Origin: a virus
Direction: 5' to 3' (one strand)
IMG/VR virus record: IMGVR_UViG_3300042448_000816
Location: 32,001-96,000 of that record
Length of the DNA: 64,000 nt
Shown one piece after another: positions 1 through 64,000 of the stretch. Numbering within the stretch: position 1 is the first letter of the stretch; each line of letters begins with the position of its first letter. Under the pieces are notes generated by a model. That model ran no database searches. It had not been told where the DNA came from and saw only the letters and a list, made by a program, of their open reading frames with translations. A program made the position numbers and the translations under genes.

Positions 1-1344
1 ATCTGCAAAAGATGCAATTCCAGTTAGGGATGTTCCAATGCGACGGTTACGTTGCATGATTCCGTTAGTTTGCTGCCAGTGAGTTGGAAGAAGTGTTACG
101 GTCTTTCCATATAGATAAGCAAACTTTAGAGTGCGTAGGAAGTCTTCCTTAGACTCGTGACGGTTTAGGTGTACCTCAACTAGGGTACATAGCTCGTAAG
201 ACTCTAGTGGCTGTTCTGCACATGGATTAAAGCCTACTACACGGTAGTCTGCACCGTCTGGCTGATCTGCCAAACGTCCGTAGTTACGGGCAACGTCTAG
301 CCAAATAAAACCTGGCTCACCATTGTCTACAATGCGATCTACATACTTTGAGTAATCCATTCCCACAGTAGCAGAGATAGAGTTGTTGCTCATCCATGCC
401 CATCCTGGAGCATCTGGGTCATAGCTGTTACGCTCTGGGAAAGCTTCTGCATTTTTTAGATTTAGGAAATCATCATCACCCTCTACACCTAAAGCTAGTG
501 TTGCGGAACGACGTACGTTTCCAGAAACAACACATGTTCCAATTAGATTAATAATATCTACAATAGCTCTTGAGTCTAGTGTCTCTCCAGCACGTCCACC
601 AATTACTTTACGAATCTGCTCGTGAAGTTGCTGTAATGGTGCTGGCCCAGAAGCAGTTCCTCCAAATCCCTTGATTGGTGCACCCAAAGGTCTAATAAGT
701 GAGTAGTCTAGCTCTTGCAAATTTTGGTTTGGTCTTAGGAATGAATTAAGAAGAAGTCTTGTTGCCTCTACCCAACCTTCACGAGTGTCTGGGATCTCAT
801 AGACTGTCTTTGGTTCTACAGGTGCATGAATTGGCAAGGCCTTGTCTTGTCCAAGGGTATCAAATCCAACACCAATGCCAAGCATAAGAGCATCCATTAC
901 CCAAGCAAACAATGCACCTGGATCATTCTTGTCTAAGTCTTTTGTGGATACGACAGCACAGTTTTGTAGGGCTGCAGAGTTACGCTTTTCCATTGTGAGT
1001 GGTGTTCCAAATGTCCACATACCACGGCCTGGGGGAGTCCACTTTAAGTTGAACATACGGTCAAAAGCCTCTTGTGCTGACTTCTGAGCCTTGTAGTCAT
1101 TCCATGGAAGACGGTTGTCCTTAGCATGATTCTTCTGAACAGAGTACATACCCTCAATAACTCTCTTACAAACTTCATACCAGCGTTCCTTCGTTCCATC
1201 TTCTTTGATACGAGAATAGGTTCTAGCAAAAGTAATTTCTCCAATGGAGTTTTCTCCCGCATCTCTGAAACCAAATGGTGCCTCTACAGTGCTGTATTTT
1301 TCAACAAAATCTGTTGGTAGGCTGAAGGAGAAAAAGTCGGACAT
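1..1344 (-). CDS. nrdJ: Class II (adenosylcobalamin-dependent, monomeric RTPR-type) ribonucleotide reductase; 3' end runs off the window
   Basis: Not in the ORF track because it has no stop in the window. Manual translation from ATG 1344 gives MSDFFSFSLP...RTYSRIKEDGTKERW...KWTPPGRGMW...LQNC...GNVRRSATLALG...GFNPCAEQPLESYELCTLVE...NRRIGTSLTG. NPCxE is the catalytic motif. Confidence 0.93.
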   Translation of the reverse strand, partial: MSDFFSFSLPTDFVEKYSTVEAPFGFRDAGENSIGEITFARTYSRIKEDGTKERWYEVCKRVIEGMYSVQKNHAKDNRLPWNDYKAQKSAQEAFDRMFNLKWTPPGRGMWTFGTPLTMEKRNSAALQNCAVVSTKDLDKNDPGALFAWVMDALMLGIGVGFDTLGQDKALPIHAPVEPKTVYEIPDTREGWVEATRLLLNSFLRPNQNLQELDYSLIRPLGAPIKGFGGTASGPAPLQQLHEQIRKVIGGRAGETLDSRAIVDIINLIGTCVVSGNVRRSATLALGVEGDDDFLNLKNAEAFPERNSYDPDAPGWAWMSNNSISATVGMDYSKYVDRIVDNGEPGFIWLDVARNYGRLADQPDGADYRVVGFNPCAEQPLESYELCTLVEVHLNRHESKEDFLRTLKFAYLYGKTVTLLPTHWQQTNGIMQRNRRIGTSLTGIASFAD

Positions 1345-1379
1345 AAAGTTATTACCTTTCGAGAGTGGGATAGAAATCT

Positions 1380-1388
1380 ATTATAGCA
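1380..1388 (-). promoter_or_regulatory. Extended -10 promoter element (TGCTATAAT) upstream of nrdJ
   Basis: TGnTATAAT in an intergenic gap; member of a recurrent motif set. Confidence 0.6.
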
Positions 1389-1470
1389 CAGTGTTTTTAG
1401 AAACACAAAACGCTCCTTAAAGTTTTACTTTAGAGTTTTGTAAAAACAAAAACTGTTAACAAAAAGAGCG

Positions 1471-3252
1471 TTAAATTAAATCATACCCTTGTAGATATTC
1501 TTCTACTTCTTTTGGCATTGGCTTATATTGTATCACATTCTTGGGAAGATCCTCTGTTCTTTTTGACCTGTCCCTAAACGTATGAATCTCTACCTCAGAA
1601 TTGTTATCTTTTACAGTGTGACTAATTGCTCCAAAGATTGCACCACAAACAGCATCAGCTAAGTCCTTAGAGCTTTTTCTAGGATGATCTACCCTGTTGT
1701 TTTTCATTATCTTAAGTTCTGTAAGTTCTTCAAAGAGTAATTCAATTGCTGGCATAGCTAGTCTTTCTTCATACATAAGCATTGCCATGTCTTCGTAATG
1801 CTTCTTTGCCACTGATACTGTTTCAGTTCTAATACCCACAGATTTTAGCTCATTCTGTATATCAAAAGACTGCCAACGGTCAAAGCTAACCATTCCAATA
1901 TCAAAGCCCTGTCTACGCAGGTTTTGAATCCACTGCTTTACTTCCGAAAGATTTACTGGGCCTTCAACCTTTGGCTCCCAATAGACAACTGCATCCACGA
2001 TAACCATAGGGACAACCTGCTCATAATCTTTCATAACTTGAACTGATACCCACTTCTCTACGTGAGCAATTGCCACTGCACACTTGTCATGCTTCTGTGC
2101 AAGGTCAGCATGAACAAAGTATTTCTTATTTGGATCTGGGGTGAATGTCTCGTCAAATCTTTTTGAGGAATCAATCGGATTCCTGATTGTCATACAAGCC
2201 CTAACCTTTTCACGCTGCTTAAAGAATGCGTCAGATGCAAAAGTTGGAACGCAGGCAAACCTTTGCATAGCATCTCCTATGTCTGTATAGAAGGCCAGCT
2301 TAAAGTCGTCGATAGTTCTTGTCGGATTTACTACCCATGTTGGTCTTTTTAATGCAAAGACTCCTGGATATTTGTATGATGTGATGATGTCTTCATCCCA
2401 TTCTATTTGAAGAGAATTTCCCTCAGCCTCTTCTGGCAAATCTGGATTCATTATGAACGTATGTTTTTGACTAATGCTTTCTTTTTCAGCAATAACAGAG
2501 TCATACCTTTGTGAAATAAAGTCTCCAGGGAACCGTGGGAAAGATAGTAGAGCTACCTTTCCTAGGTCTGGAAATCGAGAGTCTACAGAAGCACGAAAAG
2601 CTTTGTAGATGTTGTCAGCCGTCTTACCCTGGTCGTTACCCCCACCAATTTCTTGTGCGAATCCAGAGATCTCATCTAGCACTGCTAGGATAAGGTTAAG
2701 TCCCTCATGAGACTCACGCTCAGAGTGTCCAGAGTAAACTGTAATAGCTTTATCAAATTCAATAGACTCTGCTTTTGCATAAAACTTTCCAGCAAACCAA
2801 GGAGATCTTTCTATTTTATTTTTAAATCCTTTGAAGAAAACGTTCTTAGCTTGCTGAGCATTAATCGCCACGTTAATGATATCAATCGCATCGCCAGCTG
2901 GTTTTCCGAAATATCTCGCTGGGTCCTTAAGACAAAGGAGCTTGTATACGATGTAAGAACAAGCAACAGTAGACGTAAAATCCTTGCCAGATCCTTTGCC
3001 AAGCTGCAGAATAACTTCGTTTTTTGTATATTTTTTATAATATTTTGTCCCTTCTTCCTGTCCCATTAAATTAATTAAATCTTCTAGCTTATAGATTTGA
3101 CTCATAGCCTCAACAATGTCGTATTGAACATCTGACAATGGTGGCTGGGCCAGGTAGTCTTCGCCCTCTACAAATGTTTTTGCATCAACTGGTGTCTCGT
3201 CAAAGTTACTATCTTTTAAGACTTCTAAAAATTCATCAAACATCGCTGACAA
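1471..3252 (-). CDS. terL: Terminase large subunit
   Basis: Walker A LGKGSGKD, Walker B VLDEISG, C-terminal RNase H-like nuclease (HADLAQKHD ... DHPRKSSKDLADA). Confidence 0.92.
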   Translation of the reverse strand: MSAMFDEFLEVLKDSNFDETPVDAKTFVEGEDYLAQPPLSDVQYDIVEAMSQIYKLEDLINLMGQEEGTKYYKKYTKNEVILQLGKGSGKDFTSTVACSYIVYKLLCLKDPARYFGKPAGDAIDIINVAINAQQAKNVFFKGFKNKIERSPWFAGKFYAKAESIEFDKAITVYSGHSERESHEGLNLILAVLDEISGFAQEIGGGNDQGKTADNIYKAFRASVDSRFPDLGKVALLSFPRFPGDFISQRYDSVIAEKESISQKHTFIMNPDLPEEAEGNSLQIEWDEDIITSYKYPGVFALKRPTWVVNPTRTIDDFKLAFYTDIGDAMQRFACVPTFASDAFFKQREKVRACMTIRNPIDSSKRFDETFTPDPNKKYFVHADLAQKHDKCAVAIAHVEKWVSVQVMKDYEQVVPMVIVDAVVYWEPKVEGPVNLSEVKQWIQNLRRQGFDIGMVSFDRWQSFDIQNELKSVGIRTETVSVAKKHYEDMAMLMYEERLAMPAIELLFEELTELKIMKNNRVDHPRKSSKDLADAVCGAIFGAISHTVKDNNSEVEIHTFRDRSKRTEDLPKNVIQYKPMPKEVEEYLQGYDLI

Positions 3253-3769
3253 TCGTAATTACCTCTTTGTCTTTTGAAACAGCAGATAGCCTACGCATAA
3301 TCTCGTCTCGTATTTGTGGATGCTCTGAAGCAATGTCTTTAAGAATGTTTACTAGGACGTCTTGCTTTCTTTCAATCTCTAGCATCTCTTCTGCTAGTTC
3401 TTTGTTTTCTAGCAGTCCAGCTTTTTGTAGCATATCAATTCTTCTTGCCTCAATGTCAAGAACTAACTTAATAGCAGCTGTCTTTGCACTTAGGTTTGCA
3501 GTTGTGGTAGCATCATCGATAACCTCATAAGCTTTACTGATTAGCTTATTATAGTGTGTGTCTGCTCCAACTAAAGCTTCCTTGGCCCTTGCACGAATAG
3601 CGGCATTGTCGGAAGCCATCTGCTTCCATTCATTAATATAACCAACGACCTTTTGTCTGGGGATATCAAGCTCTTTGGATATCTGGGTTGCTTCGCTACC
3701 CTTAAGGTATTCTTCTACGACCCTATTCACCTTGTCTAGGTGTTCAATTAGGTTATCTTCAGTTGACAT
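3236..3769 (-). CDS. Probable terminase small subunit / HTH protein
   Basis: N-terminal HTH (ATQISKELDIPRQKVVGYI), helical body, overlaps terL start. Confidence 0.6.
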   Translation of the reverse strand: MSTEDNLIEHLDKVNRVVEEYLKGSEATQISKELDIPRQKVVGYINEWKQMASDNAAIRARAKEALVGADTHYNKLISKAYEVIDDATTTANLSAKTAAIKLVLDIEARRIDMLQKAGLLENKELAEEMLEIERKQDVLVNILKDIASEHPQIRDEIMRRLSAVSKDKEVITIVSDV

Positions 3770-4040
3770 TCTTCTTACCCCTTTTTATTGGCATTAGTTT
3801 AATTCTATCAGATCTGAACGATCTCCATCCAGAAACTACTCCTTTGCTTAATTCAAAGCAGTCTACCCACTGAACCCCAGTCTCTTTGTTAGTAACAAGA
3901 CTATCAAACTTAAACTTTGAACCATACTCTCCAGCTATCTTGATGACTTCTCCAGAAACAAGGACCCTGTTGCCAATTTGCATTTCTTTTACCTTTTCAA
4001 ATTTAGTCTCTTGTACTGGTGCAAGCCTTCTTTTATTCAC
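3759..4040 (-). CDS. Hypothetical SH3-like beta-barrel protein
   Basis: ORF tightly packed between neighbours; GTG at 4040 is the likelier start; ends with WRSFRSDRI. Confidence 0.55.
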   Translation of the reverse strand: MNKRRLAPVQETKFEKVKEMQIGNRVLVSGEVIKIAGEYGSKFKFDSLVTNKETGVQWVDCFELSKGVVSGWRSFRSDRIKLMPIKRGKKNVN

Positions 4041-4305
4041 TAGGAGCTCTCTCTTTGGCAATCTTAAGAAGTATCAGGTAACCAAGCAGGTCATCAATCT
4101 CATTATCCCCTGGCCAGTCATGGCCATTCTGTATTCTTGAAAGCTTGTCATCAATACGTACCAGCAACTGCTCAACGTTATCAGACTTAGAAAATATTCT
4201 TGAAGGATGCAGGGCGGAGTCTCCGTAAGACCTATTCTTGGAAATTAGCAAATCTCTAACCTGATCTGAAACTCTTGCAATATCTTTTTCTGTTTGTGCA
4301 CTCAT
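4033..4305 (-). CDS. Nucleotide-modification-associated domain protein (DUF1599/Nmad1-like, all-alpha NTP-PPase-like)
   Basis: KNRSYGDS...RIDDKLSRI...DDLLGYLIL motif pattern. Confidence 0.7.
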   Translation of the reverse strand: MSAQTEKDIARVSDQVRDLLISKNRSYGDSALHPSRIFSKSDNVEQLLVRIDDKLSRIQNGHDWPGDNEIDDLLGYLILLKIAKERAPSE

Positions 4306-4315
4306 TTTTTAGTCC

Positions 4316-4843
4316 TTAATCTTCCTTGATCTGGTCTGTTCGCCAGGTACCTTTCCATTTTTCATAAAGCTTGTTTACAGAAACTTGGTTCTCTCTACCA
4401 TGCCTGTAGATAGTTTCAATCACCTCATGATCAATCTGAATTGGATGAGAGAACTTATCGCATTTGCTTATGTAATTTTGAGTCCAGTCAATTTCTTGCT
4501 GCACTGCTTCTAGTTTACTAGAAATTTCTGGAATGTCAAGTTGGCTCAAGGTATTACGCTCATAAAGCCCTAGATATGACCCAAAGCATCTTGGCCCGCA
4601 CATAATGCATGAGGACCCATCTGTATCAAATAAACTCATCAAAAGATCGTTATCTCTAATAACAATGCTGTCTTGTAGGAAAATAAATCTATCTATGTTT
4701 GTATTTTCATACACCCACTTAATTTTTCCAAGCTCTTGGCCAGGCCCTGAAACTACAATGGCTGGAACACTTAGCGAAGACAAGCAGTCGTTCACCCAGT
4801 GTGCCCTGCCTGGCGAGGTTGCAATAACAATTGCTTGCTTCAA
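4316..4843 (-). CDS. Glycosyltransferase-like hypothetical protein (degenerate GT-A)
   Basis: IVIAT...CLSSL N-terminus; ELGKI...FIFLQDS where a DxD-type motif would lie; coupled to a cytidylyltransferase. Confidence 0.45.
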   Translation of the reverse strand: MKQAIVIATSPGRAHWVNDCLSSLSVPAIVVSGPGQELGKIKWVYENTNIDRFIFLQDSIVIRDNDLLMSLFDTDGSSCIMCGPRCFGSYLGLYERNTLSQLDIPEISSKLEAVQQEIDWTQNYISKCDKFSHPIQIDHEVIETIYRHGRENQVSVNKLYEKWKGTWRTDQIKED

Positions 4844-5268
4844 TTCTTTATCCTATTCTTAATTGCTGTTGTTGAGACATGCCTGGTGTAAGGAACATAG
4901 ACCAGGCCAATGCCTCTGGCATCTAGCCAGTCTTGACTAAAGCTCATCTGGCTGTAATAATCTTTTTTTGCCCAGTCAGAACCGATGACTATATAGTCAG
5001 GATCTGAAATCTGAATAGAAATTTTTGAATCGGTTCCCCCCAGGTTTGGTACTACGGAATCTACGTACTGACAAGCTTCTAACACTGCTTTTCTTTCTTC
5101 GTATGTACAAGCTGGATTTTTTCCTTTATATTCAAAGATAAACTCATCAGTGTTTAGCGAAACAATAACTGTTCCATCTAATCCAGCAATATCCTTGCAC
5201 CTTTTTAAAAGATTTACATGGCCAGAATGAAAGAGGTCAAAGGTTCCCCCTGTATATACAACGCTCAT
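4840..5268 (-). CDS. Cytidylyltransferase (TagD/glycerol-3-phosphate cytidylyltransferase-like)
   Basis: YTGGTFDLFHSGH (HxGH), IGSDW, STTAIK. Confidence 0.88.
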   Translation of the reverse strand: MSVVYTGGTFDLFHSGHVNLLKRCKDIAGLDGTVIVSLNTDEFIFEYKGKNPACTYEERKAVLEACQYVDSVVPNLGGTDSKISIQISDPDYIVIGSDWAKKDYYSQMSFSQDWLDARGIGLVYVPYTRHVSTTAIKNRIKN

Positions 5269-5420
5269 CTTCTACTTTTCCTTAGTCCAAACTTTGCCAG
5301 ATAGACATATATAGTCTCTACACTTGTTCCACACTCTTTAGCGATGTCTTCAGGACTCTTTTTGTCTAGCCAGTACCTCTTCTTAAGCCAGGCCTCGCTG
5401 GTGTATAGCTTTGCTGCCAT
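5265..5420 (-). CDS. Small HTH DNA-binding protein
   Basis: SPEDIAKECGTSVETIYVYL; ATG 5420 lies right after the upstream stop. Confidence 0.7.
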   Translation of the reverse strand: MAAKLYTSEAWLKKRYWLDKKSPEDIAKECGTSVETIYVYLAKFGLRKSRR

Positions 5421-5421
5421 T

Positions 5422-5997
5422 TTATAAACCAAGCTTTCCTGGATTGTTGACCGCATAGTGTCCAATTGCTACAGCATCCGCAACATCATTGTCATCTATT
5501 TTCTTGTCGTAATAAGTGTTTACAAACTTGATTGTTCTTTGCTTTCTAAACTCTCTCTCGATTGTTTTTAGGGTAGACGGAGCTTTATTCGGGTTGTTCT
5601 TTGCTACCTCTAGTTTTTCAGGAGTGGTAAGTTTTTTATTTCCTATAAAATTTTGCCAAGTAATGGGGCTGACTGATCCAAATCTTTTTACCCCAACAAT
5701 TCTAGCTGCTCCAAGAAGGCCACCCTGAACTAGAGCAAGATCTGCAGCAGTCTTTGGACTATTCATAAACACTGTGTGCTCAATTACAATTGCATCAATA
5801 TCAAACTTTTCAAAGAAAGCTACTGACTTTCTTGCAGCATCCCCTACTTTAGAGTAAGTGTCTGAACCCTTAAAGTTAATCTTGCCACAGGCAACTAAAG
5901 ACTTGTCACTAAAAATGGCAAAGGCTAAACTATTGGTGCTGGCATCTATAGCACAAATATTTTTAGGAGTATCTATTAATAGATTAAGATTTACCAT
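5422..5997 (-). CDS. RuvC-like Holliday junction resolvase
   Basis: AIDAST, IVIEH, DVADAVAIG acidic catalytic motifs. Confidence 0.8.
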   Translation of the reverse strand: MVNLNLLIDTPKNICAIDASTNSLAFAIFSDKSLVACGKINFKGSDTYSKVGDAARKSVAFFEKFDIDAIVIEHTVFMNSPKTAADLALVQGGLLGAARIVGVKRFGSVSPITWQNFIGNKKLTTPEKLEVAKNNPNKAPSTLKTIEREFRKQRTIKFVNTYYDKKIDDNDVADAVAIGHYAVNNPGKLGL

Positions 5998-6268
5998 TAG
6001 ACAACCTCTTTATATCCTTCAGAGCAATGGAGATGTCAACAGGATTAATTAAACATTTGCTACAGATTGGATCGTCATTATAGATTGACAAGTTTTGATC
6101 ACACTTCTTGCACTTTCTAACTTTACCAGTCCTACGACTAATTCTAGAAAGCTGATATCTTTCTGCAATCTTTTGTTTAGTTGCTCCGTCCCTACATTCA
6201 GGAGAGCAATATATTTGATAGGAAACCTTAGTTTCAAAACTTAGGTCACACCATTGACAGTGCTTCAT
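5984..6268 (-). CDS. Zinc-finger hypothetical protein
   Basis: Four CxxC/CxxxC pairs; overlaps both neighbours. Confidence 0.65.
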   Translation of the reverse strand: MKHCQWCDLSFETKVSYQIYCSPECRDGATKQKIAERYQLSRISRRTGKVRKCKKCDQNLSIYNDDPICSKCLINPVDISIALKDIKRLSNGKS

Positions 6269-7052
6269 CTAGCGGCTCCAGGGACTTAATCTTTATCTCC
6301 CCAGTTCCCGCCACATCACAAGTTGCCCTGATAGGACAAGTCTTGCAAATTTTTGAATTGGACCTATAGTTTTTCTCTGGCAGGGTTTTATTTTCCCAAG
6401 CCTTCCTAACTGTTCTCATCCATTCAAAAGCGTTCTCTACCCACTTAAAAGAATACTCATTTAATTCTACAGGAAAAATCAATAGCTCGTGATTGTTTTT
6501 ATTTTCATAAATCATCACAGCCTTGCTCTTATTTAAAATCTTCATATAAATAAGTAACTGAATCAGATGTCCTGATTTTGGCTTTCCTGCAATTTTTCTA
6601 TACTCAAAACCTTCGTTGGGCATAGTCTTGATCTCACCAAGAAGATCCTGACCATCCCAGTCTAAAACAACATCTCCATAGCCAAAGATCGGTGGATCAG
6701 AGTATGTAATCTTAAACTCTGAATCTTTAAGGATGCCAGCATCGCCCATGGCTTTCTGAATTCTTTCATGAGACTTTGTTCCAGCCGTCATGTTTGCACC
6801 GCCGTAGGCATCTGCATTGTCTGTAAACATTGCACCCTCAAAAGCTAGATACCAATATCTAGGACATTCTCCGTGAGAGTATGCAATGGTTGATGGAGCA
6901 AAGCTTGTTTTTTTAGTAAACTTATCTACACGATTAACAATGTAGCCACTCTTAATTTTTTCAATAAGTGCTGCCTGGTCCAAAAAGGATGGCCTTGAAA
7001 GAATCTTTTGCTCTGTCTTTATCATTACTTGCTGCAGCAAACTTTTTGTCAT
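6246..7052 (-). CDS. Cas4-like PD-(D/E)XK exonuclease with Fe-S cysteines
   Basis: ECPRYWY, GDVVL...EIKT, QLLIYM, CKTCPIRATC. Confidence 0.82.
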   Translation of the reverse strand: MTKSLLQQVMIKTEQKILSRPSFLDQAALIEKIKSGYIVNRVDKFTKKTSFAPSTIAYSHGECPRYWYLAFEGAMFTDNADAYGGANMTAGTKSHERIQKAMGDAGILKDSEFKITYSDPPIFGYGDVVLDWDGQDLLGEIKTMPNEGFEYRKIAGKPKSGHLIQLLIYMKILNKSKAVMIYENKNNHELLIFPVELNEYSFKWVENAFEWMRTVRKAWENKTLPEKNYRSNSKICKTCPIRATCDVAGTGEIKIKSLEPLDEALSMV

Positions 7053-7078
7053 TGTTAAGCTCTTCTCTATATCCTTCT

Positions 7079-7084
7079 AGTATA
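7079..7084 (-). promoter_or_regulatory. -10 element (TATACT) upstream of the Cas4-like gene
   Basis: Intergenic; same motif family. Confidence 0.45.
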
Positions 7085-7086
7085 CA

Positions 7087-7392
7087 CTATCTGGCGATAT
7101 ATTTCAAGGCAGAGACCAAGTTATTAATGGCTTCTGCAGCAGTGTAGTATAGATTTTTCTTCCCACGATCTGACTTGTCCACATTAGCCATCCAAGTGGC
7201 TTTAAAGGCCATCTTAGCAGCTATTGCTTGTAGTCTTACTATTTCAATGGTGACTACATTGATAGGGATATCTGGCTTAATAATTACCTTGGCAATAAAG
7301 GTCAGGGCTGTATTTAGCTCCTCATCCTGCATATACTCTGCAATTTCAGATAGTCCGTTGATTGAGTCGATGGTTGTCTGCTGTTGTTCCAT
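7087..7392 (-). CDS. Hypothetical helical protein
   Basis: ORF in the operon; TATAAT lies 6 nt before the ATG. Confidence 0.7.
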   Translation of the reverse strand: MEQQQTTIDSINGLSEIAEYMQDEELNTALTFIAKVIIKPDIPINVVTIEIVRLQAIAAKMAFKATWMANVDKSDRGKKNLYYTAAEAINNLVSALKYIAR

Positions 7393-7398
7393 GAGAAT

Positions 7399-7404
7399 AT
7401 TATA
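7399..7404 (-). promoter_or_regulatory. -10 element TATAAT, leaderless geometry
   Basis: GGTATAAT-6 nt-ATG(7392), no SD. Confidence 0.55.
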
Positions 7405-8014
7405 CCTCAGATTCCTTATCGTATCCAGAGATGGCTAGCTTTTCTTTTGTGGTTGCACTTCCCTTACCCACAAACCAAGGAAGCAATTCATGATAAAGGT
7501 CTACCAGAAGATTTACGTCCTGAATCTGGTACTCTTTCATTTCCTTCCAGGCCTTTTTGTCGCCTTCCATGCAGCGAATCCATAGCTTAAATCCAGAGTG
7601 CTTCACCTTGGCCCCAACGTCTAGTTTTTGTGCAACATAGTCTAGCTTGTTCGATGGGAACAAGAAGTTAGCCTTTGTGATACTCATAAGGTCTAGATCT
7701 TTTGTAGGTGATGGTGGTGCCATCCTGTTCTCCAAAAACTCTCGATTAATATGCTTGTGGTCAAAAGCTGCAGAGTTCCAGCCGACTAGCAAGTCTGCTT
7801 CGTCCATTAGCTTGTGCAACTCTTTTAGCATTTCCTTTTTACCATCGTGGTAAACAGACTTAAAAATTACTTTCTTTCCGTCTAGCCACCTTGCACCAAA
7901 GCATAGCATCTCTGTGCTTTTGATGATTTGATCAATGCTAATGTTCTGGTCCCAAAGGCCCCATGCATAAACCTGCATTGGTGTTGTTTCTATATCTAGT
8001 AGTAATATTTTCAT
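7400..8014 (-). CDS. RNase H-like 3'-5' exonuclease (DEDDy/YprB-like)
   Basis: LLDIET, GWNSAAFD, YQIQDV. Confidence 0.82.
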   Translation of the reverse strand: MKILLLDIETTPMQVYAWGLWDQNISIDQIIKSTEMLCFGARWLDGKKVIFKSVYHDGKKEMLKELHKLMDEADLLVGWNSAAFDHKHINREFLENRMAPPSPTKDLDLMSITKANFLFPSNKLDYVAQKLDVGAKVKHSGFKLWIRCMEGDKKAWKEMKEYQIQDVNLLVDLYHELLPWFVGKGSATTKEKLAISGYDKESEV

Positions 8015-8017
8015 TTT

Positions 8018-8299
8018 TTATTTTCCTGTCAGTTCTTCTAGTATTGATAATTCTATAATTGCTAATCTTGTTTTCATTCCAGACTCTCCTAGCACGACTA
8101 CGATTGCTGGATCGTTGTTATTCTTAATCGCATCCGTAGTTGCTTTAGCCCATACATCTTTATTTAAGGTAAATGATTTACCGACTTCTTTAAAATCAAC
8201 AGTAAAGTTTTCCCACGAAGCATCACCTTTGTGAATGCCTCTGCCAGAATTCTTGTGCTGTTTAGCACCAAGCCTTTTGCTCTCACTTCTCTCGCTCAT
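8018..8299 (-). CDS. Small PD-(D/E)XK nuclease / Holliday junction resolvase-like
   Basis: NSGRG..KGDA...VDFKE pattern. Confidence 0.62.
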   Translation of the reverse strand: MSERSESKRLGAKQHKNSGRGIHKGDASWENFTVDFKEVGKSFTLNKDVWAKATTDAIKNNNDPAIVVVLGESGMKTRLAIIELSILEELTGK

Positions 8300-8459
8300 A
8301 GTCCCTCTTTGTCTTTGGTTTTAAGCTTACGTTTGTGATATGTTTTTCTGAACACATCCAGCTAAGCAGCTTATCCTCTCCATAACAGCGTAAAGACGTG
8401 ACTTCTTCTTTACAGGTATGGCACTTAAACTTGCCACTAATAACTATATACTTAGACAT
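8283..8459 (-). CDS. Small zinc-ribbon hypothetical protein (58 aa)
   Basis: Below the ORF-track cutoff. Manual translation: MSKYIVISGKFKCHTCKEEV...WMCSEKH...YEREK*. Fills the gap and overlaps both neighbours. Confidence 0.65.
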   Translation of the reverse strand: MSKYIVISGKFKCHTCKEEVTSLRCYGEDKLLSWMCSEKHITNVSLKPKTKRDYEREK

Positions 8460-9459
8460 CTAGCTTACTTCTAATTGAGGCCTCTAGATCTTTGTCTTCT
8501 TTTACCTTATTGACAAATCCGTCCCTGCCCTGGACCTTAGACCCGTCTGGGAGGATGTACCAGGCCCCAGAACGCTCTACAATTCCTAAAAGCTCTGCAG
8601 TGTCCACTAGGTCCCCAATGGCGTCTATACCGATTGTGTCGCCTCTGAAGTAGAAGTCATATTCCCCAGCATCTCCTGGGGCAGAGGTCTTAGAGTTTTG
8701 GACTTCCCAGAGGACTCTTCTACCCATCTTTTGCTCAATCAGCTTATCCCCAACCTTAATCTTTCCCTTAATAGCCTTAGAGTCTGAGCTAGAAGAAAAC
8801 AGCTTAACTATTGTAGAAGACATGAACTGAGTAGTCAGTCCTCCAGTGGGAACAGACTGTGTATACATGGCTTGAATGTTGTTTCTGGCTTGAGAAATGG
8901 CAATTATTAGAGCTGGCTTTTCACGATTGTTAGCGTAGTTTAGCATCAGCCAGGCATGCTTCAGGTCTTTAGACTCTGCACCAATTTGTTTGGTCTGGTC
9001 TAAAGCCTTTAGCTCATCAGAATCTTTCTCAAAGTATACGGCTGGAAGAAGAGAGCTAATACTATCAATCACAATAATGTCTACACCTGCGTGAAGAAGT
9101 GCAACACCAACGTCTACCATATCGTTTATACTTCTAGCTTCAGAGTATATTAGCTTAGATGTATCTACCCCAAGCTTTTTTGCCCAATCTTCATCATAGG
9201 ACATCTCTGCATCTACCCAAGCACAGAGCTTTCCCTCTTTTTGTGCCATAGCAATTGTTTGCAAGCAAAGAGAAGATTTTGCACTGGACTTGCTTCCCCA
9301 AAGAAGAACTTGTCTTCCATACGGAAATCCGCCGCCAAGTGCTCTGTTAAGACCCACGCTTGGGGTAGGCTGTAGTTCTGTTTTAACACCTACTCCAGAA
9401 CCGATTCTTTTTCTAATCTTTGGATCTAAAAGTGCAAAAGCTTCTTCTATAGTTGTCAT
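8452..9459 (-). CDS. recA: RecA-family recombinase
   Basis: LGGGFPYGR, Walker A variant GSKSSAKS, DAE, VIDSIS, SQ, SGAWY. Confidence 0.92.
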   Translation of the reverse strand: MTTIEEAFALLDPKIRKRIGSGVGVKTELQPTPSVGLNRALGGGFPYGRQVLLWGSKSSAKSSLCLQTIAMAQKEGKLCAWVDAEMSYDEDWAKKLGVDTSKLIYSEARSINDMVDVGVALLHAGVDIIVIDSISSLLPAVYFEKDSDELKALDQTKQIGAESKDLKHAWLMLNYANNREKPALIIAISQARNNIQAMYTQSVPTGGLTTQFMSSTIVKLFSSSSDSKAIKGKIKVGDKLIEQKMGRRVLWEVQNSKTSAPGDAGEYDFYFRGDTIGIDAIGDLVDTAELLGIVERSGAWYILPDGSKVQGRDGFVNKVKEDKDLEASIRSKLDV

Positions 9460-9785
9460 TAAAACTTTACTCCATGTCTTTCTGGTCGTGACTTATTAAA
9501 ACTAGTCTTATTGTTTAGAGCTACCTGTAGCTCTTGGTCGACATATCCATTATCCACCAATCCTTGGTATAAGTCAAGTGTTCTGATTACAATGTCTGCC
9601 ATTTCGTCAGCGACTTCTTGCTTTCCCTTATTTTTACGAATGGCTTCCATGACCTCTACTGCTTCTGACACAATCATCATTAGCTGTTTAGTAATAAAAA
9701 TATCGTCTACCTTCTCAGGCCAGAAGCCTTTTTCTACTGCAGTAGTATGAATTTCTTTTGCCATATCGTCTAGCCTGTTATACAT
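9459..9785 (-). CDS. MazG-like nucleotide pyrophosphohydrolase
   Basis: SEAVEVMEA...EMADIVIR. Confidence 0.8.
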   Translation of the reverse strand: MYNRLDDMAKEIHTTAVEKGFWPEKVDDIFITKQLMMIVSEAVEVMEAIRKNKGKQEVADEMADIVIRTLDLYQGLVDNGYVDQELQVALNNKTSFNKSRPERHGVKF

Positions 9786-12700
9786 CTTTTACATCCTCCA
9801 TAATTATTGTTCCATCTTTTGTTTTTCCGAAAGAGAAGCTATATGCAGACCCCTCTTGAACTTTCATATATGCCTTTGGAAAGGCTGTTGGGAATACCGT
9901 TACTGAGTGCAGGTTTCTAGAACTATCTGCAAGTGTTAGTGAGGCCATCTTCTTGCCAGCCTTGGTGATCCTTGGCTTAAAGGAAACAACAAACATGTCA
10001 TCATCTTTGTAAGGTAGCTGCTTGTATCCCAAAAACTTTACAAGGGCATTACTGGATTGTTTAATTTCATCCACAGGGATAGCAGTAACAATCCTATTGT
10101 TATCGCATAGAAGGAGGTAACTCCTACCAGCCTCAATAGTGGTTTGCTCTTCATCAAATATTCCTACGCTTCCAGTCTTATCTAAGACTTCTACACGTGA
10201 CCAACCTTTTCCACGCTTAATAGATTTTACCATACCCATCAAGACAAATGCTCCCTTTTCTTCAAACTCTTCTATTGGATTAATGAAGGCATAGTAGTGA
10301 GAAGGAACCGTGATGTTGAACTCTGGAAGGTTCAAAAACTCATAAAGATTTTCCTTAATCTCTTCTTCGTTTCTTGGATTGTCTTCAAAGGTAGCTGCAC
10401 CAATTACACGCAACGCCTGTAGAGATCTAGTGTTTACGCCACTACCCTTGGCAAGAGTAAACTCTTCCAAATGCTTATAGCTTTTGAATGGTCTTTGAGC
10501 AATGTACTTTGCAGCAATGTTATCAGAGATAAACTTAATAGCAGTTAGCCCAAAACGAATTCCCTTACCCTCAATCTTAAAGTCTGCATCAGAGTCGTTA
10601 ACGTGAGGTAGCTTAACAGAGATACCCATACGCTTAGCTTCAATAAGATACTCTGTTCTAGTATCCTTATCCTTTTCATTCTTTAGCAAAGAATACATAA
10701 ACTCTAGTGGGTAGTAATACTTCAACCATGCTGTCCAATATGAAAGAGTCGAGTAAGCCACAGCGTGAGACTTGTTGAAGGAATAGCCTGCGTGTGCCTC
10801 AAAGTCTTGCCACAAATCTCTTGCAGAGTTAGGAGCCATAAACTTAGAAGCTCCATCAATAAACTTATCCTTAAACTTGTCAAACTCTTTGGCGTCCTTC
10901 TTCTTACCGATGATCTTACGAACTTGGTCTGCCTCTGCCATCGTCATTCCGCCAAGCTCTGTACAGGCTTGCATAACCTGTTCCTGGTACAAGATACATC
11001 CGTAGGTCTCCTGAGTAAAAGCTTTCATGACCTGGTGGTGGTAACTAATATTTTGTTTACCGTGCTTACGAGCAATGTAATCTTTACCAATAGTATTCAT
11101 AGCACCTGGACGAACTAGAGCGTTGGATGCAGCTAGCTCAGCAAAGTTTTTAATACCCATCTTTACAAGCAGGTTAGTATAGGGAGTGGCTTCACACTGG
11201 AACACACCCTTCGTATATCCAGAAGAAAGCATTTCATAAACTTTTTGGTCTTCCATATTTACAGAAAGCAGCTCAAGCTTTTTGTTATGCCTTTGCTCAA
11301 TAATTTTAAGTGTGTCCTGAAGAACACTAAGAGTCTTTAGTCCTAGAGCATCAATCTTAATTAAACCAATACGCTCTGCCTCTGCCATGTCTACTGCAAC
11401 TACAGGAATTCTTTCGTCTGATCCAGGAGATGATCTGGTTTCCATTGGTGCATACCTAAAGATTGGCTCCTTGGATGTTACAACTCCAGCTGCATGAATT
11501 CCCGTACCACGAATTCTTCCACGAAGCTGTTCTCCGTATCTTTCAATCTCTGGATACTTCTCACGAAACTCTGCAGTAGACTTTGATGTGCAGTATTCAT
11601 CCCAAGTGTCTACAAGCTTCATAACCTTGTTTACGTCTGGAAGAGGAATGTTTAGCACACGGGCAATGTCTCTCACAACACCCTTATCTTTGAAAGATAG
11701 GAAAGTTGCAATAGATGCAACGTGACGATATTGGCGGACAAGATAATCTTTTACTTCCTCACGACGGTTGTCCTGAATGTCCGTATCAATATCTGGGAAG
11801 TCGTTACGTTCTGGATTAATAAATCGGAAGAACAGTAGTCCGTGTTTGATTGGATCAATATCTGTAATCCCAAGAGTGTAGCAAAGAAGTGAGCCAGCAG
11901 AAGATCCACGTCCTGGACCAACCATGATGTCTTCTTTCTTTGCCCACGCAATCATAGAGCGTACGACAAGGAAGTATGGTCCAAAGTTTTTATCTTTGAT
12001 AACCTTAAGCTCTTCGTCTAATCTTTCTAGATACTGTGGGTCTGCCTCTAGTCCTCTAGCCTTTAAACCTTCTAGGGCTAGTGTCTTTAGCTCTTTGTCT
12101 GGGTCTTTGTATTGAACTGGCAAAAGGTTCATGTGGTCTTGGATGTTATAATCCTCGATCTTATTAGATATCTCAATTGTATTTTCATACATGTCATCTC
12201 TATCAATACCCTGAGCCTCCATGGCAGAACGCATCTCTTCATTAGATAGCAAGTGAATATCAAACTTGTTAAAACTCATCTGTCTGTCTGCACCATACAG
12301 ATAATCTAGTCTGTCCATAAGGTTATCAAACTTTTTAGACTTGTCGTATGTAGCATCCTTTTCAACCTTGTTAGAGTAAGTGTTAAGGATAAGCTTTAGC
12401 TCTTGAATTTCTTTTTGCTCTGGACCTGAGTGGTGACAGTCTGGAGTTACTACGGGCTTGATGCCAAATTCATCTGCCAATTCTAAGATTGTTTTGTTCA
12501 TCTCTGGTGGATTGTGTGGCATTACCTCAAGGTAATAGTCATCACCAAAAGTATCTTTACACCACTTGATATGTGTTTTAGCAAAGGCTAGGTTTCCTGC
12601 CTCAATTGCCTTAGCCAATACTCCACTAAGACATCCAGAGGTGACTACGATACCCTCTTTATACTGTTCTAAAACTTTCCAGTCAATTCTTGGTTTCTTG

Positions 12701-13056
12701 AAAAATCCCTCAGTCCAAGCAATCTCATTTAGTTTGTTTAGGTTTTCTAGACCTTTAGGATTCTTGGCAAGAAGGACAAGGTGGTTATAAACAAGGTCTA
12801 GTGGCCCTGTTCTCTCGTCTTTATCACGACGGTCAAAACGATCCTCCGTTATATATCCTTCTACGCCAAGTATTGGCTTGATGCCCTTTTCTTTTGCAGC
12901 ACGGTACATCTCTCTGTGACCAGACAAAGAACCGTGGTCAGTGATTGCAATAGCGGACATCCCTAGTTCAGATGCACGATCTACATACTCTTGTGGAGTT
13001 GCGATTCCATCAAAGAGTGAGTAGTGCGTGTGAACGTGTAAGCCAACATACCCCAT
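9778..13056 (-). CDS. dnaE: DNA polymerase III alpha subunit (family C) with PHP domain
   Basis: HVHTHYSLFDG, TDHG, GPGRGSSAGS, PDIDTD, FNKSHA. Confidence 0.96.
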   Translation of the reverse strand: MGYVGLHVHTHYSLFDGIATPQEYVDRASELGMSAIAITDHGSLSGHREMYRAAKEKGIKPILGVEGYITEDRFDRRDKDERTGPLDLVYNHLVLLAKNPKGLENLNKLNEIAWTEGFFKKPRIDWKVLEQYKEGIVVTSGCLSGVLAKAIEAGNLAFAKTHIKWCKDTFGDDYYLEVMPHNPPEMNKTILELADEFGIKPVVTPDCHHSGPEQKEIQELKLILNTYSNKVEKDATYDKSKKFDNLMDRLDYLYGADRQMSFNKFDIHLLSNEEMRSAMEAQGIDRDDMYENTIEISNKIEDYNIQDHMNLLPVQYKDPDKELKTLALEGLKARGLEADPQYLERLDEELKVIKDKNFGPYFLVVRSMIAWAKKEDIMVGPGRGSSAGSLLCYTLGITDIDPIKHGLLFFRFINPERNDFPDIDTDIQDNRREEVKDYLVRQYRHVASIATFLSFKDKGVVRDIARVLNIPLPDVNKVMKLVDTWDEYCTSKSTAEFREKYPEIERYGEQLRGRIRGTGIHAAGVVTSKEPIFRYAPMETRSSPGSDERIPVVAVDMAEAERIGLIKIDALGLKTLSVLQDTLKIIEQRHNKKLELLSVNMEDQKVYEMLSSGYTKGVFQCEATPYTNLLVKMGIKNFAELAASNALVRPGAMNTIGKDYIARKHGKQNISYHHQVMKAFTQETYGCILYQEQVMQACTELGGMTMAEADQVRKIIGKKKDAKEFDKFKDKFIDGASKFMAPNSARDLWQDFEAHAGYSFNKSHAVAYSTLSYWTAWLKYYYPLEFMYSLLKNEKDKDTRTEYLIEAKRMGISVKLPHVNDSDADFKIEGKGIRFGLTAIKFISDNIAAKYIAQRPFKSYKHLEEFTLAKGSGVNTRSLQALRVIGAATFEDNPRNEEEIKENLYEFLNLPEFNITVPSHYYAFINPIEEFEEKGAFVLMGMVKSIKRGKGWSRVEVLDKTGSVGIFDEEQTTIEAGRSYLLLCDNNRIVTAIPVDEIKQSSNALVKFLGYKQLPYKDDDMFVVSFKPRITKAGKKMASLTLADSSRNLHSVTVFPTAFPKAYMKVQEGSAYSFSFGKTKDGTIIMEDVKDV

Positions 13057-13069
13057 ATATTTTTACCTA

Positions 13070-13726
13070 CTACCAGTCAATATTGGTAGCTGATGTTGAT
13101 GATGGAGAGTCAAAGCCCAAGTAAAAAGCTTCCTGCTCTGCATACGGAATATTCCTTAGAGCTAGCTCTAGTGGGAACGCTTCTACTCCAGACCAGTTGT
13201 ATGGCTCTGTGTCAGGTCCAGATGGGAACAACGTGTAAGTTGTTTCTGTACCCTGGCCACTACGCTTTAGCTTCCAGCTTAGGTTTGAAATGCTTCCAGT
13301 CTCTAGTGCATACTCACGAATTGTGTTGAATGCAGACTGCTTACTGATACCCATAGACCAGATTGCGACATACGGATCTTCTATTCCGTCGTCAACTAGG
13401 ACGTTGCAGTAAAAACGAAGACGTGCTTTCCAGCCAGCCTTTGGATCTTTACGGTGCATCTCTTCTGCCCAGTCACGGCCTTCTGTTTCCATTGTGTCTA
13501 CAGCCTTACGCTTGTAGTCCTTTGGATTTGTGTGCTCTTTTACTACAATTGCTAGACCACGCTTTTCATCATAGTTTGATGAATCTTCGTCTAGCTCTTC
13601 AATAAAGCGGATCTTTACAGCCTGTCCGTCAGCTAGCTTTAGCCAGCGAACCTTGCTTCCAGTTCCTTCGTACTTTGGTTTGTCAAGCAGGGCGTTGATA
13701 TCTTTTAGTCCCTTTGTTACGCTCAT
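13070..13726 (-). CDS. Single-stranded DNA-binding protein (gp32-like)
   Basis: WLKLADG..VKIRF, KLKRSGQGTETTY, acidic/aromatic C-terminus; SD AGGAG; replication context. Confidence 0.72.
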   Translation of the reverse strand: MSVTKGLKDINALLDKPKYEGTGSKVRWLKLADGQAVKIRFIEELDEDSSNYDEKRGLAIVVKEHTNPKDYKRKAVDTMETEGRDWAEEMHRKDPKAGWKARLRFYCNVLVDDGIEDPYVAIWSMGISKQSAFNTIREYALETGSISNLSWKLKRSGQGTETTYTLFPSGPDTEPYNWSGVEAFPLELALRNIPYAEQEAFYLGFDSPSSTSATNIDW

Positions 13727-13758
13727 ATTTATTCTCCTATATTTTGATTGTTACTTTT

Positions 13759-14703
13759 TTATTTTAGCATATTAGCAATAGTATTGTCAAACTTAGAGTC
13801 TAATGACTTTATATCTTCGTCTGACATATCACCAATGTCTTTGTATTTATTATCTAGTTGTATTACAGAAACACGAGAGCCAAGCTTATCCAAAAGCTTT
13901 TTCTTCATATTGCCGCCTGCTTCATCATTATCTGCAATAACAATAATGTTATTGAAATACTTTTGAAGAAGTTCTATTTGCATACTAGAAACATTTGCTC
14001 CTAGTGTGGCTACTGCTGCTAGGCCGACTTGGTCTAGCCTAATTGCATCAAAGGATGATTCTACCACATAAACCTGCTCTGCAGTTTTTACACGGTTTAT
14101 GTTAAACAAAGTTTTGCTCTTAGGCAGGCCTGTACTATTTTTAAACTCTTTGCCCTCAATAGATCTTCCAACAAACCCTAAAAGAATTCCGTCTGGTGAG
14201 TGAACTGGGACAGTCACCATATCAAAATTTGCTGAAAAACCTAGTCCAAATTTTATCATAGATTCTTTATTAATTTTTCTGCCATTAAAGTAAGTGCTGG
14301 CTCTTGGAGAATCCATGGCTTGCAAGTGAAGTTTTTTAATTTGAAGCTCATCATATGCTACATACTCTTGCCTGGTGTGCAACTGACGAGTCATCTCTTG
14401 TTCTAGATCTGTTTCTTGTTCTTTGCTTTTAATAAAACGAACTGACTCAAAGTATGTTCTGCCAGAAGTAAACATTGTAAACTCAACAAGGTCAGAAGTT
14501 TTTTGACAGGAAAAGCAAAAGAATATGCCACTGTCTTTATTTATTTCTCCAGCTGGACTGCGGTGGTTATTATGAAACGGACAAAAAATTATAAAGTCAG
14601 AATCTAGCTCAGTCTGAACCTCTATACCCGATCCCGCAAGAACTCTTCTAACTTGCTCTTTTGTGTATAGATTACCTTTGTTCCGTCTAGTCCTATTATC
14701 CAC
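13759..14703 (-). CDS. dnaG: DnaG-like primase
   Basis: Zn finger CPFH...CFSC; Toprim VVESSFD, DND. Confidence 0.9.
   Translation of the reverse strand: MDNRTRRNKGNLYTKEQVRRVLAGSGIEVQTELDSDFIIFCPFHNNHRSPAGEINKDSGIFFCFSCQKTSDLVEFTMFTSGRTYFESVRFIKSKEQETDLEQEMTRQLHTRQEYVAYDELQIKKLHLQAMDSPRASTYFNGRKINKESMIKFGLGFSANFDMVTVPVHSPDGILLGFVGRSIEGKEFKNSTGLPKSKTLFNINRVKTAEQVYVVESSFDAIRLDQVGLAAVATLGANVSSMQIELLQKYFNNIIVIADNDEAGGNMKKKLLDKLGSRVSVIQLDNKYKDIGDMSDEDIKSLDSKFDNTIANMLK
13761..13769 (-). promoter_or_regulatory. Extended -10 (TGCTAAAAT) for the SSB/dnaE operon
   Basis: Overlaps the end of the primase gene; same motif family. Confidence 0.45.
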
Positions 14704-14948
14704 TGTGTTTTTTTCTTTCCTACGTATATTCCATATGTCGTTAATTTAAATTCAAATATTTGTGCTTCTTTATTATACCGTATTGTGAAGTCTGGGTCAA
14801 TGTCTAGTCTTGGCACATACCCCAGAGTTTCCATCTCAATTACTAATAGCTTTATATATTCTGTTTTTAGTCGTGCAATTGTTGAGTCGTCGTAAATGCT
14901 TCCATCTAACGAAAAACTCTTAATCGGTTTATGGTGTAAATTGTCCAT
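14622..14948 (-). CDS. Hypothetical protein
   Basis: ORF between helicase and primase; TATAAT 5 nt upstream. Confidence 0.65.
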   Translation of the reverse strand: MDNLHHKPIKSFSLDGSIYDDSTIARLKTEYIKLLVIEMETLGYVPRLDIDPDFTIRYNKEAQIFEFKLTTYGIYVGKKKTQWIIGLDGTKVIYTQKSKLEEFLRDRV

Positions 14949-14953
14949 AAACC

Positions 14954-14959
14954 ATTATA
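14954..14959 (-). promoter_or_regulatory. -10 element TATAAT, leaderless geometry
   Basis: GTTATAAT-5 nt-ATG(14948). Confidence 0.55.
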
Positions 14960-14960
14960 A

Positions 14961-16181
14961 CTACTTATCTTCATAATCCTTGTACTTGTACCAGCCTTTG
15001 TCAAAGTCTGCCTGCACAAGGAAGTCTCCCATAAATCCATTACGGTTCTTTCTGAAAACACATTCTAGGATATCGCTATTAGCTGCTCTACCCATTGCTA
15101 GCACCCAGTCAGCATCGTAGGCAATCTGGCGTGACCAAGCTGTCTGTCCCAGCGTAGGTACGGTATCAAGTTTTGTAACGTCGTCTGGTGTTGCAGACGA
15201 GATAGCCATGATTGGAACCTCTTCTCCAATAGCCATAAGCTTTAGTTCACGAGACAGGTTTTTCATTCTCACAGTTTCATTATCTGACTTTTGGTTAGGG
15301 CTCATTAGCTGTAGGTAGTCAACAATGACAAAGTCTGGCTTATACTGATCTATCTTTCCACGAAGAACTGACGGAGTAATGTCTCCACCAGTATCATTAG
15401 ATATGATATGAAACTCTGGCTTACCCTCAACATTGACCTTGTGCCAACGCTTTAGGTCATCAATATTTATTTCTCCGTTACTTATCTTACGGTGTGACCA
15501 AAGGCCTTCACCCATAATTGTAAACACACGATTACGAACTTCTGTCTCTGACATCTCAAGGCTAATAACCATGGGAGACTTACCCTGTTTCCAAGCCTGA
15601 ACGGCAAAGTACAGGGATAGCCAAGACTTACCAATACCTGGGTAGGCAAGAAAGACTCCTAGTTGCCCTGGCATAATTCCAGAAGGTAGGTAGTTATCGA
15701 AGCCTGGTAGCCCAGTCTTAATTCCTAGTATACCTAATGCTTTTTGCTTCTGAACATTTTCAAAGTAAGCTACTGCAGAATCAATATCTGTAACATCAAT
15801 GTCACGAATAACTGCCGTGTTCTTTTTTAGCTCTGAGGTTTTTGTAATTAATTCTTCTAGGGCTTCTGGTCCCTTACCTCCCTGGACATCAGCAGCTGTT
15901 GTCATAAGAATATCTTTTAGGCTAGAGTTAAGATACTCTGCTTGCAATTCTTCTAGGTGGTGCTTTGTTGATCCCACGTCTTCTGTAGTAGTAAAGTCTC
16001 TAAACTTTTCTAAGACTAGGCTTACTGGAGGCACAGATGCGTTTACTTCAGAATACTTTCTGATAAACTGCCAAACATCAGTATGAGTACGTAATAGGTT
16101 TTCTACGTTTGCCTGTAGCAAAACATGAACCTGTTTGTCTTTTAAGACTGCAGATATTAGTTTTGCTTCTACGTTACTCAC
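14961..16181 (-). CDS. dnaB: DnaB-like replicative helicase
   Basis: AYPGIGKS, SLEMS, IVDYLQLM, KNRNG. Confidence 0.92.
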   Translation of the reverse strand: MSNVEAKLISAVLKDKQVHVLLQANVENLLRTHTDVWQFIRKYSEVNASVPPVSLVLEKFRDFTTTEDVGSTKHHLEELQAEYLNSSLKDILMTTAADVQGGKGPEALEELITKTSELKKNTAVIRDIDVTDIDSAVAYFENVQKQKALGILGIKTGLPGFDNYLPSGIMPGQLGVFLAYPGIGKSWLSLYFAVQAWKQGKSPMVISLEMSETEVRNRVFTIMGEGLWSHRKISNGEINIDDLKRWHKVNVEGKPEFHIISNDTGGDITPSVLRGKIDQYKPDFVIVDYLQLMSPNQKSDNETVRMKNLSRELKLMAIGEEVPIMAISSATPDDVTKLDTVPTLGQTAWSRQIAYDADWVLAMGRAANSDILECVFRKNRNGFMGDFLVQADFDKGWYKYKDYEDK

Positions 16182-16482
16182 TTAGCCACTCCTTTGCTTG
16201 TTTTCTTCTCTCGGCACGTTCTCTTAAATCTTGTACTAATCTTTCCCTGGAAGTTATAATAGTGTCTGCATAGTTTGCAAAATATTTCCAGTTAGGGTTT
16301 GGGCTTACCTCAAAGTAATAGTCTAACATATCATAGCAGACCTCTAGAGTGAAAGACTCTATTAAAGCATCTGCTGCCCACTGCTCTACGTTTAGATTGA
16401 CAATAGGCTTTTCTTCATACCTGGCTTTGTGTAGCTTAGCGTACCTGCTAAGTAAAGCCATTCGGTATTTACGTTCGGCCAT
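16174..16482 (-). CDS. Hypothetical protein (possible helicase loader)
   Basis: Translationally coupled to dnaB; function inferred from position only. Confidence 0.6.
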   Translation of the reverse strand: MAERKYRMALLSRYAKLHKARYEEKPIVNLNVEQWAADALIESFTLEVCYDMLDYYFEVSPNPNWKYFANYADTIITSRERLVQDLRERAERRKQAKEWLSE

Positions 16483-16697
16483 TACTTGCTGTCAATTTCA
16501 GAAGAGGCTTCTTTAACCTTTTCTGCTAGCTTGTTTTCTACAAATTCATAGACACGCTCAAAGGCTTCGCCAGTGTTTTCGTTGTCTCGCTTGCTATCTG
16601 ACACTTCTAGGTCAATCCTTAGTGATTGAAAATTGCCAAGATTAAGCGTGTATCCTAGTCCAACTTTTACTCTAGTGCTTTCGTTTTCCATACCCAT
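16482..16697 (-). CDS. Hypothetical protein
   Basis: GYTLNLGNFQSLRID motif, recalled from small phage proteins; coupled ORF. Confidence 0.65.
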   Translation of the reverse strand: MGMENESTRVKVGLGYTLNLGNFQSLRIDLEVSDSKRDNENTGEAFERVYEFVENKLAEKVKEASSEIDSK

Positions 16698-16706
16698 ATC
16701 TTTCTA

Positions 16707-17249
16707 TTAAATGGACTCAGACCAAATAGGAATAAATCTTCCGTCTTCTGTCTTCGTATAAGTCAGTATACCATCTCCCATACGCCTTGTCAACTCCTGT
16801 CGACTAGGGGTTATGTCATTAGTAATTAACTTATCATTTCTTGGTCTACCCATGTGGTAGGTAGCCAGTATATCACGAATTTCTTTTACTTGTGATTCTG
16901 AGTAATAGGATCTAACCTGCCACCCAGTTTCCCCACCTTTTTGAGATCCAGTGGGGTGAGGGATAATTCCACGCTTCATTAAGCTGGGCATATATTTTTT
17001 GTGACGATTTACAAGTTCTGCTGTTTGGCCAACAGTGTAGGCTCTTTGTCTATTTTTCTTAAAGTCTGAAATTAGGCAGCTTTCAATTCTGTCTTTTACT
17101 ATATTAAAAACCGACATAATTCCATTAGATTTATTTAGGTGGTGTACTCTTACTAACTCACCGTTTAAGAACCAAACCTTTTTATTTCCTGGTATAGATG
17201 GAAGAGCATTATACTCTGCCATGTCTACCTGGCCGTGTCTCTTGGTCAT
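16707..17249 (-). CDS. MerR-like HTH DNA-binding protein
   Basis: YTVGQTAELVNRH...RGIIP...RSYYSESQV. Confidence 0.65.
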   Translation of the reverse strand: MTKRHGQVDMAEYNALPSIPGNKKVWFLNGELVRVHHLNKSNGIMSVFNIVKDRIESCLISDFKKNRQRAYTVGQTAELVNRHKKYMPSLMKRGIIPHPTGSQKGGETGWQVRSYYSESQVKEIRDILATYHMGRPRNDKLITNDITPSRQELTRRMGDGILTYTKTEDGRFIPIWSESI

Positions 17250-17251
17250 TG

Positions 17252-17695
17252 CTAGTTTGGAATACCCACAGCAATAATGTGAACTTTGACAGCTAGCTGT
17301 CCTGCTGTATTGAATCGAACAATACCATTTACCCCTGAGTTAGTCACGCTTGAAATAACTACAGAAACATCTTTTCCAGAAGACGTTCCTTCAATAAGAA
17401 CTGGGGTAGCAGTAACAATAGGAGGATATTTGTACTCACCTTTAAAGGAGTATGAAAAAGCTTGATCTGTTTCTGCCGTCACTGTTGTTAGTGTTGGATA
17501 GATGATCTCTTCTCCAGCAACAACCTTAGTGTCTGTTAATAGTGTACTTTGTTTTCCTTCTGCTGTATCTATAGATGCATACTTATATCTTGCAGAAGAA
17601 ATCTGAGAAGACAAATCATTAATCGCTTCAACTATTTGATATACATAGTTTACGTCTAGAGGCTGTCCTCTATCTGGTGTTGGTATTCTGGCCAT
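17252..17695 (-). CDS. Tail-associated protein (C-terminal lectin/gp53-like beta domain)
   Basis: F...YKYPPIVTAT...VHIIAVG pattern. Confidence 0.5.
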   Translation of the reverse strand: MARIPTPDRGQPLDVNYVYQIVEAINDLSSQISSARYKYASIDTAEGKQSTLLTDTKVVAGEEIIYPTLTTVTAETDQAFSYSFKGEYKYPPIVTATPVLIEGTSSGKDVSVVISSVTNSGVNGIVRFNTAGQLAVKVHIIAVGIPN

Positions 17696-17700
17696 AATTA

Positions 17701-17709
17701 ATTATACCA
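17701..17709 (-). promoter_or_regulatory. Extended -10 (TGGTATAAT), leaderless geometry
   Basis: 5 nt from ATG 17695. Confidence 0.6.
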
Positions 17710-17733
17710 CTTATTCCGCTAAAAATCTACCAC

Positions 17734-17922
17734 TTAAGCTGGTGGGTTTAGCTCTAGGTCTGGGAACTCTTGTTCTCTTAAAACTTCACAAAAAACAATT
17801 GTATATCCGCAAATACCACAGGGGTGTGAGGTACTTGACCTTTCAAACCAAAAAGATGTTGCCTGTTCAAATGTAGGGCATTCTGTGTTTGTGCACTTCA
17901 TGCTTAATAAATATTTAACCAT
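17734..17922 (-). CDS. Small Cys-rich hypothetical protein
   Basis: SD AAGGA; CxxxxC and CxxC; follows a fibre gene. Confidence 0.55.
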   Translation of the reverse strand: MVKYLLSMKCTNTECPTFEQATSFWFERSSTSHPCGICGYTIVFCEVLREQEFPDLELNPPA

Positions 17923-17929
17923 TTTTTCC

Positions 17930-18742
17930 TTATATCTTAATTATATAGTTTACCACAACGTATGGCTGTAATACGTTTACTGGAACTACTCCGCCAAGTC
18001 CATCTCCGCCTACAGAACTTGTTGTAAAAGCGTGATCGTGCGATGCACTTCTTCCATTGGTTGTGCCAGAGTGGCTGTGGGTGTGGACCCAGGCGTCGTA
18101 TGACGCAGCTCCAGCAATGTTTGAGCCGCCAGAACGGTATGAGCTTCTAAAACCAGAACCAGCACCAGACCCAGAGCCTCCAGCAATAACAGAAGCTGAG
18201 CCAGCACCATGAATATTTAATATTGCCTGGTCACTGCTTGTACCAAACGTGTGGGTATGCTCCTGAGTTTCTGCAGCTGTTGTTCCTGTGTGATTGTGAG
18301 ATGGTATATTTGTAGCTGTTAGAGATACGGCTTTGGCACCACCAGTTTCTCCAAGAACATCGAATTCAGCATCTGTTCCCCTACCCACAGGAATTCTGTT
18401 TTGCAAATTTGGCAAATTAAAAGTTGTAGTTCCATTTCCAGCACCGTAGGCTATTCCAATAGTAGTGAACAAAGAGCTGTATGTTGTTCGTGACACTGCT
18501 GCTCCATCACATAAAAGATATCCTGGGGGTGCTGTTGCACCAGCAAATTGAGAAATAATTCCAGGAGCACCACCGCCAGTTGCGAGAGAAATCCCCTGAA
18601 GACTTGACCACGGAGTAGTTCCAGTTCCCACTTTCAAAATTTGATTTGTGACATCAAACCCCGCTTCGCCAGCTGCAAGGACTGTGTTTTTTGTAGCCCA
18701 ATTTGCAGCAGTATCATTTCTAAACTGTATTAAATAGCTCAT
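17930..18742 (-). CDS. Tail fibre protein with phage tail collar domain
   Basis: N-terminal IQFRNDTAANW..N.VLAAGEAG; collar GYLLCDGAAVSRTTYSSLF...FNLPNL; HxH repeats; QPYVVVNYIIK. Confidence 0.85.
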   Translation of the reverse strand: MSYLIQFRNDTAANWATKNTVLAAGEAGFDVTNQILKVGTGTTPWSSLQGISLATGGGAPGIISQFAGATAPPGYLLCDGAAVSRTTYSSLFTTIGIAYGAGNGTTTFNLPNLQNRIPVGRGTDAEFDVLGETGGAKAVSLTATNIPSHNHTGTTAAETQEHTHTFGTSSDQAILNIHGAGSASVIAGGSGSGAGSGFRSSYRSGGSNIAGAASYDAWVHTHSHSGTTNGRSASHDHAFTTSSVGGDGLGGVVPVNVLQPYVVVNYIIKI

Positions 18743-19212
18743 GCACTACCACCGCTAATGCTTGGCTGTAAAGATTTTTCAGCTGTAGATATTGTGAGGG
18801 TAGGGCTCTCAATCTTTTCTGTTCCAGCTAGCTGTATGGCAATTCTTATATCTGTAGCTCCGTAGCCAATTGCAGTTAAGCTAAGTGGCTGTAAGAATCC
18901 GTATGTGTGTATTGGGGAGGATCCTTTAAAAAAGTAATCCCCCCACGTACCGCCAATTTTATAGCTAACAAAAATATCATATAATGCTGCCTTGTTTGCA
19001 TCTCCCCAGGTTACAATGATGTCTGATGGAGTAACCTCAATATTAGAAGTAACAGTTTTAATAAGACTTGTTGCATTTAGGGTATAAATGGGAGACCAAT
19101 GAGACGTTCTGTTCCTGTCGTTTGAAATAATCCTATATCTAATTAAGTATTTTCCATCTGGAGTTAATGGTGGAAGATCCTTTTTTTCGATAGTTACTTT
19201 TTTAGCTGGCAT
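18739..19212 (-). CDS. Tail/baseplate structural protein (Fn3-like)
   Basis: YRIIS.DRNRTSHWSP; ATG 19212 is the likelier start. Confidence 0.55.
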   Translation of the reverse strand: MPAKKVTIEKKDLPPLTPDGKYLIRYRIISNDRNRTSHWSPIYTLNATSLIKTVTSNIEVTPSDIIVTWGDANKAALYDIFVSYKIGGTWGDYFFKGSSPIHTYGFLQPLSLTAIGYGATDIRIAIQLAGTEKIESPTLTISTAEKSLQPSISGGSA

Positions 19213-20371
19213 TGTCAATGTCCAAATCAACGTCTAGTGCAAATCGAAATTCTACTAGATTTGAAGTATTCGAAACTTTTACTACAGGAAGAGAGTCTTG
19301 AGACTTCACTACAGAATAACCTGTCATTCCGTATAAAGGGTTGATAGATGATACGTTTTCTAGTCTAATTGCGTCAAGAGCTACGTAATAGTCTGAGGTC
19401 GGTGTTCCGCCAGCCCCCAAAACAGATGCCCAAATTTTTACAACATTAACTGAGTTCCATGTAAAGATTGTACTTTTTACTAGCTCGTCTAGCCTTTTGG
19501 TAGCAACAACATATCTATTGGTTGAAAAGTCGTGCTGACCTTCACCAGTTCCATTAGTTAGATCAACTTGAAGCTGGGCATAACTTGTTGCTTCGCCAGC
19601 GTCGTTGTCTGCAAATTCAACTAGAACTTTTACACGAGATGGGTGAACTTCGTTTGAGGCATCTTTGCTGACAACAGAAAATGCAAGCTTTAGCTCGTCC
19701 ATTGCTGAGTTTTTGTTAAGATCAATACTTGCTGCAAGCAAATGTATGTGATTAGACCCAGAGCTGGCTACCATTTTTGATCCTGAAGGAATTGATAATG
19801 TTGACTCATCTCCAGATATAAAAATACTGTTATTAAGATATCTGCAGGACTCGTATCTTTCTAGCCTCTGAATGTCCAGCAAAGTTTTATTATCTGCATT
19901 AGTTTGAAAAACTTTAGAGTCCTGAGTAATTATTTCTGGATCTGTAGTAGCTAATGGTACGTTAATTATAGGAATTGCTGTAGCATTTGTTGCTGTGTGA
20001 TGTTCCCAATTTTCTGTTGTTGAAAAAGAATATACCATTTTGCTATCATAGGCTCCCGCTGTTGGGTTTGATGCAGCAGAGTAAACACCTATTTCTGTAA
20101 TCTCATATCTTTCAACTGTTGGCAACTCTGCAGTCAAAACAATCTTAGACGCACCGTCTTCATTTACATATCCTTTTGAGCTAATGGGAACACGAAACAT
20201 TTCAAACTCTAGATTTTTCTTTTCTAGTATAGAAGAAATTTCATTATTGTTGGGTTCGTGATCTGCTGAATTTGGTTTAGTTCCACAGCCAATAGCAATG
20301 TGTGTTGCGTATGCTGGAGCTTGACCAATAAGGTATTTGGCTAGCAAGTTTTTTCCAACGTTTGTAATCAT
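19202..20371 (-). CDS. Tail/baseplate structural protein
   Basis: MITNVGK...IAIGCG...EITEIGVY resembles fibre-attachment N-termini. Confidence 0.6.
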   Translation of the reverse strand: MITNVGKNLLAKYLIGQAPAYATHIAIGCGTKPNSADHEPNNNEISSILEKKNLEFEMFRVPISSKGYVNEDGASKIVLTAELPTVERYEITEIGVYSAASNPTAGAYDSKMVYSFSTTENWEHHTATNATAIPIINVPLATTDPEIITQDSKVFQTNADNKTLLDIQRLERYESCRYLNNSIFISGDESTLSIPSGSKMVASSGSNHIHLLAASIDLNKNSAMDELKLAFSVVSKDASNEVHPSRVKVLVEFADNDAGEATSYAQLQVDLTNGTGEGQHDFSTNRYVVATKRLDELVKSTIFTWNSVNVVKIWASVLGAGGTPTSDYYVALDAIRLENVSSINPLYGMTGYSVVKSQDSLPVVKVSNTSNLVEFRFALDVDLDIDNAS

Positions 20372-21336
20372 GAGCTATAGTCCTCCATATATATTGTAGC
20401 ATCAAAAACTTTTCCAGAAGAGACCATTTGAACCTCTATTTCGTAATCTGCCTTAATGTTAACCACATCAATTATAACATTTTCTGTAGCTGAATCAATG
20501 TATGCAACCAGGGGCGGTAGTTCATTTGTCGTTTGCTGTATGTGATTTTCTAGCTTGATTGGAAAATTCTTAAAGTACGAGTCCGCAGAATCTGGCATCT
20601 TTACCATATTTTGTGGATTATAATCAATAGCTAACTGAGAAATGTTTTTTATTGGTCTGTAGACTATGTTCTGTCCATTGACTGTATCATGTCTAACTAG
20701 ACTAATTAGCTCTAATCCCCCAATTTTTTCTAAAGTTAATTTAAGTATTAGATCAACTGGCAAGTCGTTTATATCAATTAAAACATCTGATGGCGTTGCG
20801 TACTTAACTGGCTCCCTTGCAGAAACCACTAGGGGTTTAGGCATTCTAGCAATTGCTTCTTGCCTTGCTTGCTCTGCAGCTGCTGCCGCAGCTTGCCTAT
20901 CTCTTTCTTCTTGCTCGGCTCTTTTTCTATTTGCTTCGTCTATAGCTGCCTGAGCTGCTGCATTTGCAGCTGCCTGAGCTGCTGCCTGGGCTGCTGCATT
21001 TGCTGCTGCCTGAGCTGCTGCATCTGCTGCTGCCTGAGCTGCTGCCTGGGCTGCTGCATTTGATGATGTTGTATTTGCTGCTTCCTGAGCTGCTTTGGCT
21101 GCTGTTAGCCTATTTTGAGCAGATGTCACAGCCCCGAGATAAAATTTTCTATCGCTAGAATCTTGAGTCTTTTTTGCAACGTAAGCCGCTTCTGCACGTT
21201 CTATGGATCTTTTGTTTTTTGATGCTATGGCACTGTCAAGTGCAGCTTTAAGAGATGATAAAGGGGCGTCAAATCTTCTTAATTGAGCTTGAGCATTATC
21301 AAGCATTTGCTGTGCTGCGGCAACTTCTGCACTCAT
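20368..21336 (-). CDS. Tail-region protein with Ala-rich coiled-coil N-terminus
   Basis: AAAQ/AAAN repeats followed by a globular C-terminus; located in the tail operon. Confidence 0.6.
   Translation of the reverse strand: MSAEVAAAQQMLDNAQAQLRRFDAPLSSLKAALDSAIASKNKRSIERAEAAYVAKKTQDSSDRKFYLGAVTSAQNRLTAAKAAQEAANTTSSNAAAQAAAQAAADAAAQAAANAAAQAAAQAAANAAAQAAIDEANRKRAEQEERDRQAAAAAAEQARQEAIARMPKPLVVSAREPVKYATPSDVLIDINDLPVDLILKLTLEKIGGLELISLVRHDTVNGQNIVYRPIKNISQLAIDYNPQNMVKMPDSADSYFKNFPIKLENHIQQTTNELPPLVAYIDSATENVIIDVVNIKADYEIEVQMVSSGKVFDATIYMEDYSS
20945..21062. repeat. 12-nt-period tandem repeat (AAAQ/AAAN/AAAD) containing a near-exact ~60-nt duplication
   Basis: gctgcctgagct/gctgcatttgct units; 20945-21002 nearly equals 21005-21062. 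Confidence 0.85.
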
Positions 21337-21338
21337 TT

Positions 21339-24300
21339 TTACACCTCACTCAAATATAAACTCATGCTTGGTCCAGAGCTATCTTTTTTATAATCTATGC
21401 TATAAACAACAAATCTTTTTTCTGGATCAAAAGTTACTTCATCAGAACTATCAGAATAGTCTATGGACACGATATCTCCTAGCTGTATTGTTGGGTTAGC
21501 AAAAATGCTAACGCCTACGGACCTTCTCGGTTTCATAATTTTTGATATTAACCATTTCATTAAGTTGTTAGCTGCATCAGCACTTTGTATATATATAGAG
21601 TCCAACAAAAACTGATTTCTTCCATATGTTATTCTACTAGATTTAATGTCATTATACAATTCTTTTTGTGTTCCTGGAGACAGGATGGTTAGGTCTTCTT
21701 TTAGTTGTGGATTTGAAAAGTTTGAAGTTTTTTCAAAATAATTATCAACAGTTAAATCATAGCGAGAATCTTGAGTAAATGTTATTCCTTGAATTCTTAA
21801 GTAGTTTCCAACTGTTTCATCTAAGAATAAGAATGTGTCTGTAGCGTTAAAGATTAAGAACTCTGCACCATATGCTCCAGCAAAGAATCCAGAAACCGTG
21901 TATCCACGAAGCTTGTTAAATGTTGGAGATATTGATGCGTATAAGGCTGGATAAGCCTTGTCATACTTTACATTAAAGTATGCCATCTCCCTAAAGATAC
22001 TGCCGAACTCTTCATAAAACATGTTATATTTTGGTGGCTGAGATGGGTCTATTCCAGAAAGGTATGTAGGTTGAACAATACCATTGATCGAATATTTCCT
22101 AAATGCTTCATTAGATGATATGTCAGATTTGTTTGTAAAAATTTCATTTGCAATTGGGCCCAGAGAAACGTCAGAGTTTTGACTATAGTTGTTAGTTAAA
22201 GCATAAACATTTTCAAACATGCAGTGAGACGCTCCACGAACAAACAGTGCCACATTGTTTACATTATTTAGGGGGAGTGGGTCTGGATCGTCAACTACCG
22301 CTATCTGAGTATCATTTAGGTATAAGAAAAATCTTCTAGAATTTCCTACTGGTTGATACTCTATAGCTAGATCATAAACAGTTGTCAGCTCTTCAGCCAC
22401 TACCCTTGACTGGCCAGCAAAGTTTCCATCATCAACAATAATAGAGGATAGACCGCTCCAAAGCTTAACTGGTATTCCGTCTTCATCTCTTGTCAAAACC
22501 CATTTTGAGTTTTCTGATCCTGGCGTTGTTAGCGTATAATATCCATTTTGAGAAGGATCTTTTTGTCCAATTAAAGAAACTCTTTGACCAACTTGAACAA
22601 TGGATGGTGCTATTCCTCCAGACGGCAGGATAAGTTCTCCATCCTGAGAAGCTGTTATAGTAGTAGGCGTTGCGGCACCAGGCAAGTTATTGTCTAGGGT
22701 CAGGCTTGTTGCTGTTGGCGTTGGGTCTTTTGTCGGATCTCTTAGAGGAGTCTGAATGTCATAGCTTGTGTTTTTTAATATTTTATAGAAAAATACATTA
22801 GCCACTCCGTCTAAGTCAAAGGTAGAAGGAAGCAGCGATATGTTTTCGGTCTGATTGATTCCAGTGGTGTCTTCAACTGTAAATCCAAATCCAGATATGG
22901 TTACTGCTGCTGATGTTGCCCCAGTTACGGTCCAGGTTCCGAGTGCATATGTAGGCAGATTTACAGGACTAGAGCTAGCTGGCTTTCCAGAATCAAGAAT
23001 AATTTTAGATCCGACTGGGTAGCTTTTACTTGCTGAGCTAACGTACACAACAGCAGAGTTAGAGCTAGTGGCGTTAAATCGTGTAACATTTTTTCTAACT
23101 CTAGAGCTATTTAGCTTATACTTATCTATATTTTTTTCTGATAAAGCTGCTATCTCAAAGTAGTATCCGTTGTTATTTTCTGGATTTAAAAGTGTCGCAA
23201 TTCCACCGCTTCCACCAGAAATAGTTTTATTTTCATCTGGGGTTGTGGTTTCCACATTAAAGTATGTTGTTGCTCCTGAAGCATTCTGAATTGACTTATC
23301 ATTGTTTTCAATTTTTCCGATAATTCTCATTCTTGTTCCAAAATGTTTAAAAGAATTATTTAATGGTTTATTTACGTAAGAAATAAAATCTATTGGAGAA
23401 TCTTCTGAAGAAAACGATGGTCCATTAAATACCAGGGCTGATGCCTGAACAGTTTCTGATGTAGAGGAAAGCTGATTCTTGCTAGATAGCTCTTCGTTGT
23501 GAGAAAAAGATAGATAGTTTTTTATTACGCTAGACCTTGAAGACTGAGTAGCTAAAGACTTTCCTACTCCAGCTGATCCTGTGCTAATGTCCCCAGTAAA
23601 TGCAAAATTTCCAAACAAGTAGTTTGACTTCATTTTACATCCATAAACATTGTCGTTGCTTGTCCACTCAGGGCTTAGTCCTGCAACGTGAGGCACGATC
23701 TTTGTACCAAATTGTTCTCTGCCGTGTTTAGCTACCTCACCGTTGGACATTCTGGTTATGCCATTAAAAGTTTCGTAGTTTGGCTCTGCATAAATTCTTA
23801 CACGTCCAGTTGGATAGATTTTTCCATTAAATGATAGCTTAGAGAAATAGTCTTCGTATTCTTGTGGACTTGTTATCCAAACGTTTCCTCCAGTAAAAGT
23901 AGATCCTGTTACGCTTGATGGCAAAACCGAAACGTTATACTCTACTGCATCATACCTTATAACTTCTCCAGCAGAATAAAAATATCCATTGTATCTTCCG
24001 ATAAACAAAACTCCATCTCCAAAGTCAATAATGTTATTGACAATTTCATGATTTACGACCCTAGGTATTTGATCATTCAAATCTGAGTTCAATGGAATAG
24101 CTGCTAATGCGTATTTGTTTCCAGTTGCTGTTTGTCCATTTGTAGGCTTTATATTTTCTGTTCCTGAAACTTCCCAAAGCAATGCTGGCTTGTATATCCA
24201 GGAAATATTTTTATCTGCAACAAAGGCTTGCTTTAGAGACCCCATAGATTTCTGAATGTACCTTGCTATATAACTTATCTTGCCGTCGTTAAAAACATTA

Positions 24301-26261
24301 TTGTCCTCTGAGGCTATATCTATAATATTTTCTTTATCTGGAATGTTTGTATCTTTGTTAGAGCCGAGCAACACTATATCCGTAGCTCTTTCCTGTTCCG
24401 TTGGCAAAGAGTAGTTTCGACTCATCATAACAAAATTATTATATTCATCAAAGTACATTGCTGTTTGTGTAGCTATAGCAAGATTGTTTAACACTTCTGC
24501 AATAGTCTCTTCTGGGGAAACAAAGAAATACGGAATTATTGGATCACTTTCTCCATCCACTCTTTTGAAGGAATAGTTGCTAAAACCTATGCTATCAAAA
24601 ATTGTTGCAAGTGCATAAGACAACGAAACATTTGGAATTAAAAGTTCTGGGGCCAGCTGCGACTCAAAGTAAAAGAAGAGGTCTCTTAGTGATAATCTAA
24701 GCTCTCTTGTTTTAAGATTAGTCTGAGGGAAAGATTCTGAGTATAAAGTTTTTATTGGTACATAAAAACTTTTCTTAAATCTGTTATTGTTGTTATCTAA
24801 GATTTCAACGTCTGAAATTATCTCATAAAACTTTATTTGAATATTTTTATTTATGTATTTTGATACAATACTTCCCTTTCCAGTTTTTGGGTTCCAAACG
24901 TTGTTTGGGTTAAAGGACTGGTCATAATCGAATAAGGATAAGTCTCCAGTAGATGCTAGTAATTGACCTACTGGTAAACCACTTACCCCTAGGTCCGAAG
25001 CATTTTTAGTTACTGAGTATGAGATTGTTTTTTCTGTTAGGTCAACGGCAAGTCTTGGGGAAAGTTCTATTAGATCAAAGGTTGACCCAAACTTATTCAT
25101 TGTATCTACGACAAGCCTAATTCCAGAAATAAAAATAAATTCTTCATATCCTAGTACTCCAGCTTGTGCTGTGCTATATTTTTTAGGAGTCGTAGTGTCA
25201 GTTACGAAGTTTGTTAGCTGGTCTACATTTTCATCTACCACATACCACCCATACTCTGGGGTGAATTCAAGATACCGATCGTTTTCCCAAATATAGTATT
25301 TTCCAATATCATTTGAGCTTCTTTTAACCAGGTAAGCCTGGCCGTTTTCATTATTTGGTGGAAGAATAGTTGTAGAAGCTACAACTCCATTGCTTATAAA
25401 GTTTACCCTGAATCTTTCTGGCACAATAAGCCCGTAGCCAACTTCTAGATATCCATCTGTACCGATTATTGGCTGGCCATTACTTCGAATAGAATTATTA
25501 TCAAAAGATATTGCGTCTACCCAAACATTATTTTTTAGATACTGAACCTTCCATTTTACTGGAGTTGTTTTATTCTGTTCTCCAAATAGTGGGTCTGTAA
25601 AGAATCCAGCTGGTCCAGAGAATGGCCCTAGGTCAACACTGCCTACCCCAGTTTGCATTTTTACAACAACCCTGTTTACTGGAATTTCTTCCTTGTACAC
25701 AACATAAGGAGCAACGTCTTCTATGTTATGGTTGTTATTAATAGTATTATTTGCAATTCCATACTCTTTTCCATCTTCAGTTCTATAAGAGGTCCAGTAT
25801 TTAAAGTTATCGTTTTTGTCTGGCATGTAGTATCTTGGTCTATTAAACATGTCAACATTGCTATGATGAAGATATTTTCCAGTAATTCCATACCTAAGTT
25901 TATTAATTCCAGATCTAGGTCTAAACTTACCAAAGCAATCTTCCAGGGAAAACAAAAGCTTTTCTTTTTCTTTTTTGGGTTTAAAGATAACTGGTGTTTG
26001 CCCGTCCTCTTTAAATCCTCCATCAACTAGTATGTCTGCATCGGTTGCCCCAGTGTAAAAATTTCCTACGTCTTTAGGGTCGTAGATGTTTGGAATTGAT
26101 CCGTATTTTTGAGTAACTCCTAGTAGAGGTCGGTAGCGATAGTTTCCAATATCAGCGATGTTTTCAAAAAAATTCATGTTCCATTCAGCAATGACTGCAG
26201 CACGAGATTTGATTGTTGAAGATGTTTTTAAATGATCGCCTAACTCTTTGCTGTCAAACAT
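21339..26261 (-). CDS. Large minor tail / tail-tip (hub) protein
   Basis: 1640 aa, second gene after the TMP; C-terminal NPTIQLGDIVSI...FVVYSI hub-like motif. Confidence 0.7.
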   Translation of the reverse strand: MFDSKELGDHLKTSSTIKSRAAVIAEWNMNFFENIADIGNYRYRPLLGVTQKYGSIPNIYDPKDVGNFYTGATDADILVDGGFKEDGQTPVIFKPKKEKEKLLFSLEDCFGKFRPRSGINKLRYGITGKYLHHSNVDMFNRPRYYMPDKNDNFKYWTSYRTEDGKEYGIANNTINNNHNIEDVAPYVVYKEEIPVNRVVVKMQTGVGSVDLGPFSGPAGFFTDPLFGEQNKTTPVKWKVQYLKNNVWVDAISFDNNSIRSNGQPIIGTDGYLEVGYGLIVPERFRVNFISNGVVASTTILPPNNENGQAYLVKRSSNDIGKYYIWENDRYLEFTPEYGWYVVDENVDQLTNFVTDTTTPKKYSTAQAGVLGYEEFIFISGIRLVVDTMNKFGSTFDLIELSPRLAVDLTEKTISYSVTKNASDLGVSGLPVGQLLASTGDLSLFDYDQSFNPNNVWNPKTGKGSIVSKYINKNIQIKFYEIISDVEILDNNNNRFKKSFYVPIKTLYSESFPQTNLKTRELRLSLRDLFFYFESQLAPELLIPNVSLSYALATIFDSIGFSNYSFKRVDGESDPIIPYFFVSPEETIAEVLNNLAIATQTAMYFDEYNNFVMMSRNYSLPTEQERATDIVLLGSNKDTNIPDKENIIDIASEDNNVFNDGKISYIARYIQKSMGSLKQAFVADKNISWIYKPALLWEVSGTENIKPTNGQTATGNKYALAAIPLNSDLNDQIPRVVNHEIVNNIIDFGDGVLFIGRYNGYFYSAGEVIRYDAVEYNVSVLPSSVTGSTFTGGNVWITSPQEYEDYFSKLSFNGKIYPTGRVRIYAEPNYETFNGITRMSNGEVAKHGREQFGTKIVPHVAGLSPEWTSNDNVYGCKMKSNYLFGNFAFTGDISTGSAGVGKSLATQSSRSSVIKNYLSFSHNEELSSKNQLSSTSETVQASALVFNGPSFSSEDSPIDFISYVNKPLNNSFKHFGTRMRIIGKIENNDKSIQNASGATTYFNVETTTPDENKTISGGSGGIATLLNPENNNGYYFEIAALSEKNIDKYKLNSSRVRKNVTRFNATSSNSAVVYVSSASKSYPVGSKIILDSGKPASSSPVNLPTYALGTWTVTGATSAAVTISGFGFTVEDTTGINQTENISLLPSTFDLDGVANVFFYKILKNTSYDIQTPLRDPTKDPTPTATSLTLDNNLPGAATPTTITASQDGELILPSGGIAPSIVQVGQRVSLIGQKDPSQNGYYTLTTPGSENSKWVLTRDEDGIPVKLWSGLSSIIVDDGNFAGQSRVVAEELTTVYDLAIEYQPVGNSRRFFLYLNDTQIAVVDDPDPLPLNNVNNVALFVRGASHCMFENVYALTNNYSQNSDVSLGPIANEIFTNKSDISSNEAFRKYSINGIVQPTYLSGIDPSQPPKYNMFYEEFGSIFREMAYFNVKYDKAYPALYASISPTFNKLRGYTVSGFFAGAYGAEFLIFNATDTFLFLDETVGNYLRIQGITFTQDSRYDLTVDNYFEKTSNFSNPQLKEDLTILSPGTQKELYNDIKSSRITYGRNQFLLDSIYIQSADAANNLMKWLISKIMKPRRSVGVSIFANPTIQLGDIVSIDYSDSSDEVTFDPEKRFVVYSIDYKKDSSGPSMSLYLSEV

Positions 26262-27029
26262 TTAAACCTCTTCTAGACTTACGCTAATATTCCATAAATC
26301 ATGATTAGAGCTACCACGTTTTTCAACTGAGTATGTAAAGCTAGAAATATACATTTCAATAATTTCATTGTACTGTTTTAATCTAGAATATTTTTCTGGG
26401 TCATTATTAGAAAATTCTGTATACTTATCGTAAGCAAGGTATACATAAAAAGACCCTTTGTAAGAATTGTACCAGTCTAGTATTTCTAGACCACCTGCTC
26501 CGCCGTCAGACGTAAACTGCTGATCTTTGTAGTATGGAGAGCCGCTGAATTGCTCTACAATCTTTTTTGGTGTTAGGGAATTGTTGTCGTGATCTATTTC
26601 TCTAACCAGAAGCTTGTCTGGTGTTGATGGATTCTTATCGTGGTCTACAGATTCTACTAAGCCTTCCGCTTTTCCAAACTCATTAAATCCTGGAAAGTTT
26701 GAAAAAGATCTAGATGGTAGCATAGTCCAGGATGTGGAAAGCTCTATCTTATCTGCAACATGATAAGACCTCATTCTTCCATTTATCATTCTTTCTCTTT
26801 TTTCAATCCTTAATGAATTAAATTGCAAGGAAGATCTGTTGTCATCTGATAATATTAAAAACTCACCAATTAGTTCTTCTTCTGTTGCATCTGTAGGTCT
26901 AATTTGACCAACTTCAAATCCTGAAGGAATATACAAGCCTTGCTCAGAAATACCTGGATTATTTGCCCAAAGCATAGCTTGTGGACGACCGTATTTTTTT
27001 CTATTAGTCATGTATGCATTAGTTGCCAT
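26262..27029 (-). CDS. Distal tail-like protein
   Basis: Immediately downstream of the TMP; RMINGRMRSYHVADK...W, WNISVSLEEV. Confidence 0.6.
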   Translation of the reverse strand: MATNAYMTNRKKYGRPQAMLWANNPGISEQGLYIPSGFEVGQIRPTDATEEELIGEFLILSDDNRSSLQFNSLRIEKRERMINGRMRSYHVADKIELSTSWTMLPSRSFSNFPGFNEFGKAEGLVESVDHDKNPSTPDKLLVREIDHDNNSLTPKKIVEQFSGSPYYKDQQFTSDGGAGGLEILDWYNSYKGSFYVYLAYDKYTEFSNNDPEKYSRLKQYNEIIEMYISSFTYSVEKRGSSNHDLWNISVSLEEV

Positions 27030-30000
27030 CAGAACCTATTGCTCCTTATTCTTTGAGAATCAATGTTGCGAATCTGCCCCATTACAGTTTGTGCAATTGC
27101 GTTAGGGTCTGACTGAGAAGCAACATTTACGCTCAAGTTATAATTATACACTGAACTGGAAGATATTGGGGTAACTTGACTTGATATTACAGAACCCTGG
27201 CTAATTGAAACTGGAGAAACTTGAGTATTAAAGCTTGGAGAGCTAAAGTTTTGTGCAGTAGGCCCCCCTGAGAATGATCCCGCTGAGAATGAGCCAGAGT
27301 TAATACTATCAAACAGCTTGGTTCCAAGTTCTTTGACTCTTTGAGATTTTACAACATATTCTCCTGGAGAAAGCATTGCTGGAATTGTGTCTGTGCCCCT
27401 GCTTACTAGGCCTCCATTAGCAAAGTATCTTGGCATCCATTCTGAACGATTTTGGTAGCCACCAAGGCCAGGTACGCTTTGACGATATGATGGAGTAAGA
27501 TCAGGTCTTCCTTCACGAATTAAACCATCTATCATTTCTCTATTGTAGTCTTTACCTTTTAATTGCTGGAATCCAGTTTTTGCTCTTATACCTTGACCAA
27601 TATCAAAGTGATAGATTTTCTGACCCGTTGCTCTATCGGTTGTTACTCTCACAAGCTTCATGTTTTGACCTCTTGCAAGAAGTCCATCTACTACGTTAGA
27701 AGCTGGCGTTGGAAGTATTTTATTTATGTCTTCTACACCTGGAATGTCTGACTTTACGTTAAACTTATACAATGGGTAAAGCGGTAATCCATTACCTCCA
27801 CGTCTTCCTCCAGTTTGAACAGTTCCTTTAGCCATTCCCTCTAAAAACTCTTTACTTGAAGCAGTTGTAACTGACATAAACCTATCTAGGGTAACTGACT
27901 GACCTGGTTTTAAAAGTTTTAAAATTTCAGCATCTGACTCATTGGCCACTCTAACTAGAGGAGTTCCCTTTGAAATTCCAAGACTATTAGATTTAATTAT
28001 ATTGTCAATGAAGGCTCTGTTGCGATCATAGCTACCAAACAATGTGTGTGCAGCGTTGCGAACATAGCCATCCATTGTTGCTATTTCATCTGGGTCTTTA
28101 AGAACTTGGGGATTTGGGTTACGCTTAAAGTTTATAAAGTTTTTTAATGCAGATGTATTCTTGGTTGCTTGTGTTACAGCTTTAACTCCTGTTGAAACAC
28201 CCCTTCCTCCAGGAATAAAGTTTAATGCTCCCAGTCCAAGAACCATAGCGTCTGCTGATGTAGCTTTTCCTTGACCTACATTTATTAGAGATTTTGTAAT
28301 GTCAATGCCTTCTTTTGCCATTGAAATAAGGGGAGAAATTTTTGCTCCAAAGTCTAAAGCTTTTTCAAACATAGATGGTTTAGGTGTTGCTGCTGGTGGT
28401 GGGGTGTCGTAACCTCTGCCTGATGGTTTTGCAGCTAATGCCCTTCTTTCAGCTGCATCTGCTGAAATCCTACCTACTGGTTTTGCTGGGGTAGACTTAG
28501 AAGATCTACCACCATCTCTCATCATTCCACCCATCTTAAATCCTGGAAGCTCTCCAGAGTTAATAGAGTCTAAGAATCTTTGACCAAATTTGTTTACAGA
28601 AGCAGCCTTAATTACGTATTCACCATTAGAAAGCATAGCTGGAATTGAATCGGAAGTTCCCGTTCCTGGTCCAGAAATAAGACCGCCAGCGGCGTACCTG
28701 TTTCCGTAGGGATCAAACATTGCCCCTACTCCTATTTCACCGCCCCAAGGTCCGAAAGATGGGTTCCAAACATCGGGAGGAAGGGATGAAACTGAAAGAG
28801 CTATAAGTCTGTCAGCTTCAGCTTTTGTTACTTTTGAAAGAAACTGTGCAAGTCTTCTGTCTCTTGCATCGGCACCGCCGCTATCTGCCCCAGCAGCCTT
28901 TAAGGCTCCAGCCATAACTGGGGGATGAATATTCATTTGTGCTCTAAGTCTTCTTCCGTGAGAATTTGGTTCTGGGAAGGTAATAGTAGGCTTATCAGGA
29001 ATAATTTCATCTTCTTCTTTGCCACCATCGTTATAGGTAGTTGCGGGAGGAACCGCACCGTCAGTAACAGTCTGTACTGTTAGGGTAACAACTTTACTTT
29101 GAATTCCTGCCCAAGCATCCTTTACGTCTTGAACAACTGCAAGGGCTTTATCCATATCATCTTTGTATCCAGCACTGCTTATTCTTGCTAGATCAATACC
29201 ATTTTTTATGTTTTCCCATTCAGCCTTTGTTCTTCCCAAAACTTTTTCTTCTTCGAGTTTTGCTTCTAGCTCTAGATCAGCCAGCCTGACTCTTTCTGCT
29301 GCTGGCTCCAGAGCACTCTCTTCAATTTCAAGTATTTGATTTGTAAGCTGTTCAATTCTTTCTTCTATTTCAATTCTGGATAGTCCAGCTTTTCCTCTAA
29401 TTGATTCAAGTAATGATTGTCTACCCTCGTTAAGTGCGTCAGTCTGACCTGTAAAGTATGAAGAAGCTGAGCTCTCTCTTACATCTTGAACCGCTCTTGC
29501 AGCAGCAGCAAGGTCTCCACGAGTAATTGCTTCTGCTACTGAAAGCTTGCCCTTTTCTTGGTCTAGTACTTGCTGGTTTGCCTTACGAACCCTCTCTAGT
29601 GCCTCTAGCTTTTCATCGTAGGTTTTATTAATAGCATTCTCTTGATCTTCAATACCTCTAAGATCTGCATCATAGTCATCAAGCTGGTATCTTATTGCAT
29701 CTATTTGGTTTTGAGCGTTTTCAATAATTGCTTGGTCATTAGCTATCTTGAATTCGTATTCTAGAGTTAGCTTTCTTTCTCTAACATCAAAAGATTCCAT
29801 TGCCCTGTTAAAGCCTTCTTCAAATACATCTTGAAGTCCTTCTGGGGTTAGTCTTGCAGCTTCTTCCATAGCTGCTTTAGCATTTCTAAGCTCAGCAAGC
29901 ATTGTGTTAAGCTGATCTCTAGTTACGTTTCCAGTTGCCACTGCAGAAGCTACGGCTGCGTCTTCTACGGCTTCATAGGCTTCTGCAGCAGAGAATCCAG

Positions 30001-33000
30001 CAGCTCTTAGTTGATTAAAAGCTAGTACTTGGTTTCTTGATTCCTTTGCAGATTTTTGCTGATTGCTAACATACTGTCCTAAAGCAACTGCAGCCAAAGC
30101 CTTGCCAATATTTTGTAGCTGTGCTTTAAATCCTATAATTTCTCCAGTTTGCTTGTCAAAGTTAAACAGGGTATTCTTTTGTTTTTCAAAGTCTTCTGGG
30201 CTCATTCCAGCTATTAGGCTAATTAGATCTTCTTCGGCACCTAGCCTTCTCATGTCGTTTTCAATACCGCTGAAAAGATTAATTCCAGCTCCGCCACCAA
30301 AGAGTTTGTTGATGGCATCAGCCGAAGCCTCAAAGCCCTTTGCTACAGAAATTTGGTTTTTACGAATGTCTCTTAGCTTCTTTAGAATGTCATCTAGAGA
30401 AGACGCTGCTGGCCCACCGCTACCGCCACCAGGATCTAAGTCTTCATCTATAGGAGCTGTAGTATTATCTTTTTCTGTTTCGGTAGTTATAAAACCACTG
30501 TCTAAAGCAAAATCTGTAAATTCTTTATCTTTATTTCCTGGTTCGTTTAGCCACTCTCTATACTGGTCCATCATGGCTTCGTCGCCCTGAAGAAGCATTG
30601 TTGTAACAAATTGGGTCATAAAGGTTTTTTGAAAATTGTCTGGCAGCCCATTGAAATATTGTTCATATTCTTTGAAGTTGTCCATATTTTCTTCACCGAT
30701 AAGATCGGTAATAACATCCATGCCCATTTTACCGTCAACAGAGTCTATGATCTCTTTCATTTCCAACATCTTGTCGGCGGCACCTTCATTTTCATTTAGG
30801 TATGTTAGAACTATTTCTGCATCTAGCACCCTAGATACTGACTCAAACATTTCTAGATATTTTCTAGCTTCTTCTGGAACATCGGATTTTGCAGCAATAT
30901 TTGCCACAAAGTTTGTTTGCTGATCTAGAAGTGGCTCACCATTTTCATCTTTAAACATTTTCATTACGTTAAGGGTTCTGTTGGTATCTGCGTTGCCCAG
31001 ATTATCCATTAGAGTAAAGGTTTTTGTCATCATGTCTGCGTCTGATCCAAAAACGTTCATAAGTTCTGAAATTACTAGAGGGTCTAGGTCACTGGCTAGT
31101 CCGACAGTAAGCATGTATTCTTGAGTCTCGTTTAGTCCACTTGCATCAATTACTTGTTGTCTGGCTCCCATAGCAAGAGCTAGACCTTCGGGATCGTCTG
31201 CAAACCTATTTTCTATACTCTTTTTTGCAGCATCTTGTAGGGCCATTTTTCCAGAAAAGTCTGCACCCTCAAAAGAGCTGGCTATAGCTGCTCGTGTTTC
31301 TGCTCCTTGTTCCAGCAAAGCTGATCTGTCTATCATATACTGGTTTGTAAGACGTTCAGCTTTTGCTAAGTCTCCTGCAGCTTCTGCTATAGAAATTCTT
31401 TTTTCATAGTCTAGGTCTAGTGAGTCCAAAAGTTGCTGCTGTTGCTGTAATGCCATTTTTGAGCTTGCCACAACAGCTGCAGAAGCAGTTCCCATGTTGG
31501 CAAAAGCACTAACAACTTTTGGTCCAGTGATTGCAAGACCCGCAATGGTTCCTGCAACTCTACCGATAGTAGCACCTATTGCAGTTCCTGGACCTGGAGC
31601 AATTGCTGTTCCTATTGCTGCACCCGCAATAGATCCACCCTGCATCATAGCCCCAGTTGAAAGGGCTGCATAGCCCAATTCTTCAAATGGATTTGGAAGT
31701 TCTTGTAGTTTTTGTGCTACAATACCTATCTGTTTTTCACTATCTTGAGCAAGATTTAGTCTGATGGTTAATGGGTCTTCTAAAAGGTTTTCCCCGTTTA
31801 TTCCAAGAAGCTGTACGAGCCTTGCATTTACATTTAATCCAAAAGAAGTATCTCCAATTTCTTTTGCTATGTTAGAAACAATACTTCTTGCCTGTCCAGC
31901 ATCTAAAGCTCCAGAAGATACGGCATTAACAAGCTGAGTAACTAGCTGATCCTCTGTAGCAGCTCTTCCAAGCTTAGAAATGTTTTCTCTAGTTGCAGCT
32001 GCCATCCCTTGGCCTTGTTCACTTTGAATAAAAGATTCTCCAAATGTGCTTTTACCTGTTTGAACAGCAAACGGCAAAAGAGCATCTGCTCTACGCTTAT
32101 CCATAATTTCACCAGCAGATGCTTTTCCTGCAAACTCTGCAAAGCTTTCTACGGCACTATCTCCAGTTCCTAGGGCTTCATTAAGCTTTAGTGTGCTTGT
32201 TTGGGCCTGATCAAAAGCACTCTTAAGTGCAAAGGCACCTGCAGCTAGTGCTGTAAGTCCAATAACCACTGGAGCAAATTTTCCTGCCATTTGAGCCATC
32301 ATCAATGGCATGGAAGCCATCATAGCAATTTCTGCTCCAGGACCGCCAGTCATTCCGTACATCATGGCTCCCATACCGACCATCGAAGCACCGCCTGCAA
32401 CCTTACTACCTATTGCAGAAAAACGTTCTCTACGAGCTGCAGCTCTTTGCTTTTTTTCATCGGCTGCTATTGCTGCATTAGCAACCCTTTGTTTTTCGGC
32501 GTCTCTTGCGTTAGCTTCTGCTACTACAATTGCTCTAGCTCTTGATTTGTTTAGTTTTCTTTCATGCCTTAAAGCTTTACGCTGTTCTTCAGACATGGCG
32601 TCATATTGTTTTTGATTTATTCCATAACTTTGGGTTATTCCAGCAGCACGTCTGTCTCTTACTTCTTTTCTTGCTGCTGCACGTTCTCTAGATCTTTCAT
32701 TAGTTTTATCTAGAGCCATTGTCTTCTTTGCTTCAGCTTCTGAAATTCTCTTGTTTGTATTTCTATCGTAGAAATGACCCTTTTCAGTTACTCTAACTCT
32801 TTCAGTACCGTCGATGTATGCTGATGTTGTAGCTTTACCAGCCTTAGTAACATCCTTTTCTCCGTCTTCAATTCCCTTAACTACACCATCTACCATATTT
32901 TCTGCTGAAGTTTCTACAAGCAGTTCAGATGGAGAATTTGATCTTGATGCAGTATTTAGCCCTCTTGCAAGCAGTGCTTCTGGAGATTCACGAAGAATTC

Positions 33001-36000
33001 TTGCATAATTTGAGAATCTGTTTGCTCTACCTGTCGTCGTCGACTCTTTATTTTGATTTTTAGCATCAATTAGTTGATTGGCAACTCTAGCTTTTTGATC
33101 ACTAGTAAGGGTTTCTGATTGCATGATCGCATCAGCTTGGTCTTTTAGACTACCTGGAACCATTACGCTAACTTGATCTAAGAATCTGCTACCCCTTACT
33201 CTAGCAAAATCGTCTCCAAACAATCTTTGCATGAAGTTGGTGGCTTTATCTCTTCCATAAAAAATTTCCCTGGTTTTCTTTTGGAGATCTCCCCCAAGAC
33301 TCTTGAGCCACGTCGTAGTTCTGCCACTAGAACTGGCTCCTCCTGGAACGGCTGGAGTCATTTGTAGTCCAGCTACAAAGTTAGAATCTTTAATAATTCT
33401 TCGAATTCTTGGATCTTCTATTTGAAAAACGGAATCCCTAGTTGCTCGACTATAAAATTTATTAGTTTCGTTTTCAGTAAGTTTTCTGCCAGGGTCGCTG
33501 GCTGCTGCAGCCTGTAACTGACTGGCATATGATCTTTCTACATTGCTGATGTATCTGCGGAGCTCGCTGTCTGGAATACCGTGGTTCTGTGGAAGTCTCG
33601 CTAAGATCCCAGATCCAAAAGCTCCTCTAGGCAATCTTGCAAGCTCATCAGCATGTTGCTGGGCGGTCAAGCCACTGGCTCCTACAGTTGCAGTCGCTAC
33701 ATTGGATTGCTTAGTAATTGTTTCTATAAGATTTGGGTATTGAGTAATCTTAGTAACACCCTTAGCCCTAAGTTCCTCAATTTCTGTTGTATATTCTCTC
33801 CAGAGCTTTTCTGCATCAATGCCTAGTCTGTCAAATGCTCCAGTTCTTACCCCCTTTGTCCACTCTCTACGAGCCAGCTCTGTGGCCTGCTCTAGGGTTA
33901 AGTTTCTAGTTCCTGAAGCCATGTGGCCAGAATTAACAGCCGTGCTGTGGGGGAAGTCAACTCTTCTATCTTCACCTGGTGGCTGTACGGGGATTCCACT
34001 AGGAACGCTTTGTTGATACCCAGGAATATTCTCAGCAATTATTCCCTTAATTAGGTCTTGATACTTTGCTGACTGCTTTGCTGGAATTACAGCTTCGCCA
34101 GGAGCAAGCATTGATGGAACAACATCCCCTGCACCCTTTGGTCCAGGTACTGAGAAGACTCCATCCTTGTACCCTGGAATACCCATTTGTTTAAACAGTC
34201 TTGCAGCAAGGTTTAATTTTGGTGGTGGGTCAGCAACTACTGGTCTTCTTATGTATCGCTCTTGCTTAATTCCGTAGTTACCATCTTTTTGCGTTACTGG
34301 AAGTTCGTTATTTTCATATCGATGGTTTATCCTATTTCCTTTTGCATTAAGAGTGGTTCCATAAAGTCCTGCGTTAGAAACAATAGACCTTAGTCTTTGA
34401 AGCATTGTAAACTTTGGCATTCCTACTGGAATTTTTAATCCTTGCTGACGAAGGGCTTGTTGCAATATTGGTATTAGTTGTGGCTCAGTTACAACAATTT
34501 TCTTAACATCTTTGAGAGTAAACCCGCCCATAATCTGAGCTTCAAAAAAGTCTTTGTCTTTTGATGTATAGGATCCCTTAATCTCATCTTTATTTCTTGT
34601 TCCTAGCTTAGCTGGTGTTCCAAATCTATCCAAAGATCTGTTGTAGCTATCTCCGTAAGTAAAAGTAGTTCTGTCTTTTATATTACGGTTTTTCAAAATC
34701 ATTGCAGTATTGCCATACCTAAATGTTTTTGGGTTCATCAATGAAGCGTCTCTGTCCTTAAATATACCTTGATAAGCAGACCTTGTAAGGCTCCTGTCTT
34801 TCTTTCCAGTAAGTCTACTGAACGAGCTTTGCTTGCGTCCTATAAAGCGTTGACCTCTTTCTTCTTTAAACATATATCCATATGTTGGACGTTTTGAAGG
34901 ATCTACATCTTGTGGTAAACCAAATAGTCTTTCTTCTGCATATGCCCTGTCTTTTTCGGTGTCTCCAGCATTACTTCTCTTGGTTTCAAATACGCTCTTG
35001 TACCTTTTGTCTTTGCTACCGATAAGACTGAGCAAATCTTTATCTTGCATTCTAACTGCAATTTTTGGATTAGATCTTATAAATTTGTTAGCAATAGAGT
35101 CTTGCCAGAAATTTGGCTCTGAGCCATGTGGTCCTAAACGGTTTCCAGTCATCAGCCTTAGAAGGCCTTCCCCTATTCCGTAATTACTGCCTTCTGGCTG
35201 AACCGCAGACTTAAACTTTGCAAATGGGTTACGGCCGAATCTAAATCCAGGAACGTTGTCTGCAATCATAGAAGAAATAAATCCACTGTACTTTTGAGCT
35301 TGTCTTGCAGGAATAACTGCCTCGCCTGGAGAAAGCATTGCAGGAACTATGTCCCCAGCACCTTTTGGACCTGGGACTGACAACACACCAGAGGCGTATC
35401 CTATGGCAGGGCCAGCTCCTTTAGGTGGTCTTGTTCTTGTAATAGGGGATCCAGTCATTGCAACTTGAGCGGCAATTGCTCTTCTGTAAGCCTCAGTTAG
35501 ACCATTAACTGCTATTGCTTCAGAAGTAAAAGTTTGTCTTAGCTTTTGGTGCACTTGGTCTAGGGATGCTGCAACGGCAGAAGCTTCTAGCTGTTGCTGA
35601 GTCATGTACTCTGTTTGCATACCAAGCTGTGTACTTGCTGTGCCAGCTCTATTCATTGCAGTTTTAAAGAATACAAAACCCTTTACTACGTTGGCAACAC
35701 CGTTAGCAATAAGACCAAAGCCCATCAAGAATACTGGTCCGATTACTCCAGCTATAGCAGTAAGGCCGACAACAAAGTTCTTTGCTCCGTCATCTAGCTC
35801 ATCAAACTTTTTAAGAATCTTTGTTCCAAATTCTAGGATAGGGGTTACAGCTTTTAGGAATGCCTCTCCTAGTGGAATAAGAGTAACCTTTATATCTTCC
35901 AAAGCTTTTTGGAATTTAAACATTGGAGAGTCTTCAATTTTCTTAAGCTCTCTGGCGGATAGAACGGCAAGCTCTTCTGTAGTTGCATTAGCAAGACTTA

Positions 36001-37405
36001 AAACACGGCTTGCCTGATTACCCTCTTTAATAACGTTTTGAAATAATGTAGATAGACGAGAGAATTGGAACTTTCCAAATAGCTGTTCAATTGCTCTTGC
36101 ACGATTTAGCGGGTCTAGGGTGTCAAGTGCAGTAGCAAAATCCATAACAAGACCTTTTACGTCTCCAGCGTTTGCCTCAACAATGCCTTTAATGTTAATC
36201 CCAAATCCTGCAAGCATTTCAGAAGCTCTGCCAGTTGGGTTAATCAAAGCCGCTAGACCAGACTTAAGTGCGTTTGCACCTTCTGAAGCGTTAATGCCAC
36301 CTTCACGCATAGCAGTTAGGAAGAATGTTAGATCTTCTACGTCTCCACCTAGTTGCTGAACAACTGGACCAGCTTTAGGAATAGCAATAGTTAAGTCTTC
36401 AATAGATGTAATTGTTTGGTTTTCAACAGCGTTAAGAAAGTCAATTTTTCCTGCTAACTCTTCTGCAGAAACTCCAAAAGCATCTGTTAGTGATATTGTT
36501 GCTTGTAGTGCTTCTGCTTGCTCTACCCCACCGAGTACCGCTAGCCTTGTTGTTTCAGCAACTTGAGCATTAAGCTCTGCACCCATCTTTCCAGTAGCTG
36601 CAATGTCTGCGGCAAGCTCCATTGTTTTTGCAGCTGCAATTCCATACTTGGTAAATTCATTTGCAAGATTTTGGATATCCCTAACAGCTTTATCGGTTTC
36701 TTCTGTTGTGGTAAACATTTCACCATAAACACGCTTAAACCTAACAGCCTGCTTTTCCATATCCATGAATGTTTTTGCAGCTACGGTACCTAGCATTACA
36801 AGTGGAACAGTAAAACCAACCATAAGCTGACGACCAGCCCACTGAGTATTTTTACCAAAGTTTAAAAGATTAGTAGAACCCTGCTTAAGTAGCTGATTAA
36901 GTAGTGCTTGCCTTTGAGCAGCAATTTGGGTTTTTGTAGAAAGGTTTTCCATGTCAAGAGCAAGTGGTCTGACTGCGATTGCTCGCATAGCACCGTTTGC
37001 ATCTCTACCCATCTTAATGTATTGAGTTTGCAAGTCTTTGACACGTTCACGTGCGACTTTGTTAATTGTATCAAATTCAGCCCTAAAAAATCTTCCGAAG
37101 CTTTTAGTTGCTGCTCCAGAATATCTGAAGTACTCCCCCATAGAGAGTTTATTTTTTTCAAGAGAGCTTGTAAAGGAATCTGTTGTCGTCTTTACATTTT
37201 TTATGGTAGCTGAAAACTGACCAGTTCTATTTATGCTGTTTAGCAGCGACTGCTGCATTTGCATTGAGGATGCACTAGCAGCAGCCCCAGATTTTGCCAA
37301 AGAGGTATGGAAGGCTGATATCTGTCGCTGAAGATTTTTGATATTGGCCAGAGCTGCGGCCGTATCAATATCAACTCTTATTCTGGCGTTGGCATCTTCA
37401 GCCAT
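27029..37405 (-). CDS. Tape measure protein with internal cargo domains (3458 aa)
   Basis: TP901-type TMP core (about aa 200-470), transmembrane and glycine-zipper segments, long coiled coils, position after the tail chaperones. Confidence 0.92.
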   Translation of the reverse strand: MAEDANARIRVDIDTAAALANIKNLQRQISAFHTSLAKSGAAASASSMQMQQSLLNSINRTGQFSATIKNVKTTTDSFTSSLEKNKLSMGEYFRYSGAATKSFGRFFRAEFDTINKVARERVKDLQTQYIKMGRDANGAMRAIAVRPLALDMENLSTKTQIAAQRQALLNQLLKQGSTNLLNFGKNTQWAGRQLMVGFTVPLVMLGTVAAKTFMDMEKQAVRFKRVYGEMFTTTEETDKAVRDIQNLANEFTKYGIAAAKTMELAADIAATGKMGAELNAQVAETTRLAVLGGVEQAEALQATISLTDAFGVSAEELAGKIDFLNAVENQTITSIEDLTIAIPKAGPVVQQLGGDVEDLTFFLTAMREGGINASEGANALKSGLAALINPTGRASEMLAGFGINIKGIVEANAGDVKGLVMDFATALDTLDPLNRARAIEQLFGKFQFSRLSTLFQNVIKEGNQASRVLSLANATTEELAVLSARELKKIEDSPMFKFQKALEDIKVTLIPLGEAFLKAVTPILEFGTKILKKFDELDDGAKNFVVGLTAIAGVIGPVFLMGFGLIANGVANVVKGFVFFKTAMNRAGTASTQLGMQTEYMTQQQLEASAVAASLDQVHQKLRQTFTSEAIAVNGLTEAYRRAIAAQVAMTGSPITRTRPPKGAGPAIGYASGVLSVPGPKGAGDIVPAMLSPGEAVIPARQAQKYSGFISSMIADNVPGFRFGRNPFAKFKSAVQPEGSNYGIGEGLLRLMTGNRLGPHGSEPNFWQDSIANKFIRSNPKIAVRMQDKDLLSLIGSKDKRYKSVFETKRSNAGDTEKDRAYAEERLFGLPQDVDPSKRPTYGYMFKEERGQRFIGRKQSSFSRLTGKKDRSLTRSAYQGIFKDRDASLMNPKTFRYGNTAMILKNRNIKDRTTFTYGDSYNRSLDRFGTPAKLGTRNKDEIKGSYTSKDKDFFEAQIMGGFTLKDVKKIVVTEPQLIPILQQALRQQGLKIPVGMPKFTMLQRLRSIVSNAGLYGTTLNAKGNRINHRYENNELPVTQKDGNYGIKQERYIRRPVVADPPPKLNLAARLFKQMGIPGYKDGVFSVPGPKGAGDVVPSMLAPGEAVIPAKQSAKYQDLIKGIIAENIPGYQQSVPSGIPVQPPGEDRRVDFPHSTAVNSGHMASGTRNLTLEQATELARREWTKGVRTGAFDRLGIDAEKLWREYTTEIEELRAKGVTKITQYPNLIETITKQSNVATATVGASGLTAQQHADELARLPRGAFGSGILARLPQNHGIPDSELRRYISNVERSYASQLQAAAASDPGRKLTENETNKFYSRATRDSVFQIEDPRIRRIIKDSNFVAGLQMTPAVPGGASSSGRTTTWLKSLGGDLQKKTREIFYGRDKATNFMQRLFGDDFARVRGSRFLDQVSVMVPGSLKDQADAIMQSETLTSDQKARVANQLIDAKNQNKESTTTGRANRFSNYARILRESPEALLARGLNTASRSNSPSELLVETSAENMVDGVVKGIEDGEKDVTKAGKATTSAYIDGTERVRVTEKGHFYDRNTNKRISEAEAKKTMALDKTNERSRERAAARKEVRDRRAAGITQSYGINQKQYDAMSEEQRKALRHERKLNKSRARAIVVAEANARDAEKQRVANAAIAADEKKQRAAARRERFSAIGSKVAGGASMVGMGAMMYGMTGGPGAEIAMMASMPLMMAQMAGKFAPVVIGLTALAAGAFALKSAFDQAQTSTLKLNEALGTGDSAVESFAEFAGKASAGEIMDKRRADALLPFAVQTGKSTFGESFIQSEQGQGMAAATRENISKLGRAATEDQLVTQLVNAVSSGALDAGQARSIVSNIAKEIGDTSFGLNVNARLVQLLGINGENLLEDPLTIRLNLAQDSEKQIGIVAQKLQELPNPFEELGYAALSTGAMMQGGSIAGAAIGTAIAPGPGTAIGATIGRVAGTIAGLAITGPKVVSAFANMGTASAAVVASSKMALQQQQQLLDSLDLDYEKRISIAEAAGDLAKAERLTNQYMIDRSALLEQGAETRAAIASSFEGADFSGKMALQDAAKKSIENRFADDPEGLALAMGARQQVIDASGLNETQEYMLTVGLASDLDPLVISELMNVFGSDADMMTKTFTLMDNLGNADTNRTLNVMKMFKDENGEPLLDQQTNFVANIAAKSDVPEEARKYLEMFESVSRVLDAEIVLTYLNENEGAADKMLEMKEIIDSVDGKMGMDVITDLIGEENMDNFKEYEQYFNGLPDNFQKTFMTQFVTTMLLQGDEAMMDQYREWLNEPGNKDKEFTDFALDSGFITTETEKDNTTAPIDEDLDPGGGSGGPAASSLDDILKKLRDIRKNQISVAKGFEASADAINKLFGGGAGINLFSGIENDMRRLGAEEDLISLIAGMSPEDFEKQKNTLFNFDKQTGEIIGFKAQLQNIGKALAAVALGQYVSNQQKSAKESRNQVLAFNQLRAAGFSAAEAYEAVEDAAVASAVATGNVTRDQLNTMLAELRNAKAAMEEAARLTPEGLQDVFEEGFNRAMESFDVRERKLTLEYEFKIANDQAIIENAQNQIDAIRYQLDDYDADLRGIEDQENAINKTYDEKLEALERVRKANQQVLDQEKGKLSVAEAITRGDLAAAARAVQDVRESSASSYFTGQTDALNEGRQSLLESIRGKAGLSRIEIEERIEQLTNQILEIEESALEPAAERVRLADLELEAKLEEEKVLGRTKAEWENIKNGIDLARISSAGYKDDMDKALAVVQDVKDAWAGIQSKVVTLTVQTVTDGAVPPATTYNDGGKEEDEIIPDKPTITFPEPNSHGRRLRAQMNIHPPVMAGALKAAGADSGGADARDRRLAQFLSKVTKAEADRLIALSVSSLPPDVWNPSFGPWGGEIGVGAMFDPYGNRYAAGGLISGPGTGTSDSIPAMLSNGEYVIKAASVNKFGQRFLDSINSGELPGFKMGGMMRDGGRSSKSTPAKPVGRISADAAERRALAAKPSGRGYDTPPPAATPKPSMFEKALDFGAKISPLISMAKEGIDITKSLINVGQGKATSADAMVLGLGALNFIPGGRGVSTGVKAVTQATKNTSALKNFINFKRNPNPQVLKDPDEIATMDGYVRNAAHTLFGSYDRNRAFIDNIIKSNSLGISKGTPLVRVANESDAEILKLLKPGQSVTLDRFMSVTTASSKEFLEGMAKGTVQTGGRRGGNGLPLYPLYKFNVKSDIPGVEDINKILPTPASNVVDGLLARGQNMKLVRVTTDRATGQKIYHFDIGQGIRAKTGFQQLKGKDYNREMIDGLIREGRPDLTPSYRQSVPGLGGYQNRSEWMPRYFANGGLVSRGTDTIPAMLSPGEYVVKSQRVKELGTKLFDSINSGSFSAGSFSGGPTAQNFSSPSFNTQVSPVSISQGSVISSQVTPISSSSVYNYNLSVNVASQSDPNAIAQTVMGQIRNIDSQRIRSNRF
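27293..27427 (-). repeat. TMP internal repeat B2
   Basis: YFANGGLVSRGTDTIPAMLSPGEYVVKS...LFDSINSG. Confidence 0.85.
28526..28699 (-). repeat. TMP internal repeat B1
   Basis: RYAAGGLISGPGTGTSDSIPAMLSNGEYVIKA...FLDSINSGELPGFKMGG. Confidence 0.85.
34007..34177 (-). repeat. TMP internal repeat A2
   Basis: PGYKDGVFSVPGPKGAGDVVPSMLAPGEAVIPAKQSAKY...IAENIPGYQQS. Confidence 0.85.
35234..35404 (-). repeat. TMP internal repeat A1
   Basis: IGYASGVLSVPGPKGAGDIVPAMLSPGEAVIPARQAQKY...IADNVPGFRFG. Confidence 0.85.
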
Positions 37406-37428
37406 CCATTAACACCCTCTTTATTTAG

Positions 37429-37746
37429 CTAGTTCAAGACGTTGAGAGCTGTATCTCCTAGCTTTACGCCAGAAGCCTCCTCAACAATCTTGTAGACTGT
37501 AGGAAGATCTAGATTATCTTCCAAAGCCTTCAAATCTTCAGCCAAGTCGGGCTTGTACTGCTTCATTGCAATTTGAACACATTCCATCAGTAGGCTCATC
37601 GACTTGTCATTGTCTTCTGCTACATCTGTAATACCCTCAAACTTTTTCATAAAAGGACGCAACAGTGAAATCTTTAGTGGTCTCACCTTAACTTCTGTGC
37701 CGTCAATTAACTTAATTGTTTTCTCTTCGTATACTTCTGTACTCAT
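37429..37746 (-). CDS. Tail assembly chaperone, short (G-like) paralogue
   Basis: Directly upstream of the TMP; similar over its full length to the N-half of 37801-38502. Confidence 0.7.
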   Translation of the reverse strand: MSTEVYEEKTIKLIDGTEVKVRPLKISLLRPFMKKFEGITDVAEDNDKSMSLLMECVQIAMKQYKPDLAEDLKALEDNLDLPTVYKIVEEASGVKLGDTALNVLN

Positions 37747-37781
37747 ATTTTTTGTATTCCTTCCGCTATGAGGCTTTAATA

Positions 37782-37790
37782 ATTATAACA
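37782..37790 (-). promoter_or_regulatory. Extended -10 (TGTTATAAT) for the short chaperone/TMP
   Basis: Intergenic, followed by an SD-like AAGGAA. Confidence 0.6.
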
Positions 37791-37800
37791 CAAAAACCTT

Positions 37801-38502
37801 TTATTTTTTAGGCTTTTTGGTTAAATCTTCGTATCCAAGGCCCATTCCAATACCAAACCCAGCTTTTTGAGCATTCATTCCTTGAAGGGCCAGCACGTCA
37901 TTTCCGTCCTTGGCTCTTCCACCGCTAAACACTCTAGCCTTCATTTCTTCCCACTTATTGCCAGAAGACTGTCCACTATTTTTATCTAGGTCTACCCCCT
38001 GGATAGCAGCCAAAAACTTTTTTTCCTGATAATCAAGATCTCTTTTTGACTCTAATGTTATTAGCAGTTCTGGCATAGATAGGTTAATCTCCAGGTCTGC
38101 ATAGTCTTTCCATATGCCCAGCAAAAAAACTTCTGCTTCTAGCTTGGCTAAGTCTAGGCTCTGCCAAGAAGATCCACCTTCTTCTGCTTGCTCTTTTACT
38201 GGCTCTTCAGATTGCTCGTTAATTTTAATTCCTGCGGCTATTTCTAAGACCTTGTAGATTCCTGGTAAATCCATAGAATCTTCTAACTCATAAATTGTTG
38301 ATATTTCTGGATGATACTGTTGCATAGCAATAGCAGCACAATTTGATAAAAAGATAATAGCTTCTTCGTCGTTAGTTGCAGTTTTTACAAACTCAAAAGC
38401 TTCCATAAACTCTCTTAAGTATTTTAATTTTAGTGGGGATAGTTCAATTTCTGTGCCGTCTACTAAGGACACTTTTCCTGTTTTGTATATTGTTGTTGCC
38501 AT
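37801..38502 (-). CDS. Tail assembly chaperone, long (GT-like) form
   Basis: Between the major tail gene and the TMP; G-like N-domain, acidic linker, then a C-domain (LLGIWKDY.DLE..LSMPEL). ATG 38502 lies 6 nt after TATACT. Confidence 0.7.
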   Translation of the reverse strand: MATTIYKTGKVSLVDGTEIELSPLKLKYLREFMEAFEFVKTATNDEEAIIFLSNCAAIAMQQYHPEISTIYELEDSMDLPGIYKVLEIAAGIKINEQSEEPVKEQAEEGGSSWQSLDLAKLEAEVFLLGIWKDYADLEINLSMPELLITLESKRDLDYQEKKFLAAIQGVDLDKNSGQSSGNKWEEMKARVFSGGRAKDGNDVLALQGMNAQKAGFGIGMGLGYEDLTKKPKK

Positions 38503-38508
38503 TATATA

Positions 38509-38514
38509 AGTATA
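38509..38514 (-). promoter_or_regulatory. -10 element TATACT, leaderless geometry
   Basis: 6 nt before ATG 38502, directly after a terminator. Confidence 0.55.
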
Positions 38515-38518
38515 CCGC

Positions 38519-38556
38519 AAAAACAAAATTACCCAGCCTAAAAAGACTGGGTAACT
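38519..38556 (-). terminator. Intrinsic terminator after the major tail gene
   Basis: Minus strand TTACCCAGTCT-TTTT-AGGCTGGGTAA hairpin followed by TTTTGTTTTT. Confidence 0.8.
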
Positions 38557-38574
38557 CTGTATTATTAAGTTATA

Positions 38575-39252
38575 TTATACTGATACTGCTGCTGGGATGG
38601 TGCGGTCTACGATCTTACCGTAGGATGCATCATTGTTTGGCAGTAGACGGAACGAAACCTCGTACATTGTTGGCTCATCACGCTTTGCAGAAACTGTAAC
38701 ACTCTCGATAGAAAGTGCACGGTATGCAACGTAAATACGCTCAACCTGCTCGTCTGGGTCACAGTCACCTGTACCTGGACCAACAGCCACTAGGCCACGC
38801 TCTACTGGACATTCTCCAATGTCACCAGCAGACATGTTTAGTGTCTTAGATCCAGCTTTGATTCCTGTTGCTCCTGCACTAACGGTTAGATCATCATCTC
38901 TACCAGCTAGTGAGAACAGCAAGTTCTCTAGTGTTGCCTCAGCAAAAGCAGTGTTCAGGTTAACCTGCATACCCTGCTTGTATAGCTTTGCAACGTCAAG
39001 AACCTGATCAACCTGTACCTCACCAAAATCTGGCTGGAACTGAATCTCAAGACCGTTCATTGTGTAACCAACGTTCTCAAAACCGCTGTCGTTCTTTGAT
39101 AGGGTCTCACGGTATGTTCCTGTTGCGTTTCCGACAGCTCCTTCAACTTCATAAGCTGGAAGATCTGTATCTGCGAGTTCTCCGTCATTGTATGTAAACA
39201 ATGCGGCTGCACCAACGATAATGTTAGTGCTTGTACCTCTTGTATATGCCAT
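38575..39252 (-). CDS. Major tail (tube) protein
   Basis: NIIVGAA...VGYTMNG...AEATLENL...YEVSFRLLP; strong SD and own terminator. Confidence 0.85.
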   Translation of the reverse strand: MAYTRGTSTNIIVGAAALFTYNDGELADTDLPAYEVEGAVGNATGTYRETLSKNDSGFENVGYTMNGLEIQFQPDFGEVQVDQVLDVAKLYKQGMQVNLNTAFAEATLENLLFSLAGRDDDLTVSAGATGIKAGSKTLNMSAGDIGECPVERGLVAVGPGTGDCDPDEQVERIYVAYRALSIESVTVSAKRDEPTMYEVSFRLLPNNDASYGKIVDRTIPAAVSV

Positions 39253-39302
39253 TTAAGTCACCTCTTCTTTTTATAGATAATAGGCGTGTTTCCTCAAGCT
39301 TA

Positions 39303-39311
39303 AGTATATCA
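39303..39311 (-). promoter_or_regulatory. Extended -10 (TGATATACT) for the major tail gene
   Basis: Intergenic; same motif family. Confidence 0.55.
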
Positions 39312-39317
39312 GCTTAT

Positions 39318-39932
39318 TTAAATAATTTGTTTTACTGGCAAAATTCTTTCTGGAGTCCAGTCATAATTCGTCATACTTGGCATTTGGTGGTAGTCATAAT
39401 CAATGATAATCTTGTTACCACCATAGGTTCTGGCGGTTCCAAAGTCTATGATATCCCTAGATTCTTCTAGCTGATAAACCTTAAAATCATGAAAGTAAAA
39501 CATGTTATCTACAAGCAATTCTGGGTTTACAACGTTTCCACTGCTATCAATGTTTGCTGCCCCACCTAGGTTTATCTGCCTATTAGCTGCCCAGTTGTTT
39601 ACTTCCTGGGCGGTCTCGTCTCCACGGTCCATGAGCCTAAGAACCTGCTCTTGGATTTGAACCATTTTTTCAATAGGATTCTCGCCATTTGCATAAAAAT
39701 AGTACATAATCTGCTCGCACTTAATGTGTGGAAAACTCCTCTTATTCATCTTGATTAATCTGTCCCATGTGGCCATCGTTCCACCAGTAGGGAAGTAAGA
39801 ATTTAAATCGTTGATCGTAGAAGGCAAGGTAGGGAAAAATGGAGTATCTAGACTAGTGCTATCTAGAATCTTGCTTTGCAGATACTTGTTTATCCATAAA
39901 ACTGGTGTATTTAGTAATGAATCGTTAGACAA
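39318..39932 (-). CDS. Tail terminator-like protein
   Basis: Position just before the major tail gene. Confidence 0.5.
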   Translation of the reverse strand: MSNDSLLNTPVLWINKYLQSKILDSTSLDTPFFPTLPSTINDLNSYFPTGGTMATWDRLIKMNKRSFPHIKCEQIMYYFYANGENPIEKMVQIQEQVLRLMDRGDETAQEVNNWAANRQINLGGAANIDSSGNVVNPELLVDNMFYFHDFKVYQLEESRDIIDFGTARTYGGNKIIIDYDYHQMPSMTNYDWTPERILPVKQII

Positions 39933-40602
39933 TCTTTGCTACCCCCGCATTTGCTACCCAGCGATATCCAGTAGATACTCCGCCAGGCTTTCCAACTCTT
40001 TTGCCTTTAGACAAATTCTTTTTGTAAGAAACTGGGTTTTCTAGGTAAGCACCGATTCCGCTGGCTCTTAAAAAGGCTTGAGTAAAATACTTGTTAAAGA
40101 AGTTATCAAAAACTTGTTCGAATTTTCCTTGGGTATTTCCACCAGGATTTTGAACAGTGACTGGAGACTTAGTAAAAACTTCTTCCCCATTATCCATAAA
40201 GCTTAAAGCTTGTGCCTGTTTTGGAACAATTGTAACAGCTAAACCATTCTCCATGATTCTTGCCTTGTCGTAGAATGGAGTGTTAGATCCATTTTGAATT
40301 GTGCTTGATTGCCTAAATGACGGAATAAAAGAAATTCCTAGATTGCTTACTGTATGTGTTATATCATAAAGTCTAGCATTTGGGCTTCCAGTCTTATCCC
40401 ACTCATACACGTGATGTAAGATTGATGGATTTACCTTAGCATTAGAATCTATATAACTCTTTAATACCTCTATAGTCTTAAATCCAATAGAGTTCATCAA
40501 GTCTTGCTTTCCTAGCTGGATGCCGTCTAAAAATCCCACAGAATAATCCATCATATTTTTCATGTCTTTATTAAACTGTCTTCCATCAAACTTAATTCTC
40601 AT
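39925..40602 (-). CDS. Neck / tail-completion protein
   Basis: Synteny; HHVYEW, KARIMENG..VTIVPK. Confidence 0.5.
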   Translation of the reverse strand: MRIKFDGRQFNKDMKNMMDYSVGFLDGIQLGKQDLMNSIGFKTIEVLKSYIDSNAKVNPSILHHVYEWDKTGSPNARLYDITHTVSNLGISFIPSFRQSSTIQNGSNTPFYDKARIMENGLAVTIVPKQAQALSFMDNGEEVFTKSPVTVQNPGGNTQGKFEQVFDNFFNKYFTQAFLRASGIGAYLENPVSYKKNLSKGKRVGKPGGVSTGYRWVANAGVAKIV

Positions 40603-41048
40603 AGGTCTGCCGCCTGATTTTCTGATCTGCGGACAATTACCTTGTAATACTCTACTGATCCAAAAGGTCCTACGAAAGGCTCTACAGTAGCTACTTCAAA
40701 CAAGGTGGACTTTCCAGCTCTTGGGCCTGATGTTTCTACATAAATTTCATTAAGATGCTTGTCTTTTATGTTAGTAACAATAATATTTGTTATTGAGTTT
40801 TGAACGTCTTCATTTGAAAATCTAATGTCTGTTCTAACCCTACCCAGCATTACGCTATCCTGGGTAATATTAGCATTTGGCTTAATATCTTCTTTCCAGG
40901 CAGTGCCAGCAGAATTAAAATTACAAGCGATTGTTCTGTCATGCATCCAGTTTTTCTTGACATTTCCATATGGACCTTGATCAACGACTGGGTAGTAAAT
41001 GTCTGCAAGCATTGGAAAGATAATTGACGTATTCTCGCAGGTAGCCAT
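40599..41048 (-). CDS. Head-closure (stopper)-like protein
   Basis: Synteny; YGNVKKNW, FEVATVEP...YYKVIVRR beta pattern. Confidence 0.55.
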   Translation of the reverse strand: MATCENTSIIFPMLADIYYPVVDQGPYGNVKKNWMHDRTIACNFNSAGTAWKEDIKPNANITQDSVMLGRVRTDIRFSNEDVQNSITNIIVTNIKDKHLNEIYVETSGPRAGKSTLFEVATVEPFVGPFGSVEYYKVIVRRSENQAADL

Positions 41049-41941
41049 TATAAGACTCCAAGTCTAGTAATAGACTTAGCATACTTTGAAAGTATCTTGT
41101 CTACTATGATATTTCCTGTTCCCTCAAATACCCTGCTGTCAAACTGTAGTCTAAACTGGTCTGTGTTGTATGCAGAAATATATCTTTGGTAGTAGTCATT
41201 TCTGCCACACTTGATGTCATCAATCAGCAGAGTTGCTGCTCTAACGATGTCTGAGGGCACTGTAGGATATCCCACCTCTAACACAAACTTATAGTCATAT
41301 CCGTTAGGAAAACCTCGTAGAGGCGGCAGGTTGGCGTCTACAAGGTCTGAGCCAGCAGCTGGCAAAATTAGAGGAGCCTGTTCGTTTCTATTAACCCTGT
41401 CTGCAGCAACCTCTGTGATAGCTGTTTTGTCTCTGGTTATTTCATAGGTTCGGTCTGTAACCAATTCGTTATTTTCGTATACAGACAAGATTCTTTTTGC
41501 ATCCCACCATAAAGGTATATAGTCTGCTCCAAGACCTACAACCTCTAAAGTTTTCTTTTTGTAGTAAAAGCCTTCTGGAATAACCGAATCGATAACAGCT
41601 CTGGCAATTTCTTCATACTTAGTATATTCTGCAATCTCTGAGGCAGTTGTACCTAGAGTGGATGGATCCACATAAGGCCTAACAAGCTCAGTCGTATCAT
41701 CATAGAGTAAAACATCTACCCCATTTACAGCATCAAACTCTACTCTATAGTCTCCATCATATTTTGCAGGAAGTGTATAAGAAAAGGTGTCTCCAGCCTC
41801 ACCAGTATGATCCGTAACAACCTCAGACAAGTCGGAAAGGTCTGTGACCCTTATGTAAAAGTCTGTTTCTTCAGTGTACCACTCTGGTACTACAAAATTT
41901 AAAGTTAGGTCATCGTGCGGAGCCAGTCTTAATAATTCCAT
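41048..41941 (-). CDS. Head-tail adaptor protein
   Basis: RPYVDP...ARAVIDS...GYPTVPSDIVRAATLL...VDKILSKY. Confidence 0.65.
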   Translation of the reverse strand: MELLRLAPHDDLTLNFVVPEWYTEETDFYIRVTDLSDLSEVVTDHTGEAGDTFSYTLPAKYDGDYRVEFDAVNGVDVLLYDDTTELVRPYVDPSTLGTTASEIAEYTKYEEIARAVIDSVIPEGFYYKKKTLEVVGLGADYIPLWWDAKRILSVYENNELVTDRTYEITRDKTAITEVAADRVNRNEQAPLILPAAGSDLVDANLPPLRGFPNGYDYKFVLEVGYPTVPSDIVRAATLLIDDIKCGRNDYYQRYISAYNTDQFRLQFDSRVFEGTGNIIVDKILSKYAKSITRLGVL

Positions 41942-42363
41942 TACTTACCGAAATCTCTCGCAACTTCTTCTGGGGTTGCAATTCTGATGTGGTCACGTGT
42001 TGCCCACTTATCTGCAGCCTGCTTTGTCACAATGTTGTAGCCCTTAGAAACCTGACCAACTCCAGACCAGTTAACATTTCTTGTAGAGTAAATTGCAACT
42101 GTGTCTTTTGATTCGGATACTTTTGGCTTGTCTGTTTCTTTCTTTTCTGCACTAGCTGATCCAATCACATTTTCTTCATTAGAAGTAACGGACAGATTTG
42201 GACTAGTAGCCATCTTGTCTGAAGAAATTACATCGTTACGCTCTTCTTGAGCTTTTACAGCTTCTTTATATTTTTCTATAAGTGGATGAGGAATTAAAGC
42301 TTCGCCATCTTCTAGTTTGGCAAGTGGTACATCTTTAAATTTTGAATTATTATTTTCGGACAT
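41941..42363 (-). CDS. Hypothetical virion-associated protein
   Basis: SD AAGGAG; follows the capsid terminator and a promoter. Confidence 0.65.
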   Translation of the reverse strand: MSENNNSKFKDVPLAKLEDGEALIPHPLIEKYKEAVKAQEERNDVISSDKMATSPNLSVTSNEENVIGSASAEKKETDKPKVSESKDTVAIYSTRNVNWSGVGQVSKGYNIVTKQAADKWATRDHIRIATPEEVARDFGK

Positions 42364-42386
42364 GACTATCTCCTTCTTTACCTTTA

Positions 42387-42395
42387 ATTATAACA
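42387..42395 (-). promoter_or_regulatory. Extended -10 (TGTTATAAT) re-starting transcription after the capsid terminator
   Basis: Lies between the terminator and the SD. Confidence 0.6.
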
Positions 42396-42403
42396 GATAT
42401 TAG

Positions 42404-42441
42404 AAAAGGGAGCAGGAGATTTTACTCACCTGCCCCCTTTT
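42404..42441 (-). terminator. Intrinsic terminator after the major capsid gene
   Basis: AAAAGGGGGCAGG...CCTGCTCCCTTTT hairpin. Confidence 0.8.
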
Positions 42442-42458
42442 AGTAGGTTGCGTTAGAC

Positions 42459-43571
42459 TTATGAAGCGTCTACAGCGTCTGCGTCAGCGAACGCAATTGC
42501 GTCCTCTTCTTCCCACTGAATACCAAAACGTACGAATACGGTGTACTCAATGGTGTCCTTCTTAGGAACATACTGACGGTTAACAGTGATGTCTCTCTGG
42601 AAACCCCATACACGGTTCTGTGGGAATGTAAGGTCTACATATCCTGCAGGGTAGTAAGGTACTTCCTGAACATCAATGCCTAGAACACGGGTAGTGCGAG
42701 CACCACCGAATGTCTGGCCCTGGCCGTCAAGGTAAGCCTGGGTGTTAGCCTGGGTGTTACCGTTGTGGCCTAGTGCCTCAGCAATTGCATCTGATAGGGT
42801 TCCGTTGTTCTTAACGATTCCCTGGAATGCGTCTGTACCAGCGTAGAACTTAAGATTGCTCTTAAGTGCACGGTACTTCCTTGGCAATGCAAGAATAATC
42901 TTCTGCATTACGTCTGGAGTCCATGAGTTGTCTGCGACTGTTACAACTGCTTCGTGTGCATCTCCTGTTGTAGCCTTGTGGACAAATCCTTCCATGATAG
43001 AAGTAAATGCTGTTCCACCAGCTCCAACACCGTTGATAGCTAGATCTTCGATGTCATTTGCAAATGCATTTGTCATCAAACGAACTAGGTGGTCCTCTAG
43101 GGCACCACCCTCAACGTTGTCTTCTAGTGCTTCAGCTGAAACTTCCCAGTCCAGACGAATCTTCTTGGTAGAAAGTTCGACCTTTGAGAATGTTGCACCT
43201 GTGTTTGTGTACTCTGCATTAGCCTGAGCTGCTGCACGAATAACACGTTCGCCTACGTTAACTTTTTCAAGTTCCATAGAGTTGGCTCGCATAGTTACAC
43301 GACGACCATCTTTGGCGAGAATAGTGGCGTCCCATACGTAGTCAATAAAACGACGTGCCTGTTCAGGGCGTAGGATACCGCTTGCCGCATCACCCGAAGG
43401 ATTTACGGCATTTGGACCACTTGTTACTCCTAGTGTTGCTGTTGGGATGTTGCCCAGTGTGTCTGCACCTGGGTTACTTACACCACCAATTCCTCCAGAC
43501 GCAAAAGCACCTTCGCCATTAACTTCGTTAGCACCAGCACCTGGATAGTTTTTAATAATCTCTTCCGACAT
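42459..43571 (-). CDS. Major capsid protein (HK97 fold)
   Basis: GILRPEQARRFID, LEDNVEG, DIEDLAING; SD AGGAGG 8 nt before ATG 43571; follows the protease. Confidence 0.9.
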   Translation of the reverse strand: MSEEIIKNYPGAGANEVNGEGAFASGGIGGVSNPGADTLGNIPTATLGVTSGPNAVNPSGDAASGILRPEQARRFIDYVWDATILAKDGRRVTMRANSMELEKVNVGERVIRAAAQANAEYTNTGATFSKVELSTKKIRLDWEVSAEALEDNVEGGALEDHLVRLMTNAFANDIEDLAINGVGAGGTAFTSIMEGFVHKATTGDAHEAVVTVADNSWTPDVMQKIILALPRKYRALKSNLKFYAGTDAFQGIVKNNGTLSDAIAEALGHNGNTQANTQAYLDGQGQTFGGARTTRVLGIDVQEVPYYPAGYVDLTFPQNRVWGFQRDITVNRQYVPKKDTIEYTVFVRFGIQWEEEDAIAFADADAVDAS

Positions 43572-43596
43572 AATTGTCACCTCCTGTGATATTTGT

Positions 43597-44166
43597 TTAT
43601 TTGAATAGATCGGCAGTTTTGAGGAAACGTCCGCCCCATAGGGATTTCTGAACCTGTTCTGGTTCAGATTCCTGAACGATCTCGCCTAGATCGCCAGACT
43701 TGCGGAAAGCGGTGTCAGCCTCAACAGCGTCTACCCTCTTTCCAAACTCGTTAAACTGTCCCTTGGCTTCTGTTACCTCATTTTTTACAGAGTCAATTGA
43801 CTTGCTTAGTGCAGATACCTGCTCGTGTAGAGCTTTTACGGTATTTGCTAGATCGCTAAAGGCTGATGTTAGAGTACTCTGGATTTCAGTAACTGCATTT
43901 ACAATTACTTCTTCCGACTTAGATACCCCTTCTTCCTCGGCTACAGCTTCAGACTTCATTTCTTCTTCAGACTTCATCTCGTCTTCAGACTTTGTTTCGT
44001 CTTCATCTTCCATCTTCTCTTCATCCATAGACTTCTCTTTGTCTTCAGAGTAGGACTTTTCTACTGCATCTTCGGTTGCGGCATCTGCCTCTGGAGCGAC
44101 CTGTGATTCTTCTACAACGTCATCAGACTTTTCGACGACGTCTTCAGTGATTGTTGTTTCACTCAT
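43597..44166 (-). CDS. Nested in-frame scaffolding protein (189 aa) from an internal start
   Basis: AAGGAGGT 7 nt before an in-frame ATG at 44166 (MSETTITE...). Confidence 0.7.
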   Translation of the reverse strand: MSETTITEDVVEKSDDVVEESQVAPEADAATEDAVEKSYSEDKEKSMDEEKMEDEDETKSEDEMKSEEEMKSEAVAEEEGVSKSEEVIVNAVTEIQSTLTSAFSDLANTVKALHEQVSALSKSIDSVKNEVTEAKGQFNEFGKRVDAVEADTAFRKSGDLGEIVQESEPEQVQKSLWGGRFLKTADLFK

Positions 44167-44922
44167 AGGACTTACCTCCTTGTTAATCTCAGTTTTAATG
44201 CCTTTAGCACTATCAACTAAGAACTTTATCATATCTGTTTTTTCGTTATCGTTCTTTTCAACGAAACCTATATTTTGCATTGGAGCTCCAGACGTTGGGC
44301 TTTGCTCTGATTCATTTTCTGACAACATGACTATGCCAGATTCTGCATCCCAAAAGACATTCTCAATTGGGGTATCTAAGCTTTCACCCTTAATCATTTC
44401 TACTCCGTCAACTTTTTCGACAGATAAAACATTTGCAAACTGGTTTGCTGGATTATCTACCAGAGACAATTCTACCAGATCGTAGTCTTTTATGATTCGA
44501 ATTTTTGAATCCATTTTCTCATCATACCCGTCATCCCACTTATTCATTTTTCCACCAATAGAAAAACCAGAAAGTGTGCCGTCTAAGACCTTTTCCCAGG
44601 TGTTTTGAGCACCCTTTGAAATATATGTTGATACGTAAACGCCAGAATAGAACTTCTTGGCTTCTGGATCAAAGTACTTGTCTTCTTTAAAAGAGATCAT
44701 CTTTCCAACTGCTGTTGGTTGATGCATTTCTCTAATGTTACCACGAAACTTTGAGAAAGCCTTTACGCTGGCTTCTGTTGTGACTATGTCAGCCTGCTTG
44801 TCAATATTATCAAGTGTGGCAAAGCCAGAGACAATACGTCTCTCTACGTCCACTTTACTGAACGGCATTGATAGGCGAACGTTGTCACCTTCAGTATCCC
44901 AATGGGCTTTCTGCATAGTCAT
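43597..44922 (-). CDS. HK97-family prohead protease fused to an acidic scaffold
   Basis: IVSGFAT, REMH, GFSIGG, ELSLVDNPAN; acidic coiled-coil C-half. Confidence 0.88.
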   Translation of the reverse strand: MTMQKAHWDTEGDNVRLSMPFSKVDVERRIVSGFATLDNIDKQADIVTTEASVKAFSKFRGNIREMHQPTAVGKMISFKEDKYFDPEAKKFYSGVYVSTYISKGAQNTWEKVLDGTLSGFSIGGKMNKWDDGYDEKMDSKIRIIKDYDLVELSLVDNPANQFANVLSVEKVDGVEMIKGESLDTPIENVFWDAESGIVMLSENESEQSPTSGAPMQNIGFVEKNDNEKTDMIKFLVDSAKGIKTEINKEVSPMSETTITEDVVEKSDDVVEESQVAPEADAATEDAVEKSYSEDKEKSMDEEKMEDEDETKSEDEMKSEEEMKSEAVAEEEGVSKSEEVIVNAVTEIQSTLTSAFSDLANTVKALHEQVSALSKSIDSVKNEVTEAKGQFNEFGKRVDAVEADTAFRKSGDLGEIVQESEPEQVQKSLWGGRFLKTADLFK

Positions 44923-44931
44923 GTTATCTCA

Positions 44932-44937
44932 ATTATA
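44932..44937 (-). promoter_or_regulatory. -10 element TATAAT upstream of the protease
   Basis: 9 nt before ATG 44922; no SD. Confidence 0.5.
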
Positions 44938-44969
44938 AGGCTCTTTTATGAAAAGTATCAAAAATGATG

Positions 44970-46601
44970 CTATTCTGAAGACCTTCCCTCTCCAGCTGGA
45001 TTTCGTCCAGCTACAGTAGCGGTGCTGTCTGAAGAGTTATTTGCTCTTTCAGAATCTCTTTGTCTGTTCTGAGCAGTGTTAGCTCTTGCATCTGTGGCTT
45101 GTCTAGTTGACATTTCAAATGGCTCATCGCCGTCTGGTCTTTGTGGTAGTCCAAGCTTTTCACGAGCTTCGTTAGGCACCATAATCTGAGTCTTAACGTA
45201 TCTCTCAAGAATCTGAGACTGAGCAATTTCATCTGTCAAAGTTAGCTCATTAAACTTAAAGTCTAGGATGTCTGTCTTTTCTTTAATGACCTTGCTCATC
45301 ATTTTTTCTAGATTTGCCTGAGCTGGTCTTGCAACCTGCTCTTTAAATGTACGGTCTTGAGCTAGAGCTGCTGCGATGTTAGCTGCATCCCCTCCACCAA
45401 TCTTTGAGAGAGGAACTTGGTGGGCAACAAGAATGTCGTCCCTATTTCTAAGCCTGTAGTCGTTAAAGGATGCCTCTTGCACTCCAGCCTCAATTGGCTC
45501 CATCTTAAATTCTACCTTGTTTGTATCTGTGTCTGCTGGTAGAGGAATGTATAGGGTTCTGTGAGACTGGCCCTTTAAGCTAGTCTGAAGGAATCTGAAC
45601 ATCTTGTCTTCTGCGTCAGAAGACAGCTTTGCACCCTTTAGAGTTACGATATACCTTGGAACACCCTTGTTTCCAAAGTAGTCAATGTTATACTGAGAGG
45701 CTAGCTGGTCTCCATGCAAAGCTGAGATTGCAGACATGATGTCTGGAACCCCATAGAAAGTATTTAGCGGAGAGTATTCTTTATAGTGAATGATCTCGTT
45801 TGGTCTTGGGTCTCCAGTAATTGGATTCTGGTTCTTTGCCCCGAAGTTTTTGAAGTAAACAACTTTCTGACCAATAATCTGAACATATCCGTCACGCAGT
45901 CTTCGAACTCTCATAGTTGTAGATGGGATGTGGCCAAGGTAGCCAATTTCTCCAGTAACAGTTCTTCCTACCTCAAGATATCCGTTTCCAGTTGCCTGAA
46001 CGTCTGTATAAAACTTCATCATCGTATTTGAAAAAGAGTCGTCGCTGTTTAGAGTCTCAAGCCACTCACGCATTTCAACCTTTGCTCTTTCAATACGCTT
46101 TCTGGCCTTGTCTGTTGCAGTTTCGCTACTGGATGCTTCAAGCTGCATCATAGTTCTTTTTGAAATGTGGAAGTCGTATCCTAGACCAACAATGTTTTCA
46201 ACCTTTGCATCAATAGCTGCGTGGTTAGCAAAAGATGTATCGTAGTAGTTAGCCAGTTCATAAAGGTTCCATGGTGGGGTAATTACGTCAAACATTCCAT
46301 AGCCATTGTGGAATACTGATCCAGGATTAATCTCTTTGGAGGTTGCTCCGTTTTGTCCAGTGCTTCTAGCTAGGGCACTATCCTGGTACCCTTGCCTAGT
46401 TGTATCTACTCCAGTAAAGTCAAGACTTTCATATGCCTTAACAATACGGTCTGATCGTCTTTTAAAATTCTTTTCTATTCCAGAAAGGCTTTTTAGCTCA
46501 TCCCATTTTTTATTAAATGGATCCTGCTTTTTAAACAGGTCTTCTGCTAGCTCTTCTTCTGGCACAAAAGCTTGGATTGGATACTGATACTCATCCGACA
46601 T
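44970..46601 (-). CDS. Portal protein
   Basis: TGNGYLEV.R...LGHIP, EIIHYK.Y...YGVP, NEAREKLGL. Confidence 0.9.
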   Translation of the reverse strand: MSDEYQYPIQAFVPEEELAEDLFKKQDPFNKKWDELKSLSGIEKNFKRRSDRIVKAYESLDFTGVDTTRQGYQDSALARSTGQNGATSKEINPGSVFHNGYGMFDVITPPWNLYELANYYDTSFANHAAIDAKVENIVGLGYDFHISKRTMMQLEASSSETATDKARKRIERAKVEMREWLETLNSDDSFSNTMMKFYTDVQATGNGYLEVGRTVTGEIGYLGHIPSTTMRVRRLRDGYVQIIGQKVVYFKNFGAKNQNPITGDPRPNEIIHYKEYSPLNTFYGVPDIMSAISALHGDQLASQYNIDYFGNKGVPRYIVTLKGAKLSSDAEDKMFRFLQTSLKGQSHRTLYIPLPADTDTNKVEFKMEPIEAGVQEASFNDYRLRNRDDILVAHQVPLSKIGGGDAANIAAALAQDRTFKEQVARPAQANLEKMMSKVIKEKTDILDFKFNELTLTDEIAQSQILERYVKTQIMVPNEAREKLGLPQRPDGDEPFEMSTRQATDARANTAQNRQRDSERANNSSDSTATVAGRNPAGEGRSSE

Positions 46602-46603
46602 TG

Positions 46604-46972
46604 TTACTCATCTCCATAAAGTTCTAAGGTTTTCTTTGCTGCAATAACGGCACCAATGTCGTTTAGAGATGGTATTAGGCCTTGCTTCATTCGGTCTACC
46701 TGCTCGCTATACTCTTCATCGGTAATTCTTGCTGTTCCTGGGAAAAACACATGGGTTCCATTAGGCTCTCCGTAGTAGGCAGCTGCCTGTTTTAGCTTTG
46801 CAATCTGATTTTCATCGCCCCTATTAGCCTGAACGTTTAGGATATTGCCGTTTCCATCAGTAAACCACTTGCCATTAGCCTTTTTCCAAACATATACGCC
46901 CCAGGAATAACCCGTTTGATCTACAAGAGTTACTTTAGCTTTACCAATTGCTTCTGCAAATTTGTCTTCCAT
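46604..46972 (-). CDS. Hypothetical protein
   Basis: ORF upstream of the portal; ATG 46972 lies 7 nt after TATACT. Confidence 0.65.
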   Translation of the reverse strand: MEDKFAEAIGKAKVTLVDQTGYSWGVYVWKKANGKWFTDGNGNILNVQANRGDENQIAKLKQAAAYYGEPNGTHVFFPGTARITDEEYSEQVDRMKQGLIPSLNDIGAVIAAKKTLELYGDE

Positions 46973-46979
46973 GACCACT

Positions 46980-46988
46980 AGTATACCA
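46980..46988 (-). promoter_or_regulatory. Extended -10 (TGGTATACT), leaderless geometry
   Basis: Intergenic; same motif family. Confidence 0.55.
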
Positions 46989-46990
46989 TA

Positions 46991-49900
46991 CTATACAGCA
47001 GGAAGGATACGGCTTTGCCAAGTTATTCCCTGATAGAGATTATATTCATAATCATTTACCCTTAATGGGACATTATCGTCAATGATGATCTTGTTTGTTC
47101 CAGTGTAGGTCTTATATATCTCTGATGGGTCTACCCCCAAAATGTTTGACTGGCTTAAAATTAAAACACTGTTCCAGGTATAGCTTTGATTCCAGAAATT
47201 CCAGATAGCATTGTCAATACTGGCTAGGAACCAAGACCTTATGGTGTTTCTCTGTATTTCCTGTAGCCCAGTTGCTTTATACTGAGAAATATTGTTTACT
47301 AAAACTGATCCAGTAAATCTAAGGCCTCCAGCGTAGGAGTCAAAATCCAGCACTTTTGGAAACGAAACTCCAATAGTTCCCCAGTCGTTTAGGGTTATGA
47401 CTGGTTCCCTAACTATATTACCGTTCCAATAAAAAGTAATACCGTTTTCAAATGTTCCAGTTTTTGCGTTAATTCCATAAATTCTAGCTCTTTTGCCAGT
47501 AATGTCATTAGCAACTAGGTAAAACTTTATATATGTATCTTTGCTTTCAATTTCAAATATTTGTTCTGGGTCTGATGGAAACCTGTCTTTGCCATACCTA
47601 ATAAAAGCCTGAAGAGCAATAATCTTATAAGTTTCAGCCAGGTCTTTATTTACTGGAATAGAAAAGCCACGATTTACCAATGAATCGTAATCTCCCAATT
47701 TTTCTAATCCACTTTTCTTTGTTAAGTATAAATACGGAGTGCTTCCTTTATAAATCCTATATGGATTTCTAGACTTATAGTCAAAGTAAGATCCGTACTT
47801 AATATATGGAAAAACTGGTACCCCAAATCTTGTTCCAACGGGGTTAGAGGATCTTTCGTTAAAAGCTTGAGAGGCATACTGCATCTTTTTTATAACTAAT
47901 GGATTTGATACAATTCCTGGAATTGTCCATTCAAGATGAGTTACAAGAGATATATCCGTAAGCTTAATTCCTTTTGGTGGGTAAATAACTGTTCCATCCA
48001 CAACCTCATACCTGTATGTTAGCCAGCTGTCGTGTATGTTGTTCCCAGTTTCCAGGTCTACTCCAACAACATAGGTTCCTGGCGAAACTACGTTGTTTTG
48101 TGCAGCTGGTATGGTTTTAAAATAAGAGCTTTTTGCAGATGGGTTATTTTTTAAATACTGAAAAGAAACATAAGACTTAACCATGTTTTTAGATGTGTCA
48201 TAGCTACCATTTTCAAAATTTTCTAATGCTGGATAGTCTATATTAAACTGAATAAGATCTAGGTCATAGTATTTTTTGTCTTTAATATCCGAAACGTATT
48301 GTGAGAAAAAGGTAAGCGGTTGGTAATCTTCCCAATAACCGTCTATAGCAATATCCATTGTTATAGTATTAAAGTTTATTTTTGGGATTAGTGTGTAACT
48401 AGCTATAAAGTCTTTGATTACGCTAAAGGATACCCCGCTAGAATAGTCATCGTACTCTCCAGCGTCTAGGGATTCTTCGTATTCTGTCTCTGATACTCCT
48501 CCAGCATCAAAAGGCGGTGTTAAAGAATGATCATTAAAATAATCTTCATAGTTAAAATAAGTAAGAAGCCCCTTCTCATCAAATAAAGATGAAATTTTGT
48601 CTAGATTTCTTTCACTTGAAAAACCAACCTTGTATATTTTTCCAACGAATGTTTTATTAAAGTCTTGATCTCCTCCAATAAACATTGAAAGCTGATTTTT
48701 GTTATTAAAAAAAGCTGATATTTGTTTTCCAAAGTATCTCGAAAATACTTCTAGGTTAATCCCCACAGAAAGGTTTTTTCCAGGAACGGCAGCATCTTCT
48801 TGATATAAGCTTGTTACAACTCCGTCAAAGGATAATGTATAGTGCAAGATTCCAGACTGGATATATATTTCTAAATTGTTTGAGCTTGTTTTGTCTTGTA
48901 TTTTAAAAAGTACTTGTTTGCTTGATGGCAAAGATATTGGTAAATTGAATACCCCGAAGAAAGCTTTTAGGTCTTGCTTAATAATATTCATGTTTTCAAA
49001 AAACAAGTACCCTTGTTTATTTACAAAACTAAGAAAAGGGTCTGTTTGCTGTCCGCTACTTTCATACAGGCTAGAGTACCAGGAGTCTGTTGTTGAATTA
49101 TCCTCAAATACAGCAACAGGTAAATTATGATTCGGCACAGAAAGCGAGTCATCTGCTATGGATAAGTTTTCCATAATTCCCTGGTTCCAACGACCAATGT
49201 CTGGATAGCTGTAGTTGCTGGTATAGTCTGCAAAAGCATAGTCTACAAGCACAGATGTTCCTCCGTAAGCACTATTTGCACTTTCTGGAAACTCTACTGC
49301 CTGGCCATAGGCAAACCTTCTTTTTGCAACAACTGCTGGGACCAAATAAGAGTAAATTGCTACACAATCAATATCAAGAGAGGGGACATTTTCTGAGGCA
49401 TAAAATCCTAGCCAGTCATTGTTTTTTTGAATACCAGACTGAACTATTGTTGCTGGCGGCAAAGAAATATCTGGTGTTGAATAGTTTATTTCTATTACCC
49501 CTTCTCCATTTATTAATAGAGATGCAGAGTTTTCAAAAATCTTAAAGTCTAGCAACATTGGTCTATACCACTCTGTAATTGCATGAGATCCGACAACGTT
49601 TCCAATTTTAATTTTTATAAATGGTCCATCCACATAGATTCCATCTGTAGACCCAATTGGTCCGAATATCCTTGTAGCAGTTGTTGCCTTAGAGTCAATC
49701 CTTACCCACATTTCTGCGGTATACTCTCTATACCTTCCAGATTCATTTAAGAAACCCTGTCCAGGAATAATTAAAGACGGATTGTTATTTTCATTTGGTA
49801 AAATTTTTGTAACATTTGAAGAGCCAAACACAATTGGGACTCCTGAGTTTTTAGCAACAAGGGCACCATTATTTACAAAATAATATCCATCTAAATCCTG

Positions 49901-50557
49901 CAACCCGTAGGATTTTGCTTTAACTGCAAGGTAGTCAAATGGCACTTCTTCTGGCAAGGCTTCTGCAAAAACCCCAGAAGATGTTGCTGAAAAATCTTCT
50001 GACCATTGGCCAAAAGTTACACCATTAATGTGAAATTGACTAGAGCTGCTAATGCTAGCGTAAGTAATTCTTATAACAATTTTTAGTAAACTTGTAGTTG
50101 CGGGTATTCTAAAAGTTTCTGAAATTAGTGACCATCTTTTTACAATCCTGGAGTTAAACTTTCTTAAAACAGGGGTAGCCAATCCGTCATAAGTGTAGCC
50201 AATTTCATAAGATATTACTGAGGCAGACTCTGAAAAAACATATGCTCCTATTGAAAAAGTTTCTAGGTCTTGGCTCATAAAAAGAGGACTTTGAATCCCT
50301 GGGCTTGTCATTGTAACTTGAGCTACCTGAGTTGGCTGAAGTATTGTGTTTATAGTGGTAACTGAGGTGTCTGGCATTGGTTCGTTTATAATTTCATTAT
50401 TTTGAACAGCACTACCGCCAGAAACGGTCCAGGAAAAAACATTTCTTTTGTCATTGGGAATTATAGAAAAATAATCAGCTTTATCGTCTAAAGCCCACAT
50501 GGCAATAGGGTGCTCGCTAAAGATCTTTTCAGCGTATAAATTAGATGGGTTGGCCAT
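46991..50557 (-). CDS. Large virion structural protein with LamG/concanavalin-like segments
   Basis: PIAMWALDD, YTAEMW, IDCVAIY, FVGKIY motifs; 1188 aa. Confidence 0.6.
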   Translation of the reverse strand: MANPSNLYAEKIFSEHPIAMWALDDKADYFSIIPNDKRNVFSWTVSGGSAVQNNEIINEPMPDTSVTTINTILQPTQVAQVTMTSPGIQSPLFMSQDLETFSIGAYVFSESASVISYEIGYTYDGLATPVLRKFNSRIVKRWSLISETFRIPATTSLLKIVIRITYASISSSSQFHINGVTFGQWSEDFSATSSGVFAEALPEEVPFDYLAVKAKSYGLQDLDGYYFVNNGALVAKNSGVPIVFGSSNVTKILPNENNNPSLIIPGQGFLNESGRYREYTAEMWVRIDSKATTATRIFGPIGSTDGIYVDGPFIKIKIGNVVGSHAITEWYRPMLLDFKIFENSASLLINGEGVIEINYSTPDISLPPATIVQSGIQKNNDWLGFYASENVPSLDIDCVAIYSYLVPAVVAKRRFAYGQAVEFPESANSAYGGTSVLVDYAFADYTSNYSYPDIGRWNQGIMENLSIADDSLSVPNHNLPVAVFEDNSTTDSWYSSLYESSGQQTDPFLSFVNKQGYLFFENMNIIKQDLKAFFGVFNLPISLPSSKQVLFKIQDKTSSNNLEIYIQSGILHYTLSFDGVVTSLYQEDAAVPGKNLSVGINLEVFSRYFGKQISAFFNNKNQLSMFIGGDQDFNKTFVGKIYKVGFSSERNLDKISSLFDEKGLLTYFNYEDYFNDHSLTPPFDAGGVSETEYEESLDAGEYDDYSSGVSFSVIKDFIASYTLIPKINFNTITMDIAIDGYWEDYQPLTFFSQYVSDIKDKKYYDLDLIQFNIDYPALENFENGSYDTSKNMVKSYVSFQYLKNNPSAKSSYFKTIPAAQNNVVSPGTYVVGVDLETGNNIHDSWLTYRYEVVDGTVIYPPKGIKLTDISLVTHLEWTIPGIVSNPLVIKKMQYASQAFNERSSNPVGTRFGVPVFPYIKYGSYFDYKSRNPYRIYKGSTPYLYLTKKSGLEKLGDYDSLVNRGFSIPVNKDLAETYKIIALQAFIRYGKDRFPSDPEQIFEIESKDTYIKFYLVANDITGKRARIYGINAKTGTFENGITFYWNGNIVREPVITLNDWGTIGVSFPKVLDFDSYAGGLRFTGSVLVNNISQYKATGLQEIQRNTIRSWFLASIDNAIWNFWNQSYTWNSVLILSQSNILGVDPSEIYKTYTGTNKIIIDDNVPLRVNDYEYNLYQGITWQSRILPAV

Positions 50558-50571
50558 TATTCTCCTACCCT

Positions 50572-50580
50572 ATTTTACCA
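50572..50580 (-). promoter_or_regulatory. Extended -10 (TGGTAAAAT)
   Basis: Intergenic, followed by SD AGGAG. Confidence 0.55.
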
Positions 50581-50583
50581 TAC

Positions 50584-50808
50584 TCAGTTGTCTAGCTCAA
50601 AGACTTTTTCGTTAGCTTCAAACTTAAACCTACCTGTTTGATACATGTGTTCCTGAACCCTGCCCCAAAAAGTCTGAGCCTCTTCTTGTTTGGTTTTTTC
50701 GGCCATAAAAGCATCAAAAACTTCTTGTGCTACCTGAGACTCTCCGTGACAGGTGGCACATCCTGTATTATCTGGTCCCGCACATGCTGGGCAATTAATT
50801 TTTATCAC
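50584..50808 (-). CDS. Small Zn-finger protein (DnaJ-like CxxC..GCxxCxG)
   Basis: CPACAG...GCATCHG; SD AAGGAG before GTG. Confidence 0.6.
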   Translation of the reverse strand: MIKINCPACAGPDNTGCATCHGESQVAQEVFDAFMAEKTKQEEAQTFWGRVQEHMYQTGRFKFEANEKVFELDN

Positions 50809-50825
50809 TATAGCTCCTTCTATTG

Positions 50826-52034
50826 TTATGCAAAGCTTCCTCCAATACGGGCAACACGATTCACTGTTGAATTATTAAAAGACGTAAAGCCCCCACTCAG
50901 AATAATGTTGGCGTCTGGCTGGCTTACAACTGCATGTACAGTGTTATTTGCACCAGAGCCCGTGTTGGTGGTAAATCCCACGTCTCTAGTTCCATCAATA
51001 TTAAGTCTTACAATACGATCAACAGTTGCTCCGTTAAAAGTTGTAAAGGATCCACCTATAACAATCTTTCCATCTGACTGAATGGCTATTGAGAGTATAT
51101 TGCCATTTGCCCCAGATCCTGTATTAGTCGTAAAAGCTACATCTCTGGTGCCATCACTATTAAGTCTTACAATACGATTAACAGTTGCTCCGTTAAAAGT
51201 TGTAAAGCTACCACCTAGCAAAATCCCTTGATTTGACTGGATTGCTATTGAAAGCACGGATCCCGTATTCGACGTGTTTGAGCCCAGGTTGTTATTAAAG
51301 GTGGTATCTTGTGCTCCAGAAGAGTTCATTCGAAAAAATCTATTCTGGATGCTAAAATAATTAAAATCTGGTCCCTGAACTAAGACTAAAACATTAACAG
51401 AGTAACAGATTTTATTATCTGCATGTAGCTTTATTGCATAAATCTGATCGTATGGAGAAAATTCTGCCACCTCTGTTCCCGTAAAGCCTGTGTCCCTAGT
51501 TCCATCTGTGTTAAGCCTTATAATGCATTTTACGGCTACCCCATTAAAAGTTTTAAAATATCCTGACAACAATATTTTTCCATCTGACTGAATTGCTATT
51601 TCTGATACTGTGTTGTTTGCACCAGATCCTGTGTTGGTAGTAAATCCTACATCTCTAGTTCCATCACTATTAAGTCTTACAATACGATTTACTGTTGCTC
51701 CGTTAAAAGTTGTAAAAGCTCCACCTATAATAATCTTTCCATCTGACTGAATTGCTATTGCTGATACTGTGTTGTCTAAACCAGCTCCCACATTAGTCAT
51801 AAAGTCTATGTCTGCTTCTCCATTACCATATAATCTTACAATGCGATTTGCCGTTACGTTATGAAAGTTTGTAAAGCTACCACCTAGGAGTATTCTTCCA
51901 TCTGACTGAATTGCTATTTCTGATACTGTGTTGTTTGCACCAGATCCAATTTTTGAAATAAAGTTAAGATCTGAGACTCCGCCAGATAAAGCTGCCCTTA
52001 AAGCTGCAGATAGTCCGCTTAGTGCCCCAGACAT
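50826..52034 (-). CDS. Delta-60 repeat beta-propeller protein (putative receptor-binding/adhesin)
   Basis: About 7 copies of V..IAIQSDGKI..GG.FT.FNG..VNRIVRLN.DGTRD..F. Confidence 0.85.
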   Translation of the reverse strand: MSGALSGLSAALRAALSGGVSDLNFISKIGSGANNTVSEIAIQSDGRILLGGSFTNFHNVTANRIVRLYGNGEADIDFMTNVGAGLDNTVSAIAIQSDGKIIIGGAFTTFNGATVNRIVRLNSDGTRDVGFTTNTGSGANNTVSEIAIQSDGKILLSGYFKTFNGVAVKCIIRLNTDGTRDTGFTGTEVAEFSPYDQIYAIKLHADNKICYSVNVLVLVQGPDFNYFSIQNRFFRMNSSGAQDTTFNNNLGSNTSNTGSVLSIAIQSNQGILLGGSFTTFNGATVNRIVRLNSDGTRDVAFTTNTGSGANGNILSIAIQSDGKIVIGGSFTTFNGATVDRIVRLNIDGTRDVGFTTNTGSGANNTVHAVVSQPDANIILSGGFTSFNNSTVNRVARIGGSFA

Positions 52035-53197
52035 TATGTTAGACCATTACCAGATATTACCCAAACATCTAGGCCTTGCTGTACAGCTGTAGCTATTCCC
52101 CAGGGAGCTAGGGTCCTGCTTCCAATAGCCCCAGTTCCAGCTAACCTTAATACTCCTGGACTTTCAACCTGAATAGTCATCTGATAGACAGGTATAAAAG
52201 TAATTGCTGTCCCAATATCAAAACTTAAGTTTTCAAAGCTTGGGATTGTAACTGTTCTGTTGGCTTCGCTTGTAACAAATTTTCCAGCATCAGCACGTTG
52301 AATCGTATATGGCCCAGTGTAGCCTCCAGTTTCATAGACTTTGGGAATACTCTTATACCCAATACCGCTTGCCCCGCCGTCATTAAGGCCAGCGGCTGGA
52401 GTTCCAGTGACTGTTCCAGTAAATGTTGGATTGTTTATTGGTGCCTTGGCTGCTAGGTCAGTAGTAAGATTAGTTACTTGAGACTGACCAATTGTTCCCC
52501 AAGCAGTCGAATAGTCAGCACTTCCCGATTTAACCAAAACCTGACCATCAGTTCCTCCAACCGCAACACCAGATCCGTTTGCTCCAGTAGGCCCAGTGGG
52601 TCCAGTAACATTAGAGGCGGCACCAGTAGGTCCAGTAGGTCCAGTTGGACCGATTGGTCCAACAATCTGTCCTGCATCATCAAACGAAACACCATTCCAC
52701 ACGTACAAGTTTCCATCTGCATCAACGATATATGCATCGTTTACAGAGTTACCTACTGTGGGTAAGTTACCTACAGTAGCGACAGATCCAGAAAAATGAA
52801 TGTCTGTACCCTGCGGTCCTGTTGGTCCAGTAGGTCCAGTAGGTCCAGTAACAGTTGAAGCAGGGCCCGTGGCTCCTGTAGCTCCTGTTTGTCCTGTAGG
52901 CCCTGTTGGTCCGCCAGATGGTCCTGTCGCACCTGTAGCTCCTGTAGGACCAGTAGGTCCAACTAGGGAAAGTAGCCACTGAGTTTCAGTGCCAGTAAAG
53001 CCATTAATTTTTGCAACTTCATAAGCTGAGTCACTGCCAATTTGAGATAGGGAGTTCCATGCGGTGATTCCATCTCCAAGCTTTACGACGTTCTCATTAT
53101 AAGAAAAGCCAATTTCTCCTAGAGCTAGAACTGGATTTGTTGTTTCCCATTGGGTTTTAGTTCCACGTCTTTGGAACATTCTATATAATGATGACAT
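52034..53197 (-). CDS. Collagen-like (GPT repeat) fibre protein
   Basis: N-terminal [16 protein letters not shown], Gly-Pro-Thr triplets, C-terminal WVISGN domain. Confidence 0.85.
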
Positions 53198-53203
53198 ATG
53201 TCT

Positions 53204-53212
53204 ATTTTATCA
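53204..53212 (-). promoter_or_regulatory. Extended -10 (TGATAAAAT), leaderless geometry
   Basis: 6 nt before ATG 53197. Confidence 0.55.
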
Positions 53213-53225
53213 TAATAAAAGAGTT

Positions 53226-54290
53226 TTATTCAGCAAACCTACCCTGCTTGTTATAAAACCCTAAGTTATTTTTTAGCCTAGTGTCATTTGGATTATGACT
53301 AATTGCTAGTACAACTTGATCAATTGCCTCTTGTGTTTTCCCCAAATTCCAGGCAGATATGGAGGCTAGGTCATGGGGCAAGTCTTTCCAAGCAAAGTCT
53401 TCACAAAGGTAGTCTAGAGGCTTTTCTTTTATCGACAGAGCCTTTAAAGATTGTTCATAGCATAAGCTCCAGTCTTTTGTAAGGTAAGCATGATTTGCAA
53501 GCTCTACCCTCGGTTCTCTTCTGTTCGGATCTTCTTCTATAGCTTTCAAAAGATACTCTTTTGCCTTTTCTGGATTACACTTAGCTAGATAACGATAAGA
53601 GGCTGCTCTTTCTGGGGCCCAGGTAGCTTTTGGCAATGATAGGTGACGCTGAAACTCTTTAGCAGCATCGTCAAACTTTTTATTTAAATAAAGCTCACGT
53701 GCATAATAATAAGCATTTCTGTCATCGTTTGGATCTTCTATTGTAGACAGCTTTAACAATGGAAGGTATTGTCCACGTGATTTTGTAGAGTCTGGGTAAT
53801 GATGAATTTCTATATTATACCACCCCTGTTTTTCCTGTAATCTATCTGCAGCTATAATTTCATGAACTGGATGCTTCCAACGATATCCGTTACGAGCGTG
53901 TATTTTGTCTGCACCGTATTGTAATCCTGGTGTACCGTCGGCATTCCAAGACCAAGTATATTTATATCTAGGACGAGTCACCCTGTCTGTTAAGGCTTGT
54001 TCTAATTCTTTACGCCAGCCAGGAAGAATAACCTCATCCATATCAAGAGCAATGCAGTAGTCAATATCTGAGGGTATAACTGAAAGAGACGCATTACGAG
54101 CATCATCAAATCTCCATGGATTAATAGATATCTTTATAACATTTATGCCAAGAGCTTCTGCTTTAGCTACCGTTAAATCTGTAGATCCTGTGTCTGCAAT
54201 TAATAGGTAGTCAGCTTCTTTTGCTGACTCATACCACTTTTCTACAAACTGCTCTTCATTCAAAGCAATGGTGTATATTGCGACTTTCAT
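53226..54290 (-). CDS. Glycosyltransferase family 2 with TPR repeats
   Basis: IALNEE, DTGSTD, FDDARN, LDMDE, W..PVHE, TPR C-half. Confidence 0.88.
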   Translation of the reverse strand: MKVAIYTIALNEEQFVEKWYESAKEADYLLIADTGSTDLTVAKAEALGINVIKISINPWRFDDARNASLSVIPSDIDYCIALDMDEVILPGWRKELEQALTDRVTRPRYKYTWSWNADGTPGLQYGADKIHARNGYRWKHPVHEIIAADRLQEKQGWYNIEIHHYPDSTKSRGQYLPLLKLSTIEDPNDDRNAYYYARELYLNKKFDDAAKEFQRHLSLPKATWAPERAASYRYLAKCNPEKAKEYLLKAIEEDPNRREPRVELANHAYLTKDWSLCYEQSLKALSIKEKPLDYLCEDFAWKDLPHDLASISAWNLGKTQEAIDQVVLAISHNPNDTRLKNNLGFYNKQGRFAE

Positions 54291-54308
54291 TCTACCTCCG
54301 CTTGGCCA

Positions 54309-55304
54309 TTATAGCATCTTTGATACTTTTTTAAGATCTCTTAGAAAGCTTTCTTTGCTTCTATCAACGTTTGGAACAGCTATGTATATATGGTTTTTAA
54401 GCACTGAGAATGTTTTATAGAAATTATGAATCTCCCACTCATCTCCACCATCATGACCGCAGGTTCCAAATTTTATTGGACAAACAATTTCAATCAGGGT
54501 TTGTCCTGGTTTCATAAACATTGAGCTTGTTAGGCCTGACCCAGCATACCCAGCAAAAACACTAACTTGGTCAAAAAACTCTATTTGTTTTTTAAGACTA
54601 CCAAAAGACTCCCCATTAACAACTTCAAAACCTATTGACCTAAAAAATTCTTCTGCATCATCTTCATAGATGTGCCTGTGATCTGCATTATCTTTGTAAA
54701 CATCTTTTTTTCTAGATAAAAAAACCTTTTTATTTGGCACAGTGTCGTCTGACAGATTAGCAAAACTTTTTGCACTGTCGTATATAAAGTCTAAAGAAAT
54801 TGCAGCATCTTGTTGTTGAATTTTTGTAGAGTTGTTTACTCTGAGATAGCTGTTGCTTGGGGGATTTCCAGTGTCGCTTTGATTTACCACTATCCAAGAA
54901 ATTTCAATTCTATCTTTAAACTGGCTCATACAATGCTCAAAGAATGTATAAAACTCTCTTACAGTTTCTTGATCTTTATCTAGCTCAACCAAAACAAGCT
55001 CTACTTTTTTAATGTTGGATTTAATGCAGTTTTCTAAAAAAACAAAAAGTGTTCCAATAAAATCAGGAAAGTAATGAAAGTAACTATTAGGAATTTGAAT
55101 CAATCCTTTAAAGTTTTCATTTAGTATTTCTTTAATTGGTGCATTTTCTTTTAAATAATTTTGTGATGATTCAACAAAATAAGAGTTTACAACCGTTTTT
55201 TCTTTTTTAAAGTTATGCTCTGAAAATAAAATCTTTTCATTTAAATGAACGGCAAAATCTTTTTTGTCGTGAATGTGAAAGAAGTCATATTGATTACTTG
55301 TCAT
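54309..55304 (-). CDS. Glycosyltransferase family 61-like
   Basis: SYFHY, KVFLSR, GFEVV..E, QIEFF, GSGLTSSMFM.PG..LIEI. Confidence 0.8.
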   Translation of the reverse strand: MTSNQYDFFHIHDKKDFAVHLNEKILFSEHNFKKEKTVVNSYFVESSQNYLKENAPIKEILNENFKGLIQIPNSYFHYFPDFIGTLFVFLENCIKSNIKKVELVLVELDKDQETVREFYTFFEHCMSQFKDRIEISWIVVNQSDTGNPPSNSYLRVNNSTKIQQQDAAISLDFIYDSAKSFANLSDDTVPNKKVFLSRKKDVYKDNADHRHIYEDDAEEFFRSIGFEVVNGESFGSLKKQIEFFDQVSVFAGYAGSGLTSSMFMKPGQTLIEIVCPIKFGTCGHDGGDEWEIHNFYKTFSVLKNHIYIAVPNVDRSKESFLRDLKKVSKML

Positions 55305-55328
55305 GTTGGTCTAACTAACTTTTGCTTT

Positions 55329-55484
55329 TTAAGAAAAGCTTGCTCCTTTGTGCTCTGGTCCAAATTTAATTAAGCATACGTTACAGGTTTTAGACTTAAA
55401 CTTTGTTACTGGGCATTGTGCCACAGTGAGCTCGTGTCCTTTTAGTTGGCATATTGCGGATTTTATCATTTTGATAATTCTCAT
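55329..55484 (-). CDS. Small Cys/His Zn-binding protein (51 aa)
   Basis: Not in the ORF track. Manual translation: MRIIKMIKSAICQLKGHEL...CP...TCNVC...FS*. TATAAT lies 6 nt before the ATG. Confidence 0.6.
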   Translation of the reverse strand: MRIIKMIKSAICQLKGHELTVAQCPVTKFKSKTCNVCLIKFGPEHKGASFS

Positions 55485-55490
55485 AATTAT

Positions 55491-55496
55491 ATTATA
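55491..55496 (-). promoter_or_regulatory. -10 element TATAAT, leaderless geometry
   Basis: GGTATAAT-6 nt-ATG(55484). Confidence 0.55.
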
Positions 55497-55523
55497 CCCC
55501 AAAAAAATCCAGGTGTCTATAGG

Positions 55524-55964
55524 CTAATCTGTTATAGTCTTTACGTAGTCGCTGCAAATGCCAAATACTGTGTCAAGATCTGGTAGTGGCTCTTGGTCTT
55601 TAAGAACAATGATAGACCTATCAGTAACAGGCTTTCCTGGATAAGTCCAAATTAAACCATTACTTGTTAGAGTGTAGCTATCCTCTTCGTGCCAAAAGTA
55701 TTTAAAGTCTTCTTTTAAATTAACAAAGTATTCCAATGCTGCTAGATTTTTACAGTGAATCCAAAGGTTATCTTTATATCTATTTAAAAAAGTTTTAGAT
55801 GTTAAATATTGAGGCTTGTCATGTCCTAGCCAAAGCTTGTTATCTATTAAGCGAATATCAACCTCTACGTCAAATCCTGCATAGATTGCTTCTTCAATAT
55901 AAAATGGGTGATTTTCTTTTGGCGATGGTCCTTTGAGATTTCCCCTATGAGCTATTTTTAACAT
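55524..55964 (-). CDS. Glycerophosphodiester phosphodiesterase / PI-PLC-like protein
   Basis: IAHRGN, EN, DVEVD, LGHD, WIHCKN, GICSD. Confidence 0.78.
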   Translation of the reverse strand: MLKIAHRGNLKGPSPKENHPFYIEEAIYAGFDVEVDIRLIDNKLWLGHDKPQYLTSKTFLNRYKDNLWIHCKNLAALEYFVNLKEDFKYFWHEEDSYTLTSNGLIWTYPGKPVTDRSIIVLKDQEPLPDLDTVFGICSDYVKTITD

Positions 55965-55971
55965 ATTTTAA

Positions 55972-56859
55972 CTAAAGTTCTATGTTATCAAGCTTGGCTT
56001 TGATTAGCTCTGCTTGTTTTTCTGAGTTTAAAACAGCAAGGTATGTGTGATTTTTTAAAAGTGCCATATACTCATAGTGATCGTGGATGCCATAAATAAT
56101 AGTTTTAGTTTCATCATCAGATATTGTATGGCCAACCATTACTTCTGTTAATATCTCAATAACTTTTTGATTTTCTTGCATAAATATTAAACTTGTTAGC
56201 CCAGAACCACTTAACGCTACCAAAGTAGAGCAAGAATTAAAAAGCTCAAACTGTTCTTTAAAAGTAGTTATATCTTCTGGATATACTATCTGGAATCCTT
56301 TTTCTATAAAGTAATTTTCTAAGATCTCTTCATCATCAACTCTTAAGTCAGGACTTGAATAGCTTTTTCTACTAATATATATTTTTTTGTTTGGTGTTTC
56401 TGTAACTAGATTGTACTTACTTAAAAGATAATTATATAAAAGTGGAACGCCAGTCTCAAGGTCTGCACCATTTATTGGAATAAAGTTTTTTGCATTTAGG
56501 TATGTAAATTCAGAATTGTCTACTTGTGTGTAGCTGATATTACGTTCTTGTAAAAGCTCTACCAGTAAATTGTCAAAATTTTCTTCTCCAGGCCTTACAT
56601 TGATATTGCACAAAACAAAGTGAAGGCTTTCATGGCTTACTTCTTCTAGCACCATAAGTGCTGGCATCATAAGGTTTATAAGGAAATGGTGATAGTTTGA
56701 CTTAGCGTCCATAATTACATATGTTTTATTATCTTCTAAAAAACTTATAAAGCTAAAACCTTCTGGAGAATAGCCTGGCTCAAAATCACAAAATGATCCT
56801 AAAGTGTGTAGGTTTATATTGTGAATATCGTTTACTTTTTCTAATCTATCGCAAATCAT
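55972..56859 (-). CDS. Glycosyltransferase family 61-like
   Basis: NYHHF, KIYISRK, R..DE, GFQIVYPE, SGSGLTSLIFM. Confidence 0.8.
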   Translation of the reverse strand: MICDRLEKVNDIHNINLHTLGSFCDFEPGYSPEGFSFISFLEDNKTYVIMDAKSNYHHFLINLMMPALMVLEEVSHESLHFVLCNINVRPGEENFDNLLVELLQERNISYTQVDNSEFTYLNAKNFIPINGADLETGVPLLYNYLLSKYNLVTETPNKKIYISRKSYSSPDLRVDDEEILENYFIEKGFQIVYPEDITTFKEQFELFNSCSTLVALSGSGLTSLIFMQENQKVIEILTEVMVGHTISDDETKTIIYGIHDHYEYMALLKNHTYLAVLNSEKQAELIKAKLDNIEL

Positions 56860-56920
56860 CGTGTTTTCGCTAGCTTACCTTCCTGCAAAAATAAAAGGCT
56901 ATCGTGCCACTTCTAGTTTA

Positions 56921-56929
56921 ATTATACCA
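56921..56929 (-). promoter_or_regulatory. Extended -10 (TGGTATAAT)
   Basis: Intergenic; same motif family. Confidence 0.55.
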
Positions 56930-56943
56930 GTATTTTCTTGCTT

Positions 56944-58293
56944 TTACGAGATATTGTTAGCTGCTTGTGTCAAGAATTTTTCTAAATCTTCTGGAGTTCC
57001 TAAGCCATACATGGTATCTACAAACATTGGTAAAATTCTTTTATTATCTTGAATTGCTTCGTTGTACACTGGACAGATATAGAATTCATTATTTACCCTG
57101 ATATTTTTATCAATCATCTGCTCTGCATATTTTACGTAGTCGGAGCCCTTTGCCCAACCATATATCCCAGTACTTGCATTATTGCTTATAACCACCTTTT
57201 CTGCAACTCCAATAATCCTATTGTTTTGAATTTTTGCATAAGACCACTTATTTTCATTAGCTAAAAACAGGGCCATGTTTCCGTCACAACCTAGTTCAAG
57301 TAGCTGGGACATAAACTCTGAGCTATCCCAATCTAAAATTTGATCGGAGTTTGCGATGATTAATGGTTTAGAATTATCAATATGTTCTTTTGCAAGAAGT
57401 GCCGTTCTTGCTGCACCATCTGTTACTCCATCTATCTGAATAATTTTACAACCAGGAACAAGTTTTGTGAGAGCAAGCTCAAGACTGTACTTTTCATAAT
57501 GCTCAGCTTGAACAATAAAAATATATTTTCCAGGAATACCGATGTTTTCAACTACTCTTTGAATCATTGGTTTGCCATCAACATCAATTAGTGGTTTGGG
57601 GTCTTTATATCCAGCATTAAAAAATCTAGAGCCGTTTCCTGCCATTGGTATTAATATATTTGGAAAACTATTAGGGGTTAAAAACTCTATTGCTTTAGAT
57701 ATATAAGATAGCGAAATATCTTTTCTTTCTGTTACTGGAAACAGTTTTGCCAAAGACGCTTTAGCTGCTGCTAGGCCTATTTCGCTGTCTTCAAAGATTA
57801 TGGTTGTTTCTGCAGAAGATCCTAGCAAAGACATCATTATTTTATAAATTTCTGGATTTGGCTTTGGATTAGACACATCTTCGTTGCTAAGAGCGTAATC
57901 TATAAATTCATAAACCCCCAAACTTTTTAAAGATCCAACAACCGTTTCTCTTATGGCATTACTTGCAACACCGATTTTAATATTAAACGATTTTATAAGT
58001 TTAAAAATGTTTATCAGGTCTTCATCTTTTTCAAATACCTGAAACATTTTTGATGAGTAAATTTGCTTCTTTTCCCAAATAACATTATGAAGCTCTTTCG
58101 GTAACCCCTTAGAGTATGAAAGAATATCTAGTTTTGCTTTTGTGCTAAGGCCCTCATAGGTCAAAGCCTGTTCTTCTTTAGATATTGCATATGAGCTATC
58201 TATTTCAGATAGAGCAAGATTCAGGGCATCAAAGTGAATCTCTTTACTATCTATCAGCACCCCATCTAAGTCAAAAATAAAAGCATTATTCAT
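56944..58293 (-). CDS. HAD phosphatase - sugar nucleotidyltransferase fusion
   Basis: FDLDGVL, KPNP, FEDS (HAD); IPMAGNGSRF...PKPLI, NSD, EFY, GLGTPED (NTP transferase). ATG 58293 is the likelier start. Confidence 0.85.
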   Translation of the reverse strand: MNNAFIFDLDGVLIDSKEIHFDALNLALSEIDSSYAISKEEQALTYEGLSTKAKLDILSYSKGLPKELHNVIWEKKQIYSSKMFQVFEKDEDLINIFKLIKSFNIKIGVASNAIRETVVGSLKSLGVYEFIDYALSNEDVSNPKPNPEIYKIMMSLLGSSAETTIIFEDSEIGLAAAKASLAKLFPVTERKDISLSYISKAIEFLTPNSFPNILIPMAGNGSRFFNAGYKDPKPLIDVDGKPMIQRVVENIGIPGKYIFIVQAEHYEKYSLELALTKLVPGCKIIQIDGVTDGAARTALLAKEHIDNSKPLIIANSDQILDWDSSEFMSQLLELGCDGNMALFLANENKWSYAKIQNNRIIGVAEKVVISNNASTGIYGWAKGSDYVKYAEQMIDKNIRVNNEFYICPVYNEAIQDNKRILPMFVDTMYGLGTPEDLEKFLTQAANNIS

Positions 58294-59374
58294 CTGACCT
58301 GTCCAAAAAAGTTTTAATTCTATGGTCTTTTTCAATTTTGTCTTTCAAAACCTCAAAGCTTCTTTCATTATTATGAATTCCAAAATAGGTGTGATCTTTG
58401 TAAAATGCTAAATTTTTGTAAAAGTTATGAAGCTCTTGTGTGTAATAGGGATCTGTTATATCTTTTGCACGTCCAGGAACCCCAACTGGAACTACTAATG
58501 GCGTAATAATTTCAATAAGTGTTTGTCCTGATTGCATAAAAGCCGCATTGGCCAAACCAGATCCAGTTATTGACGCTAAAACTTTTGTTTCATAAAAAAG
58601 ATCTAGCTGTTCTTGAAAAGATCCAAGCTCTTCTGTTTTTACAATTTCGTAACCCATGGACTCAAATAGACTGTCTAGTTTTTCGTGGTCATCCATTCTA
58701 TCGTCGTTAGAATGAGACAGTGTTGGTGCATTATAGTCTCTTCCAGCTGTTAAAGCTCTACTAATAAAAACTTTTCTAGTAGGCTTGGCTTTTGGGTTAG
58801 AAAGTCGCATCTTAAAAAAATCATAAACTAGGCTTGCTTTTCTAATTGACTCAAGCTCGTATCCTACTATCCTAAAATTATTTATATAAATAATGTCGTA
58901 CTTCTTTAAATTAACAATCCTATATTTTATTTTTTTCATTTTTAGGGTTTCTAAAAAATACAAAAACACATTGTGATATAGAAATCCTTTAGAGGGATCT
59001 GTTTTAAGAGATTCTTGCGTTTCACTAACATCAATAACTAGTTCGTGTTTTGGATATGACTCTAGTGCATAGATAACTTCCGACATGTTGTCTAACAATG
59101 AGTGATAAAAACTATTTACCATGGATACAACTAGCTTATTTTTATTGCTTAAGATATTTAAAGTTTTTTTGGAGCTTGAGTCTATATACCCAGGAATCAT
59201 GTTTACGTCTGGCAAAAAATAAAAAAGATCATCGCTTGTTTCAGCAACGATGTTTCTTACTGTATAGACTCCTTCATAATAATCTAGCCTGTCATACTGC
59301 TCCATATCGGACATCTCTATGGTTTTAACAATATTATTTCTTTTTCTTAAGAAAAAACTGAAAGGGTATTTCAT
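58286..59374 (-). CDS. Glycosyltransferase family 61-like
   Basis: SFYH, KVFISR, GYEIV..E, QLDLF, TGSGLANAAFMQSG..LIEI. Confidence 0.8.
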   Translation of the reverse strand: MKYPFSFFLRKRNNIVKTIEMSDMEQYDRLDYYEGVYTVRNIVAETSDDLFYFLPDVNMIPGYIDSSSKKTLNILSNKNKLVVSMVNSFYHSLLDNMSEVIYALESYPKHELVIDVSETQESLKTDPSKGFLYHNVFLYFLETLKMKKIKYRIVNLKKYDIIYINNFRIVGYELESIRKASLVYDFFKMRLSNPKAKPTRKVFISRALTAGRDYNAPTLSHSNDDRMDDHEKLDSLFESMGYEIVKTEELGSFQEQLDLFYETKVLASITGSGLANAAFMQSGQTLIEIITPLVVPVGVPGRAKDITDPYYTQELHNFYKNLAFYKDHTYFGIHNNERSFEVLKDKIEKDHRIKTFLDRSDE

Positions 59375-59375
59375 T

Positions 59376-59717
59376 TTAATCAATATTTTCTTTAAGCAAT
59401 CTGGTCAGGGTTTCTATAAATTCCTGACTTCCTAAACAAAATGGTATACCTTTTGTTTTCCAAAAAACGTTAATTTTGTTGCCGACGCAAAAGGACAAGA
59501 ACCAAGACAAAAACTCTGAATCAAATTGTGTATCGTCCATTTCGTTTGCTTGTAAATATCCAAAACCATCTGCGTCTTCTAGAGAAATAAAGGCTTTGAT
59601 TAGCGAAGGTTTAAAGTGTTCTGGGACAGCCTGATCTATTTGCCAAAAACAAAAGGTTTTTGGTCCTAGCTTGCATTCTGGACATTCTCCACAAATTCTT
59701 TTTTTCTTTTTTGCCAT
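59376..59717 (-). CDS. Cys-containing hypothetical protein (YkgJ-like remnant)
   Basis: RICGECPEC...FCFW...PEHFKP; ATG 59717 is coupled to the upstream stop. Confidence 0.5.
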   Translation of the reverse strand: MAKKKKRICGECPECKLGPKTFCFWQIDQAVPEHFKPSLIKAFISLEDADGFGYLQANEMDDTQFDSEFLSWFLSFCVGNKINVFWKTKGIPFCLGSQEFIETLTRLLKENID

Positions 59718-60370
59718 TAAGAATACTTCTTTCTTGTCCAAAAATGTTTCTTGTAATAGTTAAATGGAGGATTGTGCATTGTATGCGTAAAAGATGGACG
59801 TTGATAGTTTAAAGAATCTTCTACACTTGAGGACCAGTCTTCTCTTTTAACTGGTATGGCTTGAGCAATTGGTGTTCCTGCTGGGATAATGCCAACAAAG
59901 TCTTTCTTAATTAAAAATGGAAAGTTTACCTCAAGTGGAAAATTGTCAGTATCTACAAGTCCAGAAAAACTGTAAAATGGCAAATCAATTCTGTTTATTG
60001 GGTGAACAAATAGTGTGCTGTAGCCCTTTGGTGTTTTTAGCACAAAAGAATTTATCCATTTATAAACAGTATTGTGATACTCTGGGGTAATTTTTAAATT
60101 AGCTATTTGAGGGTCTGCGTGTGATTCAATAACGTGGCTTATGGCTATATCCTGAGCAACCCCTCTGTTAAAAAATACATCTGCGGCAAGCGTAAGTGTG
60201 TATCCTGCGGTCATGGAGTCAAGAAGTGGAACACATTTTTTTAAAGTTTCCATTCCTTCTACAAATGGCTTAGATGTTCTATACCATTCTGGAATAGCCT
60301 TGTACGCTGGAACTGGATGTGGGATGTTTAAGTCTGGATGAACTGACCTAAAGCTAATCTTCTTTTTCAT
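59717..60370 (-). CDS. Conserved phage hypothetical (dUTPase-like beta fold?), paralogue 1
   Basis: TLKKCVPLLDSM..GY, KTPKGYS, P.NR.DLP, SG.VDTD, IPAGTPIAQ.IP.KR..W. Confidence 0.6.
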   Translation of the reverse strand: MKKKISFRSVHPDLNIPHPVPAYKAIPEWYRTSKPFVEGMETLKKCVPLLDSMTAGYTLTLAADVFFNRGVAQDIAISHVIESHADPQIANLKITPEYHNTVYKWINSFVLKTPKGYSTLFVHPINRIDLPFYSFSGLVDTDNFPLEVNFPFLIKKDFVGIIPAGTPIAQAIPVKREDWSSSVEDSLNYQRPSFTHTMHNPPFNYYKKHFWTRKKYS

Positions 60371-60734
60371 TTTGCACCTTTGGATAAAACTTTCTTTTAT
60401 TGTACCACATACCCTTTTTTACAAGTTGAGCTTTTGGATCATACGGTACTAGCTTTACGTTTTTGCTTAAAATTTGATCTGCAGTTTCTTTATTAATCCT
60501 AATTAGCTCAAGGACAATACCTTCTTTATTAATTAAGGCTATGTATTGCAATGGTAAACCTTTTAATCTATCGTCCTCTAGAGTCCAGGTGGCTCCTTCT
60601 GGAATTACTGGCTCCTTGCCTCTTTGCAAGTTAAACAACTTTACTCTTAAAATTTCTAACAAAAAACTTTTAATGGTTGGCCTATGCTCATTTAAAAGAT
60701 TTTCATAAATTTCTTTTTTAGTTTTTTTTCTCAT
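60354..60734 (-). CDS. Hypothetical protein
   Basis: ORF between the two paralogues. Confidence 0.55.
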   Translation of the reverse strand: MRKKTKKEIYENLLNEHRPTIKSFLLEILRVKLFNLQRGKEPVIPEGATWTLEDDRLKGLPLQYIALINKEGIVLELIRINKETADQILSKNVKLVPYDPKAQLVKKGMWYNKRKFYPKVQNEKED

Positions 60735-60735
60735 T

Positions 60736-61425
60736 TTAATTATAATCTTTTCTTATCCAAAACAACTTTTTGTAGCTTTTTCCTGGAGTTCTTACAGTGG
60801 CACCTTGTAGGGTATCTAGATAAGCAATACCCTGGTCATTCTGAATAGACTTCCAAGATTTTCTTTTTATTGGCAATAGTTGTGCAAATGGTGTCCCTGC
60901 TGGAACCATTCCCTCAAAATCTTCCCTAACAAAAAATGGAACATTTCCGCTAGTTGAGTATTTGTCTGTATCCATTATACCAGAGGTGATAGTCCACGGC
61001 AAGTCAAATCTGTTTAGTGGCTGAACCACTAGCATGCTCCACCCTCTAGGAGTTTTCATACCCCAGAATCCTCTAAATGCTAAATGATTTGGATAATGAC
61101 CAGCTGGCCTAGGAATTTTTTCCCCTAGATCTTTTCCTCTTTCAGCTATAAAATCTTCCAGGTCTTCTATGGAGTTCCATCTAATGTTTAGTGAACCATC
61201 TTCGTTTTTTGAAATAAAGATATCTACTGGAGTTACCAACATGTATCCGCTAATCATTGAATCTAAAAACGGAATGCATCTTTTAAGCCCAGAGTGCTCT
61301 TCTCCATTTTCGTCTATGGTTACTGTCTCAGAATCCTTATACCACTTTGGCAAAAACTTTTTTGCTGGCTGAGGCTGTCCCAGTCCCATATACTGTTTTT
61401 GTGAAAAAAATCTTATAATTTTCAT
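60736..61425 (-). CDS. Conserved phage hypothetical, paralogue 2 of 59717-60370
   Basis: LKRCIPFLDSM..GY, KTPRGWS, PLNRFDLP, SGIMDTD, VPAGTPFAQ.LP.KR..W. Confidence 0.6.
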   Translation of the reverse strand: MKIIRFFSQKQYMGLGQPQPAKKFLPKWYKDSETVTIDENGEEHSGLKRCIPFLDSMISGYMLVTPVDIFISKNEDGSLNIRWNSIEDLEDFIAERGKDLGEKIPRPAGHYPNHLAFRGFWGMKTPRGWSMLVVQPLNRFDLPWTITSGIMDTDKYSTSGNVPFFVREDFEGMVPAGTPFAQLLPIKRKSWKSIQNDQGIAYLDTLQGATVRTPGKSYKKLFWIRKDYN

Positions 61426-61426
61426 T

Positions 61427-63001
61427 CTAGTCTCTCTCTATTTTTACAGAGCTTCCAATCTCGCTATTTGTGTATTCTGCTTTTGATATTGATATTCCGT
61501 ATCTTGTATTTATTATAACACCTGTGGCATTGTAAATCAAGTCGTCTCCAATTTGAGTAATTGGGGTTATGTCTGAAAAGGCTTTAGCCGTAATTTGATT
61601 TCCAGAAGTTTGAACAATAATAGATTTAATTGTTTGTGCAGTAGAGACTATTGCGGAAGAAATCTCTGACACAGTATCGCTTACTGACTGAGAGATTCTT
61701 AGAATAGCTGAATAGGCAAAACTTTCTGGAACAAAAGTAGAGCTATAAGATATTGCAGAAGTATAGGATGTTCCAGCTGTATAAGTTGTAAGGCTAGAAA
61801 AAACAAGATCTGCAAAATAATTTGTAGAAGAAGAAAAGTTTGAAGCACTTGAATATGGTGTGGCAGAGCTAAAAGGTGTAGTAGATGAAAATGCAATTGC
61901 TGATGAGAATGCCCCACCCTCACTAGTGTAAAATGTATCAGAAAAATAGTTTGGTACACCAGCTGTGTATACTGTTGTTCCTGCAGAATAAGTTGGTGCT
62001 GCTGAGGTGTAAACTGTTGTATCTTGGAAATAAGCTATTGCGGAAGTCCAGGATTGAGATGCGGTAACACCATTAATAACTGAGGTCCAGGTTTGAGATA
62101 AGTTCCAAAAATCCTGTCTAGACCAAACGTTTCCAAGTGCTGAGAACCAAGTCGTGGACTGAGTAAACGGACTTGCAGTATATGCTACTGGGCTTGCTCT
62201 TCTTGTCCACCTTCTTGTGTAGTTGGTGTTTGCGTTCCATGTGCTAGGACTTCTTGTATAAGGAGACCACCTGTTATATGAATTTGCTAAAGTAAAATTA
62301 GCAAATGAAGTATAAGCATTATTTTGACTAAAATAATTTGTTACACTTGTATATGGAGTAGCTACAGAAAAAACTTGAGCACTAGAAAAAGGTTGCAGGC
62401 TAGTAAACGGTGTGCTTGATGAAAATGTTGGGGTAGAAGAAAAGTTATCTAAAGAAGATGTATAGTTTGTAGCTCCAGCACTATAGCTTGTTAATCCAGC
62501 AGAGTATTCTGCTGGTAAAGATGAGTAAGTTGGAATTCCTACAGAATACACATCAGCAGCAGTAAAACCTGCCTCTGAAGAACTATACATGGTTTCCATG
62601 GTATAGTTAGCCTGACCGCTAAATGTTGCTGGTGCAGAGGTGTAGTTGGTAGCTGCTGGAATAGTGTTATACGCTGAATCTACAGATACCATCCACCAGT
62701 CAGCACTTGTCTGTACCCATAAAGCTACTCCAGAGCCTATTTCTGTATCTTCTAGAGTAATAATATTATTTTGTGTTGGCATGTTTATAACTGCGATTGG
62801 GTATTCGCTACCGTCGTCAGATGGCTGGGGTACGTAGTTAGCCACAGCCTTGCCACTTTGAACTTCAATTACTTTTGAGACAGCTTCCCACTGGCTACCG
62901 TCGCTAGCTGTGCCCAAAGATCCAGTGGTATTAGATCTAGAAGAAAATATATCTATAAATCTTTTTCTTACAGAAGAAAGTGATGAAGAGAATAGACCCA
63001 T
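61427..63001 (-). CDS. Virion surface protein with a long Ser/Thr-aromatic repeat insert
   Basis: ATG 63001 in a TAATG overlap; beta-sandwich-like ends flanking about 310 aa of [YFW][TS]xxxx(x) repeats. Confidence 0.7.
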   Translation of the reverse strand: MGLFSSSLSSVRKRFIDIFSSRSNTTGSLGTASDGSQWEAVSKVIEVQSGKAVANYVPQPSDDGSEYPIAVINMPTQNNIITLEDTEIGSGVALWVQTSADWWMVSVDSAYNTIPAATNYTSAPATFSGQANYTMETMYSSSEAGFTAADVYSVGIPTYSSLPAEYSAGLTSYSAGATNYTSSLDNFSSTPTFSSSTPFTSLQPFSSAQVFSVATPYTSVTNYFSQNNAYTSFANFTLANSYNRWSPYTRSPSTWNANTNYTRRWTRRASPVAYTASPFTQSTTWFSALGNVWSRQDFWNLSQTWTSVINGVTASQSWTSAIAYFQDTTVYTSAAPTYSAGTTVYTAGVPNYFSDTFYTSEGGAFSSAIAFSSTTPFSSATPYSSASNFSSSTNYFADLVFSSLTTYTAGTSYTSAISYSSTFVPESFAYSAILRISQSVSDTVSEISSAIVSTAQTIKSIIVQTSGNQITAKAFSDITPITQIGDDLIYNATGVIINTRYGISISKAEYTNSEIGSSVKIERD

Positions 63002-63999
63002 TATGTCAGGTCTCCTACTAGAACCCAAAGGTCTGAAGATCTCTTAATTAGTGACGCAGAAGACCATCTTGCACGTAGTCTTGGACCTGGGGTAGCGTTT
63101 ACGGTCACCCCTGAACTACCCTGAATGTCTACATTTCCAACATCAGTTCTTAGTATAGTTATCGTTGTTCCATTTTGAAAATTTTGAGAACTATCTGTAG
63201 GAACAGTTATAACAACTGGAACCGTAGTAGAAGAATTTGAAACTTCGATCAATGAACTTTTGTCTGCAAGAACCAGTGAATAATTTGCTGTTTTTTGAGA
63301 AATTGACACTACTGTTGGGGCATCTGCACCAGCTGCTCCTGTTGGTCCACGATCTCCAGTAATGCTAACTGGCATTGGAGATGTAATGCTTGCTAGTGTA
63401 CCGCCAGTATTATCAAATAAAACAGTTATGTCAACGCTTGTTCCAGTGATAGAAAACACTAATCCATCTGCATAAATCAGTGGGTTTGATGGGGATATAA
63501 TTCTTATTGGTGATCCAACGACTAGTGCGTCTACTTTGTTTACCGTTCCAGAAGCGGTAGAGGACGAATACGAGGAAAGAGTAAAGGTTATACCAGCATA
63601 CCCTAGTCCAGCTGTTCCTGTGGCTCCTGTGGGGCCCGTAGGGCCTGTGGGACCTGGAACAGTAGAGTCGTCGCCCCTTACTCCAGTGGGGCCAGTTGGC
63701 CCAGTTGGACCCTGAATTTGTCCAACGTTATTCCATTCTGTTCCATCCCAGATGTATAGGTCTCCGCCAATAAGGTAAGCATCATTAATGTTTACCCCTG
63801 GGTCTGGCAATAAACCAGCATTTGCCAAAGTTCCAAGAATAGAGATACCAGATCCGTCTACACCAGGAGGGCCCGTTGGTCCTGTTGGTCCCGTAAATCC
63901 TGTAGATCCAGTTGGTCCCGTAGGGCCTGGCACTGTTGATGTTGCACCTGTTGGTCCCTGTGGACCACTAGAAACAGATCCAAAAATTTCCCAAACAAC
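63001..63999 (-). CDS. Collagen-like (GPT repeat) fibre protein, 5' end outside the window
   Basis: The frame stays open to the window edge (VVWEIFGSVSSGPQGPTG...); GPT triplets; C-terminal YSLVLAD...WVLVGDLT domain. Confidence 0.85.
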   Translation of the reverse strand, partial: VVWEIFGSVSSGPQGPTGATSTVPGPTGPTGSTGFTGPTGPTGPPGVDGSGISILGTLANAGLLPDPGVNINDAYLIGGDLYIWDGTEWNNVGQIQGPTGPTGPTGVRGDDSTVPGPTGPTGPTGATGTAGLGYAGITFTLSSYSSSTASGTVNKVDALVVGSPIRIISPSNPLIYADGLVFSITGTSVDITVLFDNTGGTLASITSPMPVSITGDRGPTGAAGADAPTVVSISQKTANYSLVLADKSSLIEVSNSSTTVPVVITVPTDSSQNFQNGTTITILRTDVGNVDIQGSSGVTVNATPGPRLRARWSSASLIKRSSDLWVLVGDLT

Positions 64000-64000
64000 G

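Follow-up and report, generated by a model that had tools for sequence, protein, structure and literature searches.

The tape measure protein of an uncultured phage contains an ADP-ribosyltransferase-fold domain whose catalytic-acid position is occupied by Asp

T4 Alt, the RNA polymerase ADP-ribosylase of Pfam family PF03496, is annotated in the T4 record as particle-borne. Carried in the virion, it is ready before phage gene expression, and its target is an Arg of RNA polymerase alpha. In the MuF-VIP2 fusions of actinobacteriophages, such as Microbacterium phages Percival and Goodman, an ADP-ribosyltransferase (ART) is fused to a virion protein and presumably delivered at infection (PMC7302621). 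The ARTT loop of C3/VIP2-like ARTs (the R-S-E clade) follows the motif X-X-phi-X-X-E/Q-X-E (PMC7827354), in which the first E/Q is the acceptor-specificity residue and the last Glu is catalytic. An Asp at the catalytic-acid position is found in the active ARTs Arr (PMC7827354) and EspJ (D187; PMC4284639). Tape measure proteins, usually viewed as rulers and channel formers, are expelled first and have been proposed to span the envelope (PMC13033339). Full-text literature searches found no paper describing a tape-measure ART module. Here we describe a domain of the ART fold, with Arg, Ser and Asp at the positions of the active-site residues, encoded near the C-terminal end of a giant tape measure protein.

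The window analysed is a stretch of 64,000 nucleotides (positions 32,001 to 96,000 of IMG/VR record IMGVR_UViG_3300042448_000816), and all coordinates refer to it. The locus contains the following features.

27029..37405, minus strand: tape measure protein ORF, a single open frame of 3458 amino acids
26262..27029, minus strand: 255-aa gene in the position of the distal tail protein, directly after the tape measure
35237-35431 and 34010-34204, minus strand: repeat modules M1 and M2, which bracket the second cargo domain and have 35/54 residues in common
34181..35248, minus strand: second cargo domain, residues 720-1075, a SopF/DUF3626-type ART candidate (Pfam DUF3626)
28535..28729, minus strand: repeat module M3, '..IPAMLSNGEYVIK..' (residues 2893-2957), flanking the ART slot on its upstream side
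27275..27469, minus strand: repeat module M4, '..IPAMLSPGEYVVK..' (residues 3313-3377), flanking the ART slot on its downstream side

Pfam PhageMin_Tail matches residues 246-444 of the large ORF at 83.8 bits, and the PHROG tape measure families match the ORF at E 1.5e-91. Its 3458 codons contain no stop or frameshift, and this continuous reading frame rules out the ART domain as a separate gene or a frameshift product. The 255-aa gene, for which family searches gave no match, is followed by a 1640-aa tail gene. The order is the same in the related loci L003 and L004, where a giant tape measure precedes a gene of ~210 amino acids and then one of ~1500-1770 amino acids. The tape measure belongs to an uncultured phage, probably an actinobacterial one. 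With blastn and tblastn against 50,697 phage records, neither the domain nor its stand-alone 208-aa homologue, P0022, had a match, and no cultured relative was found. A metagenome scan recovered a single contig, that of L003.

We use cassette for a pattern that is not a published family, a non-helical domain between two 'P-A-M-L-x-x-G-E' modules each of which resembles the other most. The pattern holds for M3 and M4 (mutual best matches, 27/48 identical) around the ART domain and for M1 and M2 around the SopF-like domain, and the homologues are built alike. In all full-length homologues the ART motif precedes the final repeat module by about 75-195 residues, in most cases by about 100-150. The initial annotation, made from the letters of the sequence, had placed the domain in a C-terminal slot of the tape measure, and it does occupy the last repeat-bracketed slot. 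The second cargo domain scores 26.3 bits on Pfam DUF3626 (E 4.4e-6), just under the cut-off of 27. Its low-confidence model (pLDDT 45) has SopF (7dn9/7dn8; E 7e-3, prob 0.99) as best Foldseek match, followed by DarT, while a profile search of the PDB with this domain returned chance matches only.

The AlphaFold2 model of the ART domain has a pLDDT of 76.7 and a pTM of 0.74. Foldseek against the PDB gave 132 matches at E<=1e-3; all 50 listed are ARTs, headed by C3bot2 (E 2.3e-8). VIA-align superposes the model on C3bot2 (1r45_C) with Z 10.9 and an rmsd of 3.0 A over 149 residues, and reaches Z about 10 with C3bot1, iota Ia, CDTa, VIP2, ExoS/T and Certhrax. A Foldseek-independent structure search of 48,161 chains found 17 with Z of at least 8, every one (17/17) an ART in fold; among chains of other folds the highest Z was at most 2.9. 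In the viral library BFVD the model matches phage proteins of the VIP2, Alt, ModB and MuF-ART types, and in the ESM Atlas it lies nearest to clusters of ADPrib_exo_Tox (0.90). The predicted model shows the ART core of N-terminal helices and a split beta-sandwich, with the Arg (the NAD phosphate contact of the R-S-E clade) on strand 1, the Ser on strand 2 and the acid at the start of strand 5, as in C3/VIP2-like ARTs. This fold evidence rules out a chance match of motifs. The ART fold and homology of the domain are almost certain; a VIP2/T4 Alt-like fold had been proposed beforehand, and the structure searches of the model match ADP-ribosyltransferases only.

The core of the domain, its motifs and the residues of the putative active site are located as follows.

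27593..28120, minus strand: ART-fold domain core, residues 3096-3271 (model residues 37-212), from the AlphaFold2 model and structure matches
28064..28066, minus strand: Y3114, in 'x-Y-V' of the N-terminal helices, invariant (19/19)
27950..27952, minus strand: R3152, the 'R' of the R-S-E scheme, in 'LVRV', on predicted strand 90-94 of the model, invariant (25/25)
27872..27874, minus strand: S3178, first Ser of the 'S-T-S' position, on predicted strand 118-122, which a helix follows, invariant (26/26)
27803..27814, minus strand: T-G-G-R loop (T3198 20/21, G3199 21/21, G3200 20/21, R3201 19/21)
27692..27694, minus strand: V3238, position of the first E/Q in E/Q-x-E (acceptor-specificity residue), Val in 25/27
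27686..27688, minus strand: D3240, at the catalytic Glu position and the first residue in predicted strand 181-184
27632..27739, minus strand: ARTT-loop and strand-5 segment, G3223-R3258, of recognisably Alt-like sequence

All six motif strings given in the initial annotation are present, in order, in one minus-strand frame inside ORF 27029..37405. The codons it named for Arg (27950-27952), Ser (27872-27874) and Asp (27686-27688) are in frame and correspond exactly to R3152, S3178 and D3240. Only the upper bound of its range, 27595-28080, needs correction, being one base off frame (the codon boundary is 28081). At strand 2 the motif reads S-V-T here rather than S-T-S, with S3178 on the right strand and invariant. 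The E/Q-x-E with catalytic Glu of the R-S-E clade is absent; V-V-D stands instead, and the phi position is Ala, not an aromatic. D3240 lies 31 residues before the end of the range aligned by VIA-align, and so does E214 of C3bot1. The long ARTT loop shows strong conservation (D3220, P3222, G3223, N3228). The T-G-G-R loop, a low-confidence region of the model, lies at the place of the phosphate-nicotinamide loop of C3-type ARTs, from which we infer its role.

Sequence searches see little of this. Against Pfam, PHROGs, NCBIfam and PADLOC the domain had no match except a chance-level one in PHROGs (E 0.067). PF03496 (ADPrib_exo_Tox), which takes in Alt, VIP2, C3 and iota Ia, has a gathering threshold of 23.4 bits and scores 124 bits on the control T4 Alt; it gave no match at E<=10, whether in the domain, in 10 homologues or across all six frames of the 112-kb genome. 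The failure of profile or structure searches to find an ART fold had been named as the outcome that would refute the proposal; the public profile libraries indeed return no match, and the structural result is unambiguously positive. Searching the PDB by sequence, with phmmer and with the family profile, matched no ART. The sole match of the family profile was to the repeat module, in the mycobacteriophage Douge tape measure (8zdo).

Applied to the T4 Alt ART domain, the family HMM scores 11.2 bits, a value that 0/3000 shuffles reach (shuffle maximum 7.8). It pairs SNVVD-GLLARG with SNEME-VILPRG of Alt, putting D3240 on the catalytic Glu. The Alt stretch matched by G3223-R3258 is 'GADKVNVVLPG..APSNEMEVILPRGLMVKVNKIT', and hhalign gives the same pairing. 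The hhalign alignments of the family with Alt, or with Alt, ModA and ModB together (T4 enzymes misaligned by MAFFT), are not significant (E 0.08-0.2). Within them Y3114 stands opposite 'EYV' of Alt, R3152 opposite the Arg of 'LYRS' (E 0.11, alone not significant) and S3178 opposite the first Ser of 'FVSTS', while D3240 pairs with the second Glu of 'EME', as it does in the family HMM. ModA and ModB alone gave no significant score with the family HMM (204/3000 and 101/3000 shuffles). The earlier reading of the Asp as occupying the catalytic Glu position is borne out by the family HMM alignment with T4 Alt and by the structure searches. Because no public profile recognises the domain, its membership rests on the predicted structure and one short significant sequence match. 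Being invisible to Pfam, NCBIfam and PHROGs, such cargo goes under the sole annotation 'tape measure protein'; with a profile of the 27 sequences the family would become findable.

The family consists of 27 homologues, nearly all in giant tape measures from metagenomes. A survey of the acid in homologues had been suggested at the outset: it is Asp in 25/27 and Glu in 2/27, hence an acid in 27/27, alongside Arg in 25/25 and Ser in 26/26. A further ~18 positions show at least 95% conservation among homologues whose identity goes down to about 27-45%. Val stands two before the acid in 25/27, and the exceptions are exactly the two Glu members, P0009 with Q-x-E and P0022 with D-x-E. P0009 is nested inside an Asp clade and combines V->Q with D->E, giving the canonical Q-x-E. 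This double change indicates that selection reads the motif as an active site.

We consider the domain, with moderate confidence, to be an active NAD-using enzyme. The fuller reading, favoured with a more modest degree of confidence, is that of a conserved NAD-using enzyme that is probably active, is injected and has an unusual R-S-D site. That it is a transferase rather than a plain NADase falls a little short of an even call. Residues about 3096-3271 form a divergent member of the C3/VIP2/T4-Alt branch. In the mechanism we propose, it would hold NAD+ by Arg3152 (strand 1), Ser3178 (strand 2) and probably the T-G-G-R loop, and would use Asp3240, at the beginning of strand 5, in place of the catalytic Glu. 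The delivery context is the encoding of the domain within the tape measure ORF, with conserved tail-gene synteny. Because the domain belongs to the tape measure, three copies would sit in the distal tail of each virion and leave ahead of the DNA. Passage of the 20-kDa domain through the tail lumen to the cytoplasm is proposed; across the membrane, with NAD+ available, it would refold and modify a host component before phage gene expression, like packaged T4 Alt. The E/Q that selects Arg or Asn as acceptor is replaced by Val, and therefore the acceptor is probably neither. Against this reading stand the failure of every public profile to match, the poor modelling of the T-G-G-R loop, the loss of both the ARTT aromatic residue and the E/Q, and the presence of ART folds lacking activity among the structure matches. 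Exchanging Glu for Asp in an enzyme that evolved with the former also tends to lower its activity by orders of magnitude. Macrodomain and ARH genes, sought as partners, are absent from the genome, which is uninformative for either side.

The initial annotation had offered an active ART with altered chemistry or target, an NAD-binding decoy and a decaying effector. Conservation speaks against the last, while the first two are not separable from sequence and model. Another possibility is that the domain is an injected NAD+ glycohydrolase, which binds and hydrolyses NAD+ with no particular ADP-ribose acceptor and lowers host NAD+ or blunts NAD-dependent defences. First-Glu mutants of iota Ia and ExoS lose transfer and keep NADase activity, which favours such an enzyme. 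The domain also keeps the catalytic acid, Arg and Ser and is without the acceptor-selecting aromatic and E/Q of the ARTT motif (PMC7827354). However, NAD+ depletion, which hosts use as an abortive-infection tactic, normally hurts phage replication, bulk depletion would have to be achieved by as few as three molecules per virion, and a long, strongly conserved ARTT loop is what would be expected of a substrate-recognising surface. We find the glycohydrolase rather improbable.

It is also conceivable that the domain is a pseudoenzyme, using the ART fold as a structural, plug or binding module (for example in a tail-tip or membrane step) or as an NAD- or target-binding decoy without catalysis. 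Known inactive ART folds, the anthrax lethal factor domain (1yqy, Z 9.3) and XopAI (6k94, Z 9.7), are among the matches, other residues stand in for both the canonical Glu and the E/Q, and public ART profiles do not match. However, the NAD-site residues are lost from inactive folds like that of lethal factor, and in this family exactly these three are invariant or conservatively replaced throughout. Moreover, one lineage regained the canonical Q-x-E through two coupled changes, and the neighbouring slot has another type of NAD-using enzyme (candidate SopF-type). A pseudoenzyme thus appears quite improbable. A decaying ART effector remnant, no longer selected, is very improbable: Asp for Glu and Val for E/Q are readable as inactivating, but the idea is contradicted by the invariant Arg and Ser, the acid that is always Asp or Glu, the same Val-x-Asp in 25/27 homologues, at identities down to about 33-45%, with Val giving way only in the two Glu members, the ~18 positions at least 95% conserved, and 3458 codons without stop or frameshift.

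If the domain is active, the T4 Alt principle of a ready-made host-modifying enzyme in the particle would extend to the tape measure of long-tailed siphophages, and an R-S-D site would be added to the C3/VIP2 branch, where Glu is deemed obligatory. The natural coupled switch between V-x-D and Q-x-E offers a comparison by which to study the interplay of the acid with the specificity residue. As a more speculative proposal, which we regard as unlikely in its entirety, giant tape measures of uncultured actinobacterial phages might be modular injection platforms, here carrying two unrelated NAD-using enzymes, a SopF-type and an Alt-type one, at once. The Alt-type enzyme, with its fixed Val-x-Asp, might then be an active transferase with an acceptor class new to the C3/VIP2 branch (a small molecule, a nucleic acid, or a residue that is neither Arg nor Asn), disarming or reprogramming the host before the DNA arrives.

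Among known systems, T4 Alt has the fold class in common with the domain and is the sole known protein with a detectable sequence match. Both follow the pattern 'G..D(V/I)N.(V/I)LP..(A/P)SN.x[ED]..L.RG..(V/M)K...(I/V)T' over the ARTT loop and strand 5, and Alt, like the family, is without an aromatic at the ARTT phi position, having Pro there in the hhalign alignment. Readiness in the particle before phage gene expression is proposed for the domain as well. However, Alt has E-x-E and scores 124 bits in Pfam, whereas the domain has V-x-D and no Pfam match, and Alt is a free head-packaged protein, whereas the domain forms part of the tail tape measure. The best structure matches are C3 exoenzymes, iota Ia/CPILE-a, CDTa, C2-I, VIP2, Certhrax and ExoS/ExoT, over the whole core (Z 9.5-10.9, ~150 residues, rmsd 3.0-3.6 A). 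Identity to the C3/iota/VIP2-type toxins is 12-20%; in contrast to them, the domain has Asp as its acid, has no E/Q two before it, and bears T-G-G-R on a longer loop after the Ser motif. These are secreted bacterial toxins acting on eukaryotic cells, whereas the domain, judging from its gene, would be a phage virion protein aimed at a bacterium. The use of Asp as catalytic acid has parallels in Arr (the rifampin ART), EspJ and HopF-AvrPphF (PMC7827354, PMC4284639). However, these enzymes belong to other branches (Arr is H-Y-D, with the Asp on strand 4, and EspJ has been modelled on diphtheria toxin and AvrPphF); they are unrelated to the domain in sequence and not close to it in structure. SopF, a Salmonella T3SS effector of DUF3626 (PDB 7DN8/7DN9), resembles the upstream slot only, by a weak fold match to a model of pLDDT 45. 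The MuF-VIP2 fusions likewise join an ART to a virion protein, but there the ART sits on the head protein MuF instead of the tape measure, and their ART domains are recognisable VIP2/PF03496 members.

The virus record (112,370 bases, GC about 0.40, rated complete by CheckV) carries nearly all of its long ORFs on the minus strand, including a DNA polymerase III gene and the gene for a giant tape measure protein (TMP) that contains the ADP-ribosyltransferase (ART)-type domain:

9778-13056, minus strand: full-length, phage-encoded DNA polymerase III alpha subunit with PHP, NTPase, finger, HhH and OB domains
27029..37405, minus strand: tape measure ORF, one uninterrupted frame of 3458 codons
27593..28120, minus strand: ART-type domain, TMP residues 3096-3271

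The N-terminal 650 residues of TMP are typical of a tape measure, with a score of 83.8 bits against Pfam PhageMin_Tail and matches to PHROG tape measure families at E-values as low as 1.5e-91. All six strings that the initial annotation quoted as ART-like lie in frame and in order inside this single ORF, and it had placed the Arg, Ser and Asp of the R-S-E scheme (R3152, S3178 and D3240) on the right bases. The upper bound that it gave for the domain lies one base away from a codon boundary.

The domain and its surroundings gave no match of note in Pfam, PHROGs, NCBIfam or PADLOC, the domain matched no PDB sequence, and 0 of 10 homologues matched an ART family in Pfam. A profile check had been proposed with PF03496 (ADPrib_exo_Tox), the family of T4 Alt; run against all six frames of the full genome, it returned nothing, and T4 Alt, run as a control, scored 124 bits. 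In 50,697 phage records there was no cultured relative. The proposed ART fold is supported by structure searches of a predicted model. The AlphaFold2 model, built from 10 sequences, has a mean pLDDT of 76.7 (core mostly >80) and a pTM of 0.74. Foldseek against the PDB returned 132 matches at E≤1e-3; all 50 of the matches listed are ADP-ribosyltransferases, the best being C3bot2 (2.3e-8). VIA-align superimposed the model on C3bot2 with Z 10.9 and an rmsd of 3.0 Å over 149 aligned residues, and gave Z of about 10 for model residues 37-212 with C3bot1, C3lim, iota Ia, CDTa, BECa, VIP2, Certhrax and ExoS/ExoT. A Foldseek-independent search of 48,161 representative chains found 17 at Z≥8, every one with the ART fold; down to Z 5 all were ART or ART-like, and the first unrelated chains appeared at Z≤2.9. 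A search of viral models matched phage VIP2, Alt, ModB and MuF-ART fusion proteins. In the ESM Atlas, every one of the closest clusters carries ADPrib_exo_Tox (best score 0.90), a lead consistent with the other fold evidence.

D3240 (model D181) is the homologue of the catalytic Glu, because topology, the C3bot1 offset, pairing with T4 Alt and a shuffle test all place it there. C3-type enzymes lay out their Arg, Ser-Thr-Ser and ARTT-loop Glu as the model does R3152 (predicted strand 90-94), S3178 (strand 118-122, helix next) and D3240, which opens strand 181-184 after a long loop. The alignment ranges with C3bot1 stop at model 212 and chain 245, and model D181 and C3bot1 E214 both lie 31 residues before; the same offset sets V3238 against Q212 (C3bot1 numbering from PDB entry titles). 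An hhalign comparison of the family with T4 Alt, not significant at E 0.11, pairs LVR with LYR, FMSVT with FVSTS and SNVVD-GLLARG with SNEME-VILPRG. Run on the Alt ART domain, the family profile HMM reaches 11.2 bits, against a maximum of 7.8 over 3000 shuffles of this domain's sequence, and the score comes from the ARTT loop plus strand 5; ModA and ModB gave no significant score with this HMM. On the same evidence, the label "Alt-like" is apt and the earlier mapping of Asp onto the catalytic-Glu position holds.

TMP also contains four copies of a repeat module of ~60 aa, 'G.G..D.(V/I)PAML.xGE.V(I/V)', arranged as two pairs that each bracket one non-helical, enzyme-like domain:

35237-35431, minus strand: repeat module M1, TMP residue 688
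34181-35248, minus strand: SopF/DUF3626-type ART candidate, TMP residues 720-1075, bracketed by M1 and M2
34010-34204, minus strand: repeat module M2, TMP residue 1097
28535-28729, minus strand: repeat module M3, TMP residue 2922
27275-27469, minus strand: repeat module M4, TMP residue 3342

M1 has 35 of 54 residues in common with M2, and M3 has 27 of 48 in common with M4. Two copies are present in the mycobacteriophage Douge tape measure (PDB 8zdo, residues 961-1013 and 1413-1460). Candidate roles are a docking, cleavage or recombination site. SopF is an ADP-ribosyltransferase, and PDB 7DN9 is its NAD complex. The first bracketed domain scores 26.3 bits (E 4.4e-6) against Pfam DUF3626, the family of this Salmonella effector (PMC6682159), just under the cut-off of 27. 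Its model is poor (pLDDT 45), and the best Foldseek match is still SopF (7dn9 first), followed by DarT; this near-threshold domain is a candidate SopF-type ART. At least five further giant tape measures carry both a SopF-type and an Alt-like domain, in varying positions. Directly after M2 lie ~430 non-repetitive residues with no Pfam match, which may form a third globular cargo domain, and a conserved short segment lies upstream of the ART domain:

32726-34018, minus strand: non-repetitive stretch, TMP residues 1130-1560
~28230-28330, minus strand: segment '..LGLGALNFIPGGRG..', TMP residues ~3025-3060

The segment is common to the homologues P0002 and P0006-P0008, is disordered in the model and could be a linker or processing site.

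In Douge, the tail lumen is occupied by a trimer of the tape measure, with its C-terminus plugging the baseplate hub. It has been proposed that the trimer is the first to be expelled and that it forms an envelope-spanning channel (PMC13033339). Lying so near the C-terminus, the ART domain would be one of the earliest parts of TMP to leave the tail. Because NAD+ is cytoplasmic, an active enzyme would imply membrane passage of this part, a delivery step that we infer. We found no paper describing an ART inside a tape measure. A WhiB-family gene upstream of the window start (G000:C1:23234-23407 of the whole phage genome; 47 bits, above the Pfam threshold) suggests an actinobacterial host; of 14 control genomes, Corynebacterium alone has a member of the family.

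An exhaustive search with phmmer, covering 1.84 billion cluster representatives, found only 21 matches, and the family was widened by two word-indexed searches (a few more) and two viral contigs. Full-length members are nearly all giant metagenomic tape measures, with lengths from 1700 to more than 3600 residues, and in every one the ART domain lies ~75-195 residues (mostly ~100-150) upstream of the last 'P-A-M-L-x-x-G-E' module. Tail synteny is as in the window in two related loci, L003 and L004: giant tape measure, a gene of ~210-255 aa, then one of ~1500-1770 aa. The most distant member, P0022 (208 aa, metagenome), is a short stand-alone protein outside any tape measure. The homologue P0009 is 87% identical to the window TMP over the N-terminal 660 residues and 39-50% over the remainder, so these tape measures are mosaics whose distal parts can be exchanged; its ART domain, 44% identical to the window's, belongs to another clade and has a Q-x-E site. 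Across 27 sequences that include the site, Arg (25/25) and Ser (26/26) are invariant, and at the acid position 25 have Asp and two have Glu. The residue two before the acid is Val in 25; the two exceptions, P0009 with Gln (Q-I-E) and P0022 with Asp (D-T-E), are also the sole Glu-bearing members. With just two Glu cases, this pairing is anecdotal. About 18 other positions are ≥95% conserved, among them T-G-G-(R), in the loop that follows the Ser motif, and D-x-P-G...N, where the ARTT loop begins. In a maximum-likelihood tree rooted on P0022, P0009 is nested in a clade of Asp-bearing domains, and one lineage thus altered both positions together, reaching the canonical C3-type Q-x-E. As read from conservation, the site behaves as one kept by functional selection and not as a relic.

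What, then, may Asp and Val mean? Iota Ia and ExoS without the first Glu keep NADase activity and lose transfer, and on this behavior rests one alternative, putative NAD+ hydrolysis without transfer. Another is a pseudoenzyme with the ART fold and no catalysis; inactive ART folds (the anthrax lethal factor domain, XopAI) are among the matches of the 48,161-chain search. The "decaying effector" of the initial annotation is rejected, since Arg and Ser are invariant, the acid is always Asp or Glu and so many other positions are conserved. We favor a putative active NAD-using enzyme over a decoy, and consider it the probable reading. Glu-to-Asp mutants of enzymes that evolved with Glu lose most activity, so an active enzyme here would need a surrounding site that accommodates its Asp. 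Active ARTs of other branches do have Asp at the catalytic-acid position, namely Arr (PMC7827354) and EspJ, at D187 (PMC4284639). In R-S-E enzymes the ARTT loop follows the consensus X-X-phi-X-X-E/Q-X-E (PMC7827354). The window loop has Ala at phi and Val at E/Q, so both acceptor-selecting residues are missing; T4 Alt likewise has no aromatic at phi, with Pro there in the hhalign alignment.
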